Shown: one piece after another, positions 1 to 64,000 of the stretch | Numbering within the stretch: the stretch's first letter is position 1 | How the letters are laid out: each line of letters starts with the position of its first letter | Sequence record: KC801932 | Length of the DNA: 64,000 bases | Direction: 5' to 3' (one strand) | Origin: Escherichia phage Lw1 | Notes under the pieces: model-generated | The model's database searches: none | Told to the model about the DNA's origin: nothing | Seen by the model: the letters and a program-made list of their open reading frames with translations, nothing else | Position numbers and translations under genes: made by a program

Positions 1-47
1 TAGTCTCTCTACGTGGCTTAGAGGCGTTTTTAAAGGTGGTTGGATAA

Positions 48-440
48 ATGGCTGTTAACCTTCGCTTACTATACAGCGATATCGACCCGAACTTAACGAA
101 AGACTGGAACAAAGACGTTACCTCCTCGAAAGGGGCGGCAGCAGTAAAGAACAGTCTAATCGGTATCGTAACGACACAAAAAGGCACACGTCCTTTCGAT
201 AGCAACTTTGGTTGTGAGATAGGAGAGCAGATTTTCGAGAACATGAACCCGTTAACAGCGGAATCAGTAAGAACCTCGATTGTATCCGCGATCCGCGCAT
301 ACGAACCCCGTGTTTACAATCTGAATGTTGAAGTGATCCCACAGTATGACGAAAACGCGATCACCGTAACCGTTTACTACAGTATCATTGATGAACCGGA
401 AGAGATTGAAAAAATCAAACTCCAGCTATCATCCTCATAA
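48..440 (+). CDS. 25: baseplate wedge subunit gp25 (lysozyme-like fold)
   Basis: 130 aa; near-collinear with recalled T4 gp25 (LYSDIDP..DWNKDV, KNSL.GI.TT.KG.RPFD..FGC, IDEPEEIEKIKLQL); terminator immediately downstream. Confidence 0.85.
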   Translation: MAVNLRLLYSDIDPNLTKDWNKDVTSSKGAAAVKNSLIGIVTTQKGTRPFDSNFGCEIGEQIFENMNPLTAESVRTSIVSAIRAYEPRVYNLNVEVIPQYDENAITVTVYYSIIDEPEEIEKIKLQLSSS

Positions 441-442
441 CA

Positions 443-476
443 AAAAGCCCCTTCCTTTCGGTTGGGGCTTTTTTAT
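443..476 (+). terminator. hairpin + U-run terminator after gene 25 (aaagccccttcctttcggttggggctttttt)
   Basis: GC stem followed by T6; identical 30-nt sequence recurs at 37722-37753. Confidence 0.7.
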
Positions 477-477
477 G

Positions 478-711
478 TTAACGGGTTTTGAGATTAACCA
501 GCCATGAAGTTTGTGTTTCTAAGCTAATCGCTTTCCAGTCATACGCGACACTATATCCAGAATAAGTTTGACACACAACAGCATTTTCATTCAGAAACTT
601 AACTTTGTGCTTCGCTTCCTCTTCGTTCAAAGCAGCGCACACGAAGTTCTTTTCATACACGCCACCGTTAGGCTGGATAATGGTTTCTTCAATCAGATAT
701 ACACTGTTCAT
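478..711 (-). CDS. hypothetical protein (77 aa)
   Basis: ORF in minus-strand gene array; overlaps next gene start by 4 nt. Confidence 0.5.
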   Translation of the reverse strand: MNSVYLIEETIIQPNGGVYEKNFVCAALNEEEAKHKVKFLNENAVVCQTYSGYSVAYDWKAISLETQTSWLVNLKTR

Positions 712-923
712 GCTAATTCCTTCTCGATTGCTTCGATGATGTGGAGAACGTAACCGTTCAATTCTTTTGCTTTGTTGGCGGCTTCAACCATACCGTAACG
801 AGGAACTTCTAAAACGTTCGCACCTTCGAGCAGGTTGCTTTCGATGTCTACGATTACGTAGCTTTCACCGATTACCGCGCCTTTTCTCCAGTCTTTTACG
901 AATTTCATCATTTTAGCTTTCAT
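708..923 (-). CDS. hypothetical protein (72 aa; start moved to internal ATG MKAKMM)
   Basis: AGGAACGAG RBS before internal ATG at 923; the upstream extension to 983 only reads through the conserved PeSL-like cassette. Confidence 0.5.
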   Translation of the reverse strand: MKAKMMKFVKDWRKGAVIGESYVIVDIESNLLEGANVLEVPRYGMVEAANKAKELNGYVLHIIEAIEKELA

Positions 924-945
924 TTTCTCGTTCCTTTTGGCTGTT

Positions 946-1000
946 CCGTTTCGATATGTGTAATATAGCAAAGCCCTCACCATTAGGCAAGGGCTTTTTG
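946..1000 (-). promoter_or_regulatory. PeSL-like cassette 1 (hairpin + TGnTATATT extended -10 + ACACATATCGAAAC)
   Basis: minus-strand reading: hairpin, TGCTATATT, conserved leader, RBS, ATG; one of six near-identical copies. Confidence 0.6.
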
Positions 1001-1005
1001 TATTT

Positions 1006-1650
1006 TTAGAACTTATTATACAGGATGAAGTTTATTCCTATAGAATTCAATGCTTTACATGCAGCATCGAGGTCTTTAGGTTCTATTTCGATGCTATACT
1101 TAATGCTCTTGAGTACAGGAACTGTTTCGGATTCAAAAGAATCAAGAGTAGGAGTTTCCTGAACTGGTTCTGATGATTTCGTAATCACAATTGATTCCAG
1201 TTCGGATTGAAAGCGCGAAATCGCTTTCTTGTTTGCATACTTGAATTCTTTTGCGTATGCAAACAGCGCACGAATTTTCGAACGGGTTGTGACTACCGTA
1301 CTTTCCTTGTACTCAGCACTACGCAGAAACGATTTGTTGTTGATAAACATTTCTGCTGCAACCAGATTGTTTTTGTTGAAGTATGCTATCATTTCGCTCC
1401 GAGAATGAGTATATACAAATACATACACTTCACGATCTACTGTATACAGACGAGTATATACATGGGCTAAAAATAGATTTTCGCATACCTTATTAAAACG
1501 GTCTTCATTACTGATTGTTGAATTTCGTCTTTCTTTTGTATACGCGGAAAATGCAGAGGATTTGAAGTTCTTAGAGAGTTCTTCTATTTCCTCAATCGTT
1601 TTACCGACCATTAACCTCAACAGTTTTTCATTTTTTGATACATAAGCCAT
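1006..1650 (-). CDS. hypothetical protein (214 aa)
   Basis: ORF with no recognised motif. Confidence 0.5.
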   Translation of the reverse strand: MAYVSKNEKLLRLMVGKTIEEIEELSKNFKSSAFSAYTKERRNSTISNEDRFNKVCENLFLAHVYTRLYTVDREVYVFVYTHSRSEMIAYFNKNNLVAAEMFINNKSFLRSAEYKESTVVTTRSKIRALFAYAKEFKYANKKAISRFQSELESIVITKSSEPVQETPTLDSFESETVPVLKSIKYSIEIEPKDLDAACKALNSIGINFILYNKF

Positions 1651-1666
1651 ATTTCAATTTCTCTTT

Positions 1667-1957
1667 TTAGTGCATAAAAGATTTGATGTAGGTCACAATA
1701 TGTTCCCGACACGAGTCTACTGAGGTGTTTTCAGCAATAGCTGCATTGCAGAAGATTTCACCATCAAGCCAAAACGACAGCAGATATTGAATATCCCTTC
1801 CTTCGTTTTCCTCCTGGTGTTTCTTGATCCGTTCAAAGGCATCTTCGACGCTTTCGGTAGCGGTCAACAGTTCAGAATCACCATCAACCCCAGCCATTTC
1901 CCCAGCTTCTTCGCTGAATTCGCTTTCCAGTTCTTCCCAGTATACGATCGTTATCAT
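1667..1957 (-). CDS. hypothetical highly acidic protein (96 aa)
   Basis: about 23 Asp/Glu versus about 6 Lys/Arg, strongly negative net charge. Confidence 0.5.
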   Translation of the reverse strand: MITIVYWEELESEFSEEAGEMAGVDGDSELLTATESVEDAFERIKKHQEENEGRDIQYLLSFWLDGEIFCNAAIAENTSVDSCREHIVTYIKSFMH

Positions 1958-2090
1958 TGATTACCCCAAACAGATTTTACATTTACAGAGAGGACATTCT
2001 GCCTCTTTAACGCGTAGGCGTTTCGTTGTTGTCTTCTTTGCCGTATTGTGATCATATACATGAAGACAACGGAAGCAGATCACCAAACGT

Positions 2091-2558
2091 TTAGCCGTCA
2101 TAACCGCCACCGCATTTAACATCACCTTCAATGAACAGTTCGCGGTTGTCTCTCAAAAGATTGTATTTCTTTTCGAGTTCCGGCCCGAATGCGTCAGCGT
2201 CTTCATAATAGCTATAATTATAACAACCGCATTCATCATCCCATTCAGGATCATCACCGCATTCGTTGAAATGTACCACTTTGATATCATCAACGCCCAG
2301 TTCTTTCATTTTATTCCAGATATACCGGATGTCAACGCTATGATAACTGAATGCTTCAAGGGTGATACTATCACCATCAATTTGAGGAATACCCCATTTA
2401 GAACGTTGGTCATCGGTAATGATATCCAGTAAAGATTCTACGTTTTCATGTCCGTAAATCTTCGCGACCTCTTCCTCTTTACCAGGACGAACAAGCCCGA
2501 TCCCGATAATAAAGCTACTGCTTGAACTGTTACTTACAAAACCAGAACGGATCTTCAT
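2091..2558 (-). CDS. hypothetical protein with N-terminal leader MKIRSGFVSNSSSSSFI (paralog A, 155 aa)
   Basis: first 17 aa identical to ORF 5968-6480, remainder unrelated; ATGA start/stop overlap with upstream membrane-protein gene. Confidence 0.6.
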   Translation of the reverse strand: MKIRSGFVSNSSSSSFIIGIGLVRPGKEEEVAKIYGHENVESLLDIITDDQRSKWGIPQIDGDSITLEAFSYHSVDIRYIWNKMKELGVDDIKVVHFNECGDDPEWDDECGCYNYSYYEDADAFGPELEKKYNLLRDNRELFIEGDVKCGGGYDG

Positions 2559-2746
2559 CGTCTTACCTCGTATTTCGCGTTCTCAGCGATTTTTTCTTGA
2601 TAGATGTTATATGACATTACCAGAGGCGCAATCGCCACGATAAGCCCTATAAAGCACACAGAGAACTCACGTTTATTGAAAGCCAGGAACGCAATTGCGC
2701 TCCCGACTACAAACACACCTAATGCCAGTAAGAAGAATAGCGTCAT
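2555..2746 (-). CDS. small membrane protein (63 aa, two predicted TM helices)
   Basis: hydrophobic segments LLALGVFVVGSAIAFLAF and FIGLIVAIAPLVM. Confidence 0.5.
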   Translation of the reverse strand: MTLFFLLALGVFVVGSAIAFLAFNKREFSVCFIGLIVAIAPLVMSYNIYQEKIAENAKYEVRR

Positions 2747-3360
2747 TTCGGCAACGTGTCCATTTTGCGTGATTTTTCCAACAGGGTTTTGATTACCGTA
2801 TCCATCGCCTGTTCTGTATCACCATCATGATAGATGATCGCGGTTTGATGCAAACCTTTCACCAAACGATTAATAATGTACGCCATTTCGGTCGGTAACA
2901 GTTTACCCGTTTCGTTGAATTTTTCAAACAGTTTGAACAGTTCTTCGTTATTCCCTTTCTTACTGAAATTGAAATTGTGCATACCAGACAGAAGACCATC
3001 CAGATACAGAACTGTTTTGTTATCAGAGCGGAGGTGTCCACCGATTTTGTAGTAGTTGCTGAAAACGTATGGCGCTTCACGAACATCATTGATTTCTAAA
3101 CCAGCATCATCGATATTGCCTACGTGGGAGAAGAAATCCGCATCGTTATCGAACAGGTTGATCGCGCCTTTCTTGTACGGGAAGCCAGCCAGATTAATGA
3201 CCCCCTTTTCATACGCATTATCGTTATCAACGACAACGTATTCAGGAAGCATAGGGGCATACGGTTTGTTTTTGTCGTGGTTTTCGCGATACGCTAAAGG
3301 TTCAGCCAGATAGAGGATATCGCCTTGTTTGACTTCATCCCAAAAGATATTACGTGACAT
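2743..3360 (-). CDS. hypothetical protein (205 aa; start at MSRNIFWDE)
   Basis: ORF track extension to 3528 overlaps the upstream gene and is rejected; start set at the internal ATG just downstream of the 3375-3395 hairpin. Confidence 0.45.
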   Translation of the reverse strand: MSRNIFWDEVKQGDILYLAEPLAYRENHDKNKPYAPMLPEYVVVDNDNAYEKGVINLAGFPYKKGAINLFDNDADFFSHVGNIDDAGLEINDVREAPYVFSNYYKIGGHLRSDNKTVLYLDGLLSGMHNFNFSKKGNNEELFKLFEKFNETGKLLPTEMAYIINRLVKGLHQTAIIYHDGDTEQAMDTVIKTLLEKSRKMDTLPK

Positions 3361-3400
3361 ATTAAATTCCTCAATATGCCCCCTTTCGGGGGCTATTTCA

Positions 3401-5620
3401 TTACAGTTTAACTTCTTTTTCTTCCAGAACGATTTCGCAATCGAATGTTGCATCTTTCCAGAACTCATGCGGGATGATTTTGTCTGCTTTAACCGATACT
3501 TTGGTTTCTTCAAAATCCAGATCCGCAAACCAGGCGTGGCCTACAACGATACCGTACATTACACGGCTCAGGCGCTTGTTCAGTGCGCGTACTTCGTTGA
3601 TGGTTGCCTTTGTTTCTTTATCAAGGTACTCGATTACCTTATCCTTGTCAAGCGCTGCGAGTTCAGCTTTAACAGCATCGTAAGCCCACAGGATGATCAG
3701 GTCGCCGTTGTTCAGTTTCTTCTTACCTTCGGCACGTTTCGCAACAGTTGCCGCTACAGCAGGAAGGGAGGAAACACCCTTGATTTTCAGATTCAGTTCT
3801 TTCGACATATAAACATCAGTCGAATCGGTACGGGTTACTTTCGGGGAGAATCCATAATCACGAATACCCTGTTCAGATAACCATTCACCAGCGGCTTCAC
3901 CGTATTTCTGTTTCAGACCTTCGGCATTACGTAAACCGATCGCGTCGTCACGGAAGAACTTCATCACCTTCTGACGACCTTTCAGGATTTCCAGACGGAT
4001 AGAGTCGTTTACATACTCTTTACCGGAGATCCCGCGAGTCATCGCACGGTTAACCAGAGGCAGACTTGTAAAGTCAACCAGTACCGACATGCGGTCTTCA
4101 CCGATTTTTGCCAGCGGCTTGATAGTCAAACCAGAAGCGCGAAGGTTTTTCAGTGTCGGAATATCGGTTTCCAGTGGCAGAACCTTAACGTTTACGATCC
4201 CATCTTTAACGATGGTGAAGTTACGCACCTGCTTAGTTTCGATTTTTTCCGGCAGTCCCAGTTCTTTCTGTTTGCTTTCTGGGATAGTTACGTAACCTTG
4301 CAGATCCGTGTTAATGGAAATGTTAGGACGTGAACTGTTGCCGACCAGATGTTTAACCGATACTTTGGTTGTTGTCTGGGTAAATTTCGGTGTCCATATT
4401 TCGTGCGTTACCATTTGTGCGGCTAATGCTTTGCGTTCTTCCGGTGTTTTCGCATTTGCGATCTGTTCTGACAGTTGATCCAGAGTATCATCTTCTTTCT
4501 GTACTGTCTGACGGCCTGTACGGTTGTACGCCCAGTGTTCAGAAGACAGGTCGATCACTGTGTCAGTTTCTGCCAGCAGTTCGAGAGCATCAACCAGAGT
4601 GAATGCGTTTTCGTCTGGAACCATGTTGTAATCAACACCTTCAATCAGACGTTTACCCGCATCAACTACCGCTTCCGCGATCAGGTCTTTGGCGTTGGAA
4701 TAATCCTGCTTAGTAAAGCAGTTATCGTAAGCCTTAATCAGACGAACGTCACCGACTTTTTTCAGCACTTTCCATGCCAGATCAGGGTTCATGGTATGAA
4801 GTGCATGATACAGAACCACGTACAGAACCTGTTCACCTTCCATCGTAGCCGGATCAAATCCGTCGATATCGTTGATTGCGTTTTCACCCAGCGCCCAGAT
4901 GTTTTTGATGTGTTCTGGAACCAGTACAACACCATTTGCAGCGTTCAGGACATACACGCGCCCTTCGTCCAGATAGATCGCATGGGTAGCGTCACCGACC
5001 TTGACTTCAACACGCGGTGATGTTTGCGCGGTGATGATTTCAGCAAATGCTGGCTCGTATGCGTCGAAACCTTCAACGAATTTATGCAATGCGTTGGTTG
5101 CTTCTGCCATTTTTTCCAGCAGCGGACGGTTTACATAATAACCGTATTCCAAGAACGCGATGCTGTTAAAAGTCAGCGGGAGAACCGCACACGCTTTCAG
5201 GATGTCATCGGTACGCCAGCAGTTATCATAACCATCCGTAAGGAAGATCAGGCTGTTCAGATTGCCGTTTTCGGATTGCAGATCAGTTGCGATTTCCGCA
5301 GCCAGGTTCAGAGGTTCAACGAAACCAGTACAACCAGTGGGTTTCAGATAGCGGTCGATCGCGGTGCAGATGTTAGTCAGATCGGATACGTTGCTAACCT
5401 TCTCACCACGGAACACAGTACCGTAATCGCCTTTGCTGGAGAAGTACAGAATCGAAACTGTATCATCCTGTTTAACCAGACTCGCCAGGTTTGCTTTCAG
5501 ATGTTTACGGATTTTCGGGAGTTCGTTATACATAGAACCGGAAACGTCACACACGAAAACGTGGTTGGTCGGAGTCGGCTTCGATACTGCGTTTTTGAAT
5601 TCGATATTTGTAATTGACAT
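3401..5620 (-). CDS. von Willebrand factor A (vWA) domain protein, 739 aa
   Basis: N-terminal MIDAS-type motif VFVCDVSGSM ... LYFSS ... FLTDG (DxSxS..T..D); long C-terminal region of unknown function. Confidence 0.6.
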   Translation of the reverse strand: MSITNIEFKNAVSKPTPTNHVFVCDVSGSMYNELPKIRKHLKANLASLVKQDDTVSILYFSSKGDYGTVFRGEKVSNVSDLTNICTAIDRYLKPTGCTGFVEPLNLAAEIATDLQSENGNLNSLIFLTDGYDNCWRTDDILKACAVLPLTFNSIAFLEYGYYVNRPLLEKMAEATNALHKFVEGFDAYEPAFAEIITAQTSPRVEVKVGDATHAIYLDEGRVYVLNAANGVVLVPEHIKNIWALGENAINDIDGFDPATMEGEQVLYVVLYHALHTMNPDLAWKVLKKVGDVRLIKAYDNCFTKQDYSNAKDLIAEAVVDAGKRLIEGVDYNMVPDENAFTLVDALELLAETDTVIDLSSEHWAYNRTGRQTVQKEDDTLDQLSEQIANAKTPEERKALAAQMVTHEIWTPKFTQTTTKVSVKHLVGNSSRPNISINTDLQGYVTIPESKQKELGLPEKIETKQVRNFTIVKDGIVNVKVLPLETDIPTLKNLRASGLTIKPLAKIGEDRMSVLVDFTSLPLVNRAMTRGISGKEYVNDSIRLEILKGRQKVMKFFRDDAIGLRNAEGLKQKYGEAAGEWLSEQGIRDYGFSPKVTRTDSTDVYMSKELNLKIKGVSSLPAVAATVAKRAEGKKKLNNGDLIILWAYDAVKAELAALDKDKVIEYLDKETKATINEVRALNKRLSRVMYGIVVGHAWFADLDFEETKVSVKADKIIPHEFWKDATFDCEIVLEEKEVKL

Positions 5621-5629
5621 TTAAATTTC

Positions 5630-5968
5630 TCAGTATTTGGTTGTTTTATGTGCGTTTAAAATGCTTTGGATTTTTTCGGAAATCGTTTGCTGGTCTGGTT
5701 CACATCCCAACTTACCGCCAATCACCTTATAAAAATCTTCAACAGAGCTTACGTTAAAATCCGACATATCGAAACCTAAAGAATACATATGTGGATTTGT
5801 AAATTTGTAAACACCTACATCATACTCGTTAAGGTCGAAACGTTCAAGATATTTCTTCAAAGAGAATAAATCGAACGGTAGCGGAAGATGTTGTTCAATC
5901 GATACAGGTTCCCCCAGCTTATGCGCTTTTAGCGTTGCCGCTTTCGTGTACGTCATTTCTTCTTTCAT
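5630..5968 (-). CDS. hypothetical protein (112 aa)
   Basis: ORF; ATGA overlap with upstream gene. Confidence 0.5.
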   Translation of the reverse strand: MKEEMTYTKAATLKAHKLGEPVSIEQHLPLPFDLFSLKKYLERFDLNEYDVGVYKFTNPHMYSLGFDMSDFNVSSVEDFYKVIGGKLGCEPDQQTISEKIQSILNAHKTTKY

Positions 5969-6480
5969 CAGTGGTGACTCTTTGATGTATGTTCAAGGTT
6001 ACGGAAGATGTCGCCGTGTTCCATTTGTGTTCCAACAGGTCCGCATTCATCCGAGTAAGTAAACTCGTAGATAAACACACCGTTCTGATTACCGTACTTC
6101 ATGTTGTACTCTTCATACAACCACATCTTGATCAGAGCGTCTTTCTCTTCGGTTTCTAAATCGTACCAATCCCGACCATCATATGCAAGCGCAATTTGAG
6201 GATTTGAACGATAACGGGTTTCCGCGCTATCTTCGGTTTCCCAATCATAACGCTTATCGTCATAAAACGATTCAAAGCTGTTACCCATATGACCGCCCAA
6301 ATCACGGTGTACATGGTTGATCACTTCTTCGGATGTCAGCGACGGGGTATAGTAACCGCACGTAGGATGACAGTCACCCATCATTTCGCGCAGGTTGTCG
6401 ATATTAGTCGGATCTTTCGGGAACCGGACAATGAAACTACTTGATGAGCTATTGCTCACAAAACCAGAACGGATTTTCAT
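5968..6480 (-). CDS. hypothetical protein with N-terminal leader MKIRSGFVSNSSSSSFI (paralog B, 170 aa)
   Basis: same 17-aa N-terminus as 2091-2558, encoded with synonymous differences; ATGA overlap with upstream gene. Confidence 0.6.
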   Translation of the reverse strand: MKIRSGFVSNSSSSSFIVRFPKDPTNIDNLREMMGDCHPTCGYYTPSLTSEEVINHVHRDLGGHMGNSFESFYDDKRYDWETEDSAETRYRSNPQIALAYDGRDWYDLETEEKDALIKMWLYEEYNMKYGNQNGVFIYEFTYSDECGPVGTQMEHGDIFRNLEHTSKSHH

Positions 6481-6728
6481 TGTGCATCCTCAAAATTAAT
6501 TAAATCTTTTGTAATCGTAGGTATGTCTTTTTTCGAAACGGTCGCGTTACACAACAGTTTCCCCGTGAAACCATCGTATATACTGACGCTATAATAGGCA
6601 CACGTACATTTGACTTTCTCTAGTCTTTTCATTTCGTCAATGATTACATGGATGGAAACGGATGTCGCCTTTAAATCAACTAATTCATAATAATCATGCG
6701 ATACAGTTTCAAGAGTATAGATATTCAT
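6477..6728 (-). CDS. hypothetical protein (83 aa)
   Basis: ORF in overlapping gene chain. Confidence 0.45.
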   Translation of the reverse strand: MNIYTLETVSHDYYELVDLKATSVSIHVIIDEMKRLEKVKCTCAYYSVSIYDGFTGKLLCNATVSKKDIPTITKDLINFEDAQ

Positions 6729-6934
6729 GGTTTGCCTTTTGTTTCGGATTTCAGGACGATGTTACTGTAAGGATCTTTTGCTACCAGTTCCCACAGGTCG
6801 CCAGGGTGTTCACCGCTACGGTAAACCGACGAACATATAATCTCATTAAATTTGCTTACGGCTTCGTCGATGTCGTCATACCCGTGTTTGAGGGGCTTAC
6901 GATTACACCGGATGAAAAACATTTCTTTATTCAT
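6725..6934 (-). CDS. hypothetical protein (69 aa)
   Basis: ORF in overlapping gene chain. Confidence 0.45.
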   Translation of the reverse strand: MNKEMFFIRCNRKPLKHGYDDIDEAVSKFNEIICSSVYRSGEHPGDLWELVAKDPYSNIVLKSETKGKP

Positions 6935-7205
6935 TGACTTTCACCATATTAGACATTATTTCTTCAAATGTCACGGGAATTTCTTTAGGATCGCGATCAC
7001 CATCGTCCCATTCCTCTCGATGTCCTTTAATTTTGCTAACTGCGATCTTTTTGTCGTTTTCCCACACGGTTACTTCAATGCGGTCGCCAACGTAAGGAAA
7101 GCTGGGGTGTTTGTTGATTGCATCAACACAGGTTTGGAGGGATTCAGAGACTTGAATGACTTCACCGAAATCATAATCTCCATGACGGGCCAGAACATAG
7201 ATCAT
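6927..7205 (-). CDS. hypothetical protein (92 aa)
   Basis: ORF in overlapping gene chain. Confidence 0.45.
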   Translation of the reverse strand: MIYVLARHGDYDFGEVIQVSESLQTCVDAINKHPSFPYVGDRIEVTVWENDKKIAVSKIKGHREEWDDGDRDPKEIPVTFEEIMSNMVKVNE

Positions 7206-7375
7206 AGAACCCCCAGGGTGCGCCCCATTTTACTCATGATATCAGCAAATATCATGAAGTTGACAATAAACACAACGACAATACAAATATTAGATGTTAT
7301 GCGATGCCCTCGTTCGGCACATGCCATAGAAAGATATAACAACACATAAAGGAAAACAATTATTAGCCATAGCAT
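7202..7375 (-). CDS. small membrane protein (57 aa; start at MLWLII)
   Basis: GAGGA RBS 9 nt upstream of ATG at 7375; hydrophobic throughout. Confidence 0.45.
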   Translation of the reverse strand: MLWLIIVFLYVLLYLSMACAERGHRITSNICIVVVFIVNFMIFADIMSKMGRTLGVL

Positions 7376-7385
7376 AATATAATCC

Positions 7386-7589
7386 TCACTGGATATAGCG
7401 GTTGTAGTTGACGTGCCACATGAGACTTGACACAACATCATAAGCAAGCAAAGAGAACAAGACAAAAGTCACTATCAAAAGGATAGCTAACCAAGTAGTT
7501 CCGATCTGGTGTTTTGAAGATAACAACAAACACACGATACTGACAAAAGAAAGTACAGTGATAACAAGCATCACGATTGAAGGGGCCAT
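7386..7589 (-). CDS. small membrane protein (67 aa)
   Basis: two hydrophobic helices; GAGGA RBS; preceded by terminator hairpin 7607-7622. Confidence 0.5.
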   Translation of the reverse strand: MAPSIVMLVITVLSFVSIVCLLLSSKHQIGTTWLAILLIVTFVLFSLLAYDVVSSLMWHVNYNRYIQ

Positions 7590-7630
7590 AATACAATCCT
7601 CACAAAAGCCCCTTTCGGGGCTTGATTTAA

Positions 7631-7909
7631 TCAGTGTCCGAACACACCACGAATTGATTCAGCGAAAGCGTAGAACGCGGGGTTGTTTTCTTTCAACATT
7701 GCTTCTGATTTCAAAAGATACTCACCTTTAAACTTAGTACCAAACAGACAGTAAGAGAAAGAGCGATCCCACATGAAGCAGTTGTAATACTCACCACAAC
7801 GAACTTCAACCATCACGTAACCAGGATTAGAACCTTCGGCATACTCTTTCAGGAGGTTGTATTTCGCATCAGCACCAGGAAAACCAGCCAGCAAATCGTT
7901 GTAAGTCAT
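7631..7909 (-). CDS. hypothetical protein (92 aa)
   Basis: ORF followed by hairpin terminator. Confidence 0.5.
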   Translation of the reverse strand: MTYNDLLAGFPGADAKYNLLKEYAEGSNPGYVMVEVRCGEYYNCFMWDRSFSYCLFGTKFKGEYLLKSEAMLKENNPAFYAFAESIRGVFGH

Positions 7910-7981
7910 GATGTATTCCTTTTTCGGTTTCGTTTCAACAAGGACACTGTATTATAATTCAATCATCATTGCAAGCACTTT

Positions 7982-8236
7982 TTAAAAAAGATGCGTTAAA
8001 TGTCCTGCATTGCTGGGGTATTCGACGTAATCACCACGGAAGATGTTCAAATCTTTATCAAATTTAAACCCATGTCCTTGAACATCTTCATGACGAGATA
8101 CATAAGATACTCCATACTTTTCAAGGTCTTCCATATACATTTCGGTGATTCTCTTCGCTTTATCCAATCCGCGTCCCTCAAATCGAGAACGTCGATAATT
8201 CGCAAGAAGAAACGCATATAATTCTTCGTATGTCAT
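7982..8236 (-). CDS. hypothetical protein (84 aa)
   Basis: ORF; overlaps upstream methyltransferase gene end. Confidence 0.45.
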   Translation of the reverse strand: MTYEELYAFLLANYRRSRFEGRGLDKAKRITEMYMEDLEKYGVSYVSRHEDVQGHGFKFDKDLNIFRGDYVEYPSNAGHLTHLF

Positions 8237-9144
8237 TTCAATACCTTTCTGATTTGTTTCGCTATGGCTTCGATCACGGGTATTGAAACTGAATTTCCCG
8301 CTTGACGATATGCCTGTTTTTTACTATCCGGTATGATAAATGAATCAGGGAATCCCTGCAAACGAAAACACTCACGGGGAGTAAGTCTTCTGGGGTTCTT
8401 TCCTTCCTGCAACACCAGACATTGAACGCCGTCCTTGTAATACTGCTGGGTTATCGTCCCAGTGTGCGTAGAATCGCTTGTGACGGCCTGATAACCAAAC
8501 CCCTTACCATTCGCCTTGTTTCGTTCCTTACGCTCTCTAAAGCCTTTCCACGCGTTATCTGATAGGGTGTATGAATCATCAGCATCTTCGAGGATATCGC
8601 CCACTCTCGTAGGGGTACGCGGAGGAACAGGAAACGAAAAGAATACATCATCCAGGAAGCAAACAATAAACACACGTTCACGTCTTTGTGGTAGTCCGAA
8701 ATCTTTTGTATTCAGTCGTTGATAGAATACGTTATATCCTTCGGCCTCCAGAAGCCCGTAAATCGTTTTAAACGTCTTCCCCTTGTCATGGGTTAGTAGT
8801 TCAGGCACGTTCTCAAAGAACAGCACACGGGGCTTTTTAGCGCGTATGATGCGGAGTATTTCAAAGAACACAGTACCGCGAACATCATCGAACCCCAGTT
8901 TTAATCCTGCTTTACTGAATGCCTGACACGGGAACCCAGCCAACAGGATATCGTGATCAGGTACTTCGGTTTCTTTTATCTGGAACAGATCTCCCTGTAG
9001 GTTATCATTGCCCCAGTTTTCGATATATGTTTGCTGTGCGAACTTGTCGATTTCAGACGTTAAAAGGCATTCGACACCGCCGAACGCCTTATCAAATCCT
9101 AATCGAACCCCGCCCACACCAGCACAGAGGTCAATTATTTTCAT
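8233..9144 (-). CDS. DNA (cytosine-5)-methyltransferase, Dcm-like
   Basis: all canonical C5-MTase motifs in order: I DLCAGVGG, IV GFPCQAFS, VI FENVPEL, VIII QRRERVF, IX RLTPRECFRLQGFPDSF, X GNSVSIPV. Confidence 0.9.
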   Translation of the reverse strand: MKIIDLCAGVGGVRLGFDKAFGGVECLLTSEIDKFAQQTYIENWGNDNLQGDLFQIKETEVPDHDILLAGFPCQAFSKAGLKLGFDDVRGTVFFEILRIIRAKKPRVLFFENVPELLTHDKGKTFKTIYGLLEAEGYNVFYQRLNTKDFGLPQRRERVFIVCFLDDVFFSFPVPPRTPTRVGDILEDADDSYTLSDNAWKGFRERKERNKANGKGFGYQAVTSDSTHTGTITQQYYKDGVQCLVLQEGKNPRRLTPRECFRLQGFPDSFIIPDSKKQAYRQAGNSVSIPVIEAIAKQIRKVLK

Positions 9145-9401
9145 ACGTCAAAATCAATCTCGTCAATTTTGTATGAGTTTTCGTCAATGTCCGCCCATAG
9201 GGTTACATTGACGTGTTTACTATCTTCGTACAGATTACGCCCGTTCATCCCGCCCGTGTAATTGCTTTCGGTACGTTCAGTAACTTCCAGTCGGAGGCTA
9301 TCGCGCATGATCTGAACAACAGCCTGTTCCAGCGTAACCGCGTCTGGGTTTTTGGTATCGCCCAGTACAACGTCTTTAACGTTCAAAATAACATCAGTCA
9401 T
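9141..9401 (-). CDS. hypothetical protein (86 aa)
   Basis: ORF. Confidence 0.45.
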   Translation of the reverse strand: MTDVILNVKDVVLGDTKNPDAVTLEQAVVQIMRDSLRLEVTERTESNYTGGMNGRNLYEDSKHVNVTLWADIDENSYKIDEIDFDV

Positions 9402-9685
9402 TAGTAAAATTTCCCATAGGTGTTGAAATTTACGTGCGTCGGGCTTGCTTCTTCAACACGAATTTCATAATCATAATCCTCATTTGTTACGGAACGATCA
9501 TGTTTGATGACATCAACGATATATACCCGGAAGAATGCATGATACAGCGCATCGCGGATCTTTTCAGCAAGTACCGGAGGCTCACTATACAGGTTAATCA
9601 TATCGGAAACAATATCCTCTACGCGAGGAATATCGCGTTTATCAATATAACCAGTATATAAATTTACTTCTTTCATTAATGCCAC
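9401..9685 (-). CDS. hypothetical protein (94 aa)
   Basis: ORF. Confidence 0.45.
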   Translation of the reverse strand: MALMKEVNLYTGYIDKRDIPRVEDIVSDMINLYSEPPVLAEKIRDALYHAFFRVYIVDVIKHDRSVTNEDYDYEIRVEEASPTHVNFNTYGKFY

Positions 9686-9921
9686 TCCGTTTCGATACCG
9701 TATTTGTATGCGTCAATCCCCAGAGGGGTGATCAACAGACACATATCAGTATTTTCGTTTGGCGACTTAAACGCCGCAGTTGCGTAACCTTTTTCAATCA
9801 GGGCATTACGCCCTGATTTACTGGGTACGTCATCGAAATCCAATGTTAACACCTGTGATGCATATCTGTAAAGTTTATACAGCACGTCAATTTCAGCACC
9901 GGATAATTTCGGGAATGTCAT
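9676..9921 (-). CDS. hypothetical protein (81 aa)
   Basis: ORF. Confidence 0.45.
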   Translation of the reverse strand: MTFPKLSGAEIDVLYKLYRYASQVLTLDFDDVPSKSGRNALIEKGYATAAFKSPNENTDMCLLITPLGIDAYKYGIETEWH

Positions 9922-10916
9922 TTGTAGTACCCCACAACGTGATCGCGATAAACGCGTTCGATAAAGTCGTTCCAGAACTCGCGATCAACCTCTTTCGGAT
10001 AATTAGAGACTGCTGCAAGGCGTTCGACTTCACCCATGATTTCTTCCAGCTTTTCCTGGACAAAAGTGAAAGGTTTCGTTCCGGCTTTAACTTCTTTTAA
10101 AAGCTGGCTCTCTTCCAGAGGATATACGATATCACCATGTTTGTAAATGCTGATAAGCTGTAAGCCTCCGCGCAATGCGTGAGAAAGTGCTTTCCAGTCG
10201 ATCCCGTTGTTGGCTTCTGCCTGTCTTGCTCGTTCACCATATTCGTCCCAGAGTTTATACACTGACTTTTTCATTTCAGCTACGGTGATCGTAGACTGGA
10301 ATTTGCGCCCCAGCACTTCATAGAAGTCCTGACAACCGGATTTCAGGGTTTTGTCTGTAGTGAATCGACAGAACTCATTGGTCGGGAATGTGTGAGAGAC
10401 TTCACCAACTTTGATGTGATGTGTTGCGTCACCCAGATTAGACGGCATACGAACAATGCGGCTATTTGGTGTATCCTGCAACACATCGTATACTTCACGC
10501 AGTGCAGCCAGGCGAGAACCTTTAACGCCATACTTCGCCGCTTGCTTACGAACATAACCAAACAGGCCAGTTAGTTCCGTAGTGTAGAAACGTGAACGGT
10601 TAGCGCGGATATACTGCCAGATTTCGGAGTTAGCGATCATCTTACTATCATCAGCATGAAGCATATCGAGCGCTACGGTATCACCATCACACGCAAGGCT
10701 AATGAACTTAGGCAGACTATACAACTGACGGTCGATGTCGTCTACGGTGTTCTTAGAGCTTTTATCGCCCGTGCTCGTGTCGATAGTCTTCGGGGCTTTA
10801 CCCAGTAAGATATCGCGTGGATGCGGGAGAAAGATCCCTTTATAATCTTTGTCGCTTGTCGGGGTGTTCAGTCCATACAGGTGAGAACCGAACACAGTTT
10901 CCATTACAATTTTCAT
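9918..10916 (-). CDS. Pol-beta superfamily nucleotidyltransferase (332 aa)
   Basis: N-terminal GS-x9-[DE]h[DE] signature FGSHLYGLNTPTSDKDYKGIF with third acidic residue about 60 aa downstream (ALDMLHADD); helical C-terminal half. Confidence 0.55.
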   Translation of the reverse strand: MKIVMETVFGSHLYGLNTPTSDKDYKGIFLPHPRDILLGKAPKTIDTSTGDKSSKNTVDDIDRQLYSLPKFISLACDGDTVALDMLHADDSKMIANSEIWQYIRANRSRFYTTELTGLFGYVRKQAAKYGVKGSRLAALREVYDVLQDTPNSRIVRMPSNLGDATHHIKVGEVSHTFPTNEFCRFTTDKTLKSGCQDFYEVLGRKFQSTITVAEMKKSVYKLWDEYGERARQAEANNGIDWKALSHALRGGLQLISIYKHGDIVYPLEESQLLKEVKAGTKPFTFVQEKLEEIMGEVERLAAVSNYPKEVDREFWNDFIERVYRDHVVGYYK

Positions 10917-11311
10917 AGTTCAATACCTAATGTTTTTGCGATATCTTTCAGTTGAAATGTAGCGATTTCGGGAACAACAACATAATGAGTACCGAACTCT
11001 TTTCGTATTTTTTCGCACAGTTCAGTACGATACTGAATTTCATTGTATACAGTTTCGCTGCGATACATATAAAATCCACCCCATCCACCACCAGAACCCG
11101 AAGTCAACCCGCACTTACGATCGACTTTCTCAACGTTCCAGTCTTTCGCGTCAGCATCTTTGTTGGTGGATGCGTACAAGTATTGACGAGCAACCTTGAT
11201 TACGTGAAACACGCGAGGATTTTCGACTCTGCGATTATTGTAATTTCTTGTACCCGGATCGTAAATGGTATCACCCACTTTCACATCAGTTAAATCTTTC
11301 AAATTATTCAT
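10913..11311 (-). CDS. hypothetical protein (132 aa, Gly-rich GSGGGWGG)
   Basis: ORF; overlaps neighbours by 4 nt. Confidence 0.45.
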   Translation of the reverse strand: MNNLKDLTDVKVGDTIYDPGTRNYNNRRVENPRVFHVIKVARQYLYASTNKDADAKDWNVEKVDRKCGLTSGSGGGWGGFYMYRSETVYNEIQYRTELCEKIRKEFGTHYVVVPEIATFQLKDIAKTLGIEL

Positions 11312-11559
11312 TTCATTTTCCAGCAGTTTTTCTTTTCACAGTAGAATAACGGGAGTTTAGACAGCACCGGAGTAACCACATCTTCGCCCGTTTTCGTATT
11401 ATGTGTCAGTTCAACAGTCAACGACTGACCAGAAGCAGATTTCACAATATCCAGTTCTAGGATCTCACGATTACCCTTTGTATTGATTTCCGCAACATAG
11501 TAATCATGCCCGTTGATATCGACAACATCGCCCATCAGAATGCTTCTGGTATGTTTCAT
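11308..11559 (-). CDS. hypothetical protein (83 aa)
   Basis: ORF. Confidence 0.45.
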   Translation of the reverse strand: MKHTRSILMGDVVDINGHDYYVAEINTKGNREILELDIVKSASGQSLTVELTHNTKTGEDVVTPVLSKLPLFYCEKKNCWKMK

Positions 11560-12131
11560 TTGAATGTCACCTTCGTATACAGCGAGGACATCAAAGAACG
11601 GTCAACACCGTCAATAACAATCATACCCTGGTACGCGTCTTTGTCTTTGCGGGAGTACATACGGCACAGCAGCGAACCATCTTTTGCGATGTATTCAACC
11701 TGGTATGTGCGACGTTCTGTTTTCAGAATATCACCAATAGCAACCGGACGTTCTACCTTTTCACGAGTATTGAGCGCGAACGATAATACATTGTCACCAT
11801 CACAAACGACCGCTGTATCTTTCGCGGATACATCGCGACTGTCAATGCTATGGATGCTCACGGAATAAACACTATCGGAAATCAACATATGTGCATCACC
11901 GGAACCTACTTTAGCGATGATAGTTGATGCGGTCTTAGTACGCGTATCGGAAGCAAACACATACACAGTAATCGGTACACCACTTTGAGTGTCTTTCGCA
12001 ACAGATTGAACAGTGAACGATTCTTTTAACCCACGAGATCGTGAGTGATTGATATAAACACTATCACCAGGGATCAGAGCGCGACGGACAACTTTGGTTT
12101 CTTCGGTTTTAATAAATGCAGTTTTGTTCAT
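11556..12131 (-). CDS. hypothetical protein (191 aa)
   Basis: ORF. Confidence 0.45.
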   Translation of the reverse strand: MNKTAFIKTEETKVVRRALIPGDSVYINHSRSRGLKESFTVQSVAKDTQSGVPITVYVFASDTRTKTASTIIAKVGSGDAHMLISDSVYSVSIHSIDSRDVSAKDTAVVCDGDNVLSFALNTREKVERPVAIGDILKTERRTYQVEYIAKDGSLLCRMYSRKDKDAYQGMIVIDGVDRSLMSSLYTKVTFK

Positions 12132-12397
12132 AATGATTTCCTCTCAAATTCTTCATCAGATTTCCAGTACACGTTAAAGTTACGGCAATCATGATCAGAA
12201 GTCAACGTATATTTTTCACTTGTTTTTTCATCGGTGATAACCATCGTTTCATTTTCGATAGAGTCAACACCATACACAAACACTTTATCACCGCGCGTAT
12301 TCAGGAACGCGTCACCTTCTTCAATCAACTGCCAACAGTTCACTGGTAAACCGCCCGTGCTTATCGGACGGCTAACAAGACAGTAAGGACGTTTCAT
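12128..12397 (-). CDS. hypothetical protein (89 aa)
   Basis: ORF. Confidence 0.45.
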   Translation of the reverse strand: MKRPYCLVSRPISTGGLPVNCWQLIEEGDAFLNTRGDKVFVYGVDSIENETMVITDEKTSEKYTLTSDHDCRNFNVYWKSDEEFERKSL

Positions 12398-12582
12398 TAA
12401 TCAGCAAGCCTTATGTTATTTGGATCTGGAACGAAAGTATCTTTCTGGGTAATCATGAACACCAGGAAAGCGGCGATTTCAGGATCATCAATAACGTTGA
12501 ACTTGCGTTTGCCTTTCCAGCGTACCGCGATTTTACCATCATCGAGTTTTCTGATTGCTGCAACTTCTGCTTTCTGAGTCAT
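12397..12582 (-). CDS. hypothetical protein (61 aa; start at MTQKAEV)
   Basis: GGAGG RBS before ATG at 12582; upstream extension is read-through of PeSL-like cassette 2. Confidence 0.5.
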   Translation of the reverse strand: MTQKAEVAAIRKLDDGKIAVRWKGKRKFNVIDDPEIAAFLVFMITQKDTFVPDPNNIRLAD

Positions 12583-12593
12583 AATTACCTCCT

Positions 12594-12650
12594 TCGTTTC
12601 GATGCCCCTAATATAACAAAAGCCCTCACGCGAACGCAAGGGCTTTTTTA
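12594..12650 (-). promoter_or_regulatory. PeSL-like cassette 2
   Basis: hairpin aaaagccctcacgcgaacgcaagggctttttt + TGTTATATT + conserved leader. Confidence 0.6.
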
Positions 12651-12750
12651 ATCTTTTTATCGACAGAAAGGACAACTAAACTTATCGCCGCTTCCACCAT
12701 GACGAGGACAGCAAATTTTTTCGATTGGTGTCATTGTTAAAATTTTCATT

Positions 12751-13809
12751 TTAAAGTCCAGTAAACGCAACGATAATCTGATAGTGGTCATCGAAGAACT
12801 CACCACGTTTCTGTTTGACTTCGTGCATAGGCATCCAGAACGCCTCTGCTGCATCGTCAGCGCCTCCCATAATACGGGGCAGACTTCCATCATTGTTAGG
12901 CTCTAACTTGATGTATTGCGCTACAGTCGGTTTTGAGAAGTGTACGGAACGCTTCGGATGGTCGAACAGCATAGAATTGCGGATTGAACCACGGATAACC
13001 TTTTCAGGAACCTTGATCCGAACTTCTTCGAGCAATTCGCGGATCGCACAATCCAGGAACGTTTCATTCGCGTTTTTGTGTCCACCTGGCAGGGCTAATG
13101 CGCCTTTACCTGGTGCAAACTTACGACGAATCACTAACACATGGTTATTACAAACAACCACGCTATCACCAGTACAACAGTTTAACGCGTCGGGGTATGG
13201 GTACGCTTTGAACTTCTCCAGTTCATCTTCCCATTTCTCGAACTCGTAGTACAAGCGCCAGAACGTATCGGTCATCATCCATCCGTTAAGAGAACCCACG
13301 ACAGCAGCAGGAACATAACGGGCGATCTTCTCGTCCCATCCATTTTTATGTAAAAAGATGGTTGGACGCAGGTCGGTAGCAGATAAATCTTTGCCGTCAA
13401 CCTTAACCGGATCAACCGGAACATGAGTCCATCCGAACGCTTTAAGCCAGTACGAATCAGCATCTTTTTCGTAACCGTAGATCGCGATGTTATCGCCTTT
13501 GGTTTCGTCGATTGCTGTACGAACAGAGGTTTTCCATTTTTCTTCATTGTAAAGGTAATCTGGAATCGGCTTGAATTGCACACGGGCTACATCTTCGTAT
13601 TTGAACTCAGACAGTAACCAGCTTGTAATCATACGTTCCCGTTCGGTTGCCGTCAGCGGGTTTAAAACGTTAGGGTAAGCATAAGCTGAACCCAGGAGGA
13701 TATAAACGGTCTTCGACTCTTCCAGTGCTTTACGCACCATTGCCGCGTGACCATTATGGAAGGGTTGGAATCTGCCAATTACGACAGCTTTATCAAATTT
13801 GTATTTCAT
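12751..13809 (-). CDS. bifunctional NMN adenylyltransferase / Nudix hydrolase (NatV/NadM-like)
   Basis: N-terminal (H/T)xGH nucleotidyltransferase motif GRFQPFHNGH; C-terminal Nudix box GGHKNANETFLDCAIRELLEEV; start set at MKYKFDK with GTGGAG RBS. Confidence 0.8.
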   Translation of the reverse strand: MKYKFDKAVVIGRFQPFHNGHAAMVRKALEESKTVYILLGSAYAYPNVLNPLTATERERMITSWLLSEFKYEDVARVQFKPIPDYLYNEEKWKTSVRTAIDETKGDNIAIYGYEKDADSYWLKAFGWTHVPVDPVKVDGKDLSATDLRPTIFLHKNGWDEKIARYVPAAVVGSLNGWMMTDTFWRLYYEFEKWEDELEKFKAYPYPDALNCCTGDSVVVCNNHVLVIRRKFAPGKGALALPGGHKNANETFLDCAIRELLEEVRIKVPEKVIRGSIRNSMLFDHPKRSVHFSKPTVAQYIKLEPNNDGSLPRIMGGADDAAEAFWMPMHEVKQKRGEFFDDHYQIIVAFTGL

Positions 13810-13834
13810 AACGTGCTCCACGTTTAAAGGGTAA

Positions 13835-13933
13835 TCATAAAACAGACGCAATAATCAATACACCAAGCAAACCGCCAATAAAGCCGAAGAATAGCGAAAT
13901 GAAGATAGATAAGATGATCTGTTTTATGTTCAT
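13835..13933 (-). CDS. possible 32-aa hydrophobic peptide
   Basis: ATG..TGA ORF below ORF-track size cut-off; single predicted TM helix; low confidence. Confidence 0.25.
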   Translation of the reverse strand: MNIKQIILSIFISLFFGFIGGLLGVLIIASVL

Positions 13934-13985
13934 TATAGTATTCTCGTTCTAAGAATCAAGCCCCCAGTGCGGGGGCTTTAAAATC

Positions 13986-14912
13986 TTATTTACGGGAATC
14001 GAAAATCACTTTACCAGCGTAATCCGAACCCATGACAGTCTGAGGTACACCACCTTTATAACGGGTAGAGTAGTTCATCTGTACATCCAGTTCTTTCCAG
14101 CGGATCATTTCTGGGGTAATTGTGCGTTGCAGTACGGCGTTAGCCTCCGCTTCTTTCTTCGCTGCGTACAGTTTAGCATCAGCATCACGTTCGTTGGCAA
14201 TCGCATCGTTTTCACGCGCCTGACGATTTGCTTCCGCTTGTTTTACCTGTTGCTGTGAAGTCTGTTCGACTTTTGCCAGTTCCGCACGAGCGGCGTTAAC
14301 CTGTTCTTCACGAATTTTCGTGTTAGTTACCTGTTCCATGATAACATCCGGCAGGGTGATATCCTGCAAGAATACCTGTTTCACGGTGTAACCGTAAGGA
14401 CGCGCATACTCTTCGACTTCCTGTTGAATTGCGGTCTGCAACTGGTTCTGGATCTTAGCATCAAACAGATCCTGTGCTTTTGGAACCGATTTGCCGAACT
14501 CGCGAACGGTTGACAGCAGTTTTTCGGTTACATACTTATCCAGTGCCTGTTCCTGGTCTCCCGCGTTGATGCGGTTGATAGGCGCTTTGTTACCGTCAAA
14601 TTGCAGCATAACGGTCATATCAACAGTGGATTTAAACTTATCCTGTGAAGGAACCTGCAATTTATCGAACTTCTTCGCAATGTCTTTCGTGCTGAAAGTA
14701 TCGAAATCAGCCAGCGGGTTTACGATATGGAAACCAGGCAGTACAGGTTTCGGAGAAACCTTACCCATGAAGGTCTGAGTTTTGACCGTGCCGTCCTGTA
14801 CTACTGTAAAGGAGTTCGGAACCAGCCACAGTGCGGCTACTACGCCCAGAGCGATCAGAGTGGTTTTCTTCGGGTTGTTCAGGATAGTATTCATATTCAT
14901 AGTATGTCTCAT
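13986..14912 (-). CDS. SPFH/band-7 (prohibitin-like) domain membrane protein
   Basis: N-terminal TM helix LIALGVVAALWLV, then SPFH-like core and long Ala/Gln/Glu-rich coiled-coil tail. Confidence 0.55.
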   Translation of the reverse strand: MRHTMNMNTILNNPKKTTLIALGVVAALWLVPNSFTVVQDGTVKTQTFMGKVSPKPVLPGFHIVNPLADFDTFSTKDIAKKFDKLQVPSQDKFKSTVDMTVMLQFDGNKAPINRINAGDQEQALDKYVTEKLLSTVREFGKSVPKAQDLFDAKIQNQLQTAIQQEVEEYARPYGYTVKQVFLQDITLPDVIMEQVTNTKIREEQVNAARAELAKVEQTSQQQVKQAEANRQARENDAIANERDADAKLYAAKKEAEANAVLQRTITPEMIRWKELDVQMNYSTRYKGGVPQTVMGSDYAGKVIFDSRK

Positions 14913-14976
14913 TTAAGTTTATGTTTCAATTCGATAGTTATTCTATCATCACCATTCAGCTTGTCAAATACTTTTT

Positions 14977-15360
14977 TTAAGAAAGTTTTGTCAGCTTGTA
15001 AATCGTTTGATAGCACAAGCCTTTTATCTCGTCCAGGATGTTCTTCAATGAACTATCAACTGCGTCGTAGATTTCTTCGGCTTCGGCGGCTATTTTACGG
15101 AGATACGCTACCGTGTCAAGCACATTTTCAACTTTTAATACGGGTTTGTACCTTCCGGTAATGCCTATATGGATTTCGGTGAACTTATCGACCAGATCCT
15201 GCATATCTTCGTAAAACCCTTCATATGCTTTATGCTGTGAGTATGAACCAGTCGCAAAGTGTGCGCTGTGCATATACGTAACAGACATTAGGCATGTGCC
15301 GATAAAGGCATCGATCTTACTTGTGGTATCGCGTTCTGTAATTTCGTTAAACGTCTGCAT
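14977..15360 (-). CDS. hypothetical protein (127 aa)
   Basis: ORF. Confidence 0.45.
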   Translation of the reverse strand: MQTFNEITERDTTSKIDAFIGTCLMSVTYMHSAHFATGSYSQHKAYEGFYEDMQDLVDKFTEIHIGITGRYKPVLKVENVLDTVAYLRKIAAEAEEIYDAVDSSLKNILDEIKGLCYQTIYKLTKLS

Positions 15361-15370
15361 CTTTCATCCC

Positions 15371-15652
15371 TTATGAACGATGAATAGAAGCGAATTCAGT
15401 TGCTACCCTAAGCCCTAAGCGTTTGCATTCAGGTTCAGATTTACACTGTTTCTGCTGCCATTTTCGTTCCATATAATTATAGAAAAGTTCACTTGTATTT
15501 ACGCTGGGAGGGATGGTGTCTAGATACACCTGTAGCGCTGCATTGATGTAGTAGTCGAATTCTTTCGGTACGACTGAATCATCTGCGTGTGATGCTGGAG
15601 ACAAGATTAACAAACCAAACATCAGCGCTTTGGATATGCGTTTAATGTTCAT
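15371..15652 (-). CDS. small secreted protein (signal peptide MNIKRISKALMFGLLILSPASHA)
   Basis: signal peptide with AxA cleavage motif; TATAAATA on minus strand at 15713-15720. Confidence 0.5.
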   Translation of the reverse strand: MNIKRISKALMFGLLILSPASHADDSVVPKEFDYYINAALQVYLDTIPPSVNTSELFYNYMERKWQQKQCKSEPECKRLGLRVATEFASIHRS

Positions 15653-15760
15653 AAGCAATTTCTCTACGTGCTTACGGATCACCAATAGACCCGTTCCTGT
15701 ATATATTTATAGCAAAAAAGGGGCAATAAGCCCCCTTATGTTAAATCGATATAAAAATAA

Positions 15761-16153
15761 TCAGGTTATGTCATACCAGCATAAGCTACGCTCATATGCG
15801 CGGATCTTGTTGGCGTTTTCGATGTTTTCATCCCACCCAATTACACCAGCTTTCATCCGGCGCAATTCCTGACGCATCTTTTCACGAACTTTTGAATCTA
15901 TGCGCTTCTTTGCAATTTCGAGCATAACGGAAATGTCACCATGTGCTTTGTTACCGTCGCGGTTCACGTTCTTATCAAACCGGATATATGCGCAACCTGA
16001 TTTGTGTTTCCAATTGGTTGTATACCAACGTAAACCATCAGGGCTTTCCCCGTGTTGTGCATAATACTGTGAAAATGCTTTTGTCTCTTCGATCTGTTCG
16101 ATAGAGGACTTATCACGGGCTGGAACATATTTGTTACGGTAAGTACGGCTCAT
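15761..16153 (-). CDS. hypothetical protein (130 aa)
   Basis: ORF followed by hairpin + T6 terminator at 15722-15745. Confidence 0.45.
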   Translation of the reverse strand: MSRTYRNKYVPARDKSSIEQIEETKAFSQYYAQHGESPDGLRWYTTNWKHKSGCAYIRFDKNVNRDGNKAHGDISVMLEIAKKRIDSKVREKMRQELRRMKAGVIGWDENIENANKIRAYERSLCWYDIT

Positions 16154-16183
16154 AATGACTCTCCTTTGTTGTCTGATTACACC

Positions 16184-16768
16184 TTAACAGTTCACACCGA
16201 CTTTATCAAGCACCTTTTCATGATAATGCTTGCGACACAACGAAACGTATTTGTCTTCGGCTCCGATTTCGACTTGCGCCCCTTCTGTTACGAAGTTGCC
16301 TTGTGCGTCGATACGGGCGACCGTAGTTGCTTTACGTCCACAGTGACACATTCCCCTCAGTTCGCGGATCTCGTCAGCCCAGGCAAGCAACCAGTAAGAA
16401 CCCTCGAACAGATTCAACTGAAAGTCGGTACGCAACCCGTAGCACATCACAGGAATTTCGAGTTCATCGACAATACGACACAGATCGAAAACGTTTTTCT
16501 TCGAGAGGAATTGCGCTTCATCAACGAAGATACAAGAGATATTATTCCGGCGCAGGATATCCCAGAACAGATCCATTCTGGGTGCAATCAGTTCACAATT
16601 TGCACTTAGCCCAACACGAGAAGCAACAGTGTGTGATGTGCGAGTATCAAGCATAGGCTTGTAGATCACAACGTTCATACCGCGTTCTTTGTAGTTGTAT
16701 GCGTCTGTTAACAGACGCGCACTTTTGCCAGCGTTCATTGATGCGTAGTGATAATACAGTTTAGCCAT
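16184..16768 (-). CDS. tk: thymidine kinase
   Basis: P-loop YASMNAGKSARLL, FVDEAQF, C-terminal zinc ribbon CHCG..C..H; collinear with recalled T4 Tk. Confidence 0.9.
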   Translation of the reverse strand: MAKLYYHYASMNAGKSARLLTDAYNYKERGMNVVIYKPMLDTRTSHTVASRVGLSANCELIAPRMDLFWDILRRNNISCIFVDEAQFLSKKNVFDLCRIVDELEIPVMCYGLRTDFQLNLFEGSYWLLAWADEIRELRGMCHCGRKATTVARIDAQGNFVTEGAQVEIGAEDKYVSLCRKHYHEKVLDKVGVNC

Positions 16769-16973
16769 GTTTAGCCCGTTCCTCTGCTACTGCATCAAAC
16801 ACCGCGTCTTCAACTTCTTTTTCGACGAATGAAATGATTTCATCAACCATGCGATCGATGTATAATTGGTTGACATTGCGCGAATCTGGATCATCTTCTG
16901 CTGCATAATCCTGGTAAAGTTCTCCCAGTTCTTTCAGCTTGTGTTTTAACACTTTTTCTTCTTGAACTCTCAT
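16761..16973 (-). CDS. hypothetical protein (70 aa)
   Basis: ORF overlapping tk start. Confidence 0.45.
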   Translation of the reverse strand: MRVQEEKVLKHKLKELGELYQDYAAEDDPDSRNVNQLYIDRMVDEIISFVEKEVEDAVFDAVAEERAKHG

Positions 16974-17146
16974 TCTCTCGCCTCTTTACGTTCTTTATCG
17001 ATTAAGTCATCAACGAAACTGACAATATCATCCCACCAGTCCAATGCTTCCTGTGATGCTTTCGCGTCACCTTCGAGGAAACGATCGCGGGACTTTACGA
17101 AGTTCTCTACTTTCTTATAGAGTTTTTCTTTATCTGCGTTGATCAT
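16970..17146 (-). CDS. hypothetical small protein (58 aa)
   Basis: ORF below track cut-off; ATGA overlaps at both ends couple it to neighbours. Confidence 0.35.
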   Translation of the reverse strand: MINADKEKLYKKVENFVKSRDRFLEGDAKASQEALDWWDDIVSFVDDLIDKERKEARE

Positions 17147-17619
17147 AATTCCACCTTACGCATATCAATAGACGGATCGAAGTGTACCACGATGGTCGGA
17201 TAGTCGCCAGTAGAATCGTTTATAATGTCTTTAATGCGTTCCCAGTCGCCTCCAGCAAGCCCCGCACCAATAAGAGGGTAACGTTCAGGACACGCCCTGG
17301 CGCTTTCCACGGCGCTTTCAAAGCATGAACGGATTGCGTCGTAATCCACTTGTGGGCCAGCACCCCAGAACTTAAACTGGGTATAGGCGTTGAACACCAT
17401 ACGACCATCCTCTTGAACATAAACAGAGTTACGGCCCAGTTTTTTCTGGTTGCCTTTAAGCGTCATTGCATCCATTCGAAACGCGCCAGGGATTTTCTTC
17501 TTTACTTCTTTTGCAATCCCCGCACCCATATTACAGAAGCAGTTACACCCATGAATCAGGTGTACGTCACGACGAAGGAACAACTCAACAGCGTTCCCTT
17601 TAATCTCTTTGATAATCAT
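17143..17619 (-). CDS. macrodomain protein, TARG1/DarG-like (ADP-ribose processing)
   Basis: LIHGCNCFCNMGAGIAKEV matches the recalled H-C-x-S/N-x-D/C-x-x-MGAGIA core of TARG1/OARD1-type macrodomains; second Gly-rich loop GAGLAGGDW. Confidence 0.55.
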   Translation of the reverse strand: MIIKEIKGNAVELFLRRDVHLIHGCNCFCNMGAGIAKEVKKKIPGAFRMDAMTLKGNQKKLGRNSVYVQEDGRMVFNAYTQFKFWGAGPQVDYDAIRSCFESAVESARACPERYPLIGAGLAGGDWERIKDIINDSTGDYPTIVVHFDPSIDMRKVEL

Positions 17620-17711
17620 TCTTTATTACCCATTTTATAGCCGATCCCAATGACCAGCCCCATCAAAATAACCGCGCTTATCAAAAGCGCGAATTGTAGA
17701 CCTATGCTCAT
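17616..17711 (-). CDS. possible 31-aa membrane peptide
   Basis: ATGA-coupled to macrodomain gene; hydrophobic core LLISAVILMGLVIGIG. Confidence 0.3.
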   Translation of the reverse strand: MSIGLQFALLISAVILMGLVIGIGYKMGNKE

Positions 17712-17851
17712 TTAAATTGATCGTCCCATAGTTGCCACGCTTCCAGTTCATCATTGTATTCAGGGAGTGAACGTTCCCCTGGTTTCTTGACGTAATACCA
17801 GATAATGATAGCAACGGCGATAACAGTACCGTAAAAGATAATTAATCCCAT
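17708..17851 (-). CDS. possible 47-aa membrane peptide
   Basis: TAATG-coupled to upstream gene; N-terminal TM helix. Confidence 0.3.
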   Translation of the reverse strand: MGLIIFYGTVIAVAIIIWYYVKKPGERSLPEYNDELEAWQLWDDQFK

Positions 17852-18177
17852 TAGTATAATCCTATTCCGGCGTTATATTCATCCACCAGATAGGTACGCA
17901 GTTTTTCGCAGCGTTCCTTATTCGGTGCGCGGGTACAGAGTTTCATCATTGGTTCAGACTGCAAGAACTCGCGTTGTTTAGCCAGCTTTTGACGTTTGTA
18001 CAAGTGCGCGTTTTCTTCGCCCCACACATAAGCCGCGTCCAGTTGTTCCGCGATCACCTGGTAACATACCACAGTATCTTTAATGTCTCGATGGTCGCAG
18101 AGTTCAGACAGACGGTTGTCATCAACAGCGAACACGGAACCAGAAACCAAAGTCAGCAACAGCGCAAGTTTTTTCAT
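17851..18177 (-). CDS. small secreted protein (signal peptide MKKLALLLTLVSGSVFA)
   Basis: classical signal peptide. Confidence 0.5.
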   Translation of the reverse strand: MKKLALLLTLVSGSVFAVDDNRLSELCDHRDIKDTVVCYQVIAEQLDAAYVWGEENAHLYKRQKLAKQREFLQSEPMMKLCTRAPNKERCEKLRTYLVDEYNAGIGLY

Positions 18178-18179
18178 TA

Positions 18180-18581
18180 TTACTCTCCAAGTACGTAAAC
18201 AAAGCGGTCTTCGATTGAATCGTTAACACATTCGTAAATTCCCCCAGCGCGTACAGCTTTACGAATGCCGGATTTTACGATTTCCATGATCTCTTTGTTG
18301 CTTCCCCATACATTCAAATTGAAGTATAGCGCACATTCGATTGGATAGTCTTCTACGTTGCGATACACATCATCACTTTCACATACAAACAGTATGCGCT
18401 TTTCTTCTCCATATTCGAAGTAAATGCTAAACGCGTTCATACTGTTTTTATCAACAGTGATTTGAGTGATTTTAACGTTCGGTTTGCTTTTGAGTTCAGC
18501 AAGAACACTCTGAATAATAGATAACGCATTCAGTTTAATAAGTCCGCATTTTCCTACAATAACACGATGTGATGTACTCAT
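18180..18581 (-). CDS. hypothetical protein (133 aa)
   Basis: ORF; preceded by hairpin/promoter cassette 18585-18650. Confidence 0.45.
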   Translation of the reverse strand: MSTSHRVIVGKCGLIKLNALSIIQSVLAELKSKPNVKITQITVDKNSMNAFSIYFEYGEEKRILFVCESDDVYRNVEDYPIECALYFNLNVWGSNKEIMEIVKSGIRKAVRAGGIYECVNDSIEDRFVYVLGE

Positions 18582-18648
18582 AATTCAACCCTCAATAGTT
18601 GGTACACACATAATAAAAAAGCCCCTGCAAAAATGCAAGGGCTTTCGA

Positions 18649-19296
18649 TTAAATAATTTGCTTTTCTTCTAACAGTTTCGCGGTATGGTTAACCATGCGA
18701 GCATAATCACGGGCTTCTTTCTTCGTATACTTGAAGCCAGCGTTATAGCTTGCCAGCGCCTTTTTCAAGTCGCCTTTGTGGTAATCAAGCCAGTATTCCA
18801 GTTCATGAATGGCAAACTTAGAACCTCCCCGAAGGGATTCGAGCTTATTGATTACTACGCGTTTGGAATATGATTTATCCATCCGTGCGGAAGCACTGTT
18901 TACAGTGACTTGCCAACAGCCATAAGCATGATGACCTTTTTTGCCCTTTCCGGTGTTCTCACATGCGCGAGATTCGATCCAGGCAATAGCCGCTAAATGA
19001 TATCCCAAACGTTTCGATTTTTCTTTTTCAGCAGGTTTTGCAGTCGTTAGATCATAGTCGTTGCCAACTCTGAAAGCATACTCCAAAACCTTTTTCTGCT
19101 TTGGTGTAATTTCGTCCAATTCCTTGACATATGCAGGGGCATTGGCTGGTGCTTTCTTGATCACTGTTGCCTGTTGAAGCGGAAGTGTTGACTGAACAGC
19201 AGGAAGTTTTTCGATGAATTCTCCTAGCGGATCTGTCTTTGCGTGACCAGAAAAAGAGCATAAGAAAATGCTGGTCGCTAAAATAATTTTCTTCAT
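18649..19296 (-). CDS. secreted lytic transglycosylase-like (SLT domain) protein
   Basis: signal peptide; SLT-like motifs IESRACEN...GAYGCWQV and ASYNAG. Confidence 0.5.
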   Translation of the reverse strand: MKKIILATSIFLCSFSGHAKTDPLGEFIEKLPAVQSTLPLQQATVIKKAPANAPAYVKELDEITPKQKKVLEYAFRVGNDYDLTTAKPAEKEKSKRLGYHLAAIAWIESRACENTGKGKKGHHAYGCWQVTVNSASARMDKSYSKRVVINKLESLRGGSKFAIHELEYWLDYHKGDLKKALASYNAGFKYTKKEARDYARMVNHTAKLLEEKQII

Positions 19297-19356
19297 TGAT
19301 TAGTACCTTTTGTAACAAGAGAGGGCAATGATACCCTCACCTTATTATTTACGCAA

Positions 19357-19917
19357 CTAAAATTCTGGTTCTTCCGACTCACCCAGTTTATTGATGATGA
19401 ATTCAGCAACGTTATAGTTTGAAATCGACTTATTGGGATCGTACAGGGAAACGAGTTTTTCGAAAGATACTTGTACGACTTTCTTAAAGTGGACACCCCA
19501 GTTAGTAAAAAAGATCTCACTATTATCGAAACCACAATCAGGACTGAATAAAGCGCGATACTTATATCCGCTATAACCTTCCAGTCGGCTACTATGGTGT
19601 GCGTTACTGGTGATAAGGAAACGCCCCTGATGTGTTTCAACAACATAAAAGAAACCCAGACGTTCTTTATCATCAAATATACTGACAAATTTACGATGTG
19701 ATTCCTCGCGTTCAACACGGGTTTCAATGGCTTTCCATGTTGGTTCGTATTCAGGCCAGTCGTGTTCAACAACAACAGCCTTTAACGGTTCTTTACCATC
19801 ACGGGAACGCTGGCGTTCAACCCGTCGCGCAATAAAACGCAACTTTAGTTGGTCTTCGTATGACATTTTATCTACATCAGACAGTTTGATCACGATATAC
19901 TTTTGTTCGCGTTCCAT
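19357..19917 (-). CDS. hypothetical protein (186 aa)
   Basis: ORF. Confidence 0.45.
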   Translation of the reverse strand: MEREQKYIVIKLSDVDKMSYEDQLKLRFIARRVERQRSRDGKEPLKAVVVEHDWPEYEPTWKAIETRVEREESHRKFVSIFDDKERLGFFYVVETHQGRFLITSNAHHSSRLEGYSGYKYRALFSPDCGFDNSEIFFTNWGVHFKKVVQVSFEKLVSLYDPNKSISNYNVAEFIINKLGESEEPEF

Positions 19918-20093
19918 TATTTCACCACGATTTTATTATGACAGATAGGACAGGTGATCATTCTGTAGGTATCACGACCACCAGTGTAATCAGTATGCGT
20001 TTCTTCACGCACGTCTGTAGCATCATAGGAAAGAAGTGTTTCACATTTCCGACAGATCACTTCTTTTGGTTGCATCTTAACGACTTGTACCAT
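19917..20093 (-). CDS. small zinc-ribbon protein (58 aa; CRKC ... CPIC)
   Basis: ORF below track cut-off; paired CxxC motifs; TAATG coupling to downstream gene. Confidence 0.4.
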   Translation of the reverse strand: MVQVVKMQPKEVICRKCETLLSYDATDVREETHTDYTGGRDTYRMITCPICHNKIVVK

Positions 20094-20100
20094 AATAACC

Positions 20101-20298
20101 TCAGTTCAGATTTAAGTTGACTTTACTACCGCACTTAGGGCAGGTAATGAACTTCTTCACGATGTAGTCAGCAGGACTATAAAACCCGTTGTAAATGGTT
20201 ACTGTCTTGCTTTGAATGTCTTCCAGTTCGTATTCTAACCCAGTACGACAGGATTCACAAACAGTAATTAATTTTGGCGAAACGATAATTTTGATCAT
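20101..20298 (-). CDS. small zinc-ribbon protein (65 aa; CESC ... CPKC)
   Basis: GAGGT RBS before MIKIIV; same CxxC..CPxC architecture as neighbour. Confidence 0.45.
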   Translation of the reverse strand: MIKIIVSPKLITVCESCRTGLEYELEDIQSKTVTIYNGFYSPADYIVKKFITCPKCGSKVNLNLN

Positions 20299-20312
20299 GT
20301 ATACCTCACGAA

Positions 20313-20335
20313 AAAAGGGGCCGAAGCCCCTTTGA
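20313..20335 (-). terminator. hairpin ggggcttcggcccc + T6 terminator
   Basis: perfect GC stem, UUCG-type loop, T-run on minus strand; same stem recurs at 35161-35185. Confidence 0.7.
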
Positions 20336-21679
20336 TTAAAAGTTGTCTTCGACGAATGCTGCCAGGCGTCCACGATACACAGTATTCAGGATTATGTGAC
20401 TAGCATGGTCATATTCTTTAAGTTTTTCAACAGCATAGACAAAACCGTTGTTTACAGCAGTGTTTCGCGGGTTGTCAATCTGCTTAATATTCCCGCATAG
20501 TATCAGAAGTGTATTCTCTCCGCAACGGGAAATAATGGATTTTATTTCATGGTTGCTCAAGTTTTGACATTCGTCAACAATCAGCACTGAACCTTTACCA
20601 GGATCTGGGTGTCCGATAGAACGCCCACGGAAGTAATACAGGCTAGGGAACTGCACCACGCCTTTTTCCAGAAGTCCTTCAACGTACTTGTCAACTTCCG
20701 GTTGATCCTTAAACAGAATATTCAGGCTCGTGATACACGGTTCAACCGATGGTCGGAGTTTTTCACCCAGAGTACCAGGCAAGAACCCTATTTCACCAGA
20801 CAGCGGACTATCTGCCTTGACATACATCAGGTTTGCGAAGTGTCCCGCGTTAACCATGTGCATTGCGCCAGCAACCGCCAGCATTGTTTTACCCGAACCC
20901 GCCGCACCCATGATGGTCACAACGTCATTGTTCTTGTCCAGGATCGCATCAACGAATGACGCTTGCAGAGCATCGCGGGGCTGAATTGTTTTCATCAGCT
21001 TACGCTTTAACGCTTGTTCGTGCTTAATAGGCAACACTTCAAGCTGAAACTCTCCAGCAGCCACCACACGCCCTACAATCTCACCATCCGATAGAATGTA
21101 TTGGTTAGGGTAGAAATCCGCGTCAGGAAGCGATGAATACGTTATAACGGCAACAGGCCCGACATACTCCATGACTTCGACAGTTTCCCAGAACAGCGGC
21201 AGGTCGATATAACCTGAATACAACACATCACTATCTTTCAGCGAGTCATCGCCAGTGTATTGAAGAACCGGACAACCTTTAGACATCGCGATCAACAGCA
21301 TGTTAATGTCACGAGTCACCAGCGTTGCGCCCTGTTGAATACAGGTTGCAATGATCCGCGCATCCTGTTTATCGAGAGGGAACTCTTCGGGGCCGACATA
21401 ATCGACAATTTTGAGTGTTACACTTTCCGGTACTGCTGGGTTTGTTAAGTTTAACGAAACCCCTGTTTGGGTAATTGCTTCATAATTTTGTCCCAGGATT
21501 GCTTTGGACAATAGCCGGATCGCCAGTCGTGCTTCATGAGCGGTTCGCTCTTTGCTTTTCAGGTGATCCAGTTCTTCCATCGTTGCAGCAGTGATAATAA
21601 TTTCAGTATCAGGTTCGATGAAAGAGTAAACTGAATAGGGGTTCGAGATCAAAACGTTTGTATCGAGAACATATTTCAT
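20336..21679 (-). CDS. phoH: PIN-domain PhoH-like ATPase (YlaK-type)
   Basis: N-terminal PIN-like acidic core (LDTNVL...), Walker A GAAGSGKT, Walker B VDECQN. Confidence 0.8.
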   Translation of the reverse strand: MKYVLDTNVLISNPYSVYSFIEPDTEIIITAATMEELDHLKSKERTAHEARLAIRLLSKAILGQNYEAITQTGVSLNLTNPAVPESVTLKIVDYVGPEEFPLDKQDARIIATCIQQGATLVTRDINMLLIAMSKGCPVLQYTGDDSLKDSDVLYSGYIDLPLFWETVEVMEYVGPVAVITYSSLPDADFYPNQYILSDGEIVGRVVAAGEFQLEVLPIKHEQALKRKLMKTIQPRDALQASFVDAILDKNNDVVTIMGAAGSGKTMLAVAGAMHMVNAGHFANLMYVKADSPLSGEIGFLPGTLGEKLRPSVEPCITSLNILFKDQPEVDKYVEGLLEKGVVQFPSLYYFRGRSIGHPDPGKGSVLIVDECQNLSNHEIKSIISRCGENTLLILCGNIKQIDNPRNTAVNNGFVYAVEKLKEYDHASHIILNTVYRGRLAAFVEDNF

Positions 21680-21727
21680 AGAAATTTCCTGTTAATTGCG
21701 GGAACGAGGATTCGCCCCGCACTGCAA

Positions 21728-22195
21728 TTACATACCCAAACGGATGATATGGATATATGGGAACGGGTGTAAATGGCTACGCATACAATAAGTGAGTGTG
21801 CGCACCAGTTCGTAACGTTCGTCCCTTGTTGTGTCGCATTCATCGAAAATCAGGTTGATCGCCTGATGTTCAATTCTACGACCGCGAAATATCGAATCCA
21901 GATCCTGTTTAACTGATAACAGAACTGTATTGTCGCAGTTTTTATCAAGTTCGTATCGAGTAGCACTGTCGATCGCCATATGCTTAGTCGGCGCAACGTA
22001 GATATTCAACACACCTTTTGATTGTTTGATGATATCAAACGCCGCTTTGGTTTTGCCACTCATACGCCCCATATCCAGAGCGGTTTCAAATACTGATACT
22101 TCCCCGATCTGTTCGCCCCATCGACCTTCAATGATACGGGACAGGTGCATATTTCTCGACTGCCTTACAGCGTCAACATAAAATTGTGAAATCAT
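21728..22195 (-). CDS. hypothetical protein (155 aa)
   Basis: ORF. Confidence 0.45.
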   Translation of the reverse strand: MISQFYVDAVRQSRNMHLSRIIEGRWGEQIGEVSVFETALDMGRMSGKTKAAFDIIKQSKGVLNIYVAPTKHMAIDSATRYELDKNCDNTVLLSVKQDLDSIFRGRRIEHQAINLIFDECDTTRDERYELVRTLTYCMRSHLHPFPYIHIIRLGM

Positions 22196-22204
22196 GTTAT
22201 CGCC

Positions 22205-22600
22205 TTACGCAAGTTCAATATGCGGCGCGTCGATGAACTTAGTTTCAATAGGAAGACGCGGATCATTCTTCCAGTTGATACCGAAACGCAGTTTCACGCC
22301 CAGTTCATCACCAGCTTTTTTCATTGCGTCCAGGACAGGCAACCACACTTTCGGGTTTTTCTGCCAACCTTCCGGCAGTACACTAGGATACAGATCCACA
22401 GCATCGCCAGTGATGTGCTTTGATGCCATTGTCTGAGATACACCCTGGCGCACGTATTCGCGCTGTTGCTCTACGGTACGCAGACCTTCACGTACACCGA
22501 AATCAACGGTTGAGAGTTCAAGAGCACGGTTTACAACCTTAACCAGTTCAGGCTTAACACCTTTCAGGTTGTTCAGGCTTTTCTGACTAAATTTAAACAT
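22205..22600 (-). CDS. L-alanyl-D-glutamate peptidase (peptidase M15), T5-type endolysin
   Basis: 131 aa; collinear with recalled T5 endolysin (KPEL.KV..RALELS..DF....G.RT...Q, SKHITGDA.D, GVKLRFG, HIEL). Confidence 0.75.
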   Translation of the reverse strand: MFKFSQKSLNNLKGVKPELVKVVNRALELSTVDFGVREGLRTVEQQREYVRQGVSQTMASKHITGDAVDLYPSVLPEGWQKNPKVWLPVLDAMKKAGDELGVKLRFGINWKNDPRLPIETKFIDAPHIELA

Positions 22601-22666
22601 ACATACCTCTTTATGAAAATACCCTATGGGCTACACAGGGTATTTACGGTTTAAGAGGCGCAACAG

Positions 22667-23062
22667 TTACATTTCCCAGAGAGCATCATCCGCTCTACGG
22701 ATGGTCCATTCTCTGTGCATTTTACGACTTTCTTCTCTGATTTCGAGAGGCAGATTATCGTTGTTGATTTGGTCAACATATTCCCGTGCATCTTTTTCGC
22801 TAAGGAAAAAAGCATGGAAATTATAATGATTGCGCCCCAATACATTTCGATCCATCAATGAACATCGACTATGATTTTCCCAGTCATTGTAAATGGTAAT
22901 ACACTTAACAAATAACCCGATTCCACGATGATTATACGGGAATCCAGTGATGATATGTTTACGACCCATTTCTGCTTTAACACCAGTGATGCTAAACACT
23001 TCATACAGAATAGCACCAGGTTTAATGTCTTTCAGTTGAGCACGTTTTTCAAAAGCATTCAT
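22667..23062 (-). CDS. hypothetical protein (131 aa; start at MNAFEK)
   Basis: GTGAGGTG RBS before ATG at 23062. Confidence 0.45.
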   Translation of the reverse strand: MNAFEKRAQLKDIKPGAILYEVFSITGVKAEMGRKHIITGFPYNHRGIGLFVKCITIYNDWENHSRCSLMDRNVLGRNHYNFHAFFLSEKDAREYVDQINNDNLPLEIREESRKMHREWTIRRADDALWEM

Positions 23063-23117
23063 AATATACACCTCACAATTAGTTTTCATATACAGATTAC
23101 CATAGTCAGGTTATCTG

Positions 23118-23438
23118 TCAACAGGGATTATCGTTTTTTGATGGAAAAGTTAACTGGAACAAACGGTCATGCAACGCGTCGATACGTTCACACGCTTGCT
23201 TGAGTATCACTTTATCCCCCGCGCTGGTTGTCTCAATGCAGCCCAGTTCGTCCGCATCAATCGCGATCACATCATCCATCAGTGAAGCGAATATGTTCAC
23301 GTCAGGGTGAGTCAGTTCCTGTATTTCCAATATCATCCCGTCATGCTGGGATAACAGTTCGATGATATCTCTTTGCAGATCTCCCTGGTACGGGAAACCT
23401 GTTTGAAGATGGTTGATTATTCTTTCTGCTTTGGTCAT
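23118..23438 (-). CDS. hypothetical protein (106 aa)
   Basis: ORF after terminator 23455-23476. Confidence 0.45.
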   Translation of the reverse strand: MTKAERIINHLQTGFPYQGDLQRDIIELLSQHDGMILEIQELTHPDVNIFASLMDDVIAIDADELGCIETTSAGDKVILKQACERIDALHDRLFQLTFPSKNDNPC

Positions 23439-23476
23439 ATTTCACCTACAAAAAAGCCCCTTTCGGGGCTTCTGGA

Positions 23477-23740
23477 TTAAAGTTCACAGCAACGGCACAC
23501 ACCGTAATTGCTGAAAGGTTCTTCGCCGCTCAAATAAGCCCAGAAGTCGCAAGCCTGTTCAGCGGTTTCGAAGATTGCAGCCTCGTAGAAACCACGTTCT
23601 TCATTACCTGCTTCGTTGATATAAACCGGAGTCCAGAGGCTCGGTTTGAAGCAGTCAGAAACAACTACCCAACCATCTTTCGCTTTCATTGCTTCTTTAT
23701 TCGCTTCAACCATTTCCAGAATTTCGTTCAGTAAGCTCAT
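23477..23740 (-). CDS. hypothetical protein (87 aa)
   Basis: ORF. Confidence 0.45.
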   Translation of the reverse strand: MSLLNEILEMVEANKEAMKAKDGWVVVSDCFKPSLWTPVYINEAGNEERGFYEAAIFETAEQACDFWAYLSGEEPFSNYGVCRCCEL

Positions 23741-23811
23741 TTTGAATCCCCTTTAATCCGTTTCGTTGTCTACGAGAGAGATATTATCATACTGGGGATT
23801 CATGTCAACAC

Positions 23812-24075
23812 TTATTCGAAACGAATCGTGCTATTTTTGAAAAACATTCCAGAGCACACAGCACCAGCGATCGGTTTACCGTTTACGCCCGTAGCCGTAA
23901 ATCCGGTTGCGTATGTATCCTTTTCAGAACAGGAAAACCAGCTATATCCTGTGAACTGAATATTCGAATACCCTTGCGCTTCCAGGATACGCTGTGCTTC
24001 TCGTTCGTCGGTACAGCTTGATTGCAATAGAACGAGAACCACAACCAGTAAGACACATCCAATAACTTTAAACAT
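23812..24075 (-). CDS. putative lipoprotein (87 aa)
   Basis: hydrophobic signal ending LLQSSC (lipobox-like). Confidence 0.45.
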   Translation of the reverse strand: MFKVIGCVLLVVVLVLLQSSCTDEREAQRILEAQGYSNIQFTGYSWFSCSEKDTYATGFTATGVNGKPIAGAVCSGMFFKNSTIRFE

Positions 24076-24077
24076 AA

Positions 24078-24524
24078 TTACACTCTTTTTAAGTTGGTTT
24101 TACCTGCTTGAACCCAGCTAACACCTAAAGAACCACAACGGAAACCGCTGATAGCACCGAGACATACAGTTGTATGACTGAAAGTGTTAGGTAAATCGAC
24201 CTGGTTATCAGGAGAGATACCCAAATCATGTACGCTTACATCAGTTGCATACAGATAACCACCAGACACATACAGGGAATTGATCGAACCGAACGCGTCA
24301 TTAGGCCATTTAAAACGGTATTTGTCGCCCCATAGCTCAACTTCATACACCTGATATTCATCGAACAGAGGATCGTTACCCTTCGTTGCTGTATAAAGAG
24401 CACTACGCCATTCATACAGCTTTGCTTCAATGTCACTGACATTGATTTCTTTGCCAGCGCTTAAATCATCAAGCACTTGCTCAAGTTCGCGGATTGCTCC
24501 GCTTAATTCACAAGAAAGATTCAT
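24078..24524 (-). CDS. hypothetical protein (148 aa; start at MNLSCEL)
   Basis: ATGA coupling to upstream gene. Confidence 0.45.
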   Translation of the reverse strand: MNLSCELSGAIRELEQVLDDLSAGKEINVSDIEAKLYEWRSALYTATKGNDPLFDEYQVYEVELWGDKYRFKWPNDAFGSINSLYVSGGYLYATDVSVHDLGISPDNQVDLPNTFSHTTVCLGAISGFRCGSLGVSWVQAGKTNLKRV

Positions 24525-24880
24525 ACAATACCCTCTTCTTTGAGCACTTCCCAAATAAGTTTATCCAGGTGCATTAGGTTCCACATAACAGAGTCATACG
24601 AACCCAGCGAGCGGGAGTAAATTACACCCCATGAACGATATGCTTTTTGAAACTCTTCCGCGCTGTTTGTATCGCACGGCATATCATCACCAGAAGCGAT
24701 CAGCAGTTTAAACACCATCAGGCTGTTGAGCAGTTTTGAACTTGCGTCCTGTTCTCTCAGCTTAGACCAATACCGTTCGATAATCGCTTTTGCTTTCGGT
24801 TCAGTAATACGCCCATTACTACAACGTTCACGATACACATACATCAGTTCATCGAGTATTTCTGTCATAACACACCCCAT
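24521..24880 (-). CDS. hypothetical protein (119 aa)
   Basis: ORF. Confidence 0.45.
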   Translation of the reverse strand: MGCVMTEILDELMYVYRERCSNGRITEPKAKAIIERYWSKLREQDASSKLLNSLMVFKLLIASGDDMPCDTNSAEEFQKAYRSWGVIYSRSLGSYDSVMWNLMHLDKLIWEVLKEEGIV

Positions 24881-25191
24881 TTACTTTTGATTCTGTTGCA
24901 TTCTTCCGCACACTCTTTTTCCGCAAGGATTTTGCGAACAACCGCGTTTCTGATTTTCCAGAGATAATCGATCATCTGCATATCTTCGGGAGTGTGATAA
25001 CCTTTCATATCGCATTCAAATACGATAGCATCGCGTTCTGACATTGCCATTATCGCGGTAGCCGAACAAATGGTCATCCCACTATATTTTTCAATCAACG
25101 ATTCCAGTGTACGCTTTTCTGCCGGAATGTCAACAGTTATCGGAACAGGACGGATTCTTGTAGTCGAATCGTCGAAGGATTGATAAATCAT
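24865..25191 (-). CDS. hypothetical protein (108 aa)
   Basis: ORF. Confidence 0.45.
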   Translation of the reverse strand: MIYQSFDDSTTRIRPVPITVDIPAEKRTLESLIEKYSGMTICSATAIMAMSERDAIVFECDMKGYHTPEDMQMIDYLWKIRNAVVRKILAEKECAEECNRIKSKWGVL

Positions 25192-26342
25192 TTTAACTCC
25201 ACTGCATAAACATCGGTTTCGGGGGCTTTGTGTACGCGCATATCTTTACCACATACCGCATAAGCCGGACAGTTGCGACAACCGTTATGATCCGTGTTGC
25301 CTGTCAGTTCTTTACGGAACTGTTTTGTTTTCGGGTGTTCCCAGATATCTTTGATAAAATCATCGGCTTCAAGGACATTCAAACCTTCACCCCAGCCACC
25401 TTCAACCCAACGTTCGGTAAACGAGCAAGGGAAGAATTCGCCTTTTTCGTTGATGTAAGAGCTAAACATCGTCGCTTCACAATCTTCCGCATACTGCTTG
25501 TATTGTTCGAAGTTCGGGTGTCCCTCCATCGCTTCAACGAAAGCTGGGGCTGAACAGCTATCGAATCCAAATCCTACACCAGAATCAAGGCAGTATTCAA
25601 CAAGTTTTTTGTATTGTTCGCGGGTGACTGTATCCCAGTTCTTACCACGTCCCTTTTGTTTCAGACCCAGGAACACGATCGCGTTGACTTGTTTCAGGCG
25701 CGGATCATTACGCACAGCATCAACAACGGTAAACGCATCATCATAGGTCTTTGAGCTAACCATGAAATGTAGGTTGATTTGCTGTTGTCCTGCTTCTGCC
25801 AGGTTTGCGACGGAATCGAAAGCAACATCGAAGCCAGCATGTTTATAAACCGATACTGCAACAGCCCCAGCAACCGCCGCTAAACGCGCTGCAACGTCTT
25901 TTGATACATCAGCAATGGTAAGGTTCGGTACAATGCCTTTAGAACGCGCATAGGCCATCATATCGAACATATCAGGGTTTGTTTGTCCCTGTGCATCAGC
26001 ACCGAGTGCGCATTGGGTTAACCAGGGCATTTTATCAATGATGGATTTGAAAGAAGCAAGATCCATATTGTAGCCGTTCGGGTTATTGGACTTGTAACAG
26101 AAACCACACAGCTTACCAGCGGGGCCATTACATTTAGTTGTGATCTCGATATCGAGGATAAAAGGAAAATGACTATAAATAGGATCGTCAGCAGGAGTTT
26201 TGCCCCAAGTCATCATATGACCTGTTTTCATATCAAAATTAAAATTAACCTCTTCGGAACGATAGATTTTCTTTCCTTTCGCTTCCAGTAGAAGTCCAAC
26301 AGGCGTTTTGATATGTTTGGCGTTTACTTTAACGTGTCTCAT
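25188..26342 (-). CDS. Fe-S protein, radical-SAM-like with C-terminal SPASM/twitch-like Cys motif
   Basis: ITTKCNGPAGKLCGFCY (Cx7Cx2C, rSAM-like TxxCN..C.FCY context) and C-terminal CRNCPAYAVC (Cx2Cx5C); start set at MRHVKV with GAGGT RBS. Confidence 0.45.
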   Translation of the reverse strand: MRHVKVNAKHIKTPVGLLLEAKGKKIYRSEEVNFNFDMKTGHMMTWGKTPADDPIYSHFPFILDIEITTKCNGPAGKLCGFCYKSNNPNGYNMDLASFKSIIDKMPWLTQCALGADAQGQTNPDMFDMMAYARSKGIVPNLTIADVSKDVAARLAAVAGAVAVSVYKHAGFDVAFDSVANLAEAGQQQINLHFMVSSKTYDDAFTVVDAVRNDPRLKQVNAIVFLGLKQKGRGKNWDTVTREQYKKLVEYCLDSGVGFGFDSCSAPAFVEAMEGHPNFEQYKQYAEDCEATMFSSYINEKGEFFPCSFTERWVEGGWGEGLNVLEADDFIKDIWEHPKTKQFRKELTGNTDHNGCRNCPAYAVCGKDMRVHKAPETDVYAVELK

Positions 26343-26354
26343 AGGAACCTCATA

Positions 26355-27083
26355 ATGTATTACGTTTACAGAATCACAAATGTTATAGAGAACAAGCACT
26401 ATTATGGATCAAGAAAACCTAAAAAGTCAATGCTTGCTTCCGACGATTTAGGGAAACACTATTTCAGTAGTTCCCGTGATAGTCATTTCATCCAAGATCA
26501 GAAGGAAAATCCAGGACACTACAAATATAAAGTAATCGTATCGGGGTTGTCAAGGGAAAAGGCGATGAAACTTGAGAAAAGGTTACACGAAATCTACAAG
26601 GTGGACACGAACCCACATTTTTATAACAAACACATACACAACAGCGTTGATTTTTCATGTACACCAGAAACAGGAAAGAAGATTTCACAAACACACCAGA
26701 AATATGCAGCAAAGAAAATTTCAGAATCACATAAAAGGCGATTCAAGGAAGGTATAGCATCACATAAAGGAGAGAACAACCCACGATACAACGATCATCG
26801 GTCTTATGAAGAGATACACGGAGAAGAAAAAGCGGAGACTATACGCAAAGCACAATCTGAATCAAGAAGAGGAAAAGGCAATTCCCGCGCGGTTACGTGG
26901 AAATTTACTTCCCCTAATGGAGAAGAATTTTTAGTTGAAGGAGAATGTAAAAAGTTTTGCAAAGACAGAAATATTTCCATGCGTAAACTGAAAACCTATC
27001 TGGGTGAAGTCATCACAACATGCGATAAACCCTACTATATCTCTAAGAATACCGTAGGATGGAAATTAGAAAAGATTATTTGA
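26355..27083 (+). CDS. GIY-YIG homing endonuclease (Seg-like)
   Basis: N-terminal MYYVYRITN...HYYGS (GIY..YIG), basic C-terminal DNA-binding region; lone plus-strand gene among minus-strand genes. Confidence 0.7.
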   Translation: MYYVYRITNVIENKHYYGSRKPKKSMLASDDLGKHYFSSSRDSHFIQDQKENPGHYKYKVIVSGLSREKAMKLEKRLHEIYKVDTNPHFYNKHIHNSVDFSCTPETGKKISQTHQKYAAKKISESHKRRFKEGIASHKGENNPRYNDHRSYEEIHGEEKAETIRKAQSESRRGKGNSRAVTWKFTSPNGEEFLVEGECKKFCKDRNISMRKLKTYLGEVITTCDKPYYISKNTVGWKLEKII

Positions 27084-27330
27084 ATCTTCTTTTACGTTCG
27101 TCAGCCAATTCTTGTTTGTACGTTTTAATGTACTTCCCGTTAAGAATTCGAAGTTGCTGGAAAACTTTGTTGCACAAAGCACGTTTCGCTTTGTATTCTG
27201 GTGTATTGCGGATTGATTCGATCGTCATACCCATTTCGTTTTTAGGGTAAGCGCTCAACTCCCTGCCGATCTCTCTGTACCAGTTGCTTAACTGGTCACG
27301 CTTTGCTTTGTACTCTTCAAAAGTTAACAT
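27076..27330 (-). CDS. hypothetical protein (84 aa)
   Basis: ORF; degenerate PeSL-like hairpin upstream at 27347-27384. Confidence 0.45.
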   Translation of the reverse strand: MLTFEEYKAKRDQLSNWYREIGRELSAYPKNEMGMTIESIRNTPEYKAKRALCNKVFQQLRILNGKYIKTYKQELADERKRRFK

Positions 27331-27481
27331 AACAATCTCCGGTTTAGTTTCTATGTGTGTAAGGTATCATTACCATACACACAAAGCAAGCTATATTTTC
27401 AAAATTAATCGGAATAATACAAAACAGAACACAGCAGAAAACACCCAACATACAACGAAGAACAACGCGATTCTTTTCAAA

Positions 27482-27634
27482 TCATTCAAGGAATCTTCCA
27501 AAATCGGTTGCAACATCTTTCGGATCTGCTTCAAGTTCATACAGTTCACGAGCTAACGAACTTGGTTTGATATCACGCCCTAAATGGGCACTAACGGCAC
27601 TTAACCACTTAATGTAAGGATCGAACTTGCTCAT
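27482..27634 (-). CDS. hypothetical small protein (50 aa; start at MSKFDP)
   Basis: shortened from ORF-track call to avoid overlap with upstream gene. Confidence 0.3.
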   Translation of the reverse strand: MSKFDPYIKWLSAVSAHLGRDIKPSSLARELYELEADPKDVATDFGRFLE

Positions 27635-27644
27635 GGTATGCCTT

Positions 27645-27896
27645 TTATTTGATGCGTACTGCGTTGAAAGCCTGGTTACGAAGTTCGAAAGCCTGTTCAA
27701 GCTGTTCCGTGGTGAACAGAGGGCTGTCAGTGTTCGTAGTGAAACTGCAAATCGTTTTGCTGTCTGCGTTGACTTCTTCAACAACGATATCATAACCCCA
27801 GATCCCGCTAAGTTCGCACTTCACATTCCGGTACTTGATGTATACCGCAACAACATCTTCTTTCTTATAATTCCGGCTTTTGTAGATGATTTCCAT
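27645..27896 (-). CDS. hypothetical protein (83 aa)
   Basis: GGAGGA RBS; PeSL cassette 3 upstream. Confidence 0.5.
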   Translation of the reverse strand: MEIIYKSRNYKKEDVVAVYIKYRNVKCELSGIWGYDIVVEEVNADSKTICSFTTNTDSPLFTTEQLEQAFELRNQAFNAVRIK

Positions 27897-27908
27897 GATA
27901 TCCTCCTT

Positions 27909-27960
27909 CGTTTCGATGTGTGTAATATAACAGATCAGGGTTATCGAGTTTTAGCAATTC
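27909..27960 (-). promoter_or_regulatory. PeSL-like cassette 3
   Basis: cgtttcgatgtgtgtaatataac core (TGTTATATT on minus strand); weaker hairpin. Confidence 0.5.
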
Positions 27961-27967
27961 GTGCTAA

Positions 27968-28246
27968 TTATGCCATTTTCTTAGCGATTTTCCAGGCGGC
28001 TTTGAACGCTGGAACGTCTTCAATCTCAACCCAGAAACCAGATCCGAAACCATCATTGTAGCAAGGACAACCGTCGCAGTAGTTTTCCCAGGTCATCACT
28101 TCACCACCAACAGAAGCACCAGTTTCCATAGCGCGTAACGCATCTTCAACTTTTTCCAGTTTTTCGGCGTTGTCGTCGTAAATGGTGAAGTACCATTTGC
28201 CGTTGTATTCGTTACCCAGTTTGATTGCTTCGCGAACAAGTTTCAT
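27968..28246 (-). CDS. hypothetical protein (92 aa; start at MKLVRE)
   Basis: AAGGAAA RBS; ORF-track extension begins at a TTG inside the cassette. Confidence 0.5.
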   Translation of the reverse strand: MKLVREAIKLGNEYNGKWYFTIYDDNAEKLEKVEDALRAMETGASVGGEVMTWENYCDGCPCYNDGFGSGFWVEIEDVPAFKAAWKIAKKMA

Positions 28247-28269
28247 GATGATTTCCTTTTTGTCTGTTT

Positions 28270-28327
28270 CGTTTCGATGTGTGTAATATAACAAAACCCC
28301 TCACCATAGGCAAGGGGTTTCTTTAAC
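28270..28327 (-). promoter_or_regulatory. PeSL-like cassette 4
   Basis: core identical to cassette 3 plus hairpin aacccctcaccataggcaaggggtt. Confidence 0.6.
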
Positions 28328-28335
28328 AAAACGTG

Positions 28336-28584
28336 CTATTTTGTTTCTTCGAGGATTCGAAGGATTTCGGCGCGGGGGATCGGATGTTTTGCCAGCTCAC
28401 GGATCGCATGATCAAGATGCGTTTTACACATCAAGAATTCTTTCCCGCATTTGTGGCATGTCGCATACATATCACCATGTATACGGTCGATTCCATCCAT
28501 CACATAATACTTCATAAAGACGTAAGGTGTTCCACCATTCCAGCCCCGCGCAACGTGATTACACTCTCGATTGAACCATGACAT
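28336..28584 (-). CDS. hypothetical protein (82 aa, Cys/His-rich)
   Basis: ORF. Confidence 0.45.
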   Translation of the reverse strand: MSWFNRECNHVARGWNGGTPYVFMKYYVMDGIDRIHGDMYATCHKCGKEFLMCKTHLDHAIRELAKHPIPRAEILRILEETK

Positions 28585-29186
28585 CAGTAATACCCTGGAT
28601 CTTTGAAGTGTGCTTTCATGTATCGCAGAATTTCATGAAGCATCTGGATTTGCTCATGTCCACGTTGTGAAGACATATCGATCATGACGCGAGTCATTTC
28701 GACGTTCTCCAGGCTTGATATACGCTGTTTTAAGGCGTTGTTTTCCTCTTCCAACTCAACCATACGGTCATATGCTTTGATACGCTCCAGAGGCATATCA
28801 GGGCGCTGTTTGAGGACACGGGCGCGGGACACTTCGCATTCGTGATTTGCTTTCCAGTGATCACGTTCACTAGCAATTTTATCGTTCTCCTGGTGTAGAC
28901 GTACAATCTCTTTAAGGAGGCGTTCAGTGGTATCGGGATCAAACGAAACCATGTATTGCATCAGGGATTGCAACCACAGATCCTCTAGCACCGACTGTAA
29001 CGCTTTAGGCCCAATAATGGTAAACGCGCGTTTCTTCATGTTGCTACCGAAACCGTAGTTAACGTTACCCGTAATCGAACCTGGTTGATTCGTACCATCC
29101 CACTTGTCACCGATAACAGGTTTTACTTGCTGAATAGCACGATTCAGTATTTCTAATTCTTCATCTAAAATCATTTCATATCCCAT
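28584..29186 (-). CDS. hypothetical coiled-coil protein (200 aa)
   Basis: ORF. Confidence 0.45.
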   Translation of the reverse strand: MGYEMILDEELEILNRAIQQVKPVIGDKWDGTNQPGSITGNVNYGFGSNMKKRAFTIIGPKALQSVLEDLWLQSLMQYMVSFDPDTTERLLKEIVRLHQENDKIASERDHWKANHECEVSRARVLKQRPDMPLERIKAYDRMVELEEENNALKQRISSLENVEMTRVMIDMSSQRGHEQIQMLHEILRYMKAHFKDPGYY

Positions 29187-29575
29187 AATTCATATTGTGA
29201 GCGAAGGATAGCGTAAAGGCTACCGATATGGATCGTGTCTACCGGACACTGGAACAGATCCCCGCGCATCATGTTAAACTCGATATCGTTACGTTCAACA
29301 TAGTTGCCGATCATTGATGTCCAGCCCATCACCAGGTTGTAACCATCTTCCGATAACCCATAAGCCAACTTAACCAAGATGCATCGCTTATCAGCCAGTT
29401 CTACGCGCATATGGGTACTGGTATGGGTGACCTTGTTCGGGAATCTGCGAAACATTTTAGTAAGGAGTTTTGCGGTTTCAATATTGAACGCCAGTTCTTG
29501 ATCCTTACTGGTCTGGTTATCATGACGACGATCCAGATATTTCTTCATTTTCGGATTCAGATTCACATGTTGCAT
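29171..29575 (-). CDS. hypothetical protein (134 aa)
   Basis: ORF. Confidence 0.45.
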   Translation of the reverse strand: MQHVNLNPKMKKYLDRRHDNQTSKDQELAFNIETAKLLTKMFRRFPNKVTHTSTHMRVELADKRCILVKLAYGLSEDGYNLVMGWTSMIGNYVERNDIEFNMMRGDLFQCPVDTIHIGSLYAILRSQYELWDMK

Positions 29576-29784
29576 AATATATCCCTCACAGGTTTATAAC
29601 GTTCTTTTCCAGTGCCGTTGCATGAACTGCATTTTGGCGATCCGTGGTTATCATATCGCCCCGAACCATTACATGCAACACATTTCCGTAATTTCCAGCC
29701 ATACACGAACCGCATGTAATAATCGGTTCGTGCTGCCTTGCGCTCATGGAAGTTCATACTTTGTTGTAAACCTGAACAACCCAC
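29563..29784 (-). CDS. small zinc-finger protein (CVACNGSG ... CSSCNGTG, DnaJ-like CxxCxGxG repeats)
   Basis: two CxxCxGxG motifs; start position uncertain. Confidence 0.4.
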   Translation of the reverse strand: MGCSGLQQSMNFHERKAARTDYYMRFVYGWKLRKCVACNGSGRYDNHGSPKCSSCNGTGKERYKPVRDILCNM

Positions 29785-29957
29785 ATTTCGATGTTCGGCG
29801 CGTAAGTAACGTTTACCATCGGCATAGTGCGGTATTTGTAAGCGGCTTTGTACGCATCGAGTTCAGTTGGAACACAGAAAGAGAAACCGTTGTCATAACG
29901 TTCTGCGTTAGAAACTTCATAACCAACTACAGCAGCAATATTTTTGTTCATGTTCAT
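29754..29957 (-). CDS. hypothetical protein (67 aa; start at MNMNKN)
   Basis: AAAGGAAAAC RBS; PeSL cassette 5 upstream. Confidence 0.5.
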   Translation of the reverse strand: MNMNKNIAAVVGYEVSNAERYDNGFSFCVPTELDAYKAAYKYRTMPMVNVTYAPNIEMWVVQVYNKV

Positions 29958-29978
29958 GATGTTTTCCTTTCTGTGTTT

Positions 29979-30034
29979 CGTTTCGATGTGTGTAATATAC
30001 AAAAAAGCCCCTGCATTGCAAGAGGCTTTTGAAT
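29979..30034 (-). promoter_or_regulatory. PeSL-like cassette 5
   Basis: core cgtttcgatgtgtgtaatatac plus hairpin agcccctgcattgcaagaggct. Confidence 0.6.
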
Positions 30035-30993
30035 TATTTTGGCAATTTTTTGATTAATGCTTGTAAGTCGTTGATTTTAGAAAACAGTTCATCGCTATAT
30101 CGCATCAATTCCTGTCTGCGTTTCGCAGCCCATGAAACCAATGTTTTTGCATCATCAACACCATAAGTGTATCCATCAGCGGATAGACGAATGATCGCAC
30201 GAGAACCGTAGTCAGCATTTGCATGTTCGATTAAAAACTTCACCGCTTCGAGAAGTTCGGAATCTTCCTTACTGACTAGAACACCGTTATCATCAGGAAA
30301 TTCGTTTTCATCATGAACACTTGCAAAATCAAGGTCGATATAATCATCCTGATTCACCTGGCGGCGCGTGTTGTCTTCGAGACTTTCAATCTGTGAAACC
30401 ATAGTTTCGACCGGATCTCTTTCAATTGGTTCTCTGTCGGTTCCTACTTCTTCCAGGAACATCAACAACCAACCAGGGATCAACGAATCAAAAGAACGCT
30501 GAATATGGCTTGCATGGTCACTACCCAGTATTTTCAACGCACAACCGTCTTTAGTAGCGGTATGGATATAGATAACATTACGGTCACGCATACGGCGGCT
30601 ACCATGAGAAAGATAGCGACGTAGCGAAGTGTTATGTCCATAGCGTCCCAGATCCAGGTTACACAGGGAATCAATAGCCCCACGGTTAGCAATCCGGTAG
30701 CGCGTACCAGTTTCAAATCGCAACTTTTCGGTAGTCACTGGTGTGAATTCTTCGTAAAGAATGTAATATTCTTTCGGGATCTCGCGATCAAGAACTCTCA
30801 ATACACCATTCTCCGAAGGAGTGAGCACAGAACGAACATTACCGTTCGCATCGCAATGTACCTGCATGACTTGAGGATAATAGAACCCTTTAGCCTTTAG
30901 GGTGTATTCATGCAAACGACTCAAGCGCTTTCTGTAGTACCATTTACCAGTAACAAACGGGGTTGCAGATCCTGCTAAACTAATTGGTTTCAT
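30034..30993 (-). CDS. hypothetical protein (319 aa), co-transcribed with DUF262 gene
   Basis: ATGA overlap with upstream DUF262 ORF; no motif recognised. Confidence 0.5.
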   Translation of the reverse strand: MKPISLAGSATPFVTGKWYYRKRLSRLHEYTLKAKGFYYPQVMQVHCDANGNVRSVLTPSENGVLRVLDREIPKEYYILYEEFTPVTTEKLRFETGTRYRIANRGAIDSLCNLDLGRYGHNTSLRRYLSHGSRRMRDRNVIYIHTATKDGCALKILGSDHASHIQRSFDSLIPGWLLMFLEEVGTDREPIERDPVETMVSQIESLEDNTRRQVNQDDYIDLDFASVHDENEFPDDNGVLVSKEDSELLEAVKFLIEHANADYGSRAIIRLSADGYTYGVDDAKTLVSWAAKRRQELMRYSDELFSKINDLQALIKKLPK

Positions 30994-31523
30994 TTTGTGG
31001 CCTTATACATTTCAATTACGCGTTTCATGTGCTCTTGTGATTGAGGCACACCAGCGAAGTTCAATTTAATGAAGAATTCAAGACGATCCTTTTTGGTGCA
31101 TTCATCCAGCCCCAGGGCAGGTAATGACAAGTTTTCAAAGGCTCGTTGTTCATGTCGTTGCATATCATCCCAGAACAGACGGGAACCATCCGGCATAGGA
31201 ATCCCAATCTCACCCTCATAGACTTTGATGATAGTCGTCAGGCGTTGTTTCCCGTCGATTACTTCTACCCAATGGGATTCATTGAATTCACTATCAACGG
31301 CAATCGCGATAATACCACATGGGAAACCAGTGATCAACGTAGTCAGGAATTCATCTTGTTCTTTCTGCGTCCACACGTAGGGGCGCTGATACGATGGATT
31401 CAGATCCAGATCCTTATTTTTCCACCAGTGAATATAACTTCCAACCATGATCGCATGTTCACGACTTTTGAAAGTTATCCGTTCACGAATTCGGTTACGG
31501 GCTGGGATATCATCTTTAGACAT
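30990..31523 (-). CDS. DUF262 (ParB/Srx-like, GmrS N-terminal-type) domain protein
   Basis: NPSYQRPYVWTQ ... VIDGKQRLTT resembles the DUF262 QR-x-yvW and DGQQR motifs. Confidence 0.5.
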   Translation of the reverse strand: MSKDDIPARNRIRERITFKSREHAIMVGSYIHWWKNKDLDLNPSYQRPYVWTQKEQDEFLTTLITGFPCGIIAIAVDSEFNESHWVEVIDGKQRLTTIIKVYEGEIGIPMPDGSRLFWDDMQRHEQRAFENLSLPALGLDECTKKDRLEFFIKLNFAGVPQSQEHMKRVIEMYKATK

Positions 31524-31845
31524 TATGGATCACCCACAGCAATAAACAAGAATTGATAACCGCGAAAGTGGTACAAATTGCAGCAAAAACACGCGCATTA
31601 TGAACATCAGTTTTCAGTTCTGCGATCTCTTGATCCTTTTCGCTTTCGAATTCGTCGCGGGTTCCATAGTAACCAGGATCAGCAGGGGTAGCAATACGCA
31701 CAGCATCTTTTTCTACAATAGTCGCATAACCATTGTTTACATTTGTTGCACCGTACCAATCACCACGGTCATTGTTAATGATCAGGTGTTGTCCCTTTTC
31801 ATTGTGCTTTGCTTCACCAGTGACAACTACACGTTTACCGTTCAT
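31516..31845 (-). CDS. hypothetical protein with C-terminal TM helix (109 aa)
   Basis: ORF. Confidence 0.45.
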   Translation of the reverse strand: MNGKRVVVTGEAKHNEKGQHLIINNDRGDWYGATNVNNGYATIVEKDAVRIATPADPGYYGTRDEFESEKDQEIAELKTDVHNARVFAAICTTFAVINSCLLLWVIHNV

Positions 31846-31848
31846 AAT

Positions 31849-32109
31849 TTATTCCTTCACATGTTGTAACAGGAAGTCTAACAGCTTTCCTTCCTCTTGC
31901 ATAGCATAAACTTTATTAAGTTTTGCGATGTTTTGAAAATCAGTGGTGTCGGCATATTCCCAGACACCATCATCAGAAACAATAGCACCCACTGATAAAC
32001 CAGTTTCGGGGTTGCGAGTTAACGCCAGCCCCAGCGGGTGCAATATTTCTTTGTTGATTTTCCAGATCAGCCCCATATCGGACAGGGTGTTGAAATCAAC
32101 AATTTTCAT
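31849..32109 (-). CDS. hypothetical protein (86 aa; start at MKIVDF)
   Basis: shortened to avoid overlap with upstream gene. Confidence 0.4.
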   Translation of the reverse strand: MKIVDFNTLSDMGLIWKINKEILHPLGLALTRNPETGLSVGAIVSDDGVWEYADTTDFQNIAKLNKVYAMQEEGKLLDFLLQHVKE

Positions 32110-32110
32110 G

Positions 32111-32497
32111 TTATGCCTTTGGGACAACACCGAATGCCAGAAGACCCATACGATGATCGTTATCTGCCTCTTCACGGAAGAAATAGTATTGTTCATCGGA
32201 AATATCGATTACGGTGATACCCTCTTTCAGATACGGCAACAGATATAACGGGATCAGCATCAAATCAGATTCACTGCTCCATTTACGGAAACCCAGATTT
32301 TCCATTTCTTCCCGCGTCAAATCATTAGGATCTACCGGAAAGAAATTAGGCGATTTCATCAGGCGACCAGGAAGGTCACGAATATTGCTGATTGCGAATT
32401 CCGTTCCCCATGAAGTGTATTCAATAGGTTCGGCGGCACGGGTTGCGGTAGCAACGAGAATCATTTGGCACAGTTGAAAAGTATTTGGATTGCTCAT
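32111..32497 (-). CDS. hypothetical protein (128 aa)
   Basis: ORF. Confidence 0.45.
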   Translation of the reverse strand: MSNPNTFQLCQMILVATATRAAEPIEYTSWGTEFAISNIRDLPGRLMKSPNFFPVDPNDLTREEMENLGFRKWSSESDLMLIPLYLLPYLKEGITVIDISDEQYYFFREEADNDHRMGLLAFGVVPKA

Positions 32498-32907
32498 GAT
32501 ATAGATCCCACAAGTTTAGTCAGAAGGTGTCCCATAGTCTTACGCGCATGATCGCGGATTTCGCTATAAGGAACATATTTGAAACCATCCATTTCTGTTA
32601 TAGTTCGACCATTCTTAACGAAGGTTGACGCACAGAAACATTTTTCGGCTTCGGGGTAAGTATCGCCTTTGTAGACAAACAATGCAAGTTTTTTCTTGTT
32701 TGTATAGTCCAAAACACCCAGGCTGATCAGTTGGTCGGGGAACACTTCAAAGCCAGTTTCTTCGAAGCATTCACGAATAGCAGCATCAATATGGGCTTCG
32801 CCTTTTTCAACATGCCCCTTTGGGATATCCCAGTGGGGCGTTTCGGTAGCGTGACCCATTAGAATGCTGCCGTTATTCAGAAAGAGAATACCAGCAGACA
32901 ATTCCAT
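32494..32907 (-). CDS. Nudix hydrolase (NudE-like)
   Basis: Nudix box GHVEKGEAHIDAAIRECFEETG; start set at MELSAG. Confidence 0.8.
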   Translation of the reverse strand: MELSAGILFLNNGSILMGHATETPHWDIPKGHVEKGEAHIDAAIRECFEETGFEVFPDQLISLGVLDYTNKKKLALFVYKGDTYPEAEKCFCASTFVKNGRTITEMDGFKYVPYSEIRDHARKTMGHLLTKLVGSIS

Positions 32908-32908
32908 G

Positions 32909-33136
32909 TTATACCCCTTTAGAGGTAAACTGTGCGTCGTATGCTGCAAGTGCATTATCTGCACGTTTTTTCGCTTCGGTATGCCCACGACTATCATTGA
33001 TAGCACGACGATACATTTCGACCCAGAATACGCGACGTGTATCTTCGTTCGCTTCAAACAGTTTAATATCGCGGTATACGTTTTGCTCTTTGATCATTTG
33101 AGCAAGTTGCAGGTCATGTTCGGTTTGGAAAGTCAT
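32909..33136 (-). CDS. hypothetical protein (75 aa)
   Basis: ORF. Confidence 0.45.
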   Translation of the reverse strand: MTFQTEHDLQLAQMIKEQNVYRDIKLFEANEDTRRVFWVEMYRRAINDSRGHTEAKKRADNALAAYDAQFTSKGV

Positions 33137-33387
33137 AATTCACCCATTTCTTTCAGTTCAGTTTTGAGTTTTTCGAGCGTAGATTGATATTGAATGCCTT
33201 TCATGTTTGACAGACGGCTATAATACAATGTACGCGTTTCGTTAATTTCTGCCAACACTTCTTGATCTAACTTAGAAGAATCAGCACCGAATGCCATATG
33301 AAACAGCGCTTCGGCTGTAGGGGCAAACCCATGTTGAAAGGCTATACCCAGTTTTGGTTCAAATTGCATCAGGGAAACATTAGCCAT
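33133..33387 (-). CDS. hypothetical protein (84 aa; start at MANVSL)
   Basis: shortened from ORF-track call. Confidence 0.4.
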   Translation of the reverse strand: MANVSLMQFEPKLGIAFQHGFAPTAEALFHMAFGADSSKLDQEVLAEINETRTLYYSRLSNMKGIQYQSTLEKLKTELKEMGEL

Positions 33388-33673
33388 AATATTCTTCGTA
33401 GTCCTCGCAATCTGGGAGATACGTTTCGCAGAACATGCACAACGTGAAGAAAGTAGGCTGGCGAATCCCTGGATTATCAGGTAGATACATCCAGAACGTG
33501 TTAGCAAACACGATGAAGGTTTTCAGGTTTTCAACGGTTACTTCGCTGATACCATCATAACCGGATTGAGCAATAGCGCGTTCCAGGGGAACATGGTATT
33601 GCTGGCAGTAGTCGGCGTAATGTTCACTCAATACCATTGAGTTAGCCGCTTTTACGAGATCGATAATTTTCAT
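33380..33673 (-). CDS. hypothetical protein (97 aa)
   Basis: ORF. Confidence 0.45.
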   Translation of the reverse strand: MKIIDLVKAANSMVLSEHYADYCQQYHVPLERAIAQSGYDGISEVTVENLKTFIVFANTFWMYLPDNPGIRQPTFFTLCMFCETYLPDCEDYEEYYG

Positions 33674-34008
33674 GCTTTTACATATTCCACTTTAACAGGT
33701 TTGGCGATAAGGTGATCTTTGGTGTAACCTTGTCCGTCGCAAACATCACAAACGATTTTGAAATCTTCCATTTGGTCGACCCATCCATAATCAGGCAATC
33801 CAGAAGGGTACGTGTTGAAGGTTTTAACACTGTATCCTTTCCCATCACACTTAGGGCATTTATACGGGTATTTCGATTTGATCGCACTATACAATTGACC
33901 CAATGTGGTCGAATGATCAAAGTGTATAACAAATGCTTCAATGTCAGCAATACGCAGTTCGTTTGGCTTGATCACAGTAAACACATTTGAAGGTATGTTT
34001 GAGCGCAT
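33670..34008 (-). CDS. zinc-finger protein (CPKCDGKG ... CDVCDGQG)
   Basis: two CxxCxGxG motifs; start set at MRSNIP. Confidence 0.45.
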   Translation of the reverse strand: MRSNIPSNVFTVIKPNELRIADIEAFVIHFDHSTTLGQLYSAIKSKYPYKCPKCDGKGYSVKTFNTYPSGLPDYGWVDQMEDFKIVCDVCDGQGYTKDHLIAKPVKVEYVKA

Positions 34009-34250
34009 AATATATTTCTCACTTAAAGAATTTTTTGATGAAAGAGAGGAACAATCCACCACCGAACATGATCCAGTATCCCGCGCCGTCACCGTGAAAC
34101 AGGACGTAAACCGCGACACCATAACAAAAGATTTCTGCAATATTCAGTAAGTTTCTCATAATCCCCTCCCTTTTCTCTACACCAGGTATTTTACCAGAAA
34201 ATAGACTACTGTCAACAACAAAGTTTTATCAACGATACGATCACCAGTCA

Positions 34251-34391
34251 TCAGTAGTCACCCATAGGTTGAGAAGAAGCAACGCTCAATACGAGGAAAG
34301 AGCACTTGTTGATCCGGCAATATTCTTTTGCACAGTGAACACTACCTTTCATCACAAACCCGTTTGAGAACACCAACCAGTAAAGTTTCAT
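34251..34391 (-). CDS. hypothetical small protein (46 aa; start at MKLYWL)
   Basis: AGGAGGTAA RBS; PeSL cassette 6 upstream. Confidence 0.4.
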   Translation of the reverse strand: MKLYWLVFSNGFVMKGSVHCAKEYCRINKCSFLVLSVASSQPMGDY

Positions 34392-34403
34392 GATTACCTC
34401 CTT

Positions 34404-34458
34404 TGTTTCGACACCCCTAATATAACAAAAGCCCCTGCACGAATGCAAGGGCTTTTTC
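34404..34458 (-). promoter_or_regulatory. PeSL-like cassette 6
   Basis: core tgtttcgacacccctaatataac plus hairpin agcccctgcacgaatgcaagggct. Confidence 0.6.
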
Positions 34459-34626
34459 AAATATTTTTCAACATGCGTAGTTGAGGTGGACAATCTGGAG
34501 AAGCAATCAAACGATCCAGGCGAGACATAACGCGACGGTATCCGTCATACTCAAACTTGATTTTAGGCGGTACGTAGTTCACGTTAATTGCGTTGCGCGT
34601 GTTAATGTTCGCTTCGTACTCAGGGA

Positions 34627-35148
34627 TCACGAACTCTCGCCGCGATGTTCGATGTGCTCCGTGATATCCTCAACAGTCTTATCAAGGTCCAGAGATTCAG
34701 CATCTTCCTTGATAATAGTCAAATCTACAGGCAGTGTCAACAGTCTTTTCACTCCGCTGATATCTTCGATACGAGAATCATACGCAAGGGTAACATGCGG
34801 TTTGTAGTTGTCAAAATCGTAAGTCGCTCCGGCATCCATCGCATCATTGAAACGGCTATGCAGATAATCAGACTCCAGAACACCGACGATAGTGTTACCG
34901 TATTTTGTGTCCCACTTCTCTACGTCAACCAGTCGGGCAGGTTCAGAGATACCAGAGGCAGGGAACAAATCAACCGTCTTACGGCTATACACAATCGTTG
35001 TATGAAGTTTTTCAGCAGACACCGGATTCTCTACACCCAGAAGTTTTTGCACTTGTGCAAGCGCTTCACAGGAAGCCTGATCGAACTTCGCACACATATA
35101 GATCCCCGAATCAACTACGGGTTTCGCAACTTCAATAAAACTTTTCAT
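34627..35148 (-). CDS. acb1: 2H phosphoesterase, Acb1-like anti-CBASS nuclease (T4 gene 57B position)
   Basis: two H-x-T-x motifs (LHTTIVYS and PHVTLAYD) about 70 aa apart; immediately downstream of 57A as 57B is in T4. Confidence 0.7.
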   Translation of the reverse strand: MKSFIEVAKPVVDSGIYMCAKFDQASCEALAQVQKLLGVENPVSAEKLHTTIVYSRKTVDLFPASGISEPARLVDVEKWDTKYGNTIVGVLESDYLHSRFNDAMDAGATYDFDNYKPHVTLAYDSRIEDISGVKRLLTLPVDLTIIKEDAESLDLDKTVEDITEHIEHRGESS

Positions 35149-35160
35149 GTGTACTCCAAA

Positions 35161-35185
35161 TGAAAAAGGGGCCGAAGCCCCTAGT
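35161..35185 (-). terminator. hairpin ggggcttcggcccc + T5 terminator between 57A and acb1
   Basis: same stem-loop as 20313-20335. Confidence 0.6.
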
Positions 35186-35202
35186 GGTTAAACGCCTAAG
35201 CG

Positions 35203-35454
35203 TTAAGCATCTTTTGTTTCTGCGTCATCGGCTTCCGGCAGAAGTGCTTTGATAGCACCCAGCAGAGCATCAGGGGTTACACCCTGGGAACCGTCGATTT
35301 CCAGCAGACCGCAAATTTGACCGACGAGTTGGCGATGGCTTTGCAGTTCCTGATCTTTACCCTGAATGATTTCGTTCAGATCGAATACACGGGCTTTCAG
35401 AAGCAGGATGTCACTTTGCAGTTGCTGGGTTTGGTTTTTGGTTTGTTCAGTCAT
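35203..35454 (-). CDS. 57A: tail fibre assembly chaperone gp57A
   Basis: 83 aa, coiled-coil, acidic C-terminus; recalled similarity to T4 gp57A; synteny with gene 1. Confidence 0.75.
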   Translation of the reverse strand: MTEQTKNQTQQLQSDILLLKARVFDLNEIIQGKDQELQSHRQLVGQICGLLEIDGSQGVTPDALLGAIKALLPEADDAETKDA

Positions 35455-35465
35455 TGTTTACACTC

Positions 35466-36125
35466 TTAAAAGTTAAATACATTCAGCACGTCAGTTTTCA
35501 ATTCACCAAGCGTACCATTATTTAGGATGATAATATCGTTTGGTTGGGGTTTCAATCCTTTCTCAGTTGAATGGCTATCGTCTTCCCCAGTTTCGCGTTC
35601 GATGAATACAAATTTAGTCCCGAACTTGCTCAGGTATTTATATTCATGTTTTTGTCGAACGTCTGTAATGATAAAGTGATCTTTATCGGATTTCAAGATT
35701 TTCTTCAATACAATGTCAGTCCATACAGAATCGTTCTCATTGCAAACGATGTCAGTACCGAAAACCTGCATCAAACGGCGTATTGTCCAGGGATGTTTGT
35801 TTGTTTGGCAAATTTCATACGCGATGATATCAGCATTATTAAGCCAGTACCCGCGTTTAGTCAACGATTCAATGCCATTAGCAAACAGCATACGCGCACC
35901 TTCGTTAGACATCAACAGGGGTGCTTCCCGATCCCCTGAATAGAATGGGTTTGTTTTAGAGAGTTCTCGCAGATAGCGATCCCCTGATGCAGACATTCCA
36001 TTTCTCAGGATACTCTTTATTTCATCAGCAAGCGCGATTGCTTCAACGTTCTGATAGTTATCCAAAACGAATTGAGAAACGGTGTCTTTACCTGTTCTCT
36101 TTTTTCCGCAAATACCATAAATCAT
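35466..36125 (-). CDS. 1: deoxynucleoside monophosphate kinase gp1
   Basis: P-loop GICGKKRTGKDT, WTIRRLMQVFGTD, ITDVRQ; collinear with recalled T4 gp1. Confidence 0.85.
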   Translation of the reverse strand: MIYGICGKKRTGKDTVSQFVLDNYQNVEAIALADEIKSILRNGMSASGDRYLRELSKTNPFYSGDREAPLLMSNEGARMLFANGIESLTKRGYWLNNADIIAYEICQTNKHPWTIRRLMQVFGTDIVCNENDSVWTDIVLKKILKSDKDHFIITDVRQKHEYKYLSKFGTKFVFIERETGEDDSHSTEKGLKPQPNDIIILNNGTLGELKTDVLNVFNF

Positions 36126-36661
36126 GATTCTTTTTTCCGTGGAGTCGGCACGAGTACCTTTCCGTCTATCTCAATTTCCATATGTGCGAAGTTGAACATA
36201 GCCATACAGGAAACGGCTTCATCCGAGTCATTAGTGTACATAAGCTCAAGCTCTCCCAGGTTGGAGGGCCAAGCACCATAAAAGCGAAATGTCGCCACAG
36301 TTTTTGATTGCGAGTTATCCAGGATGTGTAAAGCCATTGCCTGTTGTGGTTCACTCCATCGAATTGAATCGAAGGTGTTAAAATCACAGGTTCCAAGCAT
36401 CCACAGGTAAACACCCAGATACGAACGCAATTCTTCATCAACAGCAAAACGGATAGTCAACGGATCGAACTCCATTGCAGATCCAGGGATTTTCCCACGG
36501 ATCATAGGGTTCAATGGTACGTCCGTAATTGGAATGTTGACAGAAGGTAGTGTAACACCCTGAATTTGTAGTTTCAACCCTTTCATATAATCATTATCAG
36601 GAATATCTAACATAAAGTTAGTTGGTGAAATCTGGTTCAGGATCATAGCAGTAGTGTTCAT
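36122..36661 (-). CDS. 3: tail tube terminator / tail completion protein gp3
   Basis: 179 aa in the conserved 4-2-3-1 order; called by size and synteny only. Confidence 0.55.
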   Translation of the reverse strand: MNTTAMILNQISPTNFMLDIPDNDYMKGLKLQIQGVTLPSVNIPITDVPLNPMIRGKIPGSAMEFDPLTIRFAVDEELRSYLGVYLWMLGTCDFNTFDSIRWSEPQQAMALHILDNSQSKTVATFRFYGAWPSNLGELELMYTNDSDEAVSCMAMFNFAHMEIEIDGKVLVPTPRKKES

Positions 36662-36695
36662 TAATGATCTCCATTTTGTAGATATTTATGTAGAC

Positions 36696-36860
36696 CGTGA
36701 GCGAAGCGAACACACGAACGAAGTGAGTGTTTTTAACTCAACTACATAATTATATATTTATATTTTATATATAGAGAAAAATGTAGTTTTTGGTATGGTT
36801 TTTAACCAACTGTAAACTATCCGTCTTCGCTTCGCTTGACGGAACTCGCTTCGCTCGTGA
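36696..36860. repeat. composite inverted-repeat element: GAGCGAAGCGA / TCGCTTCGCTC arms flanking an AT-rich core with nested CTACAT..ATGTAG palindrome
   Basis: left arm 36699-36709, right arms 36827-36836 and 36846-36856; alternating TA tract 36750-36775; TATAAATA on minus strand at 36755-36762. Confidence 0.6.
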
Positions 36861-36931
36861 TCTTGAAAAACTATTTGACCCTTTCAATAAATAGGTATAT
36901 CATACCTATACTTTCAAAAGAGATTGAAAAC

Positions 36932-37717
36932 ATGAAATCATTCAAAGAACTACTGTCTGAATCTGTTCAGACCAAAAAATTTGCTAAAACTGTTGATCTG
37001 GTTGACCGTGGTAATGCTTCAAAAGGTCAGATCGGTTTCCTGCACTTTGCACACGGTGCTGATTACGATGTGTATGCGCCGGACTCTCACGATCTCGCCT
37101 ACTTCGGTAAAGGTGTTGTTCGCCTGAAAGGTAAAACCACTGGTAAAACTCAGGCTGCATATGTTGACTGGGCGAAAGGTACGGTTTCTTTCTATAGCGG
37201 CGATCCGGCAGATGACCTGAAATTCGACAAGCCAGCGAAATTCAAAGGCGCTTCCCTGTACAAAGAAGCCGAAGAAAATCTGGATCTGTATAATCAGTTA
37301 GCGGAAGACTTCGAAATTGATGTACCGATGGATGAAGCACTGGTGAAAGGTAAGGTGTACAAGCTCCCAAGCAACGATATGCGCTTGCTGTATACCGGAC
37401 GTACCAAAAACAAGCCTACAGGTGAATACGCTGTGTTTACGGTTGTAGATGCCTCCGGTAAGCCTCGTCTGGTATCGGGTAAACGATTTACCCAGGAATA
37501 CAAAGGCGATATGCTGTCTAAACTGGTTCTCGCTGAATCGGAAGATCTGAACGAGGCCGCTAAAGGCATTCGCGAAAAAGTTATTGCGGTGTTGGTGAAG
37601 CGCGGGTTTAACGAAAAAGATGCAGAAAAGATGGTTGATAAAAACCTAAAAGATGCGATGAAAGTTCGCCCTGGTGCAACTCCAGGAAAACTAGCGGAAA
37701 TCGTGAGCACCTTGTAA
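36932..37717 (+). CDS. candidate internal head protein with capsid targeting sequence
   Basis: N-terminus MKSFKELLSE matches the T4 IP CTS pattern MKTYQEFIAE with an L-x-E protease site; E. coli-optimal codon usage; AATAAATA upstream; plus-strand insert in minus-strand module. Confidence 0.5.
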   Translation: MKSFKELLSESVQTKKFAKTVDLVDRGNASKGQIGFLHFAHGADYDVYAPDSHDLAYFGKGVVRLKGKTTGKTQAAYVDWAKGTVSFYSGDPADDLKFDKPAKFKGASLYKEAEENLDLYNQLAEDFEIDVPMDEALVKGKVYKLPSNDMRLLYTGRTKNKPTGEYAVFTVVDASGKPRLVSGKRFTQEYKGDMLSKLVLAESEDLNEAAKGIREKVIAVLVKRGFNEKDAEKMVDKNLKDAMKVRPGATPGKLAEIVSTL

Positions 37718-37721
37718 AAAT

Positions 37722-37753
37722 AAAGCCCCTTCCTTTCGGTTGGGGCTTTTTTT
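37722..37753 (+). terminator. hairpin + T7 terminator, same sequence as 443-476
   Basis: identical 30-nt sequence. Confidence 0.7.
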
Positions 37754-38606
37754 AATATCGGTTCCAAACTTTTTTCGCGCTGTATGGTTTTCCTTTCGAC
37801 TGGAAAGCCTGTGTAGGCAACCAAACTGCTTTCGCCCAGTCTTTTGGGGCTATCTCTGCAAGAGGTGATCGCAGGTGCGCAGGTAAGTATGCTTTGATCA
37901 TTTGATCTGCACCGCGCATCCCTTTCACGTTGTTCCAGTTGATTTTCAATCTGGTTTTGTTTGAAAGGCGATCTGTTGAACCATAACCACGTTTCAACAG
38001 TTCTTCTAAAAACTCTTGACGGGCTTTAGGTGGCGCATAGTGCAAGTTCAAACCGTACAGAACAACGTTACCCGCTTTAGAACGTCCTGAACCCAGGAAG
38101 ATGATTAGCGGGAACCGATCCCAGTATGGTAAGGTGTCTTTATATTTCGCGTCATACACGAACGTATACAGGCGACCTGTTGCTGGTTTCGCTACCCTGT
38201 GCGTTTTGATGCTGGTTTTGATGAAGTCACCAAACCAATCGGTTGAATCCTTTTGACGTTTCGCAGCAGAAACACCAACTGTAATTTTCCGTAAACTATT
38301 TCGGAAGTCGTTGATGATGTCAACTGTATGTTTTTTGCGATAGTCATTGCGTTTTCGTCGGGCTTCGGTTTCTGCTGTACGTCGCGAGATTTCATCATCA
38401 ATCTGCTGTTTATAGCGGTGCATAGACTTTGTGAACGTTGCGTATGCAATCCCGTTTTCGTCCGCGAATTTTTTGGCTGTCATGCCTTTTAATTTTGCGC
38501 GTCTGAATTTAACACCCAGTTCAACCCATTCACCAAGTTTTCGCTTCGGTGGCGGTTTCGGCTTATCTTCTTCTGCGATGATCTCAAACTCAAATATAAA
38601 ACTCAT
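37752..38606 (-). CDS. 2: DNA end protector protein gp2
   Basis: 284 aa basic protein between genes 4 and 3; size and synteny with T4 gene 2. Confidence 0.65.
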   Translation of the reverse strand: MSFIFEFEIIAEEDKPKPPPKRKLGEWVELGVKFRRAKLKGMTAKKFADENGIAYATFTKSMHRYKQQIDDEISRRTAETEARRKRNDYRKKHTVDIINDFRNSLRKITVGVSAAKRQKDSTDWFGDFIKTSIKTHRVAKPATGRLYTFVYDAKYKDTLPYWDRFPLIIFLGSGRSKAGNVVLYGLNLHYAPPKARQEFLEELLKRGYGSTDRLSNKTRLKINWNNVKGMRGADQMIKAYLPAHLRSPLAEIAPKDWAKAVWLPTQAFQSKGKPYSAKKVWNRY

Positions 38607-38627
38607 AATTCCCTCCGTTTAGGGTAT

Positions 38628-39095
38628 TTATTGCCCTTTCCATCCAAATACACGTTTCAACGTGTCTTCTGTGATGATCTTAAACTCCCAGCCCTTTTGT
38701 TTTGCTGCTGCATTAGCGGCTTTCCATTTGTCAATGTTTACTGCATAAGTATACAGCGCATCAACAAATTTCTTTTTGTTGTGAACGTTGTTATTCGCTG
38801 GTTTCGGTGGTGGCAATGTTTCTTTCATCGGTTTGACTTCCCATAGGTAGGTCACTCCGTTATCCATTTCAACATAAAAATCCATGAAGTAACGCCGTCT
38901 TTTACCGTCTGCGTTGCTGAAATAGGGGATAACAACCTCTTCACTGTTCCAGCGCTTTACATGCGGGTTTCGATCAAGCCAGTTCATAATATATTTTTCC
39001 CAGCTTGAACGATACGTTATCTTTCGGGGATCGCCTTTATATTTTGTGATGTTCTGGGGCATAAAAGACCCCTTGTACGTCTGTCTTCCAGCCAT
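38628..39095 (-). CDS. 4: head completion protein gp4
   Basis: 155 aa; MAG.QTYKGSF...KYKG...ITYRSSWE...EE..IPYFS recalled from T4 gp4; divergent from gene 53. Confidence 0.8.
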   Translation of the reverse strand: MAGRQTYKGSFMPQNITKYKGDPRKITYRSSWEKYIMNWLDRNPHVKRWNSEEVVIPYFSNADGKRRRYFMDFYVEMDNGVTYLWEVKPMKETLPPPKPANNNVHNKKKFVDALYTYAVNIDKWKAANAAAKQKGWEFKIITEDTLKRVFGWKGQ

Positions 39096-39138
39096 TTTAG
39101 ATCCTAAATATAGTAAACATTAGATAGGGGAAATTACA

Positions 39139-39693
39139 ATGTTGTTCTCATTCTTCCCGCCTGTTGATTATAAAGGCACACCAACTACTGATATCTACCG
39201 CGATTATCGTTTTTACTTCAATCGCGTAATCAGGAATTATAAGCCCCGCACATATCAACTGACAGGATCATTAAGACCTGAACAATTAGCGGAAACGCTA
39301 TACGGAAACCAACAATACTACTGGGTTATCCTGATGCTCAATGATAATTACGATCCGTTCTATGGATGGATTACAGATCAGGAAACCGCTTATCAATGCG
39401 CTGTTCAGCGTTATTCGAAAGTAGGTGGTGAGCAAGTTCTTTACCATATGGACGGACAAAGCAACCGTTATTATAACCTGGTTGAAGATCCGACTAACCC
39501 CGGTCATTGGTATGACAAGGGTGATAAAGATATGCGTTATTTGCAGTATCAGGGAACTTTAGTCCCTGTAGATATTTATGAAGATGCCGTGTTGCAAAAT
39601 GAAGCACTTCGTACCATTAAAATTATCAATCCCTCTGATATTCAATCGTTTGTAAGCGATTATATCAAGGAAATGGAAAAGGCGAACACATGA
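39139..39693 (+). CDS. 53: baseplate wedge subunit gp53
   Basis: MLF.FF.P..Y...TDI.R.Y..YF.R, NDNYDP.YGWIT.QE.AYQ, YDKGDK, collinear with recalled T4 gp53. Confidence 0.85.
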   Translation: MLFSFFPPVDYKGTPTTDIYRDYRFYFNRVIRNYKPRTYQLTGSLRPEQLAETLYGNQQYYWVILMLNDNYDPFYGWITDQETAYQCAVQRYSKVGGEQVLYHMDGQSNRYYNLVEDPTNPGHWYDKGDKDMRYLQYQGTLVPVDIYEDAVLQNEALRTIKIINPSDIQSFVSDYIKEMEKANT

Positions 39694-41456
39694 GATACGG
39701 TGGAAATGCAAACTCCCCGTTTTTTGATGGGGTTGTTGAAGAAGTTGATGACCCGTTATTTCTGGGACGGGTTCGGGTTCGCGTATTTGGTGAACACCCA
39801 GCACAGAAACAGAAATCTGAAACTATCGGTATTCCTGTTGAGGAATTGCCGTGGATGGTTCCTATCCAGAACATCACCAGCGCTGCTGTATCAGGAGTTG
39901 GGTTCTCTCCGACTGGTATCGTAAGAGGTAGCTTTGTATTCGGCGTATGGCGCGATAAATGGCATCAGGACGGCGTTATACTGGGAACCTATGCAGGGCA
40001 GTATGTTGAGAAGCCCGACACTCAGAAAGGCTTCTGTGACCCGTTTGGTGAGTATCCCCGCTACGTTGGTAACGATGTCAACGTATTGGCTCGTGGTGGT
40101 GTAGAAGGTAGGACATCAAGTAGTGTTGTTATCCGTGATGCAAACAGTTCATTGGCAGTAAACCCAGACGATCGCCCACTGGACGAAATACCGGAAGATA
40201 ACCGACCGGACACTGGCGGTTTCACCATTGAAACAATGATCAAGCAGGATGAAGGTATTCGGTTGACGTGGTATTATGATGTTAAAGGTTATACAATCGG
40301 GATTGGACACTTTTTCTTAACCGCTCCACAAGGTACAGATCCGGCAGTTGTTAACGCAGCGTTATCTAAACAAATTGGTAGAACTGTTACTGGTGTTCCT
40401 GGATCAATCACAGCAGAAGAAGCGGGCGTTTTATTTCAGCAAGATTTAGCTAAAGTTCATAGAGATATTCAGAATAATAGCAAAGTTCGTGAAGTATATC
40501 ATGATCTTAACCGTCCGCGCCAGATGGCTATTGAAAACATGTGCTTTCAGATGGGTGTTGGTGGTGTAGCAAAATTTACAAATGCTCTGGCTGCTATGAA
40601 GAGTCAGGACTGGCAAACCGCCTACAACGAACTGAGAAACTCAACATGGGCTAACCAGACACCAGGACGTTCTTCACGCGTATCTAAAATCGTGCTGACC
40701 GGAAACCTTGAATCATATGGTGTTATGGTTCCAGATCCAGAAGGAAGAAGCCTAAGCGCTGCTTATAACGCTGTAGTTCTGCAAGCCAGTAACCCAGAAG
40801 ACCCTTTTGTTCCTGGTGATACCCGTGTAATGTTCGAGGAACCAAAATCTGCATACGCTGCTGAATATCCTTACAATATGGTGTTTGAATCTCGTTCGGG
40901 ACATATTCAAGAATTCGACGATACACCAGGATTTGAACGTTATAACCGCGTTCACCCGGCAGGGACATATGAAGAAATTCGTCCTGATGGAAGCCGTGTC
41001 GTAAAAATTATGGGTGATGATTATCAGATTGTTATGCAGGGCAGGAAACTGAACGTTAAAGGCAATTTGCAAGTGGTAGTCGAAGGTGATGCGTTCATTT
41101 ACAATATGGGTAACGTTCAACAGACTGTTGATGGAAACGTAACTGAGTTCGTGCGCGGTAACGTAAACCAGACTGTCGAGGGTGAATATGTGGGACGCGT
41201 AAAAGGTAACGCAGAATTAACCGTCGAAAAAGATGCTACTATAAACGTGGATCAGAATTTAATGGCTAACGTTAAACAGAATGCAACTGTTAACGTAACC
41301 GAAGATGCAACTGTTACCGCAAAAAATGCGATGATGGATATTGAACAAGACTTCGATTTAAACGCGAACAATATCACAATGGTTGCCCGACAAAATACAT
41401 TAATAGATTCCGGTTCTCTGACTAAGATAACTGGTGGAACAGTCCAGGTAGGTTAA
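39690..41456 (+). CDS. 5: baseplate central spike / tail lysozyme gp5
   Basis: N-terminal OB domain (LGRVRVRVFGEH), T4-lysozyme-type domain (GYTIGIGHF), C-terminal beta-helix VxGxxxxxVEG repeats. Confidence 0.9.
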   Translation: MRYGGNANSPFFDGVVEEVDDPLFLGRVRVRVFGEHPAQKQKSETIGIPVEELPWMVPIQNITSAAVSGVGFSPTGIVRGSFVFGVWRDKWHQDGVILGTYAGQYVEKPDTQKGFCDPFGEYPRYVGNDVNVLARGGVEGRTSSSVVIRDANSSLAVNPDDRPLDEIPEDNRPDTGGFTIETMIKQDEGIRLTWYYDVKGYTIGIGHFFLTAPQGTDPAVVNAALSKQIGRTVTGVPGSITAEEAGVLFQQDLAKVHRDIQNNSKVREVYHDLNRPRQMAIENMCFQMGVGGVAKFTNALAAMKSQDWQTAYNELRNSTWANQTPGRSSRVSKIVLTGNLESYGVMVPDPEGRSLSAAYNAVVLQASNPEDPFVPGDTRVMFEEPKSAYAAEYPYNMVFESRSGHIQEFDDTPGFERYNRVHPAGTYEEIRPDGSRVVKIMGDDYQIVMQGRKLNVKGNLQVVVEGDAFIYNMGNVQQTVDGNVTEFVRGNVNQTVEGEYVGRVKGNAELTVEKDATINVDQNLMANVKQNATVNVTEDATVTAKNAMMDIEQDFDLNANNITMVARQNTLIDSGSLTKITGGTVQVG

Positions 41457-41458
41457 TC

Positions 41459-43531
41459 ATGATCATGGATTATGAAACGATAATTGATGGAATTATGCAA
41501 AATTTTCAGCATCCTTGTGATGCTGAAATACCTGCTGGATCGTACAGACGTATTATCTGGCAGGGACATACAGAAGACTACCCCGCTGTTGGGGTAGAAT
41601 GGGATACTGAAATCATTCCGATCGGGACGCATCTTTACACGCAATCCCCGTTCGGACAGAAAAGCGATCCGCTTCCGGTAGTCAACTCCCCAGGAACCGA
41701 TCCAGGAACTGGGGAAGCAACCGGGATTCTGGTAGAGAAGATTGGTTATTATTTCACCACACAACAGGAAATTGACGATTATATCACTTCTATTGGTGCA
41801 ACGAAACTAACTGGTAACGATTGGTACGGCGCGGATCTGACAAAAGCAAACCTGTTTAAAAATCCGGGGGAACTCGCAATGTATAAAGTCGAGAACTCTG
41901 GTGGTTATCTGATGACTTCTGGACCTCGCTGTGATCCACGTATCAGACAGGCTTATAACGTCGATACAGGGGCGTTTACGAGCATTGATTACGATTGGAA
42001 TGGTAATCGTATTGCTTACATGAAACATGACGACACAGGGGCGCACAATTGCAAATACGTAGGGATGATGGTCAACACCAACGCAGATACGAGCATTCCT
42101 CCGGTTCCTCCGGCTATGCCGTCTGTGTATGGTGCGTTACCGAGCGAAATTTCAATGATGCGATCTGGTTTGGGTTGTGTTCCGGCGACCGTTGGGTTTG
42201 CCTACACAAACATCAGTGATGCGATGCTCGAAGCATGGAACGAAACCAGGAAATCATTCAAACTTGTATTTGACATGCTTTCTGGGATCACTAAATCGGG
42301 TTCTGGTGGTATTTCTACAATGTATGATGGTTTGTGTATCGCGATGGAAGAAATTGCAGCAGGTGCTCTTGCTTTATCCCAGCAAGCATGGCAAGCCGCA
42401 ATGAAAGTGTTTCGTGATGTTATTTCATCAGCATTGAACATTGTAGGTGGTGCGTGGGACATGATAAAAAGTTTTCTGCCTACGGTGACCATTATGGGTG
42501 TGTCGATAAACATATACGATCTGATTTTTGGTGATAACTCTGTTCAGACACTAAAAGACGCATTTCAGGCAATCATTGATTCTGGTGTACAAACATATGA
42601 AGCAATCATAAACGAAATATATGCCACTATAGGCAGTGTTTACAATTATGCGGTAGAATATGTCAAGGCTGGCGCTAGAGACCTCGTAGACGCGTGTAGT
42701 GCGTTATTTGATTGGTGTATTACTATGTTCCAGAATGGTTGTGTGGCACTGGTTGATTTATACGGAAGGATCATGCAGATCTGGTCAATGCCTCCGATGG
42801 TTCCAAACCCGTTATGGGCTGCTGTTTTGGCTATCAGAAACATCCTTATGCAGATCAAACCTCTTGATATAATTTTAAGCGGTAACTTTCCTGGTTTTAC
42901 TGCGATGGACTTGTACCAATGGGCGCAAGAAAAAGTCAAGGAATTTATTGATCAATCATACGAACAGATACGCGGATATTATGAACAGGCTAAAAATCTT
43001 TACAACATGCTAACATCGCAGACTCAGGAAAGGGATGCAATAAAACGTAAATTTGACCAGTATCTTAACTGGATGTGGGGTGCTGTTACTGATGCTGCTA
43101 CCGCTGCATATCAGGCCGCGTTGGACGCTGCAAACGAAGCAATCGAACAAACAAAGGCAATGATAGATGGTGTTAAAGCACAGATAGCCGCTCTACAGGA
43201 CGCGTTGAAAGACACGTACAGTCTCGCAATGGAAGAGTTAAAGAAACTGCCTATCATGCAGCAGATTAACGAATTCTTAGGCTACTGTGGTATTGCTTTC
43301 GATGACTTACTGAAAACGTATGATAACGCGGTTACGGGCGCAAAATCCCTGTATAAAAACTTTGTGGACAGTTCCCGATCGTTCAAGGATACCTGCAAGG
43401 TGATATACAACCAGATATGTACGCTGGCACTAAGTAAGGTGACTCAATACGTGAATAAACTGTTGTCTCTAATCGGACTGATGATCAATTTCGCATCAAT
43501 CAATATTTGCGTTCCGATGATTCAACTATAA
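41459..43531 (+). CDS. large hypothetical protein (690 aa) between genes 5 and 6
   Basis: ATG 3 nt after gene 5 stop; predominantly helical with hydrophobic stretches and hydrophobic C-terminus; no T4 counterpart of this size recalled at this locus. Confidence 0.6.
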   Translation: MIMDYETIIDGIMQNFQHPCDAEIPAGSYRRIIWQGHTEDYPAVGVEWDTEIIPIGTHLYTQSPFGQKSDPLPVVNSPGTDPGTGEATGILVEKIGYYFTTQQEIDDYITSIGATKLTGNDWYGADLTKANLFKNPGELAMYKVENSGGYLMTSGPRCDPRIRQAYNVDTGAFTSIDYDWNGNRIAYMKHDDTGAHNCKYVGMMVNTNADTSIPPVPPAMPSVYGALPSEISMMRSGLGCVPATVGFAYTNISDAMLEAWNETRKSFKLVFDMLSGITKSGSGGISTMYDGLCIAMEEIAAGALALSQQAWQAAMKVFRDVISSALNIVGGAWDMIKSFLPTVTIMGVSINIYDLIFGDNSVQTLKDAFQAIIDSGVQTYEAIINEIYATIGSVYNYAVEYVKAGARDLVDACSALFDWCITMFQNGCVALVDLYGRIMQIWSMPPMVPNPLWAAVLAIRNILMQIKPLDIILSGNFPGFTAMDLYQWAQEKVKEFIDQSYEQIRGYYEQAKNLYNMLTSQTQERDAIKRKFDQYLNWMWGAVTDAATAAYQAALDAANEAIEQTKAMIDGVKAQIAALQDALKDTYSLAMEELKKLPIMQQINEFLGYCGIAFDDLLKTYDNAVTGAKSLYKNFVDSSRSFKDTCKVIYNQICTLALSKVTQYVNKLLSLIGLMINFASINICVPMIQL

Positions 43532-43534
43532 ATA
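43527..43534 (+). promoter_or_regulatory. T4-type late promoter TATAAATA upstream of gene 6
   Basis: exact TATAAATA 20 nt upstream of the gene 6 ATG. Confidence 0.6.
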
Positions 43535-43554
43535 CCCGATAAAGAGGGGTAATA

Positions 43555-45468
43555 ATGGCTACCGTAAAGAAACAAATTAATCAGATCCCCGATATTTTCG
43601 TCGGGGCTACTTTTGATGAAATCAAATCAGATTTAATTAACTGGCTTCGTGGTCAGGAAGAATTTAAGGATTACGATTTCGCTGGCTCTCGTATGAACGT
43701 ACTGGTTGACCTGCTTTCGTATACTACACTGTACATTCAGCAAATGAGTAACACCGCACTATTCGAATCATTCATTCGAACTGCGGCGCTTCGTAGTTCT
43801 GTTGTACAAAAGGCTCAGGATCTGGGATATATGCCGGACTCTCGCACCGCTGCAAATACCTCGATTCTAATTACTGCAAAGAACCCGCTGAACCCTACGT
43901 CAATTCGTATTCCACGAGGGACGAAGTTTATCGGTACTGTAAAAGAAACAAACAGCTTCCCGTTTGTCGTATCCGATGACGTGGTGATCGTGCGTGACAA
44001 AGACAACAACTATGTTTCTATGTTAAACATTGTCCAGGGGCGTTTAGTTCGTACTGAGGTAATCTACGATGGTTCTACTATCCTGATTCGCGATCCGAAT
44101 ATAGACCGTAACCAGGTGCGTGTGTCTATCAACGGGGCGCAATGGGATGACTGGACAAACGAAAGTATCGTAAACGCAACGGGCGCAAGTACCGTGTTTT
44201 ATATGCGGGAAACCGTTGACGGACACACTGAGGTTTACTTTGGTGAAGGTGAAACCAGTCAACAGGTGGCAGGTGGTGCTCTTACCGCTGACTACATCGG
44301 GGGCTTGAAACCTGCTAACGGTTCTGTCGTTGTTATTGAATATATTTCAACCAATGGCGAAGAAGCAAACGGTGCGGAAAACTTTGTTTACGTGGATACG
44401 TTGACAAATATCAGCATTACAAGTATTGTTGAGAACCCGACCAACTCTCAGGACTACGTAGGTGCTGATGGTGGCGGTGAACCGGAAGACATTGAGCGTA
44501 TTCGTGAACTTGCTCCGATCATGCGTGAAACACAACGTCGTTGTGTTACTGCGTCGGATTATGAATCGTTCCTGTCTCACAGATTCGGTTCGGTGATCCA
44601 AGCTGTACAGTGCTTTACTGACAGTGAAAAACCTGGATATGCGTTTATCGCGGTTAAACCGAAATCAGGGTTGCGCTTAACCTCTGTGCAGAAAGAGGAT
44701 ATGCAAAACTATCTGGCGAAGTATAACCTTGCGACGATCACGCCGTCTATTCTCGACCCTAACTATCTGTATATTGTACAAAACATCAAAGTTACGTATG
44801 ATATCAGTAAATTGATTGAGTCAGAAGAATGGCTTCGTGGTCAGGTAATCAACGAAATCGACAAATACTATACTGATAACGTTGAAATTTTCAACAAATC
44901 ATTCAGTAAGTCCAAGATGTTGACCTATGTTGATAACGCGGACGTGTCGATCATCGGTTCTTCTGCAACGATTAACATGTTGCGTGAACTCGATAACTAT
45001 TACAGTGCTCCGATGTCTGGTATTCATTTCTTAAACCAGGTCGCATCACGATCCATTATATCGAACGGATTCAAGTATACAAATGCTGATGACGATTCAT
45101 ATGATGTGCGTTATGCGTCTACTGATATGGACACTACGACCGGACTTGCTAAAATCGTAATAGGGCCATTTAAAGATGGTGATATCTCAATCACTCCGTA
45201 TGCTGGGGATGATTTCGATAAATACCCTGGGGTGACGGACAGAACGAAATACTATGAGGTCGGTTATGTTGAACATTACAACGACTTCATTAGCTTCGAT
45301 CTGGGTGTTTTAAACGTCCCATCAGAACGCTTTAGCGCTGCTTATATCGAACTGACGGCTAAACCATTAGAGGAAACTATCTTTACCCGTGATGGTTCTC
45401 TGATTGTGTTTGAAAACGATCTGCGTCCTCAATATACCACGTTGACGATGAACCCGATCAGCCAATAA
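43555..45468 (+). CDS. 6: baseplate wedge subunit gp6
   Basis: IP.IFVG.TF.EIK..LI.WL.GQ.EF.DYDF.GSR.NVL.DLL.Y.TLYIQQ recalled from T4 gp6. Confidence 0.85.
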   Translation: MATVKKQINQIPDIFVGATFDEIKSDLINWLRGQEEFKDYDFAGSRMNVLVDLLSYTTLYIQQMSNTALFESFIRTAALRSSVVQKAQDLGYMPDSRTAANTSILITAKNPLNPTSIRIPRGTKFIGTVKETNSFPFVVSDDVVIVRDKDNNYVSMLNIVQGRLVRTEVIYDGSTILIRDPNIDRNQVRVSINGAQWDDWTNESIVNATGASTVFYMRETVDGHTEVYFGEGETSQQVAGGALTADYIGGLKPANGSVVVIEYISTNGEEANGAENFVYVDTLTNISITSIVENPTNSQDYVGADGGGEPEDIERIRELAPIMRETQRRCVTASDYESFLSHRFGSVIQAVQCFTDSEKPGYAFIAVKPKSGLRLTSVQKEDMQNYLAKYNLATITPSILDPNYLYIVQNIKVTYDISKLIESEEWLRGQVINEIDKYYTDNVEIFNKSFSKSKMLTYVDNADVSIIGSSATINMLRELDNYYSAPMSGIHFLNQVASRSIISNGFKYTNADDDSYDVRYASTDMDTTTGLAKIVIGPFKDGDISITPYAGDDFDKYPGVTDRTKYYEVGYVEHYNDFISFDLGVLNVPSERFSAAYIELTAKPLEETIFTRDGSLIVFENDLRPQYTTLTMNPISQ

Positions 45469-45475
45469 TTTTAAA

Positions 45476-45502
45476 CCCCTGTCATCCGGCAGGGGTTTTT
45501 TG
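45476..45502 (+). terminator. hairpin aacccctgtcatccggcaggggtt + T-run
   Basis: GC stem + TTTTTTGTTT. Confidence 0.6.
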
Positions 45503-45547
45503 TTTCCTAAATATGGGATATAAGTAACGCAAATTTGGAGAAACATA

Positions 45548-48500
45548 ATGATTAAAGCGCCGTCAATTACCAGTTTGCGCGTTGATAAACTGGCTGCTAA
45601 CTTCGTTTATTTGAAGTGGGATAGCGTCGGCATGGATTTTTACTATGTCGTGGAAATGGCTGAAACTCGCGGTGCGGGTGGTGCTGTGATTCCAGATGCG
45701 GATCTAACATGGTTCCAGTTGGGCTATGCGTATGTGAACGAATGGTTCTCTACTGCTGTGCAACCGGATAGCTTTTACAAATTCCGTATTAAGGTTACAC
45801 ATCAGGGATTTGAACCGTCTGATTGGGTTTACAGTGATGAACTCTGGACATTCACCCTTAACGCCTACGCATATTCAACCATGCGCGAATTTACACCAAG
45901 TGACGCATTTATAAACGAAAAATTCGCAAAGAACAATCAGAATTACGTGAATTTTAATACAGATGTGGTAATGGCAGCGTTGATGAAAGAAGACTTCGTG
46001 TTTTCTCCACTGTACACTGACGTATCCCAGATTAGTGATAAGATTCTTACACAGGAAAACTATCACGAGATCCAGGATCACATTGAACACGTTTGTAATG
46101 ACATTAACAGAACTTTTCTGGTAGCGTCAAACGGTTTGTTATATCTGTTTGAACGTTTTCAGAACATGGCTAAGGTATCCAATGACAAGGGGCAAACATG
46201 GCATTACTACAAGGCGTTTAACGACCGCGTAGGAAACCCCGTATCGCGCTCTGTAGCGTACCAAAGCACAAACACAACATATGTACTGGGTTATGACCGG
46301 ATCTTCTACGGGCGCACTTCAACGGATATTCGCTGGTCTGCGGACGATGTGCGATTCTCTGCTGATGACGTTACGTTTGCTAAACTGGGGAACCAGGCAG
46401 GGCTTGATTTCGACGTTGACTCATACAACACATTTGCAAAACTGCCTGGTGATGTATCGAAATATGCAGAAGCAATTGCATGTTCTGATGAATGGCTTTA
46501 TGTTGTAGCAAAAAACGTTATGCGTCGTATCGCTCTGAAACAGACACCGATCGACACCGATCCGAGTTCACCAACGTTCGGGGAAAAGATTTTCGACACA
46601 ACAAGCTATACTGTTGTACCAGGGAATGATAAAATTGTTGTTAAGAAAATGGATGTAATGAACGGTATATTATACGCGCTCGTTTCGGGTGAAGTAAAAA
46701 CAGCTCTACAAGATCCGACAAAACCGGAAAACGTTGTTCCGTCTGATGATTCTGGTGTGTATCAATGGCAAGAAGACACTAAAACTTTTGTTCGCCTGTA
46801 CGGTAATACAGAAGAGGAACGTTTCTTCATTGAACACGAATATACCAATATGTCAACAAACGGGAAAGAGATTTTTATCTCTGTTGCAAATTACAAGTAT
46901 CCTGGGACTTTGCCAGATCCAGAACTGTTGGTCACTAACCCTGAATTAATCAGTGCTGTGAAATATGATTTGCGTCCTGGTTACACTGCCAGCCTGTCGA
47001 TTAACTTCGCAACTATTCGCGCACATATCGACGACCCTACAGTATGGGAGTTCGGGCCGCAAGAATATTACAACGAAGCAAACTATAGCTGGTTTTTCCG
47101 TGATTCCGTTCGTACATGGATCACTAATGACAACCGTCCGTTGGTGGTATATCCGAAAATTGTATATGAACTCGTTACGGATACTGCGGGACCGTCCTCT
47201 ACGTTGCGCGTCAACAAAGAAGTATGGGATCGCGGACATGTTACGATTTACATAAACAACATCAAGTTCACAGGGTTCACAAAGTATACAAACGGCGTGT
47301 TGCTGTATAAAAGTTCCGGTGAAATTATCGGGTTCTTTGAACTGAGTTATCGTGCTCGTGATAGTCTAACGATTTTCTGGAAACCAGACAACACATTGCT
47401 GATTGCTGATTTAATCCAACAGGAACGCGAACAGCCTTACGTACCGGATCTGTCTTCTGGACTGATTGACCCAGATTTAAGCCATATGATTACTCGCTTT
47501 GCACCTCAAAGCTATCTGGATCAGGAATACTTCGAAAAGTTCGGTGAATACTATTTGCAATTCGTTTCTCTGGGTGAAAACACCTACTATAACAAGTTGC
47601 TGAACCTAATCAGGAACAAATACCCACGCGAGAAAAACAGCGTTGAATATCTGTGGTCGGAAGTAAACCGTCGCAATATCTACCTAGATAAAACGAAGCG
47701 TGATCAGGTTGTACGATTCTTTGAATCCCGTGCTAGTGATTTTTATTCTACGAAGGGGATCGAGGCAAGCTATAAATTCCTGTTTAAACTCCTGTATAAC
47801 GAAGATGTGTCTGTAGAGATTGAAAGTTCAAACACCCTCGAATATGATATTTTGGTTTCTTCAACGAATATCAGTCAGGATATTGTAGGACGGACGATCT
47901 ATACACCAACTGCACGAGCAAACGTAACGTACATCGAACGAGATTACAAAGACGGGCAACTGCGTTGGTCGATGACGTTACACAACGTGATCGGTAACTT
48001 CCTGGAAGGGCAGGTCGTTAAGTCTGAAAAGACTAATTTCACAGGTAACATACTGCGTGGTGTTCGTGGTAAGCAAATGGCGAATAACTCGATCGACTAC
48101 TTCAACCGTGGGCGCTCGTATTATGTGATGAAAATCCGTTCAAACCTTCCGGCTTCCCGTTATAAGGATGACGTGTTACGGTTTGTGCATCCGGTAGGAT
48201 TTGGCTTTATCGGTATTACCATGCTTACGGTTTTCATTAACTCCGGTTTATCGATGACGCATAGTGAAACGATAATTGATATCCTTCGAAACTATCGTTT
48301 TGATAGTGGGTATCCTAAGTTCTGGCCCGATCGTGTTGCGCGTCTGGATGGTAACGGAAACCAGACATTTGACCTTGTGACAGGCGAAGCATTGTACGAA
48401 CCTCACCCTAACGCGGGGCAACCGTTCGATGTTCCTCCAGAATACGACATTGACGAACAACCGCTGAATGGTGTATTGCCGTCCGCGCGTAGATTCGATC

Positions 48501-48631
48501 AAAGTCCGCTGTTCGATAGTTCTGCGGTTAAATACTCTCAGTTCCGTAACTTAGTGGAAAAACGATTGAAAGACGACGCGGGTAATCCTCGCGATCCGAA
48601 TCCACCGACTCAGATAAAGGTAGGAAAATAA
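45548..48631 (+). CDS. 7: baseplate wedge subunit gp7
   Basis: 1027 aa (T4 gp7 about 1032) in conserved 6-7-8 order. Confidence 0.75.
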   Translation: MIKAPSITSLRVDKLAANFVYLKWDSVGMDFYYVVEMAETRGAGGAVIPDADLTWFQLGYAYVNEWFSTAVQPDSFYKFRIKVTHQGFEPSDWVYSDELWTFTLNAYAYSTMREFTPSDAFINEKFAKNNQNYVNFNTDVVMAALMKEDFVFSPLYTDVSQISDKILTQENYHEIQDHIEHVCNDINRTFLVASNGLLYLFERFQNMAKVSNDKGQTWHYYKAFNDRVGNPVSRSVAYQSTNTTYVLGYDRIFYGRTSTDIRWSADDVRFSADDVTFAKLGNQAGLDFDVDSYNTFAKLPGDVSKYAEAIACSDEWLYVVAKNVMRRIALKQTPIDTDPSSPTFGEKIFDTTSYTVVPGNDKIVVKKMDVMNGILYALVSGEVKTALQDPTKPENVVPSDDSGVYQWQEDTKTFVRLYGNTEEERFFIEHEYTNMSTNGKEIFISVANYKYPGTLPDPELLVTNPELISAVKYDLRPGYTASLSINFATIRAHIDDPTVWEFGPQEYYNEANYSWFFRDSVRTWITNDNRPLVVYPKIVYELVTDTAGPSSTLRVNKEVWDRGHVTIYINNIKFTGFTKYTNGVLLYKSSGEIIGFFELSYRARDSLTIFWKPDNTLLIADLIQQEREQPYVPDLSSGLIDPDLSHMITRFAPQSYLDQEYFEKFGEYYLQFVSLGENTYYNKLLNLIRNKYPREKNSVEYLWSEVNRRNIYLDKTKRDQVVRFFESRASDFYSTKGIEASYKFLFKLLYNEDVSVEIESSNTLEYDILVSSTNISQDIVGRTIYTPTARANVTYIERDYKDGQLRWSMTLHNVIGNFLEGQVVKSEKTNFTGNILRGVRGKQMANNSIDYFNRGRSYYVMKIRSNLPASRYKDDVLRFVHPVGFGFIGITMLTVFINSGLSMTHSETIIDILRNYRFDSGYPKFWPDRVARLDGNGNQTFDLVTGEALYEPHPNAGQPFDVPPEYDIDEQPLNGVLPSARRFDQSPLFDSSAVKYSQFRNLVEKRLKDDAGNPRDPNPPTQIKVGK

Positions 48632-49623
48632 TGGCTCAACAAAACATCTACCGTGCGGTCGTAACTGGTAAGTTCCGCACGGAAAACATGATGAACTTTC
48701 GTGATATGATCGGGGATGACCCCGATCACAACTCGATTTATATGTCAATCGGGAGAACAGAACAATGGGCTGATAATGAATCAGATCCTGAGTTTGCTCC
48801 CCCGTATCCGAACGATGATACAGATGGTATTGTTGATATGTGGACGCATATGATCGGCACGACGAAAGTTCCTGGCGAAATGATTGATGCAATCGTTCCG
48901 CGTAAAGACTGGGGCGATACTCGATACCCAAACCCGAAAATATTCTATGTGAATGATATCGTGGTTGTCAACTCCGCTCCTTATAACCGTACTGACTATG
49001 GTAAAGGATGGATGGTATACCGCGTTGTAGACGTTCCTGATATCGGTTCTTGCTCTATCTCCAGTATCACGGGTAAAGTTGAATGTGTGCGCATTGGTGG
49101 CGTTTGGACGCCTACTCATGAATCTGTCGAACCCCCGCGCGGGGAAGCAAACGGGATTGATATGGGTGACGGGTATATTTGGGAATATCTCTATACTATC
49201 CCTCCTGATGTCGTGATCAACCGTTGCACAAACGAACATATTGTCGTTCCATTCCCTGATGAACTTGAAGAAGATCCGGTACGCTGGGGTTACGATAACG
49301 TGATTAAATGGTATCCAGATATGTATGATTTGGTGTTCCGTATGAAGGTACACTCAATGCGATTCCGTGCATATATGGATTCTCTGTTCTTCCCGCAAGC
49401 CTCATTACCTGGCAACCGTGGGTTCCGTCAAGTCAGCGTGATTGTTAACCCTCTGCTCAAAAAGGCGCAACCAACAGATCCAGAAGTGAAAGCAACCGGA
49501 CAATTTTATACACGGGATCAGCTTGAACTTGATTCAGGGCAAATGATCTACATGGAAAACAGACAACCGATTATTCGTTCTCCTGATCAGACCGAAGAAG
49601 TCAGTATTATTTTCGAATTCTAA
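48631..49623 (+). CDS. 8: baseplate wedge subunit gp8
   Basis: 330 aa, TAATG coupling to gene 7, synteny. Confidence 0.7.
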   Translation: MAQQNIYRAVVTGKFRTENMMNFRDMIGDDPDHNSIYMSIGRTEQWADNESDPEFAPPYPNDDTDGIVDMWTHMIGTTKVPGEMIDAIVPRKDWGDTRYPNPKIFYVNDIVVVNSAPYNRTDYGKGWMVYRVVDVPDIGSCSISSITGKVECVRIGGVWTPTHESVEPPRGEANGIDMGDGYIWEYLYTIPPDVVINRCTNEHIVVPFPDELEEDPVRWGYDNVIKWYPDMYDLVFRMKVHSMRFRAYMDSLFFPQASLPGNRGFRQVSVIVNPLLKKAQPTDPEVKATGQFYTRDQLELDSGQMIYMENRQPIIRSPDQTEEVSIIFEF

Positions 49624-49633
49624 GGAAAACATA

Positions 49634-50497
49634 ATGGCATATCAAACAGGCAAAAAATTAATTGACGTGGGGCAGATCGGCAACCCGTCAACTGGTGACC
49701 CGCTGTATGACGGCGGTGTAAAACTTAACGAAATCATCACCAACGTGTATAACGCGTTTGGTGATGTGCGTTTACTGACTGCAAACGATGGTGTGGGTAC
49801 AATGCTGCTCCACGCTACCGGATATTTTCAGAAGTTACCACGTACCTATTATTCAGGCAATCCGATCGAACTGGGTTCCTTGCATGATATGGATACGTCA
49901 ACAGGACCGATCACGGTTGTTCTTCCTTCTGGCAAAGCGGGTGAAGGATGTTATTTCATAAATAGTAACGGTAGTATTTCTGTTGACCGTCCTCTGGTGT
50001 TCCGTCCTCAAGTTGGCGATAATATCAAAGGTGTCCAGGATCAGCTTTACATCACCTCTCCATACACCCAGATTAAATTGTGGTGTGTTAAGAAAGAGGG
50101 TTCTGTAACCACATGGGATTATTCAGTCGAATCAATGTTCGGCTCTAAAACAATGCCAGTGGATACTACCAAACTAATTCTGAAAGCATCACCGACCGCA
50201 ATTCCTTTATTCGGTTACACTGAATTCAGCGGGGCGAAATTGCTCGTATATGCTGAAAGTATGACAGGAACAGTCAATAAAATGGCTGAAATCCTTCTCG
50301 CGGTAGACCGTATTGCTAAAGGCGTGTATTCAACAGAATATGCTGTTCTGAAAAATAGCGATGACGATATGTACACCCTTACTTTCACTGTCGGCGCTGG
50401 TGATGTGGTATATGCAAACGTACAATCCAAAGTCGAAGATCGCATTAAGTTTTCGATTAAAGCGATTGACACCATTAAATCAGGGATCGCAGCATGA
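49634..50497 (+). CDS. 9: baseplate wedge / long tail fibre attachment protein gp9
   Basis: KKLID.G.IGN.STGD...DGG.K.N, YNAFGD, FINSNGSISV, SPY...L.C, W.YS.ESMFG recalled from T4 gp9. Confidence 0.85.
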   Translation: MAYQTGKKLIDVGQIGNPSTGDPLYDGGVKLNEIITNVYNAFGDVRLLTANDGVGTMLLHATGYFQKLPRTYYSGNPIELGSLHDMDTSTGPITVVLPSGKAGEGCYFINSNGSISVDRPLVFRPQVGDNIKGVQDQLYITSPYTQIKLWCVKKEGSVTTWDYSVESMFGSKTMPVDTTKLILKASPTAIPLFGYTEFSGAKLLVYAESMTGTVNKMAEILLAVDRIAKGVYSTEYAVLKNSDDDMYTLTFTVGAGDVVYANVQSKVEDRIKFSIKAIDTIKSGIAA

Positions 50498-52311
50498 AAC
50501 AAGAAATTATTATAGGTAACGTGGTTGATGACGGCGCTGGCGATTACTTACGCCGTGGTGGTCAAAAAACAAACGCGAACTTTACCGAATTATATGAAAA
50601 GCTGGGTGACGGGGAAATCCCTCACCCAGCGGGTGCGTGGAAAACGCATTCCGCTCCTACATTGAACCCTATTTTTGGTGATTCATGGGCGCTGAATACC
50701 AGTAACAACCGTATTACTGTAAACCTCCCTAAAGGGGGCGTAAGCGATTATAACAAGGTTATTCGTCTGCGTGATGTTTGGAGTAAATGGGCGGTTAACA
50801 ACGTGCGTATCGTTCCGGCAACGGGAGACACCATCAAAGGTTCACCAACTTACAAAGAACTGTACAAAGATTTCATGGATGTTGAACTGGTTTATTGTGC
50901 TCCTGGGCGTTGGGAATACGTCGAGAACAAACAGGTTGACAAAATAACAACTTCGGATCTGGCTACCGTAGCGAAAGAAACCTATATCGCAACTCAGGGA
51001 CAGACAGACTTCCCGAATGTGTTCGGTCCTGGCAACATGTACAACGTTCGTGCTCTCGAAGTCTACTATCGTGGTAACTTGCTGTACATCGACGATAAGA
51101 ACGGCTTTAATGAAGCAAACAGTGATTACGGTTCGCCTGGGGCAACTGCGGGGCAACTCGTAGAACTGGATGGAACCAACATACGCCTTAAACGTCCCTG
51201 TAACGCTGGTGACACGCTTCAATTTGTCACCTATATGGATGGTATAGCAACATGGCGTTCGACGTATGAAGCGCATACAATGCGCGTATACAACACTGGA
51301 GACACTGAACTTGTGAGCGTACCTGGTGAAATCTGGGTTGGCGATCTGGCTAACAAGAAAGAATTCACCACTGCTGAATTTGGTATCAGTTCCCGTGTGT
51401 TGATTAACCCGAATTCATTCGAACTGCTGCTGAACGGTCGTCAGCTTGTAAAAGCAGGTGATGCGGATCTTCCTACGTTTGTTTGTGAAGGTGCGGAAGG
51501 TTATGATGAAGATAGCTGTTTGGCTAACTCCGGTTTATGGGTTCCGTCTGGACAGGATTACAGTCTAATCTTTGTTAACTCTATTGTGACTGGGATTAAG
51601 TTTCATCAGGCACTGGAAACCCGCGATGTGGTAACAATCCGTTGGTTCAATAACGATATCGGAACCGTAATGGAATGGGACGGCGTAGGCGGTATTAAAG
51701 AGCATACGGATAAACTGTATCTGAATAACGAAGACGAATTGACTTTGGTTAATCAGATTGAATATACAGACTACAACAACCCGTCACAAAAAACAATGCG
51801 TAAGGTTGCAGATCCTTTCGTTGGTCGTCTGTTGGATTTGCAAGCGTTTTTCGATGTGATTCACCCTATTGGGACAATTTACGAAAACGCACACAACGAC
51901 GCAAACCCAGGCGATTATATGGGATTTGGTATCTGGACACGATATGCAGAAGGGATGTTTATTGCTGGTTGGACTACCGATGCAGCAGATAGCGATTTTG
52001 GGCTGAACAATAACGATCTGGATGGTTCCGGTCAACCTACACACACATCAGGTGGTACTGGTGGTGAACGCGGCTACGAAATCAAACCGATCAACGTTCC
52101 ACAAATCGAATCTACCGATAAAGTTCTGATTAAGGACGATAACGGGATCATTATCATTGGTGGTTGTCAGGTTGACCCAGATGCAACAGGACCAGGATAC
52201 ACTAAATACCGTGAGGATGTATTGAAAGTAAATCAGGGTAATACTACTCCTGATAAGCTGAAAACGCTCCCTCCGTATATTACTGCACATCGCTGGATAA
52301 GGGTAGCATAA
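50494..52311 (+). CDS. 10: baseplate wedge subunit gp10
   Basis: 605 aa (T4 about 602), ATGA coupling, synteny. Confidence 0.7.
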   Translation: MKQEIIIGNVVDDGAGDYLRRGGQKTNANFTELYEKLGDGEIPHPAGAWKTHSAPTLNPIFGDSWALNTSNNRITVNLPKGGVSDYNKVIRLRDVWSKWAVNNVRIVPATGDTIKGSPTYKELYKDFMDVELVYCAPGRWEYVENKQVDKITTSDLATVAKETYIATQGQTDFPNVFGPGNMYNVRALEVYYRGNLLYIDDKNGFNEANSDYGSPGATAGQLVELDGTNIRLKRPCNAGDTLQFVTYMDGIATWRSTYEAHTMRVYNTGDTELVSVPGEIWVGDLANKKEFTTAEFGISSRVLINPNSFELLLNGRQLVKAGDADLPTFVCEGAEGYDEDSCLANSGLWVPSGQDYSLIFVNSIVTGIKFHQALETRDVVTIRWFNNDIGTVMEWDGVGGIKEHTDKLYLNNEDELTLVNQIEYTDYNNPSQKTMRKVADPFVGRLLDLQAFFDVIHPIGTIYENAHNDANPGDYMGFGIWTRYAEGMFIAGWTTDAADSDFGLNNNDLDGSGQPTHTSGGTGGERGYEIKPINVPQIESTDKVLIKDDNGIIIIGGCQVDPDATGPGYTKYREDVLKVNQGNTTPDKLKTLPPYITAHRWIRVA

Positions 52312-52973
52312 TGACACAATTTATTTCAAAGACAAGGGAGGGGGCGAAAGTCCCTTCTCGTGAAGCAGACTTTTTGCAATATGAAATGGGTACGAAAGAA
52401 CCCCTTATTGGTGGTAAACGTACCATCGGCGGTGCAAACGTTGATCAGCTTCGCAAAGGGATAGACTATCCCAACGTACAATCAGCAATCGATGACCTGT
52501 ATTCTCTGACTCAACAGATCCCGATTAACGGGGTTATCATGATGACAGAAGACAGTCCACCGACCGCTGTTCAGCAGGTAGAAACAATCACGTTTGATGG
52601 AACTGTACAAAATCCAGATCCAGACCAAACGAAAGCAACCGTTCATGTTTATGGCTTTCCGTTTGTATTCGATAACACAACGAACGCCTCTACGGTATGC
52701 GAAACAGTATTCAACAAGTTTACTGAATTTGTCAACGACGAAAAATATTTCGATCTGGTTACGCGTAAAGGATTGAACGGGGAAATTCTGGAAGTTCGTT
52801 TTATTGATGCGGTTCCACATCCGGTAACTAACGCAACAGAAAACGGGATCTCTATGGTTGGTGTAATCGACGTACAGGCGCGTTCTGGTTACGGTACGTG
52901 GTCGAAACTGGGTGAGATTGATCTTGCTGTAACTCCACCTGTTCCGATTTATTATTTCAAACGTATTGCGTAA
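52311..52973 (+). CDS. 11: baseplate wedge subunit gp11 (short tail fibre connector)
   Basis: 220 aa (T4 219), synteny. Confidence 0.7.
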   Translation: MTQFISKTREGAKVPSREADFLQYEMGTKEPLIGGKRTIGGANVDQLRKGIDYPNVQSAIDDLYSLTQQIPINGVIMMTEDSPPTAVQQVETITFDGTVQNPDPDQTKATVHVYGFPFVFDNTTNASTVCETVFNKFTEFVNDEKYFDLVTRKGLNGEILEVRFIDAVPHPVTNATENGISMVGVIDVQARSGYGTWSKLGEIDLAVTPPVPIYYFKRIA

Positions 52974-52982
52974 GGATAACCA

Positions 52983-54374
52983 ATGAGTAACAACACAATT
53001 AACCACGTAAGCGATGCGTCAGTTTACGTGACTTTCGATCCGGCTGGTACGCAATGGCCTTCGACGTTTACCAACGTACAGCAAGCCCTAGCCTCTATAG
53101 GCTCATGGGCGCGTGAAGATGTGGGTTTGCCTAACGCTGCCCCTGGTGTGCGTGGTATCGCTGCTATTGCTACCGAGGCGATGATTGACGCAGGTACTGA
53201 CACCGAAACGATCGTTACTCCAGCGCTGTTGGCATATCGTTTACAGAATCCTCATGCGTCACAAACTGTATGGGGTTATACCCGTTATGCGACCGATGCA
53301 GAAGCAACCACAATCACTAACGATTTGGTTTCTGTAACTCCGCGTTCTGTTGATGTTATTTTCAACACCAGACAAGCAACAGAAACTGTATGGGGTTCTG
53401 CGAAACTGTCAACTACAGCACAAGCAACATCAGGTACTGATGACACAACCGCAATGACTCCATTGAAGGTTAAACAAGCGATCTCCGCTCTGGTTCCGGT
53501 TCAATCTAACGCAACGGAAAGTTCGTTCGGTTTGGTTCAGTTGGCTACGGTTGCAGAAGTCCGCGCAGGTACTATCCGCGATGGATTTGCAATTTCACCA
53601 TATACGTTTATTCGTCTGAATGCAACAGAATCCGATCTAGGTATTATTCGAATAGCTTCACAGGGTGAAGTCAACACAGGCGCTGATGATACAAAAGCTG
53701 TTACCCCGCTGAAACTGGCTAACTTGAAAGGTTCTGGTAGCGCGTTTGGTTTGGTTAAATTATCAACAGATGTAAACACAGGGCTGGCGAACACAGCGCT
53801 TTCTGCTGGTGCTAACGTGGTTCCGAGCAACCGTGATAGTGCAATTACTGGTGGTGCTCTGTATCAGGGTTCAGTTACTGGTGCTAATAAATACCAAACA
53901 CATAGCGACGTTGAAGCAAATATTCCTATTGGGTGTATGATGCTCGCGGCATTCAACTCAGATTACGGAAACCTGTTTATCGCAAACGGTCGCGCGATGA
54001 ATAGAAACGCAAACCCAGAACTATTTGCACGTATTGGCTACGCATATGGCGGTAGTGGTGATATTTTCAACCTCCCAGATATGCGCGGGGTTGCTGCTCG
54101 TGGTTTCGATGCGGGACGTGGGTTAGATCCTGGTCGCGGGTTTGGTACATATCAGGCCGATGCGTTTGCGTATCACGAACATAACCTACAGATGATTTTG
54201 CTGAACGGCGGTAATATTCCATCAAGTCAGGCTGTTTATGAACTGAAATGGGCCAAGAAAAATGACCAACGAATCTATGATTTAGATCCGAACTATAGCA
54301 AAGCTAAGGGTGTTGGTGCTAACGAAACGCGAATGAAAAACGTTGCGGTCAACTATGTAATTCGAGTACGATAA
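52983..54374 (+). CDS. 12: short tail fibre protein gp12
   Basis: MSNNT..HVS....YV.FDP; repeated TPLK/ATES.G..QLATVA.VR.GT; C-terminal LPDMRG...NETR.KN..VNYVIRV recalled from T4 gp12. Confidence 0.85.
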   Translation: MSNNTINHVSDASVYVTFDPAGTQWPSTFTNVQQALASIGSWAREDVGLPNAAPGVRGIAAIATEAMIDAGTDTETIVTPALLAYRLQNPHASQTVWGYTRYATDAEATTITNDLVSVTPRSVDVIFNTRQATETVWGSAKLSTTAQATSGTDDTTAMTPLKVKQAISALVPVQSNATESSFGLVQLATVAEVRAGTIRDGFAISPYTFIRLNATESDLGIIRIASQGEVNTGADDTKAVTPLKLANLKGSGSAFGLVKLSTDVNTGLANTALSAGANVVPSNRDSAITGGALYQGSVTGANKYQTHSDVEANIPIGCMMLAAFNSDYGNLFIANGRAMNRNANPELFARIGYAYGGSGDIFNLPDMRGVAARGFDAGRGLDPGRGFGTYQADAFAYHEHNLQMILLNGGNIPSSQAVYELKWAKKNDQRIYDLDPNYSKAKGVGANETRMKNVAVNYVIRVR

Positions 54375-54386
54375 AGGGGTTAATCC

Positions 54387-56675
54387 ATGATTTCAAAACT
54401 TAACCCGTTACCAAAGATCCCGTTTGTTGATGGTGTCCCTTCGGACACCACACAAACCCCGATCAGTTGGATTCTTAACGGTGAGACTCTCGACGGGGCC
54501 AAAACAAAGGTCACTAGCGAGGGTTCTTTAAACAGATGCGGCGTTCTGGTTCAAAAGAACGCGGTGCAATTGGAAACAAACACCATTACGCAAACGGCAA
54601 AAATCAACGAAGTTATCGATCAAGTTAACCTCATTAGTGAAAACCTCGCGGCTATTTCTGATGAAAGCGTGATCGAAAAACTGGATCAGGTCGTTGCTGA
54701 TGTGGAAGTGTTAAAAGTCGATATGACTGCGGTTCAAGGTTCTACCGCAAGCAATACCCTGAAAATTCAGGATCTCGATAAAGATATCGGGACATGGGAT
54801 GCTACAACAGATCCAAAACACCGAACCATTCGCAAAGATATTATTTTTCTGAAAGGGGAAATGGGCGCATATCCTGGATTTAATCAGGACGGTGACGTAG
54901 ATCCTACTTCAACTGGCTCTGGAATGAAATACAAAATCATGACGAACGCGCAAGCGATTTCGATTCATGAAGGGCGTATTACCAGACTGGAAGACGATTG
55001 GGCCAACTCAGATGTAGGCCATTTAACTGATGAAGTTACCGACTTGCGTAATGAAATGGGGCCGAAACATTTAGCAACGTTTGAATCGGTGTACGTTCGT
55101 CTGAATAAAATTGGTACGGATATCACTGGGATTAATACCGAACTGACAGAAATCAACCAATATATCGGTCGTACTGGTACAGGTGGTTCTGGAAGTATTT
55201 CTGCTCGAATGACTACGGCAGAAACGAATATTGTTACTCTGCAAACGCAGATGAATGATTCTTCCGTTGGTGTTCTTCCTCGCGTAATTTCTCTTGAAAA
55301 CCAAGTTGGGAATTCGCAGGTTCCGGGTAGTATTCGTTATGATATCAGTAATATCAAACGTGACATTAGCGACCTGAATATGGTTGTTGGTGAATCAAGC
55401 GATGAAGGGCTACGGGGCGAAATGGCTCAGGTTATGTCCGATATCGGTACAGATTCACAACCTACAAGCATTAAAGGCCGTCTGCTTAACGTAGAGAATA
55501 CGCAGCGCGACGATCACCAGCGTTTGATTGATGTCGAATCTATTGTTGGTAACACCTCAAGCGGACTTGTTGCGGCTAACATCGCAATGGGTAAAGCGGT
55601 TTATGGTGATGCAACCAGTTCAGATCCGTTCCTCAAAGACGGTATTCAGAAAACGACTCGCGATAGCAAAACTGCAATTGGTGTCAACACTACAGGTTCT
55701 GAAACTGGAATCTATAAGTTGATTTCCGATCTGACTGCTCGTGTTGCTGCTCTGGAAAGTGGTTCTGGTAGTGATCTCGAACAGCGTGTTTCCGATCTTG
55801 AAGTCAATAAAGCATCGCATCAGGACGTTACAAACGCACTGGTTCCGTATATTACTGAAACTGAGGCCGATATCAAGTACGAACCGAAGAAGATTCCGCT
55901 TGCGTTCACTCAAAACCTCGTTGGTCGAAATGATTATATCGAAGGTGATGACATTTCTCTGATGGTTACTGTATCTGGTGGTAAAGTCCCTTATGCGTAC
56001 CAGTGGAAGAAAGACAACGCGAACGTAGGTACGAACGCATCAAGTTTGATGATCCAGACCATCACATCGGCTAACGCTGGCGTGTATAAGGTTGAAGTAA
56101 CTGACGCAGATAACACGGTTATCACTTCTAACGAATTGACAATTGCTGTTTATCCGGTTCCTCAGTTCGATACTAACCTGGCTGATAAATCAGTGGTTGA
56201 CGGTGATCCTCTGACTCTGGAAGTTGTGTATAGCGGCGGTAAACCTTCGTACACTTACGAGTGGTTCAAAGATAACTCTGTTATCTCTGGGGCAACATCA
56301 GCAACATTTACCAAATCTGCGGTTACAAGTGCCGATGCTGGTGAATACTATGTTTCTGTGACTGACTCGATGAACAACCAAAATGATTCAGTGAAAGCAA
56401 ATGTGACGGTAACACCACGTCCTGCACTGGCATTCACTACGGATCTGAGTTCTACTAAATCATATAGCACAGGTGCTGATATGGACCTTGCTGTTGTCGT
56501 AACTGGTGGTAAAACACCATATACGTACAAATGGTTTAAAGACACTGCGGAAATTTCCGGTCAGACAGGCGCAAGCCTTACCACTGTAGCAGAAGATGGA
56601 GTGTATAAAGTCGAAGTGACTGATGCACTAACGACTAAAATCACATCAACTGAATGCACGGTAACTGTTGCATAA
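54387..56675 (+). CDS. wac: fibritin (wac, whisker) with three C-terminal Ig-like domains
   Basis: N-terminus LP.IPFVDG......ISWI.NGE..GA.T...SEGS.NR like recalled T4 Wac; central coiled-coil heptads; three about 85-aa repeats (GGK.PY.Y.WFKD....G.....T..A..GVYKVEVTD) replace the foldon. Confidence 0.75.
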   Translation: MISKLNPLPKIPFVDGVPSDTTQTPISWILNGETLDGAKTKVTSEGSLNRCGVLVQKNAVQLETNTITQTAKINEVIDQVNLISENLAAISDESVIEKLDQVVADVEVLKVDMTAVQGSTASNTLKIQDLDKDIGTWDATTDPKHRTIRKDIIFLKGEMGAYPGFNQDGDVDPTSTGSGMKYKIMTNAQAISIHEGRITRLEDDWANSDVGHLTDEVTDLRNEMGPKHLATFESVYVRLNKIGTDITGINTELTEINQYIGRTGTGGSGSISARMTTAETNIVTLQTQMNDSSVGVLPRVISLENQVGNSQVPGSIRYDISNIKRDISDLNMVVGESSDEGLRGEMAQVMSDIGTDSQPTSIKGRLLNVENTQRDDHQRLIDVESIVGNTSSGLVAANIAMGKAVYGDATSSDPFLKDGIQKTTRDSKTAIGVNTTGSETGIYKLISDLTARVAALESGSGSDLEQRVSDLEVNKASHQDVTNALVPYITETEADIKYEPKKIPLAFTQNLVGRNDYIEGDDISLMVTVSGGKVPYAYQWKKDNANVGTNASSLMIQTITSANAGVYKVEVTDADNTVITSNELTIAVYPVPQFDTNLADKSVVDGDPLTLEVVYSGGKPSYTYEWFKDNSVISGATSATFTKSAVTSADAGEYYVSVTDSMNNQNDSVKANVTVTPRPALAFTTDLSSTKSYSTGADMDLAVVVTGGKTPYTYKWFKDTAEISGQTGASLTTVAEDGVYKVEVTDALTTKITSTECTVTVA

Positions 56676-56682
56676 TTTAACA

Positions 56683-56703
56683 AGGGGCGCAAGCCCCTTT
56701 TGA
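56683..56703 (+). terminator. hairpin aaggggcgcaagccccttttg
   Basis: GC stem + T-run immediately after wac. Confidence 0.6.
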
Positions 56704-56710
56704 GGATCAT

Positions 56711-57634
56711 ATGATTACGAACAACCCTGAACAATTGAAGGATGAAATTCTTCGTCGTCTGGGCGCACCAATCATCAAAATCGAAATCACACAAGACCAG
56801 ATTTACGATTGCATTCAACGCGCACTGGATCTGTATGCGGAATATCATTACAACGGAACAAACAAAAGCTATATTATTCTGACACTGGGCGAAGATAACC
56901 CACGCAACGTATTTGATTTGAGCAAAGAACACATTTTCGCGATCACAAAAGTATTGCGTACAAATATCGGTTCCCTGGTTTCTATGGATGGTACAGCGGT
57001 TTATCCGTGGTTTACCGATTTCCTGATGGGGCTTACTGGTGGTTCATTGGGCGGTCGCTGTTCATCCAGTGTATACGGTATGAACGCATACGGTGCGGAT
57101 CTGGGGTATTTTACACAGATGATGTCCTATCAGCGCTCGATGCAAGATTTGCTGGCTCCGTTGCCTGATTACTGGTACAACGATGACACTGGTCAATTTT
57201 GCGCATGGGGTAAAGTCAACTACGGTGATATCATTGTTATTGAAGCGATGGTCCGTTCTTTCGTTGACGTTCCTAGTGCCGTAGGAAGCGTTGCAGGATA
57301 CGCTACAGCGGGTTCTAACGCAGTAGAAGACCAATCTATAGCCGACATCTACGATAACCCTTATAACGCGGTTGTGGGCGGTGTACGTGCGGGGCAGGGA
57401 ACAACTGTTACTGGTGGAACCTCTGCATATAACAACCGTTGGGTAAAAGACTACTCGACCGCGCTGGTAAAAGAAATCAACGGACAAATTCTGGCTAAGT
57501 TCCAGGGTATGCAATTGCCTGGTGGTGTTGCTCCTGATGGAACGCGACTGATCCAGGAAGCAGAAACCAAATTACAAGGATTGCGCGACGAACTGATTTC
57601 TATGTCTGACGCAGTTCCTATTATTATGGTGTAG
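56711..57634 (+). CDS. 13: neck protein gp13
   Basis: 307 aa (T4 309), synteny. Confidence 0.7.
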   Translation: MITNNPEQLKDEILRRLGAPIIKIEITQDQIYDCIQRALDLYAEYHYNGTNKSYIILTLGEDNPRNVFDLSKEHIFAITKVLRTNIGSLVSMDGTAVYPWFTDFLMGLTGGSLGGRCSSSVYGMNAYGADLGYFTQMMSYQRSMQDLLAPLPDYWYNDDTGQFCAWGKVNYGDIIVIEAMVRSFVDVPSAVGSVAGYATAGSNAVEDQSIADIYDNPYNAVVGGVRAGQGTTVTGGTSAYNNRWVKDYSTALVKEINGQILAKFQGMQLPGGVAPDGTRLIQEAETKLQGLRDELISMSDAVPIIMV

Positions 57635-57642
57635 GGGGAATA

Positions 57643-58389
57643 ATGCAAAACTGGGATGAAAGTTTATTCGCTCAGTTGTCAACGGGAGAGGGAGTTGATC
57701 GCAACTTAAAGGATCAAGTTACTAACCCGTATGTAAACTGGTACAAATATAACCCGACACAACAGCTACACGATTCACTGACAGCAGAATCCATACAGAT
57801 GAAATCACCTGATATGTATTATGTCAGACGTGAATTTGTGAATATAGATAAAATACTGGGTGAAGACCGAGAATCTAAATTTACGAAATCGTGGAAGATT
57901 GCGGCATATATTGAATCATACGCCAACTACGAAGGACAGCGGGACTTCTTTAGCAAATTTGGGTTGAGTTCTAACGACGAAATGACGCTGGTACTGAATC
58001 CGCGTTTATTTGCACATCAAACTGATGGTGGTATTCCTGTGTTGGGGGATTTGATTTATTTCCCTATGGACAACAGCCTGTTTGAAATTACATGGGTGGA
58101 AGCAGATCCGTTCTATCAGTTCGGTGATCGTCCTCAACGTAAAATCAACCTGGCTAAATTCATCTACACGGGCGAAGAATTGGCTCCTGAATTGCAGCGA
58201 AACGAGGGAATCCATATTGAACCTGATGCAGAACTGGATCTTGAACCTATTCGAAATCTCGACGGGCTGGCAGATATCAACATTGAACAGTACGAAGAAG
58301 ACAAAGAATTTGAAAAAGAAAGTGACGAGTTCATCGATTCTTTTGATGTTGTCAACGGACGCGGATCTCCATTCGCAACGTTGCCCTAA
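57643..58389 (+). CDS. 14: neck protein gp14
   Basis: 248 aa (T4 256), synteny. Confidence 0.7.
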   Translation: MQNWDESLFAQLSTGEGVDRNLKDQVTNPYVNWYKYNPTQQLHDSLTAESIQMKSPDMYYVRREFVNIDKILGEDRESKFTKSWKIAAYIESYANYEGQRDFFSKFGLSSNDEMTLVLNPRLFAHQTDGGIPVLGDLIYFPMDNSLFEITWVEADPFYQFGDRPQRKINLAKFIYTGEELAPELQRNEGIHIEPDAELDLEPIRNLDGLADINIEQYEEDKEFEKESDEFIDSFDVVNGRGSPFATLP

Positions 58390-58398
58390 ATAGTTTAT

Positions 58399-59172
58399 AT
58401 GGGTATAGGCGAAAGTCTGTACCCTCTTCGAAGAGGATTTTATGATATGGTTGCAAAAATCTCTATAGAACAAAGAGAACATCAATTAAAAGAACGTTGT
58501 GCGGAATTAGAACTATCTTTTGATGGATGGGTAGACCAATCAGCGATCACAAAATATTCAAAGTTTTATGTTGTTTGCAGTAAAGGACATAGAACAGAAA
58601 AACAGATCAAACCATTTGTCAACAAAAGTCGTCCAAACGGATGTTATTTGTGTTCCCCTAAGATGAAAATATCAAAGGAAAACAGAATCGAGGAAATCAA
58701 AACTCTTGCAGATTCAATTGGATATACATTCGTAGATTTCGTTGGGGTGTATAAAGATGCACACACAAAAATATCAATGGTTTGCGATAAAGGCCATAAT
58801 TGGGATGTAAGTATAGTTGCTTTTCTCAATCAAGGTCATCGCTGTAAAAAATGCGCAACGTCTGGGTTCAATCCGAACAAACCAGCATACGTATACGTAC
58901 AATCACTATCTGGAAAATTTCTGAAATTTGGGATAACCAACAGAACACCAAAGAAAAGAATGTGTGCGCAATCAAATAAATCCGTTTATAAACACGAACT
59001 GGTTTATCAAAAATTATTCGATAAAGGTATTGATGCAATGAGTATTGAACAGAAGATCAAACAATCTCTTGTTTGTGGCGTAGTCGATAAATCAGATATG
59101 ATGGATGGATATACAGAAACAACAGATATATCCAATTACGATAAACTGTTGAATATTATAGAAGGAGTATAA
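58399..59172 (+). CDS. T5orf172/GIY-YIG-like putative homing endonuclease inserted between genes 14 and 15
   Basis: two C-x-KGH...C-x2-C zinc-finger-like modules followed by AYVYVQSLSGKFLKFGITNRTPKKR (GIY-YIG-like); start may be the internal MVAKIS. Confidence 0.5.
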   Translation: MGIGESLYPLRRGFYDMVAKISIEQREHQLKERCAELELSFDGWVDQSAITKYSKFYVVCSKGHRTEKQIKPFVNKSRPNGCYLCSPKMKISKENRIEEIKTLADSIGYTFVDFVGVYKDAHTKISMVCDKGHNWDVSIVAFLNQGHRCKKCATSGFNPNKPAYVYVQSLSGKFLKFGITNRTPKKRMCAQSNKSVYKHELVYQKLFDKGIDAMSIEQKIKQSLVCGVVDKSDMMDGYTETTDISNYDKLLNIIEGV

Positions 59173-59174
59173 AA

Positions 59175-59992
59175 TTGTTTGGCTACTGGTATAATAGCTC
59201 ACTGCGTAACTACATTGTTCTTATGGGACAATTGTTTAACCATGTTCAGGTTAAAAGAGTTCGCGGCGACCAAGAAAAATTTATTAAGGTTCCAATTACC
59301 TACGCATCGAAAGAGAAATTTCTTGCTTCCATGAATAAACTCAACTATGCGTATAGTCAGGAAAACGTAGCAAAGACGGAAACCATTTTACCGCGAATGA
59401 ACTTATCACTGGTCGATCTGCAATATAACGCAATTCGTAAAACCAGCATCGCGGTCAACCAAAAAATGACGCAATTGCAATCACCCCGCAAGACGATCAC
59501 GCAGTTTAACCCTGTGCCTTATCGTTTAATTTTTGAACTGGGTGTGTATACGCGATATGAAGACGACATGTTTCAGATTGCAGAACAGATTTTACCGTAT
59601 TTTCAACCACATTTCAACTGCAAGATTACCGAACTGCATAAGAACGAAATCACAGTTGACCGAGACATCAAAATCAGTCTCCAGTCGGTTGCACCAGATA
59701 CAACGTTTGAGGGCGAAGCATCACAGCGCCGACATGTTGAATGGTCTTTCATGTTCGAATTGCAGGGTTATCTGTACCCGCCTGTTACTGACGTTAAGGG
59801 CGAAATCAGAACAGTATACACGGATTTCTTTGCCAATATGAACCCATTGGATAAAGATAACTTTGAATCCGTTGATAGTCAAGCCGATCCGGTAGATCTG
59901 CCTTTGCAGGATTACACGGGCGAAGAATATATTCAGACGTATTCGCACGATAAGCCGATCCCGTCTGGTGATGAACCTCCTAAGCCGAGGGA

Positions 59993-59996
<4 letters not shown>
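59175..59996 (+). CDS. 15: tail sheath stabiliser / tail completion protein gp15
   Basis: MFGYWYNSS.RNY..LMG.LF recalled from T4 gp15; apparent TTG start with GGAG RBS 7 nt upstream. Confidence 0.85.
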
Positions 59997-62336
<2,340 letters not shown>

Positions 62337-62354
62337 ATTAGAGGAAATTCTATA

Positions 62355-64000
62355 ATGGCTTTACAATCTCCAGGTATTGAAACCAAAGAAACATCGGTAC
62401 AATCTACCGTTGTTCGAAATTCAACTGGTCGCGCTGCCATTGTTGGTAAATTTTCATGGGGGCCAGCTTATCAGATCCGTCAGATTTCTAACGAAGTCGA
62501 ACTGGTAAACTATTTTGGTTCCCCAGACAACCTAACCGCTGATTATTTCATGAGTGCTGTTAACTTCTTGCAGTACGGTAATGATCTCCGTGTGGTTCGT
62601 GTTGTCGATAAAGATGCCGCAAAAAACGCAAGCGCAATTTTTAACCAGATCAAAACAACCATTGCTTCGCAGGGTTCCAACTACACCGTTGGCGACGTAA
62701 TTAAGGTAAAATATAGCAACAACGTAGTTGAAGAAAATGGTAAAGTGTCAAAAGTTGACAGTAACGGCAAAATCCTTGCGGTAGTCATCCCAAGCGAAAA
62801 AATCGTTGCTCGTGCAAAACAGATCGGGACTTATCCAGATATTTCTACTGGCTGGACTACTGAAATCGTTTCTCAGTCTTCTGGTGTGTCTGCGTCAATC
62901 ACGATCGATGGTATCGAAAGCGATTCTGGTATCACTCTGCTGAACCTGGATATTGCTAAAGAAACCATTCAAGGAACTGCGTTCCAGACACTGACCCAGA
63001 AATACCAGATCCCATCTGTTGTGGCTCTGTATCCTGGCGAACTGGGTTCTACTGTAGAGGTGGAGATTATCTCCAAAGCTGCTTACGATTCTGGCGCTAT
63101 GATTTCCGGTTTCCCTTCTGGGATCTCCGTTAAAAACAGCGGTCGCTCTGTGATGACTTATGGTCCACAGACCGAAAACCAGTACGCTTTTGTTGTGCGT
63201 CGTGGTGGTATTGTACAAGAATCTTTCATCGTGTCAACAGAAAAAACCGACAAAGATATCTACGGCGTAAACATCTATATGGATGACTTTTTCGCTAACG
63301 GTGGTTCACAGTACGTATTCGGTACTTCTATGAACTGGCCTAAAGGCTTCTCCGGTATTCTAGAATTTGGTGGTGGTTTGTCCTCAAACGACACCGTAGG
63401 CGCTGATGAACTGATGACTGGTTGGGATATGTTCGCTGATCGCGAAGCCCTTCACGTCCCGCTGCTGATTGCTGGTGCTTGTGCTGGTGAAACCGTAGAA
63501 GTAATGTCTACTGTTCAGAAGCATGTTATCTCGATCGGTGACGAACGTCAGGATTGTACTGTGTTTGTATCGCCTCCGCGTTCTCTTCTGGTGAACATTC
63601 CTCTTGCTCAGGCAGTGGATAACATCGTTGAATGGCGTATGGGATATACAATCAGTGGTAACACTCCGGTAGACAACAACCTGAACGTAAGTTCAAGCTA
63701 TGGCTTCCTGGATGGTAACTATAAATATCAGTATGATAAATACAATGACGTGAACCGCTGGGTTCCGCTGGCAGGTGATATCGCTGGCCTGTGTGTTTAC
63801 ACTGATAGCGTTGCGCAACCGTGGATGTCTCCGGCTGGTTACAACCGTGGTCAGATCCGTAACTGCATTAAACTGGCTATTGAACCGCGTACTGCACACC
63901 GTGACGCGATGTATCAAGTTCAGATTAACCCGGTAACAGGTTTTGCAGGTGGCTCTGGTTTCGTTCTGTTCGGTGATAAAACACTGACTAATGTTCCGAG
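62355..64000 (+). CDS. 18: tail sheath protein gp18 (3'-truncated by window end)
   Basis: MALQSPGIETKETSVQSTVV.NSTG.AA..GKF.WGPA.QI.Q..NEV.LVN.FG and FLQYGNDLRVVR recalled from T4 gp18; TATAAATT 16 nt upstream of ATG. Confidence 0.9.
   Translation, partial: MALQSPGIETKETSVQSTVVRNSTGRAAIVGKFSWGPAYQIRQISNEVELVNYFGSPDNLTADYFMSAVNFLQYGNDLRVVRVVDKDAAKNASAIFNQIKTTIASQGSNYTVGDVIKVKYSNNVVEENGKVSKVDSNGKILAVVIPSEKIVARAKQIGTYPDISTGWTTEIVSQSSGVSASITIDGIESDSGITLLNLDIAKETIQGTAFQTLTQKYQIPSVVALYPGELGSTVEVEIISKAAYDSGAMISGFPSGISVKNSGRSVMTYGPQTENQYAFVVRRGGIVQESFIVSTEKTDKDIYGVNIYMDDFFANGGSQYVFGTSMNWPKGFSGILEFGGGLSSNDTVGADELMTGWDMFADREALHVPLLIAGACAGETVEVMSTVQKHVISIGDERQDCTVFVSPPRSLLVNIPLAQAVDNIVEWRMGYTISGNTPVDNNLNVSSSYGFLDGNYKYQYDKYNDVNRWVPLAGDIAGLCVYTDSVAQPWMSPAGYNRGQIRNCIKLAIEPRTAHRDAMYQVQINPVTGFAGGSGFVLFGDKTLTNVP

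Follow-up and report, generated by a model that had tools for sequence, protein, structure and literature searches.

Several bacterial systems of anti-phage defense use DUF262 as their sensor domain: GmrSD/BrxU, SspE, Menshen, Dazbog and PD-T4-2. The family is defined by the motifs QRxxxW, DGxQR and FxxxN (PMC12065111), and motif II acts in NTP phosphate binding (PMC12065111, PMC12137116). In the Type IV proteins GmrSD, BrxU and SspE, which are 580–800 aa long and have DGQQR in motif II, the N-terminal ParB/Srx-type DUF262 domain is followed by a helical middle domain and a DUF1524/HNH nuclease. Other bacterial DUF262 proteins carry no nuclease and work with a second gene product: GmrS1 (ECOR17 GmrS1/GmrSD2), GrwB (V. 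cholerae GrwAB), Menshen NsnA and PD-T4-2_A. These are likewise longer than the phage protein described here and possess ParBDB or further domains that it lacks, and their partners are recognizable effectors or ATPases (GmrSD, the ABC ATPase NsnB, the nuclease NsnC). The ParB N-terminal CTPase domain, Noc, KorB and PadC are similar to the phage protein in size and fold; PadC is a stand-alone CTP-binding adaptor domain of ~130 residues. We found no paper on stand-alone DUF262 proteins of phages. Here, we analyzed one such protein and its genomic setting in a 64,000-nt stretch of Escherichia phage Lw1 (KC801932; the window).

A stand-alone DUF262 domain in phage Lw1

The 177-aa protein matched the Pfam profile PF03235 (GmrSD_N) with E 3.5e-20 and 73.4 bits, well above the gathering cut-off of 33.2, over profile positions 12–184 of 199. 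A first-pass annotation made from the sequence had assigned it to DUF262 (ParB/Srx-like) on the strength of two peptides. Both are present, LNPSYQRPYVWTQ at residues 41–53 and EVIDGKQRLTT at residues 87–97, and the profile search, the three family motifs and the predicted fold all support that assignment. In an alignment of 30 homologues, every key residue of motifs I–III was invariant or at least 90% conserved: Q46 and R47 of motif I were invariant and W51 nearly so, all five residues of motif II were invariant, and F151, N155, G158, P160 and H165 in the motif III region were nearly invariant. Motif II reads DGKQR, in contrast to the DGQQR of GmrSD, BrxU and SspE.

The AF2 model of the protein (pLDDT 87.8) retrieved ParB, Noc, PadC, BrxU, KorB, SspE and Srx from the PDB using Foldseek, with probabilities of ~1.0 but modest TM scores (~0.4); the top matches were ParB, Noc and PadC (E ~1e-3). 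At the sequence level there was no similarity to the ParB, Noc, KorB and PadC group, and the phage protein has the motifs of the DUF262 branch rather than a GERRxR box. It is not a canonical ParB clamp: no ParB sequence was matched in the PDB, and the protein is too short and has neither an HTH nor a C-terminal dimerization domain. The profile of the DUF262 family matched BrxU (7p9k) at E 5e-8, and SspE was also matched.

The protein ends at residue 177, and the model shows only two short helices after motif III. Neither the helical middle (ParBDB) DNA-binding domain nor a C-terminal DUF1524/HNH domain follows. Matches to longer profiles stop accordingly: PHROG 1583 (E 1.6e-59) was covered over positions 4–178 of 417 only, and the match to NsnA, the best in PADLOC (1.6e-16, ahead of PD-T4-2_A at 2.9e-12), ended at position 205 of 385. 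The 177-aa protein is a ParB/Srx-type DUF262 domain that is complete but stands alone. It is probably an NTP-binding switch, and its intact motif II suggests that it may hydrolyze the nucleotide as well.

Pfam and PADLOC searches detected no His-Me/HNH or other nuclease signature in the DUF262 protein, in the 319-aa partner encoded immediately downstream or in the neighboring ORFs; a homing endonuclease gene lies 3 kb away on the opposite strand and is unrelated to the pair. We rejected the idea that the partner is a nuclease, whether of the His-Me, HNH or another type, as it had no match in Pfam, PADLOC, NCBIfam or the PDB and no catalytic residues conserved in the family alignment; 12 members of the partner family likewise had no Pfam match and shared no conserved His/Asn/Cys/acidic set. 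The first-pass annotation had seen no His-Me finger in the partner, which the Pfam searches and the alignment confirm. Its proposed resemblance to GmrSD-type enzymes holds for the N-terminal domain and goes no further: judged by sequence, the DUF262 protein and its partner are not a GmrSD-type restriction enzyme. The other two-component systems were not recognized either. The neighboring ORFs carried no ATPase or effector domain of any kind, and thus neither a Menshen NsnB ABC ATPase (AAA_15 + DUF3696) nor an NsnC effector, and no PD-T4-2_B lay beside the DUF262 gene, the partner having no PADLOC match at E ≤ 1.

Features of the DUF262 locus (window positions; all features with a stated strand lie on the minus strand)
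Feature	Position	Strand	Basis or remark
Terminator-like hairpin and T-run	30003..30030	minus	consensus scan; 4 nt past partner stop
Partner ORF, 319 aa (PHROG 10932)	30034..30993	minus	ORF list
Partner, conserved helical C-domain (PHROG 15764)	30037..30273	minus	residues 241–319
Cassette interval	30053..30988		DNA homology to RB16 and UPEC03 lost exactly over the partner ORF body
Partner, acidic disordered linker	30274..30438	minus	residues 186–240, net charge −13
Partner, N-terminal beta-rich basic domain	30439..30966	minus	~residues 10–185, pI 9.6
DUF262 ORF, 177 aa	30990..31523	minus	ORF list
Motif III, FxxxN (F151 I K L N155)	31059..31073	minus	clade extension NFAGVPQSxEH
Motif II, DGxQR (D90 G K Q R94)	31242..31256	minus	predicted NTP phosphate-binding center
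Motif I, QRxxxW (Q46 R47 P Y V W51)	31371..31388	minus	read from sequence
Tail-anchored membrane protein, 109 aa (PHROG 7472)	31516..31845	minus	overlaps DUF262 start by 8 nt

Operon layout and a cassette-like partner gene

The phage is a Pseudotevenvirus close to the Citrobacter phages Xman and Miller and to RB16, so that the module seen in the first pass is indeed phage-borne. A long leftward operon of accessory genes of the early type, in which DUF262 is the penultimate cistron, runs from Acb1 (anti-CBASS) via NudE (a Nudix hydrolase) to the 109-aa membrane protein, DUF262, the partner and the terminator. The first-pass annotation had left the minus-strand placement of both ORFs unstated. 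The plus-strand tcat at 30990–30993 corresponds to a minus-strand ATGA in which the DUF262 stop overlaps the partner start by 4 nt, as had been noted, and an AAGG resembling a Shine-Dalgarno sequence lies 7 nt 5′ of the partner ATG. A consensus scan found no terminator-like site between the two genes and one right after the partner stop, at a position equivalent to terminators annotated in CfP1 and Miro. Because of the overlap, the AAGG and a terminator only after the partner, the suggested co-transcription of the two genes is plausible. In a scan for sigma-70-type promoters, the number of sites did not exceed the shuffled expectation, and we assigned no promoter.

The unit is wider than the two genes to which it had been confined (30034–31523), since the gene for the 109-aa protein overlaps the DUF262 start. 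This protein matched PHROG 7472 (E 1.8e-66) and has a hydrophobic helix at its C-terminus (residues 88–106, KD19 2.1). Its gene lies 5′ of DUF262 in RB16, Miro and the loci L011 and L013, but not in L008–L010 or L012. The 192- to 260-aa proteins encoded upstream of DUF262 in L008, L009 and L012 were considered as paralogues of the partner and rejected (hmmsearch blank; hhalign 10% probability).

The partner is a direct member of PHROG 10932 (E 3.7e-184) and, through its C-domain (residues 235–319), of PHROG 15764 (E 4.3e-11). These two families, like PHROG 1583 and PHROG 7472, lack an assigned function. No match was found in Pfam, NCBIfam, PADLOC or PDB sequences and no fold match was found, in agreement with the earlier impression of a protein without a recognizable motif. 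An exhaustive HMMER search (16 representatives) and a family alignment defined the partner family, to which this protein belongs by its C-domain motif and its position downstream of a DUF262 gene. The structural model of the partner is of low confidence (pLDDT 59.8), falling below 50 over residues 188–241 in the linker, whose length differs among homologues. The C-domain carries the motif EDxxLLxAVKxL ... Y ... R, with D244, L247, L254, Y275 and R292 invariant in the family alignment.

The two genes evolve at different rates. RB16 encodes a DUF262 protein that is 98% identical, whereas its partner, RB16p167, is only 102 aa long and consists of the C-domain alone; this is the sole segment that the two partners have in common (36% identity; HMM E 6e-18). 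Aligned to RB16 using blastn, the window showed 93–95% identity in the flanks, and the alignments stopped at 30052 and restarted at 30989. With Miro, the identities were 55% for the partner and 79% for DUF262. The partner therefore behaves as a swappable, fast-evolving cassette next to a slowly evolving DUF262 gene, and the homology break at the ORF boundaries together with the retained C-domain argues for a modular partner. Neither this behavior nor the two-domain anatomy was present in the annotations we saw. Both ORFs are genuine genes, with hundreds of phage homologues and purifying selection: dN/dS was 0.025 for DUF262 against RB16 (33 synonymous and 4 non-synonymous differences) and 0.146 for the partner against Xman.

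Distribution of short phage DUF262 proteins and linkage to the partner

IMG/VR contains at least 427 relatives. The best 80 of these were all short (ORFs of 154–308 aa), and all 33 word-index matches were at most 300 aa long. Carriers include T4-like, Vequintavirinae-like and temperate ST64B-like phages. The 177-aa protein is a member of this clade of short DUF262 proteins, which is old and phage-specific. Homologues have already been labelled “DUF262” in RB16 (2010), UPEC03 and ST64B, and one deposited genome has a homologue labelled “DefenseFinder protein”.

The partner was located directly 3′ of DUF262, or one gene away, in Xman, Miro, RB16, UPEC03, JC221 and all six distant metagenomic contigs; in the contigs, the linkage was kept despite partner identities of 21–27% and differing flanking genes. 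We never met the partner family away from DUF262 in any genome inspected. Its tblastn matches came from phages of the host groups in which DUF262-positive T4-like phages were found, at one place per record. It is confined to a subset of the Straboviridae (T4-like), with nine loci among the best 80 viral DUF262 loci; the other 71 have no partner and are followed by genes that show no relationship to one another. Other neighbors also adjoin DUF262 in ECD7, Klebsiella phage DP and ST64B, and the Klebsiella phage Earwig_ER32, a viable Slopekvirus isolate, has kept DUF262 with a partner truncated after ~40 codons. The missing partner at 71 loci and the Earwig_ER32 truncation indicate that the partner is dispensable for the DUF262 clade generally. 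The “two-gene module” proposed in the first pass is therefore not a general property of the clade, all the more as RB16 has a partner shortened to 102 aa and a gene for a ~152-aa membrane protein sits between the pair in distant relatives. This “middle” protein, a member of PHROG 944, was rejected as a dedicated third component: Jiaodavirus and Aeromonas phages encode it with no DUF262 gene alongside, and the window lacks it. Kinship of the partner with genes found 3′ of DUF262 elsewhere was likewise rejected (ead/Ea22-like, the 102-aa Vequintavirinae protein and the neighbor in the 266-aa clade; hhalign ≤ 1.5%).

Possible roles of the DUF262 protein and its partner

We tentatively favor a reading that seems to us plausible rather than probable, in which the DUF262 protein is an early-expressed, nuclease-less NTP switch that acts with a lineage-specific adaptor in genome conflict. 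The DUF262 protein would bind and probably hydrolyze an NTP, with neither a ParBDB domain nor a His-Me/HNH nuclease attached. The partner would be a non-enzymatic adaptor whose conserved helical C-domain travels with DUF262 and may contact it, and whose basic, beta-rich N-domain could serve as an exchangeable head for a nucleic acid or protein target. Directed against host defense or rival phages, the pair would work by NTP-controlled binding rather than by GmrSD-like cleavage. The linkage, the 4-nt overlap and the common terminator argue for paired action, and the accessory and anti-defense neighborhood with Acb1 and NudE points to conflict. The divergence from RB16, where DUF262 is nearly unchanged and the partner C-domain is not, counts against a tightly co-evolving interface. 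The same divergence suits a possible, if somewhat less plausible, alternative in which DUF262 acts alone and the 319-aa ORF is merely the accessory gene that follows it in a plastic region. The genomes that carry a partner all come from related Straboviridae, so the two genes could be adjacent through inherited synteny and lack any functional coupling. The partnerless loci with their unrelated downstream genes, the Earwig isolate missing most of the partner and the gene inserted between the pair all fit this alternative, and 4-nt overlaps are frequent across phage operons. A DUF262 protein acting alone is harder to reconcile with a partner family never found elsewhere and with a C-domain gene held at the exact slot through cassette replacement while its 5′ and 3′ neighbors change. 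Possible roles for a solo protein are those of a DndB-like NTP-dependent DNA-binding or regulatory protein, a PadC-like CTP-binding adaptor or a small ATPase/DNase like plasmid Osa.

Three further explanations appear unlikely to differing degrees. The phage protein might be an anti-defense decoy that mimics the sensor of host GmrSD/BrxU, SspE, Menshen NsnA, Dazbog or PD-T4-2 and poisons it by NTP-dependent hetero-oligomerization or through competition for the DNA signal, with additional target specificity from the partner head. ParB-type N-domains dimerize upon NTP binding, as established for ParB, nuclease-less GmrS-like proteins pair with GmrSD proteins in ECOR17 and GrwAB, the best PADLOC matches are defense sensors, Acb1 shares the early accessory operon, and the partner is fast-evolving and swappable. 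We still consider a decoy unlikely, as the clade is old and phage-specific and not a host sensor captured recently (similarity to the closest long cellular forms is only weak), and a protein tracking host variants would not be expected to be so highly conserved. A role in nucleotide metabolism, one of the two raised in the first pass, seems less probable again. DUF262 would then resemble sulfiredoxin and the free serine kinases, as a ParB/Srx-fold phosphotransferase with a small molecule or a protein as its substrate, and would act in nucleotide or metabolite metabolism together with NudE. Sulfiredoxin is among the fold matches, NudE is nearby, ST64B has a dNMP phosphatase gene two genes upstream, and a substrate might bind at PQSxEH, the conserved extension of motif III that is specific to the clade. 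However, the Srx matches are weak (Foldseek E > 0.1), in sequence the protein resembles the DNA-sensing branch of DUF262 (BrxU, SspE, NsnA) and not Srx or SerK, and the lineages share no metabolic partner gene. Least credence goes to the pair as a split GmrSD-like system for modification-dependent restriction or for superinfection exclusion, the other role raised earlier, with DUF262 sensing modified DNA from rival T-even phages and the partner serving as a new kind of nuclease effector. Intact motifs, a translationally coupled two-gene operon, known split systems (GmrS/GmrD and GmrS1/GmrSD2), the “DefenseFinder protein” label and membrane-protein genes flanking DUF262 speak for it. Against it, the partner shows neither the fold nor a motif of a nuclease, D244 and R292 are its only invariant residues that are not aromatic or aliphatic, its H120 and N121 are not conserved in distant members, the RB16-type partner is merely a 102-aa helical domain, and the ParBDB helical domain present in all characterized DUF262 defense proteins is missing.

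The finding would be an ordinary one if the DUF262 gene were just one more dispensable accessory gene. The family is abundant and its protein small (177 aa) and easily expressed; the C-domain-only partner of RB16 and the partner-truncated Slopekvirus isolate are natural variants that make the possible roles directly testable. A conserved, effector-less phage copy of a bacterial sensor, with intact nucleotide motifs, raises the question of what use such a sensor is to a virus; it might mimic host immunity, exclude rivals without a nuclease or act as a regulatory nucleotide switch. On the broadest view, a long shot at present, short phage DUF262 proteins might be widespread viral counter-defense or inter-virus weapons that share the NTP-gated ParB/Srx sensor with GmrSD, SspE, Menshen and Dazbog and gain specificity through swapped adaptors such as the 319-aa partner. 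They could work in either of two ways, as dominant-negative decoys poisoning these host systems or as DNA clamps without a nuclease, by which foreign DNA would be marked or occluded.

A short DUF262 protein

A profile search assigned the 177-aa protein to PF03235 (GmrSD_N, DUF262) with E = 3.5e-20 (73 bits, with the cut-off at 33; the match spans profile positions 12-184 of 199), in agreement with the first-pass annotation, which had proposed this family from the peptides NPSYQRPYVWTQ and VIDGKQRLTT, both present in the ORF. The family-defining motifs QRxxxW, DGxQR and FxxxN (PMC12065111; PMC12137116) occur as Q46-R47...W51, D90-G-K-Q-R94 and F151...N155. Across 30 aligned homologues each motif residue is either invariant or conserved at 90% or more, and the alignment also displays a clade-specific extension, NFAGVPQSxEH. 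The AlphaFold2 model built from this alignment (pLDDT 87.8) found ParB, Noc, PadC, BrxU, KorB, SspE and sulfiredoxin as its best PDB matches, with a probability of ~1 yet a TM of only ~0.4, and the family profile matched the GmrSD enzyme BrxU (E = 5e-8) and SspE among PDB sequences. Compared with its RB16 counterpart, the gene shows 33 synonymous and 4 non-synonymous differences (dN/dS 0.025). Every testable feature of the family was found, and the profile, motif, fold and selection results together make the DUF262 call sound; the domain looks functional. By itself the call is ordinary. Homologues are already labelled 'DUF262' in the RB16, UPEC03 and ST64B records, and one deposited record names a homologue 'DefenseFinder protein'; our literature search turned up no publication about DUF262 proteins that stand alone in phages.

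The protein ends soon after motif III. Its PHROG 1583 match spans positions 4-178 of a 417-position profile, its best PADLOC match, Menshen NsnA, is covered at positions 45-205 of 385, and the BrxU match of its profile is confined to the N-terminal domain. All characterised DUF262 defence proteins possess a helical DNA-binding 'ParBDB' middle domain (PMC12065111), whereas the Lw1 protein has neither this domain nor a nuclease, so that the likeness to GmrSD suggested earlier holds for the N-terminal domain and not for the enzyme. We looked for the defining features of GmrSD enzymes, Menshen and PD-T4-2 in the unit and of canonical ParB in the protein; as defining features of each are absent, the protein falls outside all four. 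A truncation peculiar to Lw1 was rejected because viral relatives are likewise short: all 33 word-index homologues measure 104-297 aa, and the ORF is 154-308 aa in the best 80 loci of the 427 IMG/VR viral contigs that hold relatives, with the additional residues of ORFs longer than ~180 aa lying mostly N-terminal to the domain. The clade ranges over Pseudotevenvirus, Slopekvirus, Krischvirus, Mydovirus (Vequintavirinae), temperate ST64B-like phages and other large phages.

Locus layout and partner protein

Lw1 belongs to the T4-like genus Pseudotevenvirus, and the 2.5 kb around the locus shares 94% identity with the Citrobacter phages vB_Cfr_Xman, Miller, IME-CF2 and CfP1 and is identical in part to Escherichia phage RB16. 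As noted at first pass, the DUF262 stop overlaps the partner start (tcat at 30990-30993 on the + strand, ATGA on the minus strand). AAGG lies 7 nt ahead of the partner ATG and GGTGA 6 nt ahead of the DUF262 ATG. A terminator scan of the minus strand from the hairpin past the partner stop up to ~33500 found no other terminator-like site, and the CfP1 and Miro records annotate terminators at the equivalent place. The unit had been drawn as 30034-31523; the two ORFs are there, but its extent is too narrow, since a 109-aa ORF also overlaps. The 109-aa protein has one hydrophobic helix at its C-terminus, which indicates tail anchoring; its gene is conserved ahead of DUF262 in RB16, in Miro and in two of the distant contigs, and four others have different genes there.

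Features of the Lw1 locus, with partner regions and one comparison-locus gene
Feature	Coordinates	Strand	Details
DUF262 ORF, 177 aa	30990..31523	-	ORF list
Partner ORF, 319 aa	30034..30993	-	ORF list
Partner N-domain, beta-rich (predicted)	residues ~10-185		pI 9.6, net charge +9
Partner linker, acidic, disordered (predicted)	residues 186-240		net charge -13
Partner C-domain (predicted)			two long helices, AlphaFold2 model
Terminator-like hairpin and T-run	30030..30003	-	4 nt past partner stop
109-aa protein	31516..31845	-	PHROG 7472; overlaps DUF262 start by 8 nt
NudE, Nudix hydrolase	32494..33057	-
Acb1, 173 aa	34627..35148	-	anti-CBASS 2H phosphodiesterase, T4 57B equivalent; PF23474, E 3.3e-48
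Small ORF	29563-29784	-	matches PHROG 12902
Small ORF	33670-34140	-	weak Pfam DnaJ_CXXCXGXG match, E 5e-4, below cut-off
256-aa ORF	26313-27083	+	PHROG 314 'homing endonuclease', E 5e-26; no Pfam match
Intervening membrane protein (example)	3543-3998 of L010		PHROG 944 'membrane protein' match

The two genes sit within a series of small minus-strand accessory genes that includes Acb1 and NudE, and which we take to match the nudE-to-57B region of T4. That T4 region is non-essential and is transcribed at early or middle times. Acb1, a proven anti-defence gene, lies ~4 kb upstream of the pair on the same strand. Paired CxxCxGxG DnaJ-type zinc-finger motifs were seen in two small ORFs nearby. The 256-aa ORF runs opposite to every neighbour and has a GIY-YIG-like N-terminus (YVYRITN...YYGS); since the interval ~26160-27090 has no counterpart at the RB16, UPEC03 or Xman loci, we interpret it as a free-standing homing endonuclease inserted beside the radical-SAM/SPASM gene.

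The partner matches PHROG 10932 along its full length, and its final 85 residues match PHROG 15764, a 102-aa family. It had been described as lacking a recognisable motif, and Pfam, NCBIfam, PADLOC and PDB sequences indeed gave no match. A word-index search returned just 4 clusters, and a profile search with HMMER, run exhaustively over 1.84 billion representatives, recovered 16 family members, among them two-domain homologues (261-328 aa, 21-27% identity) and forms with the C-domain only (101-104 aa). Y19, F83, P173, D244, L247, L254, Y275 and R292 are invariant in a 13-sequence alignment, in which H120 and N121, part of a local 'YGHNTS' motif, are not conserved. This pattern does not fit a His-Me or other nuclease, and none of the family members tested has a Pfam domain, which upholds the earlier failure to detect a His-Me finger. 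The AlphaFold2 model (pLDDT 59.8, from an input alignment of 5 sequences only) suggests three parts, a beta-rich N-domain, a linker and two long C-terminal helices.

Linkage of the partner to DUF262

The partner directly follows DUF262, or lies one gene away, in every partner-bearing genome inspected (Xman, Miro, RB16, UPEC03 and JC221; 6 of 6 distant metagenomic or Pantoea-phage contigs; 9 IMG/VR loci), despite divergence of the partner to 21-27% identity and differing genes upstream of DUF262. Where a gene intervenes, in distant T4-like relatives (L008-L013, L019), it encodes a 151-156-aa multi-pass membrane protein of PHROG 944 (SWHYRFNVW...CSYFWFT...CPIIEF); the window has no such gene, and Jiaodavirus, Aeromonas phages and others encode members of the family with no DUF262 alongside. 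The DNA of Lw1 and RB16 aligns at 93-95% identity as far as 30052 and then from 30989 onward, and nothing aligns between. In this slot RB16 encodes a 102-aa protein sharing the C-domain only (36% identity). The partner slot thus behaves as a cassette, and the RB16 swap marks the C-terminal helical domain as the part that persists beside DUF262 while the N-domain comes and goes. A partial C-domain match (HMM positions 26-87) was seen at 4607-4825 of a 180,500-bp IMG/VR contig (L022, UViG_638276010), where the downstream ORF as called is 55 aa; the partner of this close relative may be decayed or mis-started.

Elsewhere the downstream gene differs. No partner homologue is present at 71 of 80 viral DUF262 loci (the best 80 of 427 from IMG/VR), and unrelated families follow DUF262 there. 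Vequintavirinae loci have a beta-rich protein of 102-109 aa and ST64B-type loci an ead/Ea22-like gene; homology among these two families and the partner was rejected (hhalign probability at most 1.5%). In ST64B-like temperate phages such as Salmonella phage ST64B (L004, 2495-3624), the stop of the short DUF262 gene (sb33) overlaps the start of the ead/Ea22-like gene. This pair lies within their early-left accessory region, and ead/Ea22-like genes recur downstream of DUF262 at 10 loci, with IMG/VR cases drawn from L032-L041, L049 and L055.

A proposed binding module and its alternatives

We tentatively favor a model in which the pair is a nuclease-less NTP-gated switch with a non-enzymatic adaptor, which would take part in genome conflict through binding and not cleavage. 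The 177-aa protein would be a ParB/Srx switch from a phage-specific clade, and the partner a lineage-specific adaptor whose C-domain accompanies DUF262 and whose basic N-domain would serve as an exchangeable binding head. Domain identity, motifs, fold, the lack of a nuclease, operon layout, adjacency, cassette exchange and selection rest on direct observation here, whereas NTPase activity, contact between the two proteins and a part in conflict are inferred. The main rival is that DUF262 acts alone beside a partner that is merely a syntenic neighbor, which we hold to be possible although doubtful. The conserved adjacency may itself stem from shared ancestry, because all partner-bearing phages are related Straboviridae. 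Between Lw1 and RB16, DUF262 is 98% identical versus 36% for the partner C-domains, which likewise counts against linkage, as do the 71 loci that lack a partner homologue and the PHROG 944 gene lying between the two in distant relatives. Klebsiella phage vB_KpnM_Earwig_ER32 (L017, PP738774.1, 1968-3185) matches Miro at 99.8% identity across DUF262 and the opening ~40 partner codons and then continues as unrelated DNA with a 144-aa ORF; a viable isolate therefore retains an intact DUF262 without the partner.

A role as an anti-defence decoy for host DUF262 sensors seems unlikely, and one as an Srx/SerK-like phosphotransferase very improbable. Least probable of all is the first-pass idea of a split, GmrSD-like system for restriction or exclusion, which would need a new nuclease; the residue conservation of the partner speaks against it. 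The interest of the pair lies in what an effector-less sensor of immune type does for the virus, a question that is directly testable.

Follow-up and report, generated by a model that had tools for sequence, protein, structure and literature searches.

The stretch analysed here (64,000 nucleotides of Escherichia phage Lw1, sequence record KC801932; hereafter the window) carries on its minus strand a gene for a 173-aa protein, acb1 or gene 57B, which is followed by the remnant of a second gene and preceded by genes 57A, 1 and 3 (Table 1; the end coordinate of the acb1 ORF counts the stop codon). The start codon of acb1 is secure, because the N-terminus MKSF(I/L)E is shared across the clade, being common to all close clade homologues of the protein in an alignment of 25 homologues. 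The order gp3, gp1, 57A, 57B is kept as in T4, FBB1, RB43 and RB16; thus the position directly downstream of 57A, which the first-pass annotation had equated with that of T4 57B, was borne out by the PHROG match of 57A and by the same gene order in T4. An antisense ORF of 172 aa at 34645..35163 (+) is without a family match and was rejected as a shadow ORF. A tblastn search of the 64 kb found no second Acb1 paralogue in the window.

Table 1. Features of the acb1 locus in the window.
Feature	Position	Strand	Remarks
Gene 3, tail-tube family	upstream of gene 1	same strand	PHROG 45
Gene 1, dNMP kinase	35466..36125	(-)	PF21448, E 3.3e-49
Late-promoter-like motif TATAAATA	35635-35642		inside gene 1
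Gene 57A, tail fiber chaperone	35203..35454	(-)	PHROG 1002, E 7.8e-26; the gp57A CDS of the RB16 record
Terminator-like GC hairpin with T-run	35167..35182	(-)	between 57A and acb1; consensus match only
Shine-Dalgarno-like GGAG	35154..35157	(-)	read from the sequence; 5-nt spacer to the acb1 ATG
acb1 / gene 57B CDS	34627..35148	(-)	ATG ORF, 173 aa and TGA stop; Acb1-family 2H phosphoesterase
N-terminal 14 residues, MKSFIEVAKPVVDS	35107..35148	(-)	before the conserved G-I-Y; predicted flexible; candidate N-terminal lid
Catalytic motif 1, H49-T-T51-I	34993..35004	(-)	T4 H44/T46; invariant in 25 homologues
Catalytic motif 2, H118-V-T120-L	34786..34797	(-)	T4 H113/T115; invariant in 25 homologues
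Stacking aromatics Y17, W79, F112			T4 Y12, W74, F107; identical in a three-way alignment
E151	34696..34698	(-)	T4 E141, adenine N6 reader; invariant alignment column
K157	34678..34680	(-)	at the lid W147 position of T4/FBB1; stacking residue not conserved
Residues 164-170 (EHIEHRG)	34639..34659	(-)	remnant of the first tail β-strand; disordered in the window model
Deletion junction	34632..34636	(-)	five bases matching neither flank; new C-terminus E-S-S-stop
57-aa remnant ORF	34457..34630	(-)	GTG start overlaps the acb1 TGA; C-terminal third of RB43ORF195c (172 aa)
Terminator-like 13-bp hairpin	34427..34456	(-)	after the remnant ORF; conserved in RB43 and KKP_3664

The strong hairpin behind the remnant ORF is likely to be the end of the transcription unit. 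Several other features were noted around the locus. The 57A copy of the window (35203-35463) differs from that of RB16 by several substitutions and a 3-codon deletion, and the start annotated in RB16 cannot be used in the window, where it runs into an in-frame stop; the likely start is the ATG at 35454. Between genes 3 and 2 a 293-aa ORF without a Pfam match (36836-37717, +) occupies the position of RB16p185, where T4 has no gene. At 38621-38634, between genes 4 and 2, the window is without the GIY-YIG Seg-like homing endonuclease gene of RB16 (L001 839-1517), and the flanks join within ~12 nt. Downstream of acb1, in a string of small genes where T4 has ipI and a tRNA cluster, a small protein (33670-34140, -; 112 aa in the RB16 annotation) matches phrog_6730 and carries a DnaJ-type CXXCXGXG zinc-finger signature that is sub-threshold in Pfam (E 5e-4).

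The product of acb1 is almost certainly an Acb1-family 2H phosphodiesterase, and the analysis supports the first-pass annotation, which had proposed an Acb1-like enzyme from synteny and from two H-x-T-x motifs about 70 residues apart. Both motifs are present (HTTI at residues 49-52 and HVTL at 118-121, 69 residues apart), and since both fall inside a full-length match to the Pfam Acb1 domain the pair represents more than chance. This match (PF23474; 163.5 bits, E 3.3e-48) runs from residue 15 to 158 and takes in positions 2-142 of the 144 in the profile, with a score six-fold above the gathering cut-off of 27 bits. By BLASTP the protein is 41% identical to T4 gp57B (NP_049750.1) over 143 aa (E 1e-34), so that the alignment extends beyond the two motifs, and phmmer matched it to the crystallised sequence of Acb1 of Erwinia phage FBB1 (7T26/7T27) with E 4e-25. 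The fold was established by an AlphaFold2 model of the 173-aa protein, based on 25 homologues, with a mean pLDDT of 85 and block means of 85-98 across residues 11-150, whose top Foldseek matches are 7T27/7T26 (E 2e-14). The protein is an orthologue of T4 gp57B, which the earlier annotation had rightly named as the founding Acb1 and which has been shown biochemically to be a cGAMP nuclease (Hobbs et al. 2022, PMC9117128). As such the gene is already known in kind; it is identical to the deposited RB16 57B and lies squarely inside a curated family.

In T4 Acb1 residues H44, T46, H113 and T115 form the catalytic tetrad, Y12, W74, F107 and W147 stack on the ligand and E141 makes an adenine-specific contact; Hobbs et al. 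assayed ten Acb1 homologues, and each of them cleaved both 3'3'-cGAMP and cAAA (PMC9117128). The window protein shares with T4 Acb1 the Pfam family, the HxT/HxT tetrad, the Y/W/F stackers, the adenine-reading glutamate and the slot after 57A. It differs in its length (173 aa versus 152 aa in T4), in the replacement of the lid tryptophan W147 by a lysine, and in its C-terminus, where 17 disordered residues are left over from a tail domain never present in T4; in T4 the next gene downstream is ipI, which is not the case in the window. For the window acb1 we infer expression, catalysis, the substrate range and an anti-CBASS phenotype. By homology with the T4 and FBB1 enzymes, Acb1 would after infection take the cyclic di- and trinucleotides of CBASS into a U-shaped pocket, in which Y17, W79 and F112 would stack on the bases and E151 would read out the adenine N6. 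The tetrad formed by H49/T51 and H118/T120 would then, by His/Thr acid-base catalysis and without a metal, promote attack on the 3'-5' bond by the 2'-OH of adenosine, leading through a 2',3'-cyclic phosphate intermediate to a linear 3'-phosphate product. The effector of CBASS would stay off and abortive infection would be avoided.

DNA alignment against RB43 and Citrobacter phage KKP_3664 established that the 173-aa acb1 is a C-terminally truncated allele of a 207-aa form found in relatives. In both of these phages a 624-bp 57B is followed by a 519-bp gene, and ~472 bp of their sequence are absent from the window and from RB16. The deletion took away the final ~37 codons of 57B, the spacer and, from the gene that follows, the initial ~115 codons (two thirds); correspondingly, 1001 nt of the window are spread, in two pieces, over 1472-1980 nt in all other top relatives. 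No microhomology was seen at the deletion junction in the DNA alignment. The deletion did not fuse acb1 in frame with the gene behind it, as the frames differ and the acb1 TGA overlaps the GTG of the remnant ORF. The truncation falls beyond the end of the Pfam Acb1 domain, and residues 157-173 are predicted to be disordered in the window model. The remnant ORF matches positions 126-180 of the 180 in the phrog_7718 profile. This 57-aa stub is annotated as a gene in RB16, and its parent is intact in RB43 (ORF195c) and KKP_3664; for RB43ORF195c we found no Pfam, PDB or functional PHROG annotation.

The window acb1 is identical to RB16 57B at 522 of 522 nucleotides, and lies together with the deletion junction in a 710-nt block (34514-35223) that is 100% identical to RB16. 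The flanks of the block are 90-97% identical, so RB16 and the window represent two distinguishable genomes; an identical block in divergent flanks indicates that the truncated allele was shared by descent or by exchange. Dense mismatches adjoin the block (62 differences in 33200-33400 and 20 in 35400-35600), a pattern typical of recombinational mosaicism. The window comes from an RB16-like Pseudotevenvirus, and over 14 kb it is 90-94% identical to Citrobacter phages and RB16. In a search of 50,697 phage genomes (INPHARED) the junction sequence turned up in the two RB16 records and nowhere else, and in IMG/VR it was confined to the entry of RB16 itself, while the exact 173-aa protein was found only on the RB16 record in a large assembly collection. 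Among roughly 177 matched relatives the deletion is private to RB16 and the window.

The closest homologues of the window protein have 207-208 aa and past the sequence ...TEHIEHRG read on with DKWVILNQDRTKELGEYDSKEAAEKRLRQIEYFK. The 207-aa relatives (P0001, RB43, KKP_3664 and the Klebsiella phage Miro-like form) lie at the same locus and are 79-97% identical to window residues 1-170. The RB43-type enzyme of the Pseudotevenvirus/Slopekvirus group has ~37 extra residues (RGDKWVILNQDRTKELGEYDSKEAAEKRLRQIEYFK), whereas the window and RB16 forms are cut after the first β-strand of this tail. In a 207-aa model the tail is a β-β-β-α mini-domain of ~40 aa (residues 165-206, pLDDT 77-88; strand E165-169 in P0001), and pTM falls from 0.77 in the 173-aa model to 0.65 with the tail, the placement of which relative to the core is uncertain. 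As modelled, the tail would be a separately tethered domain outside the pocket. It is assigned to phrog_3684 and its fold is weakly YegP/UPF0339-like; no sequence relatives were found in Pfam or the PDB, and tblastn over the 64-kb window gave only the 10-residue remnant.

The phrog_3684 module is mobile and was also met in other contexts. About 170 Pseudotevenvirus/Slopekvirus records have it at the C-terminus of Acb1 (RB43: L004 2060-2176); in Cba120-like Ackermannviridae it is free-standing as a 65-aa protein (Cba120 orf223, L007 1941-2138), and in Salmonella phage Vi II-E1 it makes up the N-terminal residues ~27-72 of a head-module protein of 496 aa (VIP0015, L006 2408-3898). The gene of the latter, a type found in 45-kb siphoviruses, stands just upstream of the head decoration gene.

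The clade also includes natural orthologues of 157-174 aa that have no tail, among them P0012 (from a 175-kb contig) and that of Pantoea phage Phynn. Some members have their natural end at ...DIT(G), with neither tail nor tryptophan, and three others (P0003, P0009 and P0016) carry different stubs directly after DITE(H). These natural ends and differing stubs indicate repeated loss or exchange of the tail.

Regarding the lid, the C-terminal segment 145-152 of FBB1 Acb1 (7T26/7T27) contains W147 and becomes ordered over the ligand, whereas the window protein has LDLDK followed by unrelated sequence. The whole RB16 clade has LDLDK at the W147 position in the alignment of 25 homologues, and residues 152-173 of the window protein include no aromatic residue. 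Several other Pfam-Acb1 members (P0022-P0025) are also without the lid tryptophan, likewise the solved PDE-9 (9Q2G/9Q2Y, labelled Acb1 in the PDB); hence the C-terminal Trp lid is a trait of the T4 subgroup and not of the whole family. PDE-9, a 2H enzyme of Burkholderia phage BCSR5, has been placed in the same structural group as T4 Acb1 but has an N-terminal, not a C-terminal, lid, a segment of about 15 residues closing over the active site (Doherty et al. 2025, bioRxiv 10.1101/2025.08.21.671373). According to the same authors PDE-9, unlike T4 Acb1, spares 2'3'-c-di-AMP and so does not trigger Panoptes; T4 Acb1 without its lid (Δ145-152) showed no activity when assayed for Panoptes activation, PDE-9 without its lid still degraded 3'3'-cGAMP, and specificity was placed in the core and not in the lid (bioRxiv 10.1101/2025.08.21.671373).

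The N-terminus of the window protein is five residues longer than in T4/FBB1 Acb1, and residues 1-7 of the model have a pLDDT below 50. Among 28 family sequences compared, the four that bear the tryptophan have 8-9 residues ahead of the first β-strand, and the Trp-less members have 11-21, with one exception of 9 residues that is tail-bearing. PDE-9 is 19-20% identical to the window core and its N-terminal sequence is unrelated; no similarity of the 14-residue N-terminus to the PDE-9 lid was found by sequence, and lids in general are not reliably modelled. Since PDE-9 provides the precedent of an N-terminal lid, and the 14 residues are clade-conserved and modelled with low confidence, it is plausible, if conjectural, that they may serve as an alternative lid.

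We consider it very likely that the window protein is active against CBASS as a nuclease with the mechanism of T4 Acb1. Activity would most probably be retained, given the intact catalytic core and the existence of tail-less orthologues in nature; persistence of the allele, carried by the two distinguishable genomes of RB16 and the window, also counts for activity. No published tests or discussion of the RB16/RB43-type Acb1, of its tail module or of the deletion were found in the literature that could be searched, the supplements of Hobbs et al. included. Counted against an active enzyme are the change of W147 to lysine, given the inactivity of T4 Acb1 Δ145-152 in the Panoptes assay, and the terminator-like hairpin between 57A and acb1. 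The activity could in principle be that of a generic 2H enzyme with RNA ends as its substrate, either of the RNA ligase/LigT type or a 2',3'-cyclic phosphodiesterase, for the family goes by the name 'RNA ligase' in PHROG 755 and in many GenBank records, and there are weak matches to 2_5_RNA_ligase2 (PF13563) and LigT_PEase (PF02834). These matches reach however only 15.2 and 13.1 bits where 27 and 23.3 would be required, compared with the 163.5 bits obtained with Acb1, and the T4 RefSeq entry also labels 57B 'RNA ligase' although this protein is biochemically the cGAMP nuclease Acb1 (PMC9117128), which makes such an enzyme extremely improbable.

Also counted against an active enzyme is that within the INPHARED records and IMG/VR the allele with the deletion turned up in RB16 alone, so that it could be a recent, mildly deleterious lesion. 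In a rival reading the protein would be a crippled form on its way to a pseudogene, the deletion and the missing lid tryptophan together having left a 2H core that still folds but is poor at binding or cleaving CBASS signals; the private distribution of the deletion among the relatives, the disordered C-terminus, the need of T4 Acb1 for its lid in vivo (bioRxiv 10.1101/2025.08.21.671373) and the destruction of two thirds of the downstream gene in the same event are all consistent with it. We regard this as improbable, in that every catalytic and base-contacting residue of the core is intact, tail-less and Trp-less orthologues ending in ...DIT(G) are common in the clade, lid-less PDE-9 kept its activity on 3'3'-cGAMP (bioRxiv 10.1101/2025.08.21.671373), and the tail is modelled as tethered apart from the pocket, with a lower pTM when it is included. 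Compatible with activity, though on balance rather unlikely, is a substrate range narrowed by the W-less C-terminus and the loss of the tail, for instance one sparing 2'3'-c-di-AMP, by which the phage would evade CBASS and leave Panoptes-type decoy-signal systems untripped. Enzymes of the Acb1 group do differ in cleavage of 2'3'-c-di-AMP, which decides Panoptes activation (bioRxiv 10.1101/2025.08.21.671373), and both the longer N-termini of Trp-less members, resembling the N-terminal-lid PDE-9, and the repeated loss or replacement of the tail right after DITE(H) in P0003, P0009 and P0016 point in this direction. The same paper, however, locates specificity in the core (bioRxiv 10.1101/2025.08.21.671373), and the window core is 19-20% identical to PDE-9 compared with 37-41% to T4/FBB1.

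For the preferred reading, an active Acb1, the meaning is in the first place that of a routine annotation, by which an RB16-like coliphage is credited with an anti-CBASS nuclease and is predicted to resist CBASS signalling through adenine-containing cyclic di- and trinucleotides. What is new is a small comparative lead, the tail module and its deletion, and not a discovery. The tailed 207-aa form of RB43 and others and the tail-less 173-aa form of RB16 and the window phage represent a natural matched pair, and in conjunction with the clade-wide replacement of the lid tryptophan they make the tuning of Acb1 activity and specificity by lid and accessory elements testable with existing phages. 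The point is of consequence since Panoptes-type defences sense broad Acb1 activity itself. A more far-reaching idea, to which we give a low probability, is that the Pseudotevenvirus/Slopekvirus Acb1 clade represents an undescribed architecture, without a Trp lid, with a conserved, extended N-terminus as a possible lid and with a mobile phrog_3684 module that confers a second activity or targeting. The RB16/window allele would then be a natural knock-out of the module that shifts the substrate range or the defences triggered (e.g. Panoptes), and the added role of the module might be, for example, partner binding, virion association or regulation.

As a passing observation, residues 484-591 of PDB 8HDS chain A, the C-terminal part of the portal of cyanophage Pam3, align with the Acb1 core (E 4e-4) and carry both H-x-T/S motifs, as HVTIAYS and HISLS; this part of the portal would be a virion-borne 2H domain.

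What the first reader, a model, noticed from the sequence alone, without database searches (positions are those of the whole stretch)
36932..37717. Candidate packaged internal protein: T4-like capsid targeting sequence plus host-optimised codon usage
The product begins MKSFKELLSE, matching position-by-position the T4 internal-protein capsid targeting sequence MKTYQEFIAE as I recall it, including a Leu-x-Glu prohead protease site after residue 10. The gene is the only plus-strand ORF inside the 4-2-3-1-57A module, is flanked by an elaborate inverted-repeat/AT-rich region and a strong terminator, and uses markedly E. coli-optimal codons (CTG, CGT, GGT, CCG, AAA), consistent with very high expression. 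T4 internal proteins are ejected with the DNA and include the anti-restriction factor IPI*; this protein shows no sequence similarity to them outside the leader.
Basis: partly seen in the sequence, partly recalled or inferred. Interest (0 to 1): 0.6.

Follow-up and report, generated by a model that had tools for sequence, protein, structure and literature searches.

The report
Candidate packaged internal head protein
An uncharacterised gene of an RB16-like T4-type phage carries the short N-terminal signal that T4 uses to load proteins into its capsid and inject them with the DNA, so it is probably a new injected phage protein, though nobody has yet looked for it in virions.

Summary
The ORF is real (36932-37717, +, 261 aa) and equals RB16p185, annotated only as a hypothetical protein. 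It is the founding member of phrog_7322.

Its leader MKSFKELLSE|S matches the T4 IPII/IPIII leader MKTYQEFIAE|A, the IPI leader MKTFKEF and the gp24 propeptide MAKINELLRE|S, all checked on T4 sequence. F4, K5 and E10 are invariant across 17 homologues. These include two of the four positions shown experimentally to govern targeting (4, 7) and cleavage (8, 10) in IPIII. The prohead protease gp21 and the gp23 maturation site are conserved in RB16.

CAI is 0.48, rank 22 of 245 ORFs, equal to scaffold gp22 and well above neighbours gp2/3/4. The promoter region conserves both a late-type TAAATA core and a sigma70-type promoter.

New here: conserved [LI]xE|[AS] sites sit in the interdomain linkers, just before interchangeable C-terminal modules. 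Cutting at E208 would free a 53-aa domain with a stand-alone 53-aa early-region paralogue.

Caveats: no virion proteomics exists for this clade, and similar leaders occur on UvsW.1 and a NAPRTase-like ORF. Any anti-restriction role is untested.

Verdict: probable new member of the T4 internal-protein class, possibly a protease-processed modular carrier. Confidence about 0.55.

The parts
36932..37717 (+). CDS of 261 aa plus stop. Equals RB16p185 and is a full-length member of phrog_7322.
36932..36961 (+). Codons 1-10, MKSFKELLSE: the CTS-like propeptide. Predicted gp21 cut is after E10, giving a mature N-terminus SVQTKK.
   Evidence: Determinant positions are taken from PMC9026906.
36989..37312 (+). 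Conserved beta-rich N-domain, about residues 20-127, pLDDT about 85. It holds most of the invariant residues (H38, H41, D44, D51, H53, D54, YFGK, KFK). No known fold match.
37313..37528 (+). Middle beta domain, about residues 128-199. It is present in most but not all homologues.
37529..37564 (+). Interdomain linker, residues 200-211 (LAE|SEDLNE|AAKG), of which 203-211 have low pLDDT. It holds two conserved [LI]xE|[AS] sites, at E202 and E208.
37556..37714 (+). C-terminal 53-aa three-helix module, residues 209-261 (phrog_9411). It is replaced by unrelated modules in some homologues and is missing in RB43. It has a stand-alone 53-aa paralogue, RB16p016.
36875..36903 (+). Sigma70-type promoter TTGACC-N17-TATCAT (10 of 12 matches). 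Both hexamers are conserved in five lineages.
   Evidence: KP27 annotators marked a similar site.
36886..36893 (+). Late-promoter-like AATAAATA. The TAAATA core is invariant in five lineages and is a perfect TATAAATA in two of them. The same variant lies 19 nt upstream of late gene 2.
36918..36923 (+). Shine-Dalgarno-like AAGAGA, 8 nt before the ATG.
37718..37753 (.). Bidirectional intrinsic terminator shared with the converging gene 2.
   Evidence: (I12). Annotated on both strands in KP15 and KP27.
36685..36870 (.). Inverted repeat with GAGCGAAGCGA arms around an AT-rich core. The core holds the gene-3 late promoter (TATAAATA, 36755-36762, minus strand). This is context; its function is unknown.

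Best explanation
RB16p185 is a capsid-targeted internal head protein of the T4 type.

Proposed mechanism:
1. It is made in large amounts, late and probably also early.
2. Its first 10 residues bind the scaffolding core of the prohead, as the IPIII capsid targeting sequence (CTS) does.
3. The gp21 prohead protease removes the leader after E10.
4. gp21 probably also cuts the conserved L-A-E202|S and L-N-E208|A sites in the disordered linker. This would separate a conserved roughly 21-22 kDa beta-rich body from a 53-residue basic helical module.
5. The pieces stay with the packaged DNA and enter the host with it.

Status of each step:
- Shown here: the leader and its family-wide conservation; the conserved protease and its gp23 site; the linker sites; the modular C-termini; the expression signals; the codon bias.
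- Inferred: core binding, cleavage, retention in the head, ejection.
- Unknown: the biochemical activity. My guess is host takeover or counter-defence immediately on entry. The C-terminal module would be a pre-loaded copy of an early-gene product, in the way packaged Alt relates to the early ModA/ModB in T4.
For: 1. Leader match to the real T4 IPII/III, IPI and gp24 propeptides. A T4-only BLOSUM score gives 0.04 expected among 265 N-termini.
2. F4, K5 and E10 are invariant and [LI]xE|[SGV] is present at the leader end in all 17 homologues, while residues 11-30 vary. A stricter per-sequence scan finds the same site in 19 of 21 sequences. Positions 4 and 7 (targeting) and 8 and 10 (processing) are the functional positions of the IPIII CTS (PMC9026906).
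3. RB16 gp21 is 62% identical to T4 gp21. The gp23 site FL(T/A)E|AEI and the gp22 N-terminus MLKEQL(I/L)AE|A are conserved.
4. CAI 0.482 is about equal to gp22 (0.487) and near gp18 (0.519). It is far above gp2, gp3 and gp4 (0.28-0.32).
5. A late-type TAAATA core is invariant upstream in five lineages. AATAAATA also precedes late gene 2.
6. [LI]xE|[ASGV] motifs recur in the interdomain linkers. In P0009 and P0010 they occur both between the conserved body and the first C-terminal module and between the two tandem modules. E202 and E208 lie at the start of and inside the low-pLDDT segment 203-211.
7. T4 Alt gives a precedent for gp21 removing a C-terminal piece of about 60 residues (PMC5694885).
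8. The fragment 209-261 has the same length (53 aa) as the stand-alone paralogue RB16p016 and 52% identity to it.
9. The protein is Lys-rich: 13% K, 96th percentile, mature pI 8.9.
10. RB16 has no homologues of the mature IPI/II/III proteins, so the internal-protein role is otherwise unfilled.
11. A second RB16 ORF, p227, shares the first 17 nt and the leader MKSFKDF, has CAATAAATA upstream and has CAI 0.53.
Against: - There is no direct evidence of presence in virions. No proteomics for this clade is in the held literature.
- Leader-like N-termini also occur on UvsW.1 (conserved in T4 and RB16) and on a NAPRTase-like ORF, neither known to be packaged. N-termini in general are biased toward MK and AT-rich codons, so the internal-window null overstates significance.
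- A conserved sigma70-type promoter suggests early expression, which is not the classic internal-protein pattern.
- The gene sits in the gp3/gp2/gp4 head-tail joining cluster with fixed synteny, and its body is 82-95% conserved between genera. The hypervariable T4 ip loci are not like this.
- KP15-type homologues are annotated with three extra N-terminal residues (MTHLKKFKEFLTE).
- In p185 itself the N-domain/middle-domain junction reads M-D-E|A, not [LI]xE.
Confidence: 0.55

Rival explanations
1. An abundant cytoplasmic, non-packaged phage protein, for example a host-takeover or anti-defence factor expressed from its own promoter-terminator cassette. Its N-terminus would resemble the CTS only because T4-type genes favour MK(S/T)F.E-type, AT-rich, unstructured translation starts.
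For: UvsW.1 and a NAPRTase-like ORF score as high or higher on the T4-leader score. A sigma70-type promoter is conserved. The gene forms a self-contained cassette with its own terminator. The C-terminal domain has a small stand-alone paralogue in the early region.
Against: This does not explain the invariance of F4, K5 and E10 next to a variable segment. It does not explain the invariant TAAATA inside the sigma70 spacer. It does not explain [LI]xE|[AS] recurring in the interdomain linkers. The NAPRTase-like ORF lacks the [LI]xE site at positions 8-10, and UvsW.1 has low CAI (0.32).
Confidence: 0.25
2. A clade-specific prohead core or scaffold accessory protein, like gp67 or gp68. It would be targeted to the core and cut by gp21 at several sites, but would act in head assembly and be largely expelled rather than delivered as an effector.
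For: There are multiple conserved gp21-type sites. The gene has fixed synteny in a morphogenesis cluster and a conserved body. CAI is similar to gp22. gp67 also scores on the looser leader motif used.
Against: Core proteins are shared by all T4-type phages, whereas this family has only 12 clusters at 50% identity. It has folded beta domains rather than acidic coiled segments. Its C-terminal modules are swapped and are absent in RB43.
Confidence: 0.13
3. A head-tail joining or DNA-end factor working with gp2, gp3 and gp4. The location would reflect the function and the leader would be irrelevant.
For: The gene always lies between gp3 and gp2.
Against: It is on the opposite strand with its own promoter and terminator. 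T4 and most T4-type phages have no counterpart at this position. Codon bias is far above that of the low-copy neighbours. No fold or family link to neck or tail proteins was found.
Confidence: 0.05

Closest known systems
T4 internal proteins IPIII and IPII (leader MKTYQEFIAE|A) and IPI (leader MKTFKEF...ITE|A)
   Same: A 10-residue N-terminal leader with aromatic residue 4, hydrophobic residues 7 and 8 and Glu10 followed by a small residue. Lys-rich, highly expressed, non-core gene. The mature parts are unrelated to one another, as is normal for this class (PMC3012670, PMC9026906).
   Different: No homology of the mature region. Larger (27.7 kDa mature) and multi-domain. Located between genes 3 and 2 rather than near e or 57B. 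The body is conserved across genera rather than hypervariable. Packaging is not demonstrated.
T4 Alt (packaged ADP-ribosyltransferase)
   Same: A large CTS-bearing cargo cut by gp21 at both ends: ITE-6 and LTE-619, the latter removing 63 C-terminal residues (PMC5694885). It has early-expressed paralogues (ModA and ModB; established knowledge). This parallels the proposed cut at E208 and the early-region paralogue RB16p016.
   Different: No sequence or fold similarity. No enzymatic motif was recognised in p185.
T4 gp24 propeptide (MAKINELLRE|S)
   Same: The same ELLxE|S context at residues 6-11.
   Different: gp24 is a capsid shell protein. RB16 gp24 itself has a different N-terminus.
Protease-processed ejection and inner-body proteins of giant phages (phiKZ, SPN3US), and the 'polyvalent protein' idea of multi-domain packaged effectors (my own knowledge, not checked here)
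   Same: A shared N-terminal propeptide among paralogues. Cleavage after Glu in a short motif, with multiple sites per substrate (PMC5694885).
   Different: Different phage lineage and cleavage motif (A/S-x-E). Those proteins were found by virion mass spectrometry; this one was not.
RuvA domain III / UBA-like three-helix bundles
   Different: Not significant by sequence profile against the PDB. Such small bundles are very common. This is a lead only.

Membership tests
T4-type internal (CTS-targeted, ejected) head proteins | N-terminal propeptide of 10-19 residues resembling MKT(Y/F)(Q/K)EF | tested here: met
   MKSFKELLSE compared with leaders read from T4. The T4-only BLOSUM score ties for rank 3 of 265 N-termini, with 0.04 expected.
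T4-type internal (CTS-targeted, ejected) head proteins | Targeting determinants at residues 4 and 7 (aromatic or hydrophobic) | tested here: met
   F4 is invariant. Residue 7 is L, F, M or Y in the homologues. Determinant positions are from PMC9026906.
T4-type internal (CTS-targeted, ejected) head proteins | Processing determinants: Leu/Ile at residue 8 and Glu (not Asp) at residue 10, followed by a small residue | tested here: met
   L8-S9-E10|S11. The site is present at the leader end in 17 of 17 aligned homologues, and in 19 of 21 sequences by a stricter per-sequence scan.
T4-type internal (CTS-targeted, ejected) head proteins | Cognate gp21-type prohead protease with the same specificity in the same genome | tested here: met
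   RB16 gp21 is 62% identical to T4 gp21. The gp23 FLxE|AEI site is conserved. gp21 lies outside the window, in the 99.8%-identical RB16 genome.
T4-type internal (CTS-targeted, ejected) head proteins | Synthesis during head assembly (late transcription) | tested here: inconclusive
   A conserved late-type TAAATA core overlaps a conserved sigma70-type promoter. There are no transcript data.
T4-type internal (CTS-targeted, ejected) head proteins | Physically present in mature heads in processed form | not testable with these tools
   No virion proteomics for Pseudotevenvirus or Slopekvirus was found.
T4-type internal (CTS-targeted, ejected) head proteins | Ejected into the host with the DNA | not testable with these tools
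   Needs experiment.
T4-type internal (CTS-targeted, ejected) head proteins | Homology of the mature part to IPI, IPII or IPIII (not defining, because the T4 proteins are unrelated to each other) | tested here: not met
   tblastn of T4 IPI/II/III against the RB16-type genome gives only leader-level matches, all with E > 0.2. PHROG families are different.
phrog_7322 (uncharacterised phage protein family) | Full-length profile match | tested here: met
   E 4.3e-171, residues 1-261 against profile positions 1-263.
phrog_9411 / C-terminal 53-aa helical module | Profile match of residues 213-258 | tested here: met
   E 6e-18. The stand-alone RB16p016 matches at E 3.4e-35.
RuvA domain III-like fold | Significant structural and sequence similarity | tested here: inconclusive

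The most novel reading that the evidence does not exclude
p185 would be a modular 'carrier polyprotein'. A conserved CTS-plus-beta-domain body takes interchangeable C-terminal effector modules into the prohead, and gp21 frees them at [LI]xE|[AS] junctions. The phage would then inject ready-made copies of proteins that it also encodes as stand-alone early genes (module 1 equals RB16p016). This would be a general way for pseudo-T-even phages to deliver early functions before transcription begins, and to swap those functions by recombination at the linker.
Probability: 0.3. Interest if true: 0.65.

Novelty: new member of a known kind. Interest (0 to 1): 0.45.

Why it matters
T4 internal proteins are the classic case of phage proteins injected with the DNA, and IPI* blocks the GmrSD restriction system. 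Outside the close T-even phages their repertoire is essentially unmapped.

This family is present in about 177 sequenced Pseudotevenvirus and Slopekvirus genomes, many of them therapeutic candidates against Klebsiella, Enterobacter and Cronobacter, and is annotated only as hypothetical.

If it is packaged, three things follow:
- It identifies what these phages deliver at the moment of infection.
- It offers a native leader for loading foreign cargo into their capsids.
- The junction-site pattern suggests how cargo is exchanged between phages.

If virion mass spectrometry does not find it, the result still warns that CTS-like N-termini alone over-predict packaging.

Tried and rejected
- Pfam, NCBIfam and PADLOC gave nothing above threshold for p185.
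- A profile search of 1.84 billion cluster representatives found only 12 clusters, all of the same family or its modules. No distant relatives turned up to suggest a function.
- Profiles against PDB sequences gave nothing for the whole protein or for the C-terminal module.
- Rfam gave nothing for the intergenic region.
- Literature searches for virion proteomics of RB16, RB43, KP15, KP27, Slopekvirus or Pseudotevenvirus found none. The KP15/KP27 paper has no proteome section. The ValerieMcCarty mass-spectrometry study concerns Jiaodavirus. The vB_EcRAM-01 paper has SDS-PAGE only.
- Accession and locus-tag searches found no paper.
- The upstream TTG start at 36836 (293 aa) was rejected. It has no RBS, and the homologues and conserved promoter elements lie inside it.
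- A perfect late promoter for this gene was rejected. The TATAAATA at 36755-36762 is on the minus strand and serves gene 3.
- My first motif scan used residue classes that included the target's own residues. I replaced it with a T4-only score.
- The idea that the conserved His/Asp residues of the N-domain form a catalytic site is not supported. They are not kept in the divergent member P0020 or in the Aeromonas avDM6 homologue.

Full report
**Identity of the window.** The 1.2 kb around the finding is 99.8% identical to Escherichia phage RB16 (HM134276, 100695-101896) and to a Citrobacter phage record. It is about 90% identical to many Enterobacter, Cronobacter and Klebsiella phages. The ORF is RB16p185, 'conserved hypothetical phage protein'. 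The window is not RB16 itself. It lacks the Seg-like endonuclease between genes 2 and 4 and the HNH endonuclease before gene 6. Where I needed genes outside the window (gp21, gp23, p016, p227) I used the RB16 record and say so.

**The observation.** The ORF 36932-37717 (+) encodes 261 aa starting MKSFKELLSESVQTKK. I read the T4 leaders from NC_000866 instead of trusting memory:
- IPII and IPIII begin MKTYQEFIAE|A.
- IPI begins MKTFKEFTST...ITE|A.
- gp24 begins MAKINELLRE|S.

The match is therefore real: 4 identical and 6 conservative positions against IPII/III, 6 of 10 identical against IPI, and the same ELLxE|S context as gp24.

Scoring residues 2-10 with BLOSUM62 against the two T4 leaders only, 9 of 58,749 internal windows of the RB16-type proteome reach the ORF's score. 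That gives 0.04 expected among 265 N-termini.

The gene is the only plus-strand gene in the 57A-1-3 / 2-4 block. Upstream lies a significant inverted repeat around an AT-rich core. Downstream lies a bidirectional terminator.

Codon adaptation is high but not extreme. CAI is 0.482 against a genome mean of 0.348, rank 22 of 245. That equals scaffold gp22 (0.487), is below gp18 (0.519), Hoc (0.554) and gp23 (0.682), and is far above gp2, gp3 and gp4 (0.28-0.32). CTG and GGT carry the bias. CGT, CCG and AAA do not.

**Family and anatomy.** The protein is a full-length member of phrog_7322 (unknown function). Its last 50 residues also match phrog_9411.

The family is small. There are 16 clusters at 90% identity and 12 at 50% identity among 1.84 billion representatives. 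About 177 phage genomes carry it, from Pseudotevenvirus, Slopekvirus, Yersinia phage JC221 and Pantoea phage Phynn. A distant copy of the N-domain sits inside a larger Aeromonas phage protein.

Synteny gp3(-) / gene(+) / gp2(-) holds in all five lineages examined.

The alignment shows four things:
- an invariant leader (F4, K5, E10);
- a variable stretch, residues 11-30;
- a strongly conserved beta-rich N-domain, then a middle beta domain;
- at least three unrelated C-terminal modules.

Some homologues stop after the N-domain (P0019, 133 aa). RB43 stops after the middle domain (202 aa). P0009 and P0010 carry two modules in tandem.

**Evidence bearing on capsid targeting.** Mutational work on IPIII places targeting at residues 4 and 7 and processing at residues 8 and 10. 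Asp10 blocks cleavage but not targeting (PMC9026906). In this family residue 4 is always Phe, residue 7 is always hydrophobic, residue 8 is Leu or Ile, and residue 10 is always Glu followed by S, G or V.

The enzyme expected to act on it is present. RB16 gp21 is 62% identical to T4 gp21. The gp23 maturation site (FLTE|AEIGGDH in T4, FLAE|AEIAGDH in RB16) and the gp22 N-terminus are conserved.

The RB16-type genome has no homologue of mature IPI, IPII or IPIII.

The protein is Lys-rich (13%, 96th percentile) with mature pI 8.9. This fits the Lys-DNA contacts described for T4 internal proteins (PMC3012670).

[LI]xE|[ASGV] motifs recur in the interdomain linkers. In the window protein, L-A-E202|S and L-N-E208|A lie at the start of and inside the disordered linker 203-211. 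Each is conserved in 13 of the 14-15 homologues that have those columns.

In homologues with other modules, the same kind of site precedes the module: LVE|A, INE|A, LSE|A, LDE|A. In the two-module proteins it also lies between the modules: LNE|S and LDE|A in P0009, INE|S and IDE|A in P0010.

A cut at E208 would release residues 209-261. That fragment is 53 aa, the same length as RB16p016 and 52% identical to it. RB16p016 is a stand-alone ORF in the motB.2-dexA cluster of small genes.

T4 Alt gives a precedent for gp21 removing a C-terminal piece of about 60 residues from a packaged protein (PMC5694885). Alt also has early-expressed paralogues (established knowledge).

I therefore propose that the protein is processed into separate domains inside the prohead. 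This is inference; no cleavage has been observed.

**Expression signals.** The perfect TATAAATA in the intergenic region is on the minus strand and serves gene 3.

For the target gene, five lineages conserve TTGAYC-N17-TAYNAT, a sigma70-type promoter. Inside its spacer they also conserve an invariant TAAATA. This reads as a perfect TATAAATA in JC221 and in a metagenomic relative, and as AATAAATA in the window. AATAAATA occurs only three times in the window, and another copy lies 19 nt upstream of late gene 2.

I read this as dual early and late expression. It is untested.

**Caveats.**
- The leader is not unique to candidate head proteins. UvsW.1 (MKSFTEFVNE|A in RB16, MLLEFKQFLYE|A in T4) and a NAPRTase-like ORF (MKTFNELNS...) score as high or higher. 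UvsW.1 has low CAI (0.32), and the NAPRTase-like ORF lacks the [LI]xE site.
- A fourth ORF, RB16p227, is a zeta-toxin-like P-loop protein. It shares the first 17 nt with p185, has the leader MKSFKDFVSLDE|A, has CAATAAATA upstream and has CAI 0.53. It keeps a similar leader in Aeromonas and Vibrio T4-type phages. It looks like a second candidate cargo.
- No virion proteomics for this clade could be found.
- The conserved body and fixed position differ from the hypervariable T4 ip loci.

**Comparison with what is known, and verdict.** The concept is established. T-even internal proteins are a diverse set that share only a CTS (PMC3012670, PMC9026906). This ORF meets every sequence-level criterion of that class. 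It cannot be tested for the two physical criteria, presence in heads and ejection.

It is not homologous to any characterised internal protein. I file it as a probable new member of a known kind (confidence 0.55). It may have a new twist: a carrier body with protease-released, exchangeable C-terminal modules (probability 0.3).

The rivals are:
- a non-packaged abundant protein with a coincidental leader (0.25);
- a degraded prohead-core accessory protein (0.13);
- a head-tail joining factor (0.05).

The anti-restriction suggestion remains pure speculation. Interest is 0.45.

Noticed in passing
outside the window: RB16 HM134276 144043-144876 (L005 36044-36877, minus strand): RB16p227 is 277 aa with a zeta-toxin-like P-loop (PF06414, E 2.6e-7). 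It has the leader MKSFKDFVSLDE|A, and its first 17 nt are identical to the target gene. CAATAAATA lies upstream and CAI is 0.53. Homologues in Aeromonas and Vibrio T4-type phages keep an xF.(E/D/S)F...[LI]xE leader. It looks like a second candidate packaged protein.
   Followed up: partly
outside the window: RB16 138955-139185 (L005 30956-31186, minus strand); T4 L009 4678-6441: UvsW.1 carries a CTS-like N-terminus with an xxE|A site in both RB16 (MKSFTEFVNE|A) and T4 (MLLEFKQFLYE|A). Either UvsW.1 is also head-targeted, or the motif over-predicts. In this T4 record it is fused to the end of uvsW.
   Followed up: partly
window 36685-36870: An inverted repeat with GAGCGAAGCGA arms has one copy on the + strand and two on the - strand. 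It brackets the AT-rich core that holds the gene-3 late promoter. The DNA fold z-score is -3.8. The arm sequences are conserved in JC221, Phynn and a metagenomic relative but not in KP15. There is no Rfam match. Function unknown.
   Followed up: partly
window 36875-36903: A sigma70-type promoter and a late-type TAAATA core overlap, and both are conserved across five lineages. This suggests one site serves two transcription programmes.
   Followed up: partly
outside the window: RB16 10482-10643 (L007, minus strand): RB16p016 (53 aa, phrog_9411) is a stand-alone copy of the target's C-terminal module. It lies in the motB.2-dexA cluster of small genes. RB43 has a 77-aa relative (BFVD entry K0NXN6).
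   Followed up: partly
window 23477-23740 (minus strand): An 87-aa ORF, MSLLNEILEMVEANKEAMK..., has the highest CAI in the window (0.59). It belongs to phrog_7335 (unknown function) and has no Pfam hit. It lies near an endolysin-like ORF at 22205-22600. It may be another very highly expressed small protein.
   Followed up: no
window 38606-38628 and 43531-43555, compared with RB16 L001 8005-8694 and L005 320-997: The window lacks the Seg-like GIY-YIG endonuclease between genes 2 and 4 and the Mob-like HNH endonuclease before gene 6. RB16 carries both. The window therefore comes from an RB16-like phage free of these homing endonucleases.
   Followed up: no
L003 1492-1500 (KP15) and L004 (KP27): Slopekvirus homologues are annotated from an ATG three codons upstream (MTHLKKFKEFLTE|G). 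The codon aligned with the family's start is TTG. The true start, and so the leader length, is uncertain in that genus.
   Followed up: no
outside the window: RB16 150521-151954 (L005 42522-43955): The putative nicotinate phosphoribosyltransferase begins MKTFNELNS. It scores as high as the target on the T4-leader score but has no [LI]xE at residues 8-10.
   Followed up: no
L010, L011, L012 (relatives); window 34627-35148: The gene annotated 57B in RB16 carries the Pfam Acb1 domain (PF23474) in the JC221, Phynn and metagenomic relatives. This domain marks an anti-CBASS phosphodiesterase. The gene lies four genes from the target.
   Followed up: no

What the first reader, a model, noticed from the sequence alone, without database searches (positions are those of the whole stretch)
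41459..43531. 690-aa helical protein inserted between spike gene 5 and wedge gene 6
In T4 only small ORFs (5.1-5.4, including the PAAR-like spike tip) lie between genes 5 and 6. Here a 690-aa ORF starts 3 nt after the gene 5 stop, and its own stop overlaps the TATAAATA late promoter of gene 6. The product is largely helical with amphipathic and hydrophobic stretches and a hydrophobic C-terminus, features of membrane-interacting ejection or tape-measure-like proteins. Its position next to the spike suggests a baseplate-hub or spike-associated cargo delivered at infection.
Basis: partly seen in the sequence, partly recalled or inferred. Interest (0 to 1): 0.65.

Follow-up and report, generated by a model that had tools for sequence, protein, structure and literature searches.

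The report
Large non-PAAR tail-spike tip protein
This 690-residue gene is the RB43 "orf205w"-type protein, which T4-like phages carry in place of the small PAAR spike-tip gene; it most likely caps the tail spike, an idea already published but unproven, and here supported by natural gene swaps.

Summary
The ORF is real (41459-43531, +, 690 aa) and sits between gp5 and gp6 as described. It is a 91%-identical ortholog of RB43 orf205w (phrog_5296), a narrow family confined to T4-like phages of Enterobacterales. Two papers (bioRxiv 2025, PMC12407873; Viruses 2026, PMC13611949) already propose it as an unusual spike-tip protein replacing gp5.4, without proof. New evidence here: (1) no PAAR, gp5.1 or gp5.3 anywhere in the complete RB43 and G8 genomes or in the window. 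(2) Across 79 IMG/VR gp5 loci, orf205 and gp5.4 never co-occur. (3) All 11 carriers, and none of the 68 others, have gp5 ending K[IV][TS]G[GA]xVQVG. (4) Carriers are polyphyletic. Phage G8 is about 98% T4 on both flanks, but gene 5 codon ~500 up to gene 6 is replaced by [gp5 tip + orf205]; SP18 versus VR25 shows the same swap. (5) AlphaFold2 is confident (pLDDT 88): an N-terminal domain with no detectable known fold plus long helical hairpins. It is not a tape measure: a gp29 ortholog exists elsewhere and the TMP similarity is compositional. Verdict: most likely a non-PAAR spike tip (confidence about 0.75). The kind is already known; biochemical proof is still missing.

The parts
39690..41456 (+). 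gene 5: baseplate hub subunit, tail lysozyme and beta-helical spike (588 aa)
   Evidence: Pfam Gp5_OB 1.6e-64, Phage_lysozyme, Gp5_C, Gp5_trimer_C; phrog_430.
41187..41453 (+). Last ~90 codons of gene 5 (aa ~500-588): the part of the spike that is exchanged together with the downstream tip gene
   Evidence: In G8 vs T4, DNA homology ends at gene 5 codon ~500. In SP18 vs VR25 it ends at codon ~520. In both pairs it resumes 11-16 nt before gene 6.
41409..41453 (+). gp5 C-terminal 15 aa, SGSLTKITGGTVQVG: a type-specific terminal strand and the inferred docking surface
   Evidence: The motif K[IV][TS]G[GA]xVQVG$ is present in 11/11 orf205 loci and 0/68 others. Within-type identity is 72%, against 29% for the preceding 30 aa and 20% between types.
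41446..41452 (+). Shine-Dalgarno-like AGGTAGG inside the last gp5 codons, 6 nt before the orf205 ATG (translational coupling)
   Evidence: The sequence and its equivalents in all carriers are shown. The junctions are TAAnnATG, TAAtATG or an overlapping TAATG.
41459..43531 (+). orf205w-type gene (690 aa; alternative start at 41465): putative non-PAAR spike-tip protein
   Evidence: phrog_5296 full length, E=0; 91% identical to RB43ORF205w; AF2 pLDDT 88, pTM 0.79.
41459..42148 (+). N-terminal alpha/beta domain (aa 1-~230) with no detectable known fold; holds many invariant residues (C20, R30, R31, W48, W122-D126, E145, N146, C198)
42341..43471 (+). Helical region (aa 295-671) with long helices 295-329, 405-442, 482-536, 545-582, 638-671
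43058..43081 (+). Conserved segment Q-Y-L-x-G/W-M-W-E (aa 534-541) at the turn between the two longest helices
   Evidence: Y535 is invariant; Q534 is kept in 43/46 and M539 in 42/46 sequences, while the flanking helices are the least conserved part of the protein.
43499..43525 (+). Hydrophobic, conserved C-terminal beta-strand (aa 681-689, NICVPMIQL) with a C-x-P motif; similar conserved strands lie at aa 239-245 (C-V-P) and 340-350 (L-P)
   Evidence: DSSP strands; hydropathy maximum; conservation of the three strands. Their role as the base that contacts gp5 is inference.
43527..43534 (+). TATAAATA, a match to the T4 late-promoter consensus, overlapping the stop codon 21 nt upstream of gene 6
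   Evidence: Exact match. Present in the window, RB43 and a CfP1-like locus only, and absent in other carriers.
43555..45468 (+). gene 6, baseplate wedge subunit: the right-hand boundary of the exchangeable cassette
   Evidence: Five Pfam Gp6 domains. Homology between swapped phage pairs resumes just upstream of its ATG.

Best explanation
The gene encodes a large, non-PAAR spike-tip protein. It is translated directly after gp5 from the same late mRNA. One copy (stoichiometry inferred from the literature) docks on the blunt C-terminal end of the trimeric gp5 beta-helix. There it takes the place that gp5.4, and possibly gp5.1, occupy in T4. On sheath contraction it is the first part of the virion to be driven into the cell envelope, and it is then released with the gp5-gp27 complex into the periplasm. 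Shown here: its position, its coupling to gp5, its strict mutual exclusivity with PAAR, its co-inheritance with a type-specific gp5 terminus, and its predicted fold. Taken from the literature: the extra density at the RB43 spike tip. Inferred: the docking geometry, the copy number, and any role of the helical hairpins or the N-terminal domain in envelope penetration.
For: (1) The gene sits directly after gene 5 in every carrier examined, with a stop/start spacing of -1 to +5 nt and an SD-like sequence inside the last gp5 codons. (2) Nine diverse PAAR queries and a PAAR HMM find nothing in the complete RB43 genome, the complete G8 genome or the window, while the T4 control is found. gp5.1 and gp5.3 are also absent. 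gp5.4 is otherwise detectable in 1471 phage records, out to Campylobacter and jumbo phages. (3) Of 79 IMG/VR gp5 loci, 11 have orf205, 57 have gp5.4 and none has both. (4) The gp5 C-terminal motif K[IV][TS]G[GA]xVQVG is in 11/11 carriers and 0/68 others. The last 15 aa are 72% identical within each type, against 29% (orf205 type) and 48% (gp5.4 type) just upstream, 56% for the body, and 20% between types. The gp5.4 type shows the same peak of conservation at its crystallographically defined interface (PMC12407873). (5) Carriers fall in at least 5 places on a tree of the gp5 body. SP18 and VR25, of the same genus, share gp53 at 96.5%, gp6 at 98.2% and gp5 aa 1-480 at ~100%, but the last ~80 aa at only 17-37%. 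G8 is 98.4% and 97.4% identical to T4 at the nucleotide level on the two flanks, with gene 5 codon ~500 up to gene 6 replaced. (6) The AF2 model is confident. (7) The literature reports a larger density at the RB43 spike tip at 17.7 A (PMC12407873) and an AF3 model of Helios gp203 seated on the gp5 trimer (PMC13611949).
Against: I found no virion proteomics or immunolabelling for any family member. The published attempt to co-express the RB43 protein with gp5-beta failed, and those authors call the assignment 'possible' (PMC12407873). The cryo-EM map is at 17.7 A with C6 symmetry imposed. Co-inheritance of the gp5 terminus could partly reflect simple linkage: homologous recombination can only break in the conserved part of gene 5. 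The last 3-4 gp5 codons are also constrained by the embedded ribosome-binding site. A 76 kDa, mostly helical tip is an odd shape for a piercing device. I could not run a multimer prediction or inspect model coordinates.
Confidence: 0.75

Rival explanations
1. It is a tape-measure-like or ejection protein housed in the tail-tube or hub lumen. After contraction it would insert into the inner membrane to form or assist the DNA channel.
For: Weak PHROG hits of aa ~250-675 to tape-measure families (E 1e-12 to 1e-7). Three genuine tape measures hit the family profile at E 1e-6 to 1e-4. Some records annotate it as a 'tail length tape measure protein'. It has a hydrophobic C-terminus.
Against: RB43 and G8 each carry a separate gp29-type tail-length protein in the hub cluster. 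hhalign of the family against RB43 ORF103w gives 1.2%. Equally good weak hits go to apolipoprotein-like proteins in a bacterial chromosome and a small non-phage contig, so the similarity is compositional. Foldseek against viral tape measures gives E > 0.6. The co-swapped partner is the outer tip of gp5, not gp27 or the tube. No segment reaches a clear transmembrane hydropathy apart from the conserved C-terminal strand.
Confidence: 0.05
2. It is a non-virion assembly factor, such as a chaperone or trimerisation/capping catalyst, specific for the variant gp5 C-terminus. The extra tip density in RB43 would then come from the longer gp5 helix or from another protein.
For: Tight translational coupling to gp5 and co-inheritance with the gp5 terminus would also be expected for a dedicated chaperone. 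There is no proteomic proof of virion presence. The RB43 record annotates another candidate, ORF128w, as a 'tail needle knob'.
Against: ORF128w has no counterpart in this window, so it cannot be the general tip. If orf205 were not in the virion, carriers would have no tip protein at all, although PAAR is otherwise near-universal in this group. At 690 aa with a conserved two-domain fold, it is large for a chaperone. The authors fit the predicted protein into the tip density (PMC12407873).
Confidence: 0.12
3. It is an unrelated accessory gene, for example superinfection exclusion, anti-defence or host takeover. It would merely occupy a recombination hot spot next to gene 5 and hitch-hike with it.
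For: In T4 the 5-6 interval is a variable region that also hosts the homing endonuclease segC. The cassette is evidently mobile.
Against: The gene lies in a late structural operon with overlapping or near-overlapping reading frames on both sides. It is perfectly exclusive with PAAR rather than randomly distributed. It is conserved at full length, down to 36% identity, only in this slot. The gp5 terminus shows type-specific purifying selection.
Confidence: 0.05

Closest known systems
RB43 orf205w / Klebsiella phage Helios gp203 (putative spike-tip protein; Mattenberger et al. bioRxiv 2025, PMC12407873; Viruses 2026, PMC13611949)
   Same: It is an ortholog: 91% identity to RB43ORF205w, with the same length, the same slot between genes 5 and 6 and the same PHROG. 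The secondary-structure layout is the same (N-terminal alpha/beta part, then helices). The triple coiled-coil segments reported for Helios (287-327, 398-440, 631-670) coincide with helices 295-329, 405-442 and 638-671 in my model.
   Different: Nothing essential; the window comes from a different phage (~87% nt identity to Citrobacter phage Miller and RB43). My AF2 model is high-confidence, whereas the 2025 preprint reported low confidence.
T4 gp5.4 (PAAR repeat protein, PDB 4KU0): the canonical spike tip
   Same: It has the same genomic slot downstream of gene 5 and the same inferred partner (the blunt end of the gp5 beta-helix). It is mutually exclusive with gp5.4 across genomes, and in both types the gp5 terminus is conserved in a type-specific way.
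Phage P1 UpfC (PAAR) plus UpfB (alpha-helical tripods on the spike tip; PMC12810830)
   Same: It is a precedent for a large alpha-helical structure at the distal end of a myophage spike. UpfB is encoded next to the tip gene.
   Different: UpfB is not homologous (hhalign 0.2%). It is 281 aa, trimeric, and attaches to a PAAR protein, whereas carriers of orf205 have no PAAR at all.
T4 gp29 and phage tape-measure proteins
   Same: Both have long amphipathic helices. There are weak profile matches.
   Different: A separate gp29 ortholog is present, with no homology to it. The weak matches are compositional. The gene is not in the hub/tube cluster.
T4 gp5.1 (function unknown; proposed in PMC13611949 to sit beside gp5.4)
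   Same: gp5.1 is lost together with gp5.4 wherever orf205 is present, so orf205 may replace both.
   Different: No detectable homology (hhalign 0.4%).

Membership tests
RB43 orf205w family (phrog_5296) | Full-length sequence homology | tested here: met
   phrog_5296 E=0, covering aa 3-689 against profile positions 1-684 of 685; 91% identity to RB43ORF205w; 54 clusters of ~670-717 aa.
RB43 orf205w family (phrog_5296) | Located immediately downstream of gene 5 and upstream of gene 6 (or gp25/gp6) | tested here: met
   Window; RB43, PM2, SP18 and G8; the divergent member P0055; 11 IMG/VR loci.
RB43 orf205w family (phrog_5296) | Partner gp5 ends with the ...K(I/V)(T/S)G(G/A)xVQVG motif | tested here: met
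   The window gp5 ends in SGSLTKITGGTVQVG. The motif is in 11/11 carriers and 0/68 non-carriers.
RB43 orf205w family (phrog_5296) | Genome lacks a PAAR/gp5.4 gene | tested here: met
   No hit in the 64 kb window or in the complete RB43 and G8 genomes; the positive control was found. The rest of this phage's own genome is not available.
Spike-tip proteins (functional class) | Physically bound to the distal end of the central spike in the virion | not testable with these tools
   Only indirect support: genetic co-inheritance and published 17.7 A density plus AF3 models (PMC12407873, PMC13611949).
PAAR repeat proteins (gp5.4, Pfam PAAR_motif) | PAAR-motif sequence homology | tested here: not met
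   No Pfam PAAR hit; hhalign against T4 gp5.4 gives probability 0.1%.
PAAR repeat proteins (gp5.4, Pfam PAAR_motif) | Small conical beta-structure fold | tested here: not met
Tail tape-measure proteins (gp29 type) | Homology to the phage's tail-length determinator or to TMP families | tested here: not met
   hhalign against RB43 ORF103w gives 1.2%. The PHROG TMP hits are weak and are matched by hits to apolipoprotein-like non-phage proteins. Foldseek against viral TMPs gives E > 0.6.
Tail tape-measure proteins (gp29 type) | Is the only candidate length determinator and sits in the hub/tube gene cluster | tested here: not met
   RB43 has 27-28-ORF103w/104w-48-54 at 59-66 kb. [quoted passage not shown]
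P1 UpfB tripod | Sequence homology to UpfB | tested here: not met
   hhalign probability 0.2%.

The most novel reading that the evidence does not exclude
The protein is more than a passive cap. It would be a bifunctional penetration module that replaces both gp5.1 and gp5.4. Its N-terminal domain of unknown fold, rich in invariant residues, would bind or modify an envelope component such as the LPS core. Its long helical hairpins, with the conserved QYLxGMWE turn, would refold into or destabilise a membrane after release, in the manner of alpha-helical pore formers or T3SS translocators. Exchanging the [gp5 tip + orf205] cassette for [gp5 tip + 5.1 + 5.4] would then be a natural way for T4-like phages to change which envelope types they can penetrate.
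Probability: 0.2. Interest if true: 0.7.

Novelty: already known. Interest (0 to 1): 0.45.

Why it matters
Nearly all contractile injection systems sharpen their spike with a small PAAR protein. A 76 kDa helical replacement challenges the idea that a sharp metal-bound cone is required, and in T4 the tip determines whether deep-rough LPS hosts can be infected (PMC12407873). The hypothesis is already in print. This analysis adds a strong comparative-genomic argument and a ready-made experimental system. G8, SG1 and PD112-type phages are about 98% T4 on both flanks but carry the alternative tip cassette. This makes isogenic T4/G8 cassette swaps, knockouts and host-range tests on LPS mutants directly feasible. 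It also shows that the 'tape measure' annotations appearing in GenBank for this family are wrong.

Tried and rejected
(1) Tape-measure homology. It was rejected after finding a separate gp29 ortholog, a negative hhalign result and evidence that the weak hits are compositional.
(2) A PAAR fold hidden in the N-terminus. It was rejected.
(3) Homology to gp5.1 or to P1 UpfB. Both were rejected.
(4) RB43ORF128w, annotated 'tail needle knob', as the general tip protein. It was rejected because it is absent from this window.
(5) A search for solved structures by sequence found only coiled-coil noise.
(7) Searches for virion proteomics of any carrier phage found nothing. The KP15/KP27 paper has no mass spectrometry. 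The Jiaodavirus paper concerns gp5.4-type phages. The Morganella MP1 table lists neither gp5 nor the gene after it, so it is uninformative. The vB_EcRAM-01 paper has no LC-MS.
(8) TATAAATA as a conserved gene 6 promoter. It matches only in a subset of RB43-like phages and the octamer is not enriched in the window.

Full report
OBSERVATION. Upstream lie gp53 (39139-39693) and gp5 (39690-41456; Pfam Gp5_OB, Phage_lysozyme, Gp5_C). Downstream lie gp6 (43555-45468), gp7, gp8 and gp9. Two bases separate the gp5 stop codon (41454-41456) from the ATG. An exact TATAAATA at 43527-43534 overlaps the ORF's stop codon, 21 nt before gene 6. In T4 the same interval holds 5.1, segC, 5.3 and 5.4. The octamer is not enriched in the window (6 found against 3.25 expected), and at this site it occurs only in a subset of RB43-like phages. 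A second ATG at 41465 matches the start of most homologs.

WHAT IT IS. The window comes from an RB43-like phage (Pseudotevenvirus), about 87% nt identical to Citrobacter phage Miller and to RB43. The protein matches phrog_5296 ('unknown function') over its full length. It is 91% identical to RB43ORF205w. tblastn finds it in 215 phage records, all T4-like phages of Enterobacterales, nearly always annotated 'hypothetical' and occasionally 'tape measure' or 'baseplate hub'. It occupies the same slot in RB43, Proteus PM2 (Bragavirus), Shigella SP18 (Gaprivervirus) and E. coli phage G8 (Tequatrovirus). The family is narrow. A word-indexed search of 5.8 billion proteins returned 54 clusters, almost all ~670-717 aa and at least 36% identical. 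An exhaustive profile search of 1.84 billion representatives found only about eight full-length clusters plus fragments. One of the two most divergent members (P0055) again sits between a gp5 C-terminus and gp25/gp6/gp7/gp8.

PRIOR LITERATURE. Mattenberger et al. (bioRxiv 2025, PMC12407873) solved the T4 gp5.4 structure. They note that RB43, RB16 and Lw1 lack gene 5.4 and instead carry orf205w at that locus. Their 17.7 A map of the RB43 baseplate shows a larger density at the spike tip. Co-expression with gp5-beta failed, their AlphaFold model had low confidence, and they say the tip is 'possibly' encoded by orf205w. A Viruses 2026 paper (PMC13611949) modelled the Slopekvirus homolog (Helios gp203) on the gp5 trimer with AlphaFold3 and describes a triple coiled-coil core. 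It states that the function 'has not been established experimentally' and speculates that the protein is an analogue of gp5.1 plus gp5.4. So the core idea is published but unproven.

NEW TESTS. (a) Absence of PAAR. T4 gp5.4 is detectable by tblastn in 1471 phage records, out to Campylobacter and jumbo phages. Yet nine diverse PAAR queries (including P1 UpfC) and a PAAR HMM against six-frame ORFs find nothing in the complete RB43 genome, the complete G8 genome or the window, while every query finds the T4 control. gp5.1 and gp5.3 are also absent.

(b) Mutual exclusivity. Among 79 IMG/VR loci retrieved with a gp5 alignment, 11 carry orf205 directly after gp5 and 57 carry gp5.4, nearly all of those with 5.1 as well. 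Eleven carry neither (distant or truncated loci), and none carries both.

(c) A type-specific gp5 terminus. All 11 carriers have gp5 ending in K[IV][TS]G[GA]xVQVG, as do the window, RB43, PM2 and SP18. None of the 68 other loci does. Within each type the last 15 residues are about 72% identical. That compares with 29% (orf205 type) or 48% (gp5.4 type) for the preceding 30 residues, 56% for the gp5 body and 20% between types. In the gp5.4 type this terminus is the crystallographically defined interface, and the orf205 type shows the same conservation pattern.

(d) Cassette exchange. On a tree of gp5 residues 1-480, carriers fall in at least five places. SP18 (orf205) and VR25 (5.1 + 5.4) belong to the same genus. 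They share gp53 at 96.5%, gp6 at 98.2% and gp5 residues 1-480 at ~100%, but the last ~80 residues at only 17-37%. DNA homology ends at gene 5 codon ~520 and resumes 11 nt before gene 6. Phage G8 is more striking still. It is 98.4% and 97.4% identical to T4 on the two flanks, but everything from gene 5 codon ~500 to 16 nt before gene 6 is replaced by [gp5 tip + orf205]. SG1, JEP6, F26, BYEP01, PD112 and sutha carry the same cassette at 99% identity or more. So the functional unit that moves is the distal ~70-90 residues of the spike together with the tip gene, and it works in a T4 baseplate.

(e) Coupling. In all carriers the gp5 stop and the orf205 start are separated by 1-5 nt (TAAtATG, TAAnnATG and one longer variant) or overlap (TAATG). 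The last gp5 codons (GTN CAG GTN GGN) form an SD-like AGGT(A/G)GG. This also means that part of the VQVG conservation may be a nucleotide-level constraint.

NOT A TAPE MEASURE. RB43 has a hub cluster 27-28-ORF103w/104w-48-54-51-26-25. ORF103w and ORF104w together cover the gp29-type profile phrog_7361, which is related to phrog_1283 'tail length'. G8 has an annotated tail-length gene. The weak tape-measure hits for orf205 are accompanied by equally weak hits to apolipoprotein-like amphipathic-helix proteins in a bacterial chromosome and a small non-phage contig. They therefore reflect composition rather than ancestry.

MECHANISM (best explanation, ~0.75). The gene is translated just after gp5. 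The protein caps the blunt end of the gp5 beta-helix through a type-specific interface and so replaces gp5.4, and perhaps gp5.1. On contraction it leads the spike into the envelope. By analogy with T4, where the gp5.4-gp5-gp27 complex is released (bioRxiv 10.64898/2026.03.06.709160), it would end up in the periplasm. Whether the helical hairpins or the N-terminal domain act on LPS or on a membrane is open.

RIVALS. The rivals are a lumenal tape-measure-like ejection protein (0.05), a dedicated non-virion assembly factor for the variant gp5 end (0.12), and an unrelated accessory gene hitch-hiking in a hot spot (0.05). The main weakness of the preferred reading is the lack of any direct protein-level evidence. 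Linkage alone also predicts some of the co-inheritance.

NOVELTY AND SCORE. The gene is an ortholog of a protein already singled out in two papers as a putative non-PAAR spike tip, so the kind is already known. The additions here are the genome-wide and population-wide exclusivity with PAAR, the demonstration of repeated cassette exchange including near-isogenic T4 chimeras, a high-confidence fold with an N-terminal domain that has no detectable structural relative, and the rejection of the tape-measure annotation. Interest is 0.45: a genuinely unusual spike tip whose function is still untested, but not a new discovery.

Noticed in passing
window 54387-56675 (+): The fibritin (wac) homolog is 762 aa. 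Its Fibritin_C region lies at aa 373-489 and is followed by ~270 extra residues with Ig-like and SprB-repeat Pfam hits, whereas T4 fibritin ends at the foldon.
   Followed up: no
window 25188-26399 (-) and 26174-27083 (+): A 403-aa minus-strand ORF carries a SPASM iron-sulfur domain. It overlaps a 256-aa plus-strand ORF (26313-27083, no Pfam hit) that lies 139 nt downstream of an exact TATAAATA at 26174-26181, in an otherwise minus-strand early region. This may be an unannotated late gene or a chance ORF.
   Followed up: no
RB43 genome, L007:10894-12625 (record 60894-62625): RB43's gp29-type tail-length protein is split into ORF103w (457 aa) and ORF104w (105 aa), which cover profile positions 1-459 and 476-579 of phrog_7361. 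This could be a frameshift, a sequencing error or a genuine split.
   Followed up: partly
RB43 genome, L007:25291-25989; window 9144-9918: RB43ORF128w matches the 'tail needle knob' family phrog_1030 (E 1e-73). It lies on the opposite strand to its early-gene neighbours, and it has no counterpart at the syntenic site or anywhere else in this window.
   Followed up: partly
L019 / L094 (Escherichia phage vB_EcoM_G8, NC_054915.1 76177-79987): A recognised Tequatrovirus species that is ~98% T4 on both flanks carries the orf205 cassette instead of 5.1-segC-5.3-5.4. The same cassette, at 99% identity or more, is in Salmonella phage SG1, JEP6, F26, BYEP01, PD112 and sutha.
   Followed up: yes
L058:5791-7900 (IMG/VR 3300045988_066415): In this divergent carrier the orf205 homolog is followed by a terminator-like GC hairpin plus a T-run, and no gp6 lies within the next ~2 kb. 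The local gene order therefore differs from all other carriers.
   Followed up: no
window 3401-5620 (-), 20336-21679 (-): There is a 739-aa protein with an N-terminal von Willebrand A domain, and a PIN-PhoH fusion protein. Both are typical RB43-group accessory genes of unknown role.
   Followed up: no
window 1-64000: There is no tRNA gene and no Rfam family at gathering threshold in the whole 64 kb window.
   Followed up: yes
GenBank records PP889464.1, PP889458.1, PP889503.1, PP889462.1, PQ657798.1, PQ657829.1, PP337149.1, MZ612130.1: Orthologs of this gene are annotated 'tail length tape measure protein' or 'baseplate hub structural protein' in several recent records. The tape-measure label is not supported by the tests here.
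   Followed up: yes
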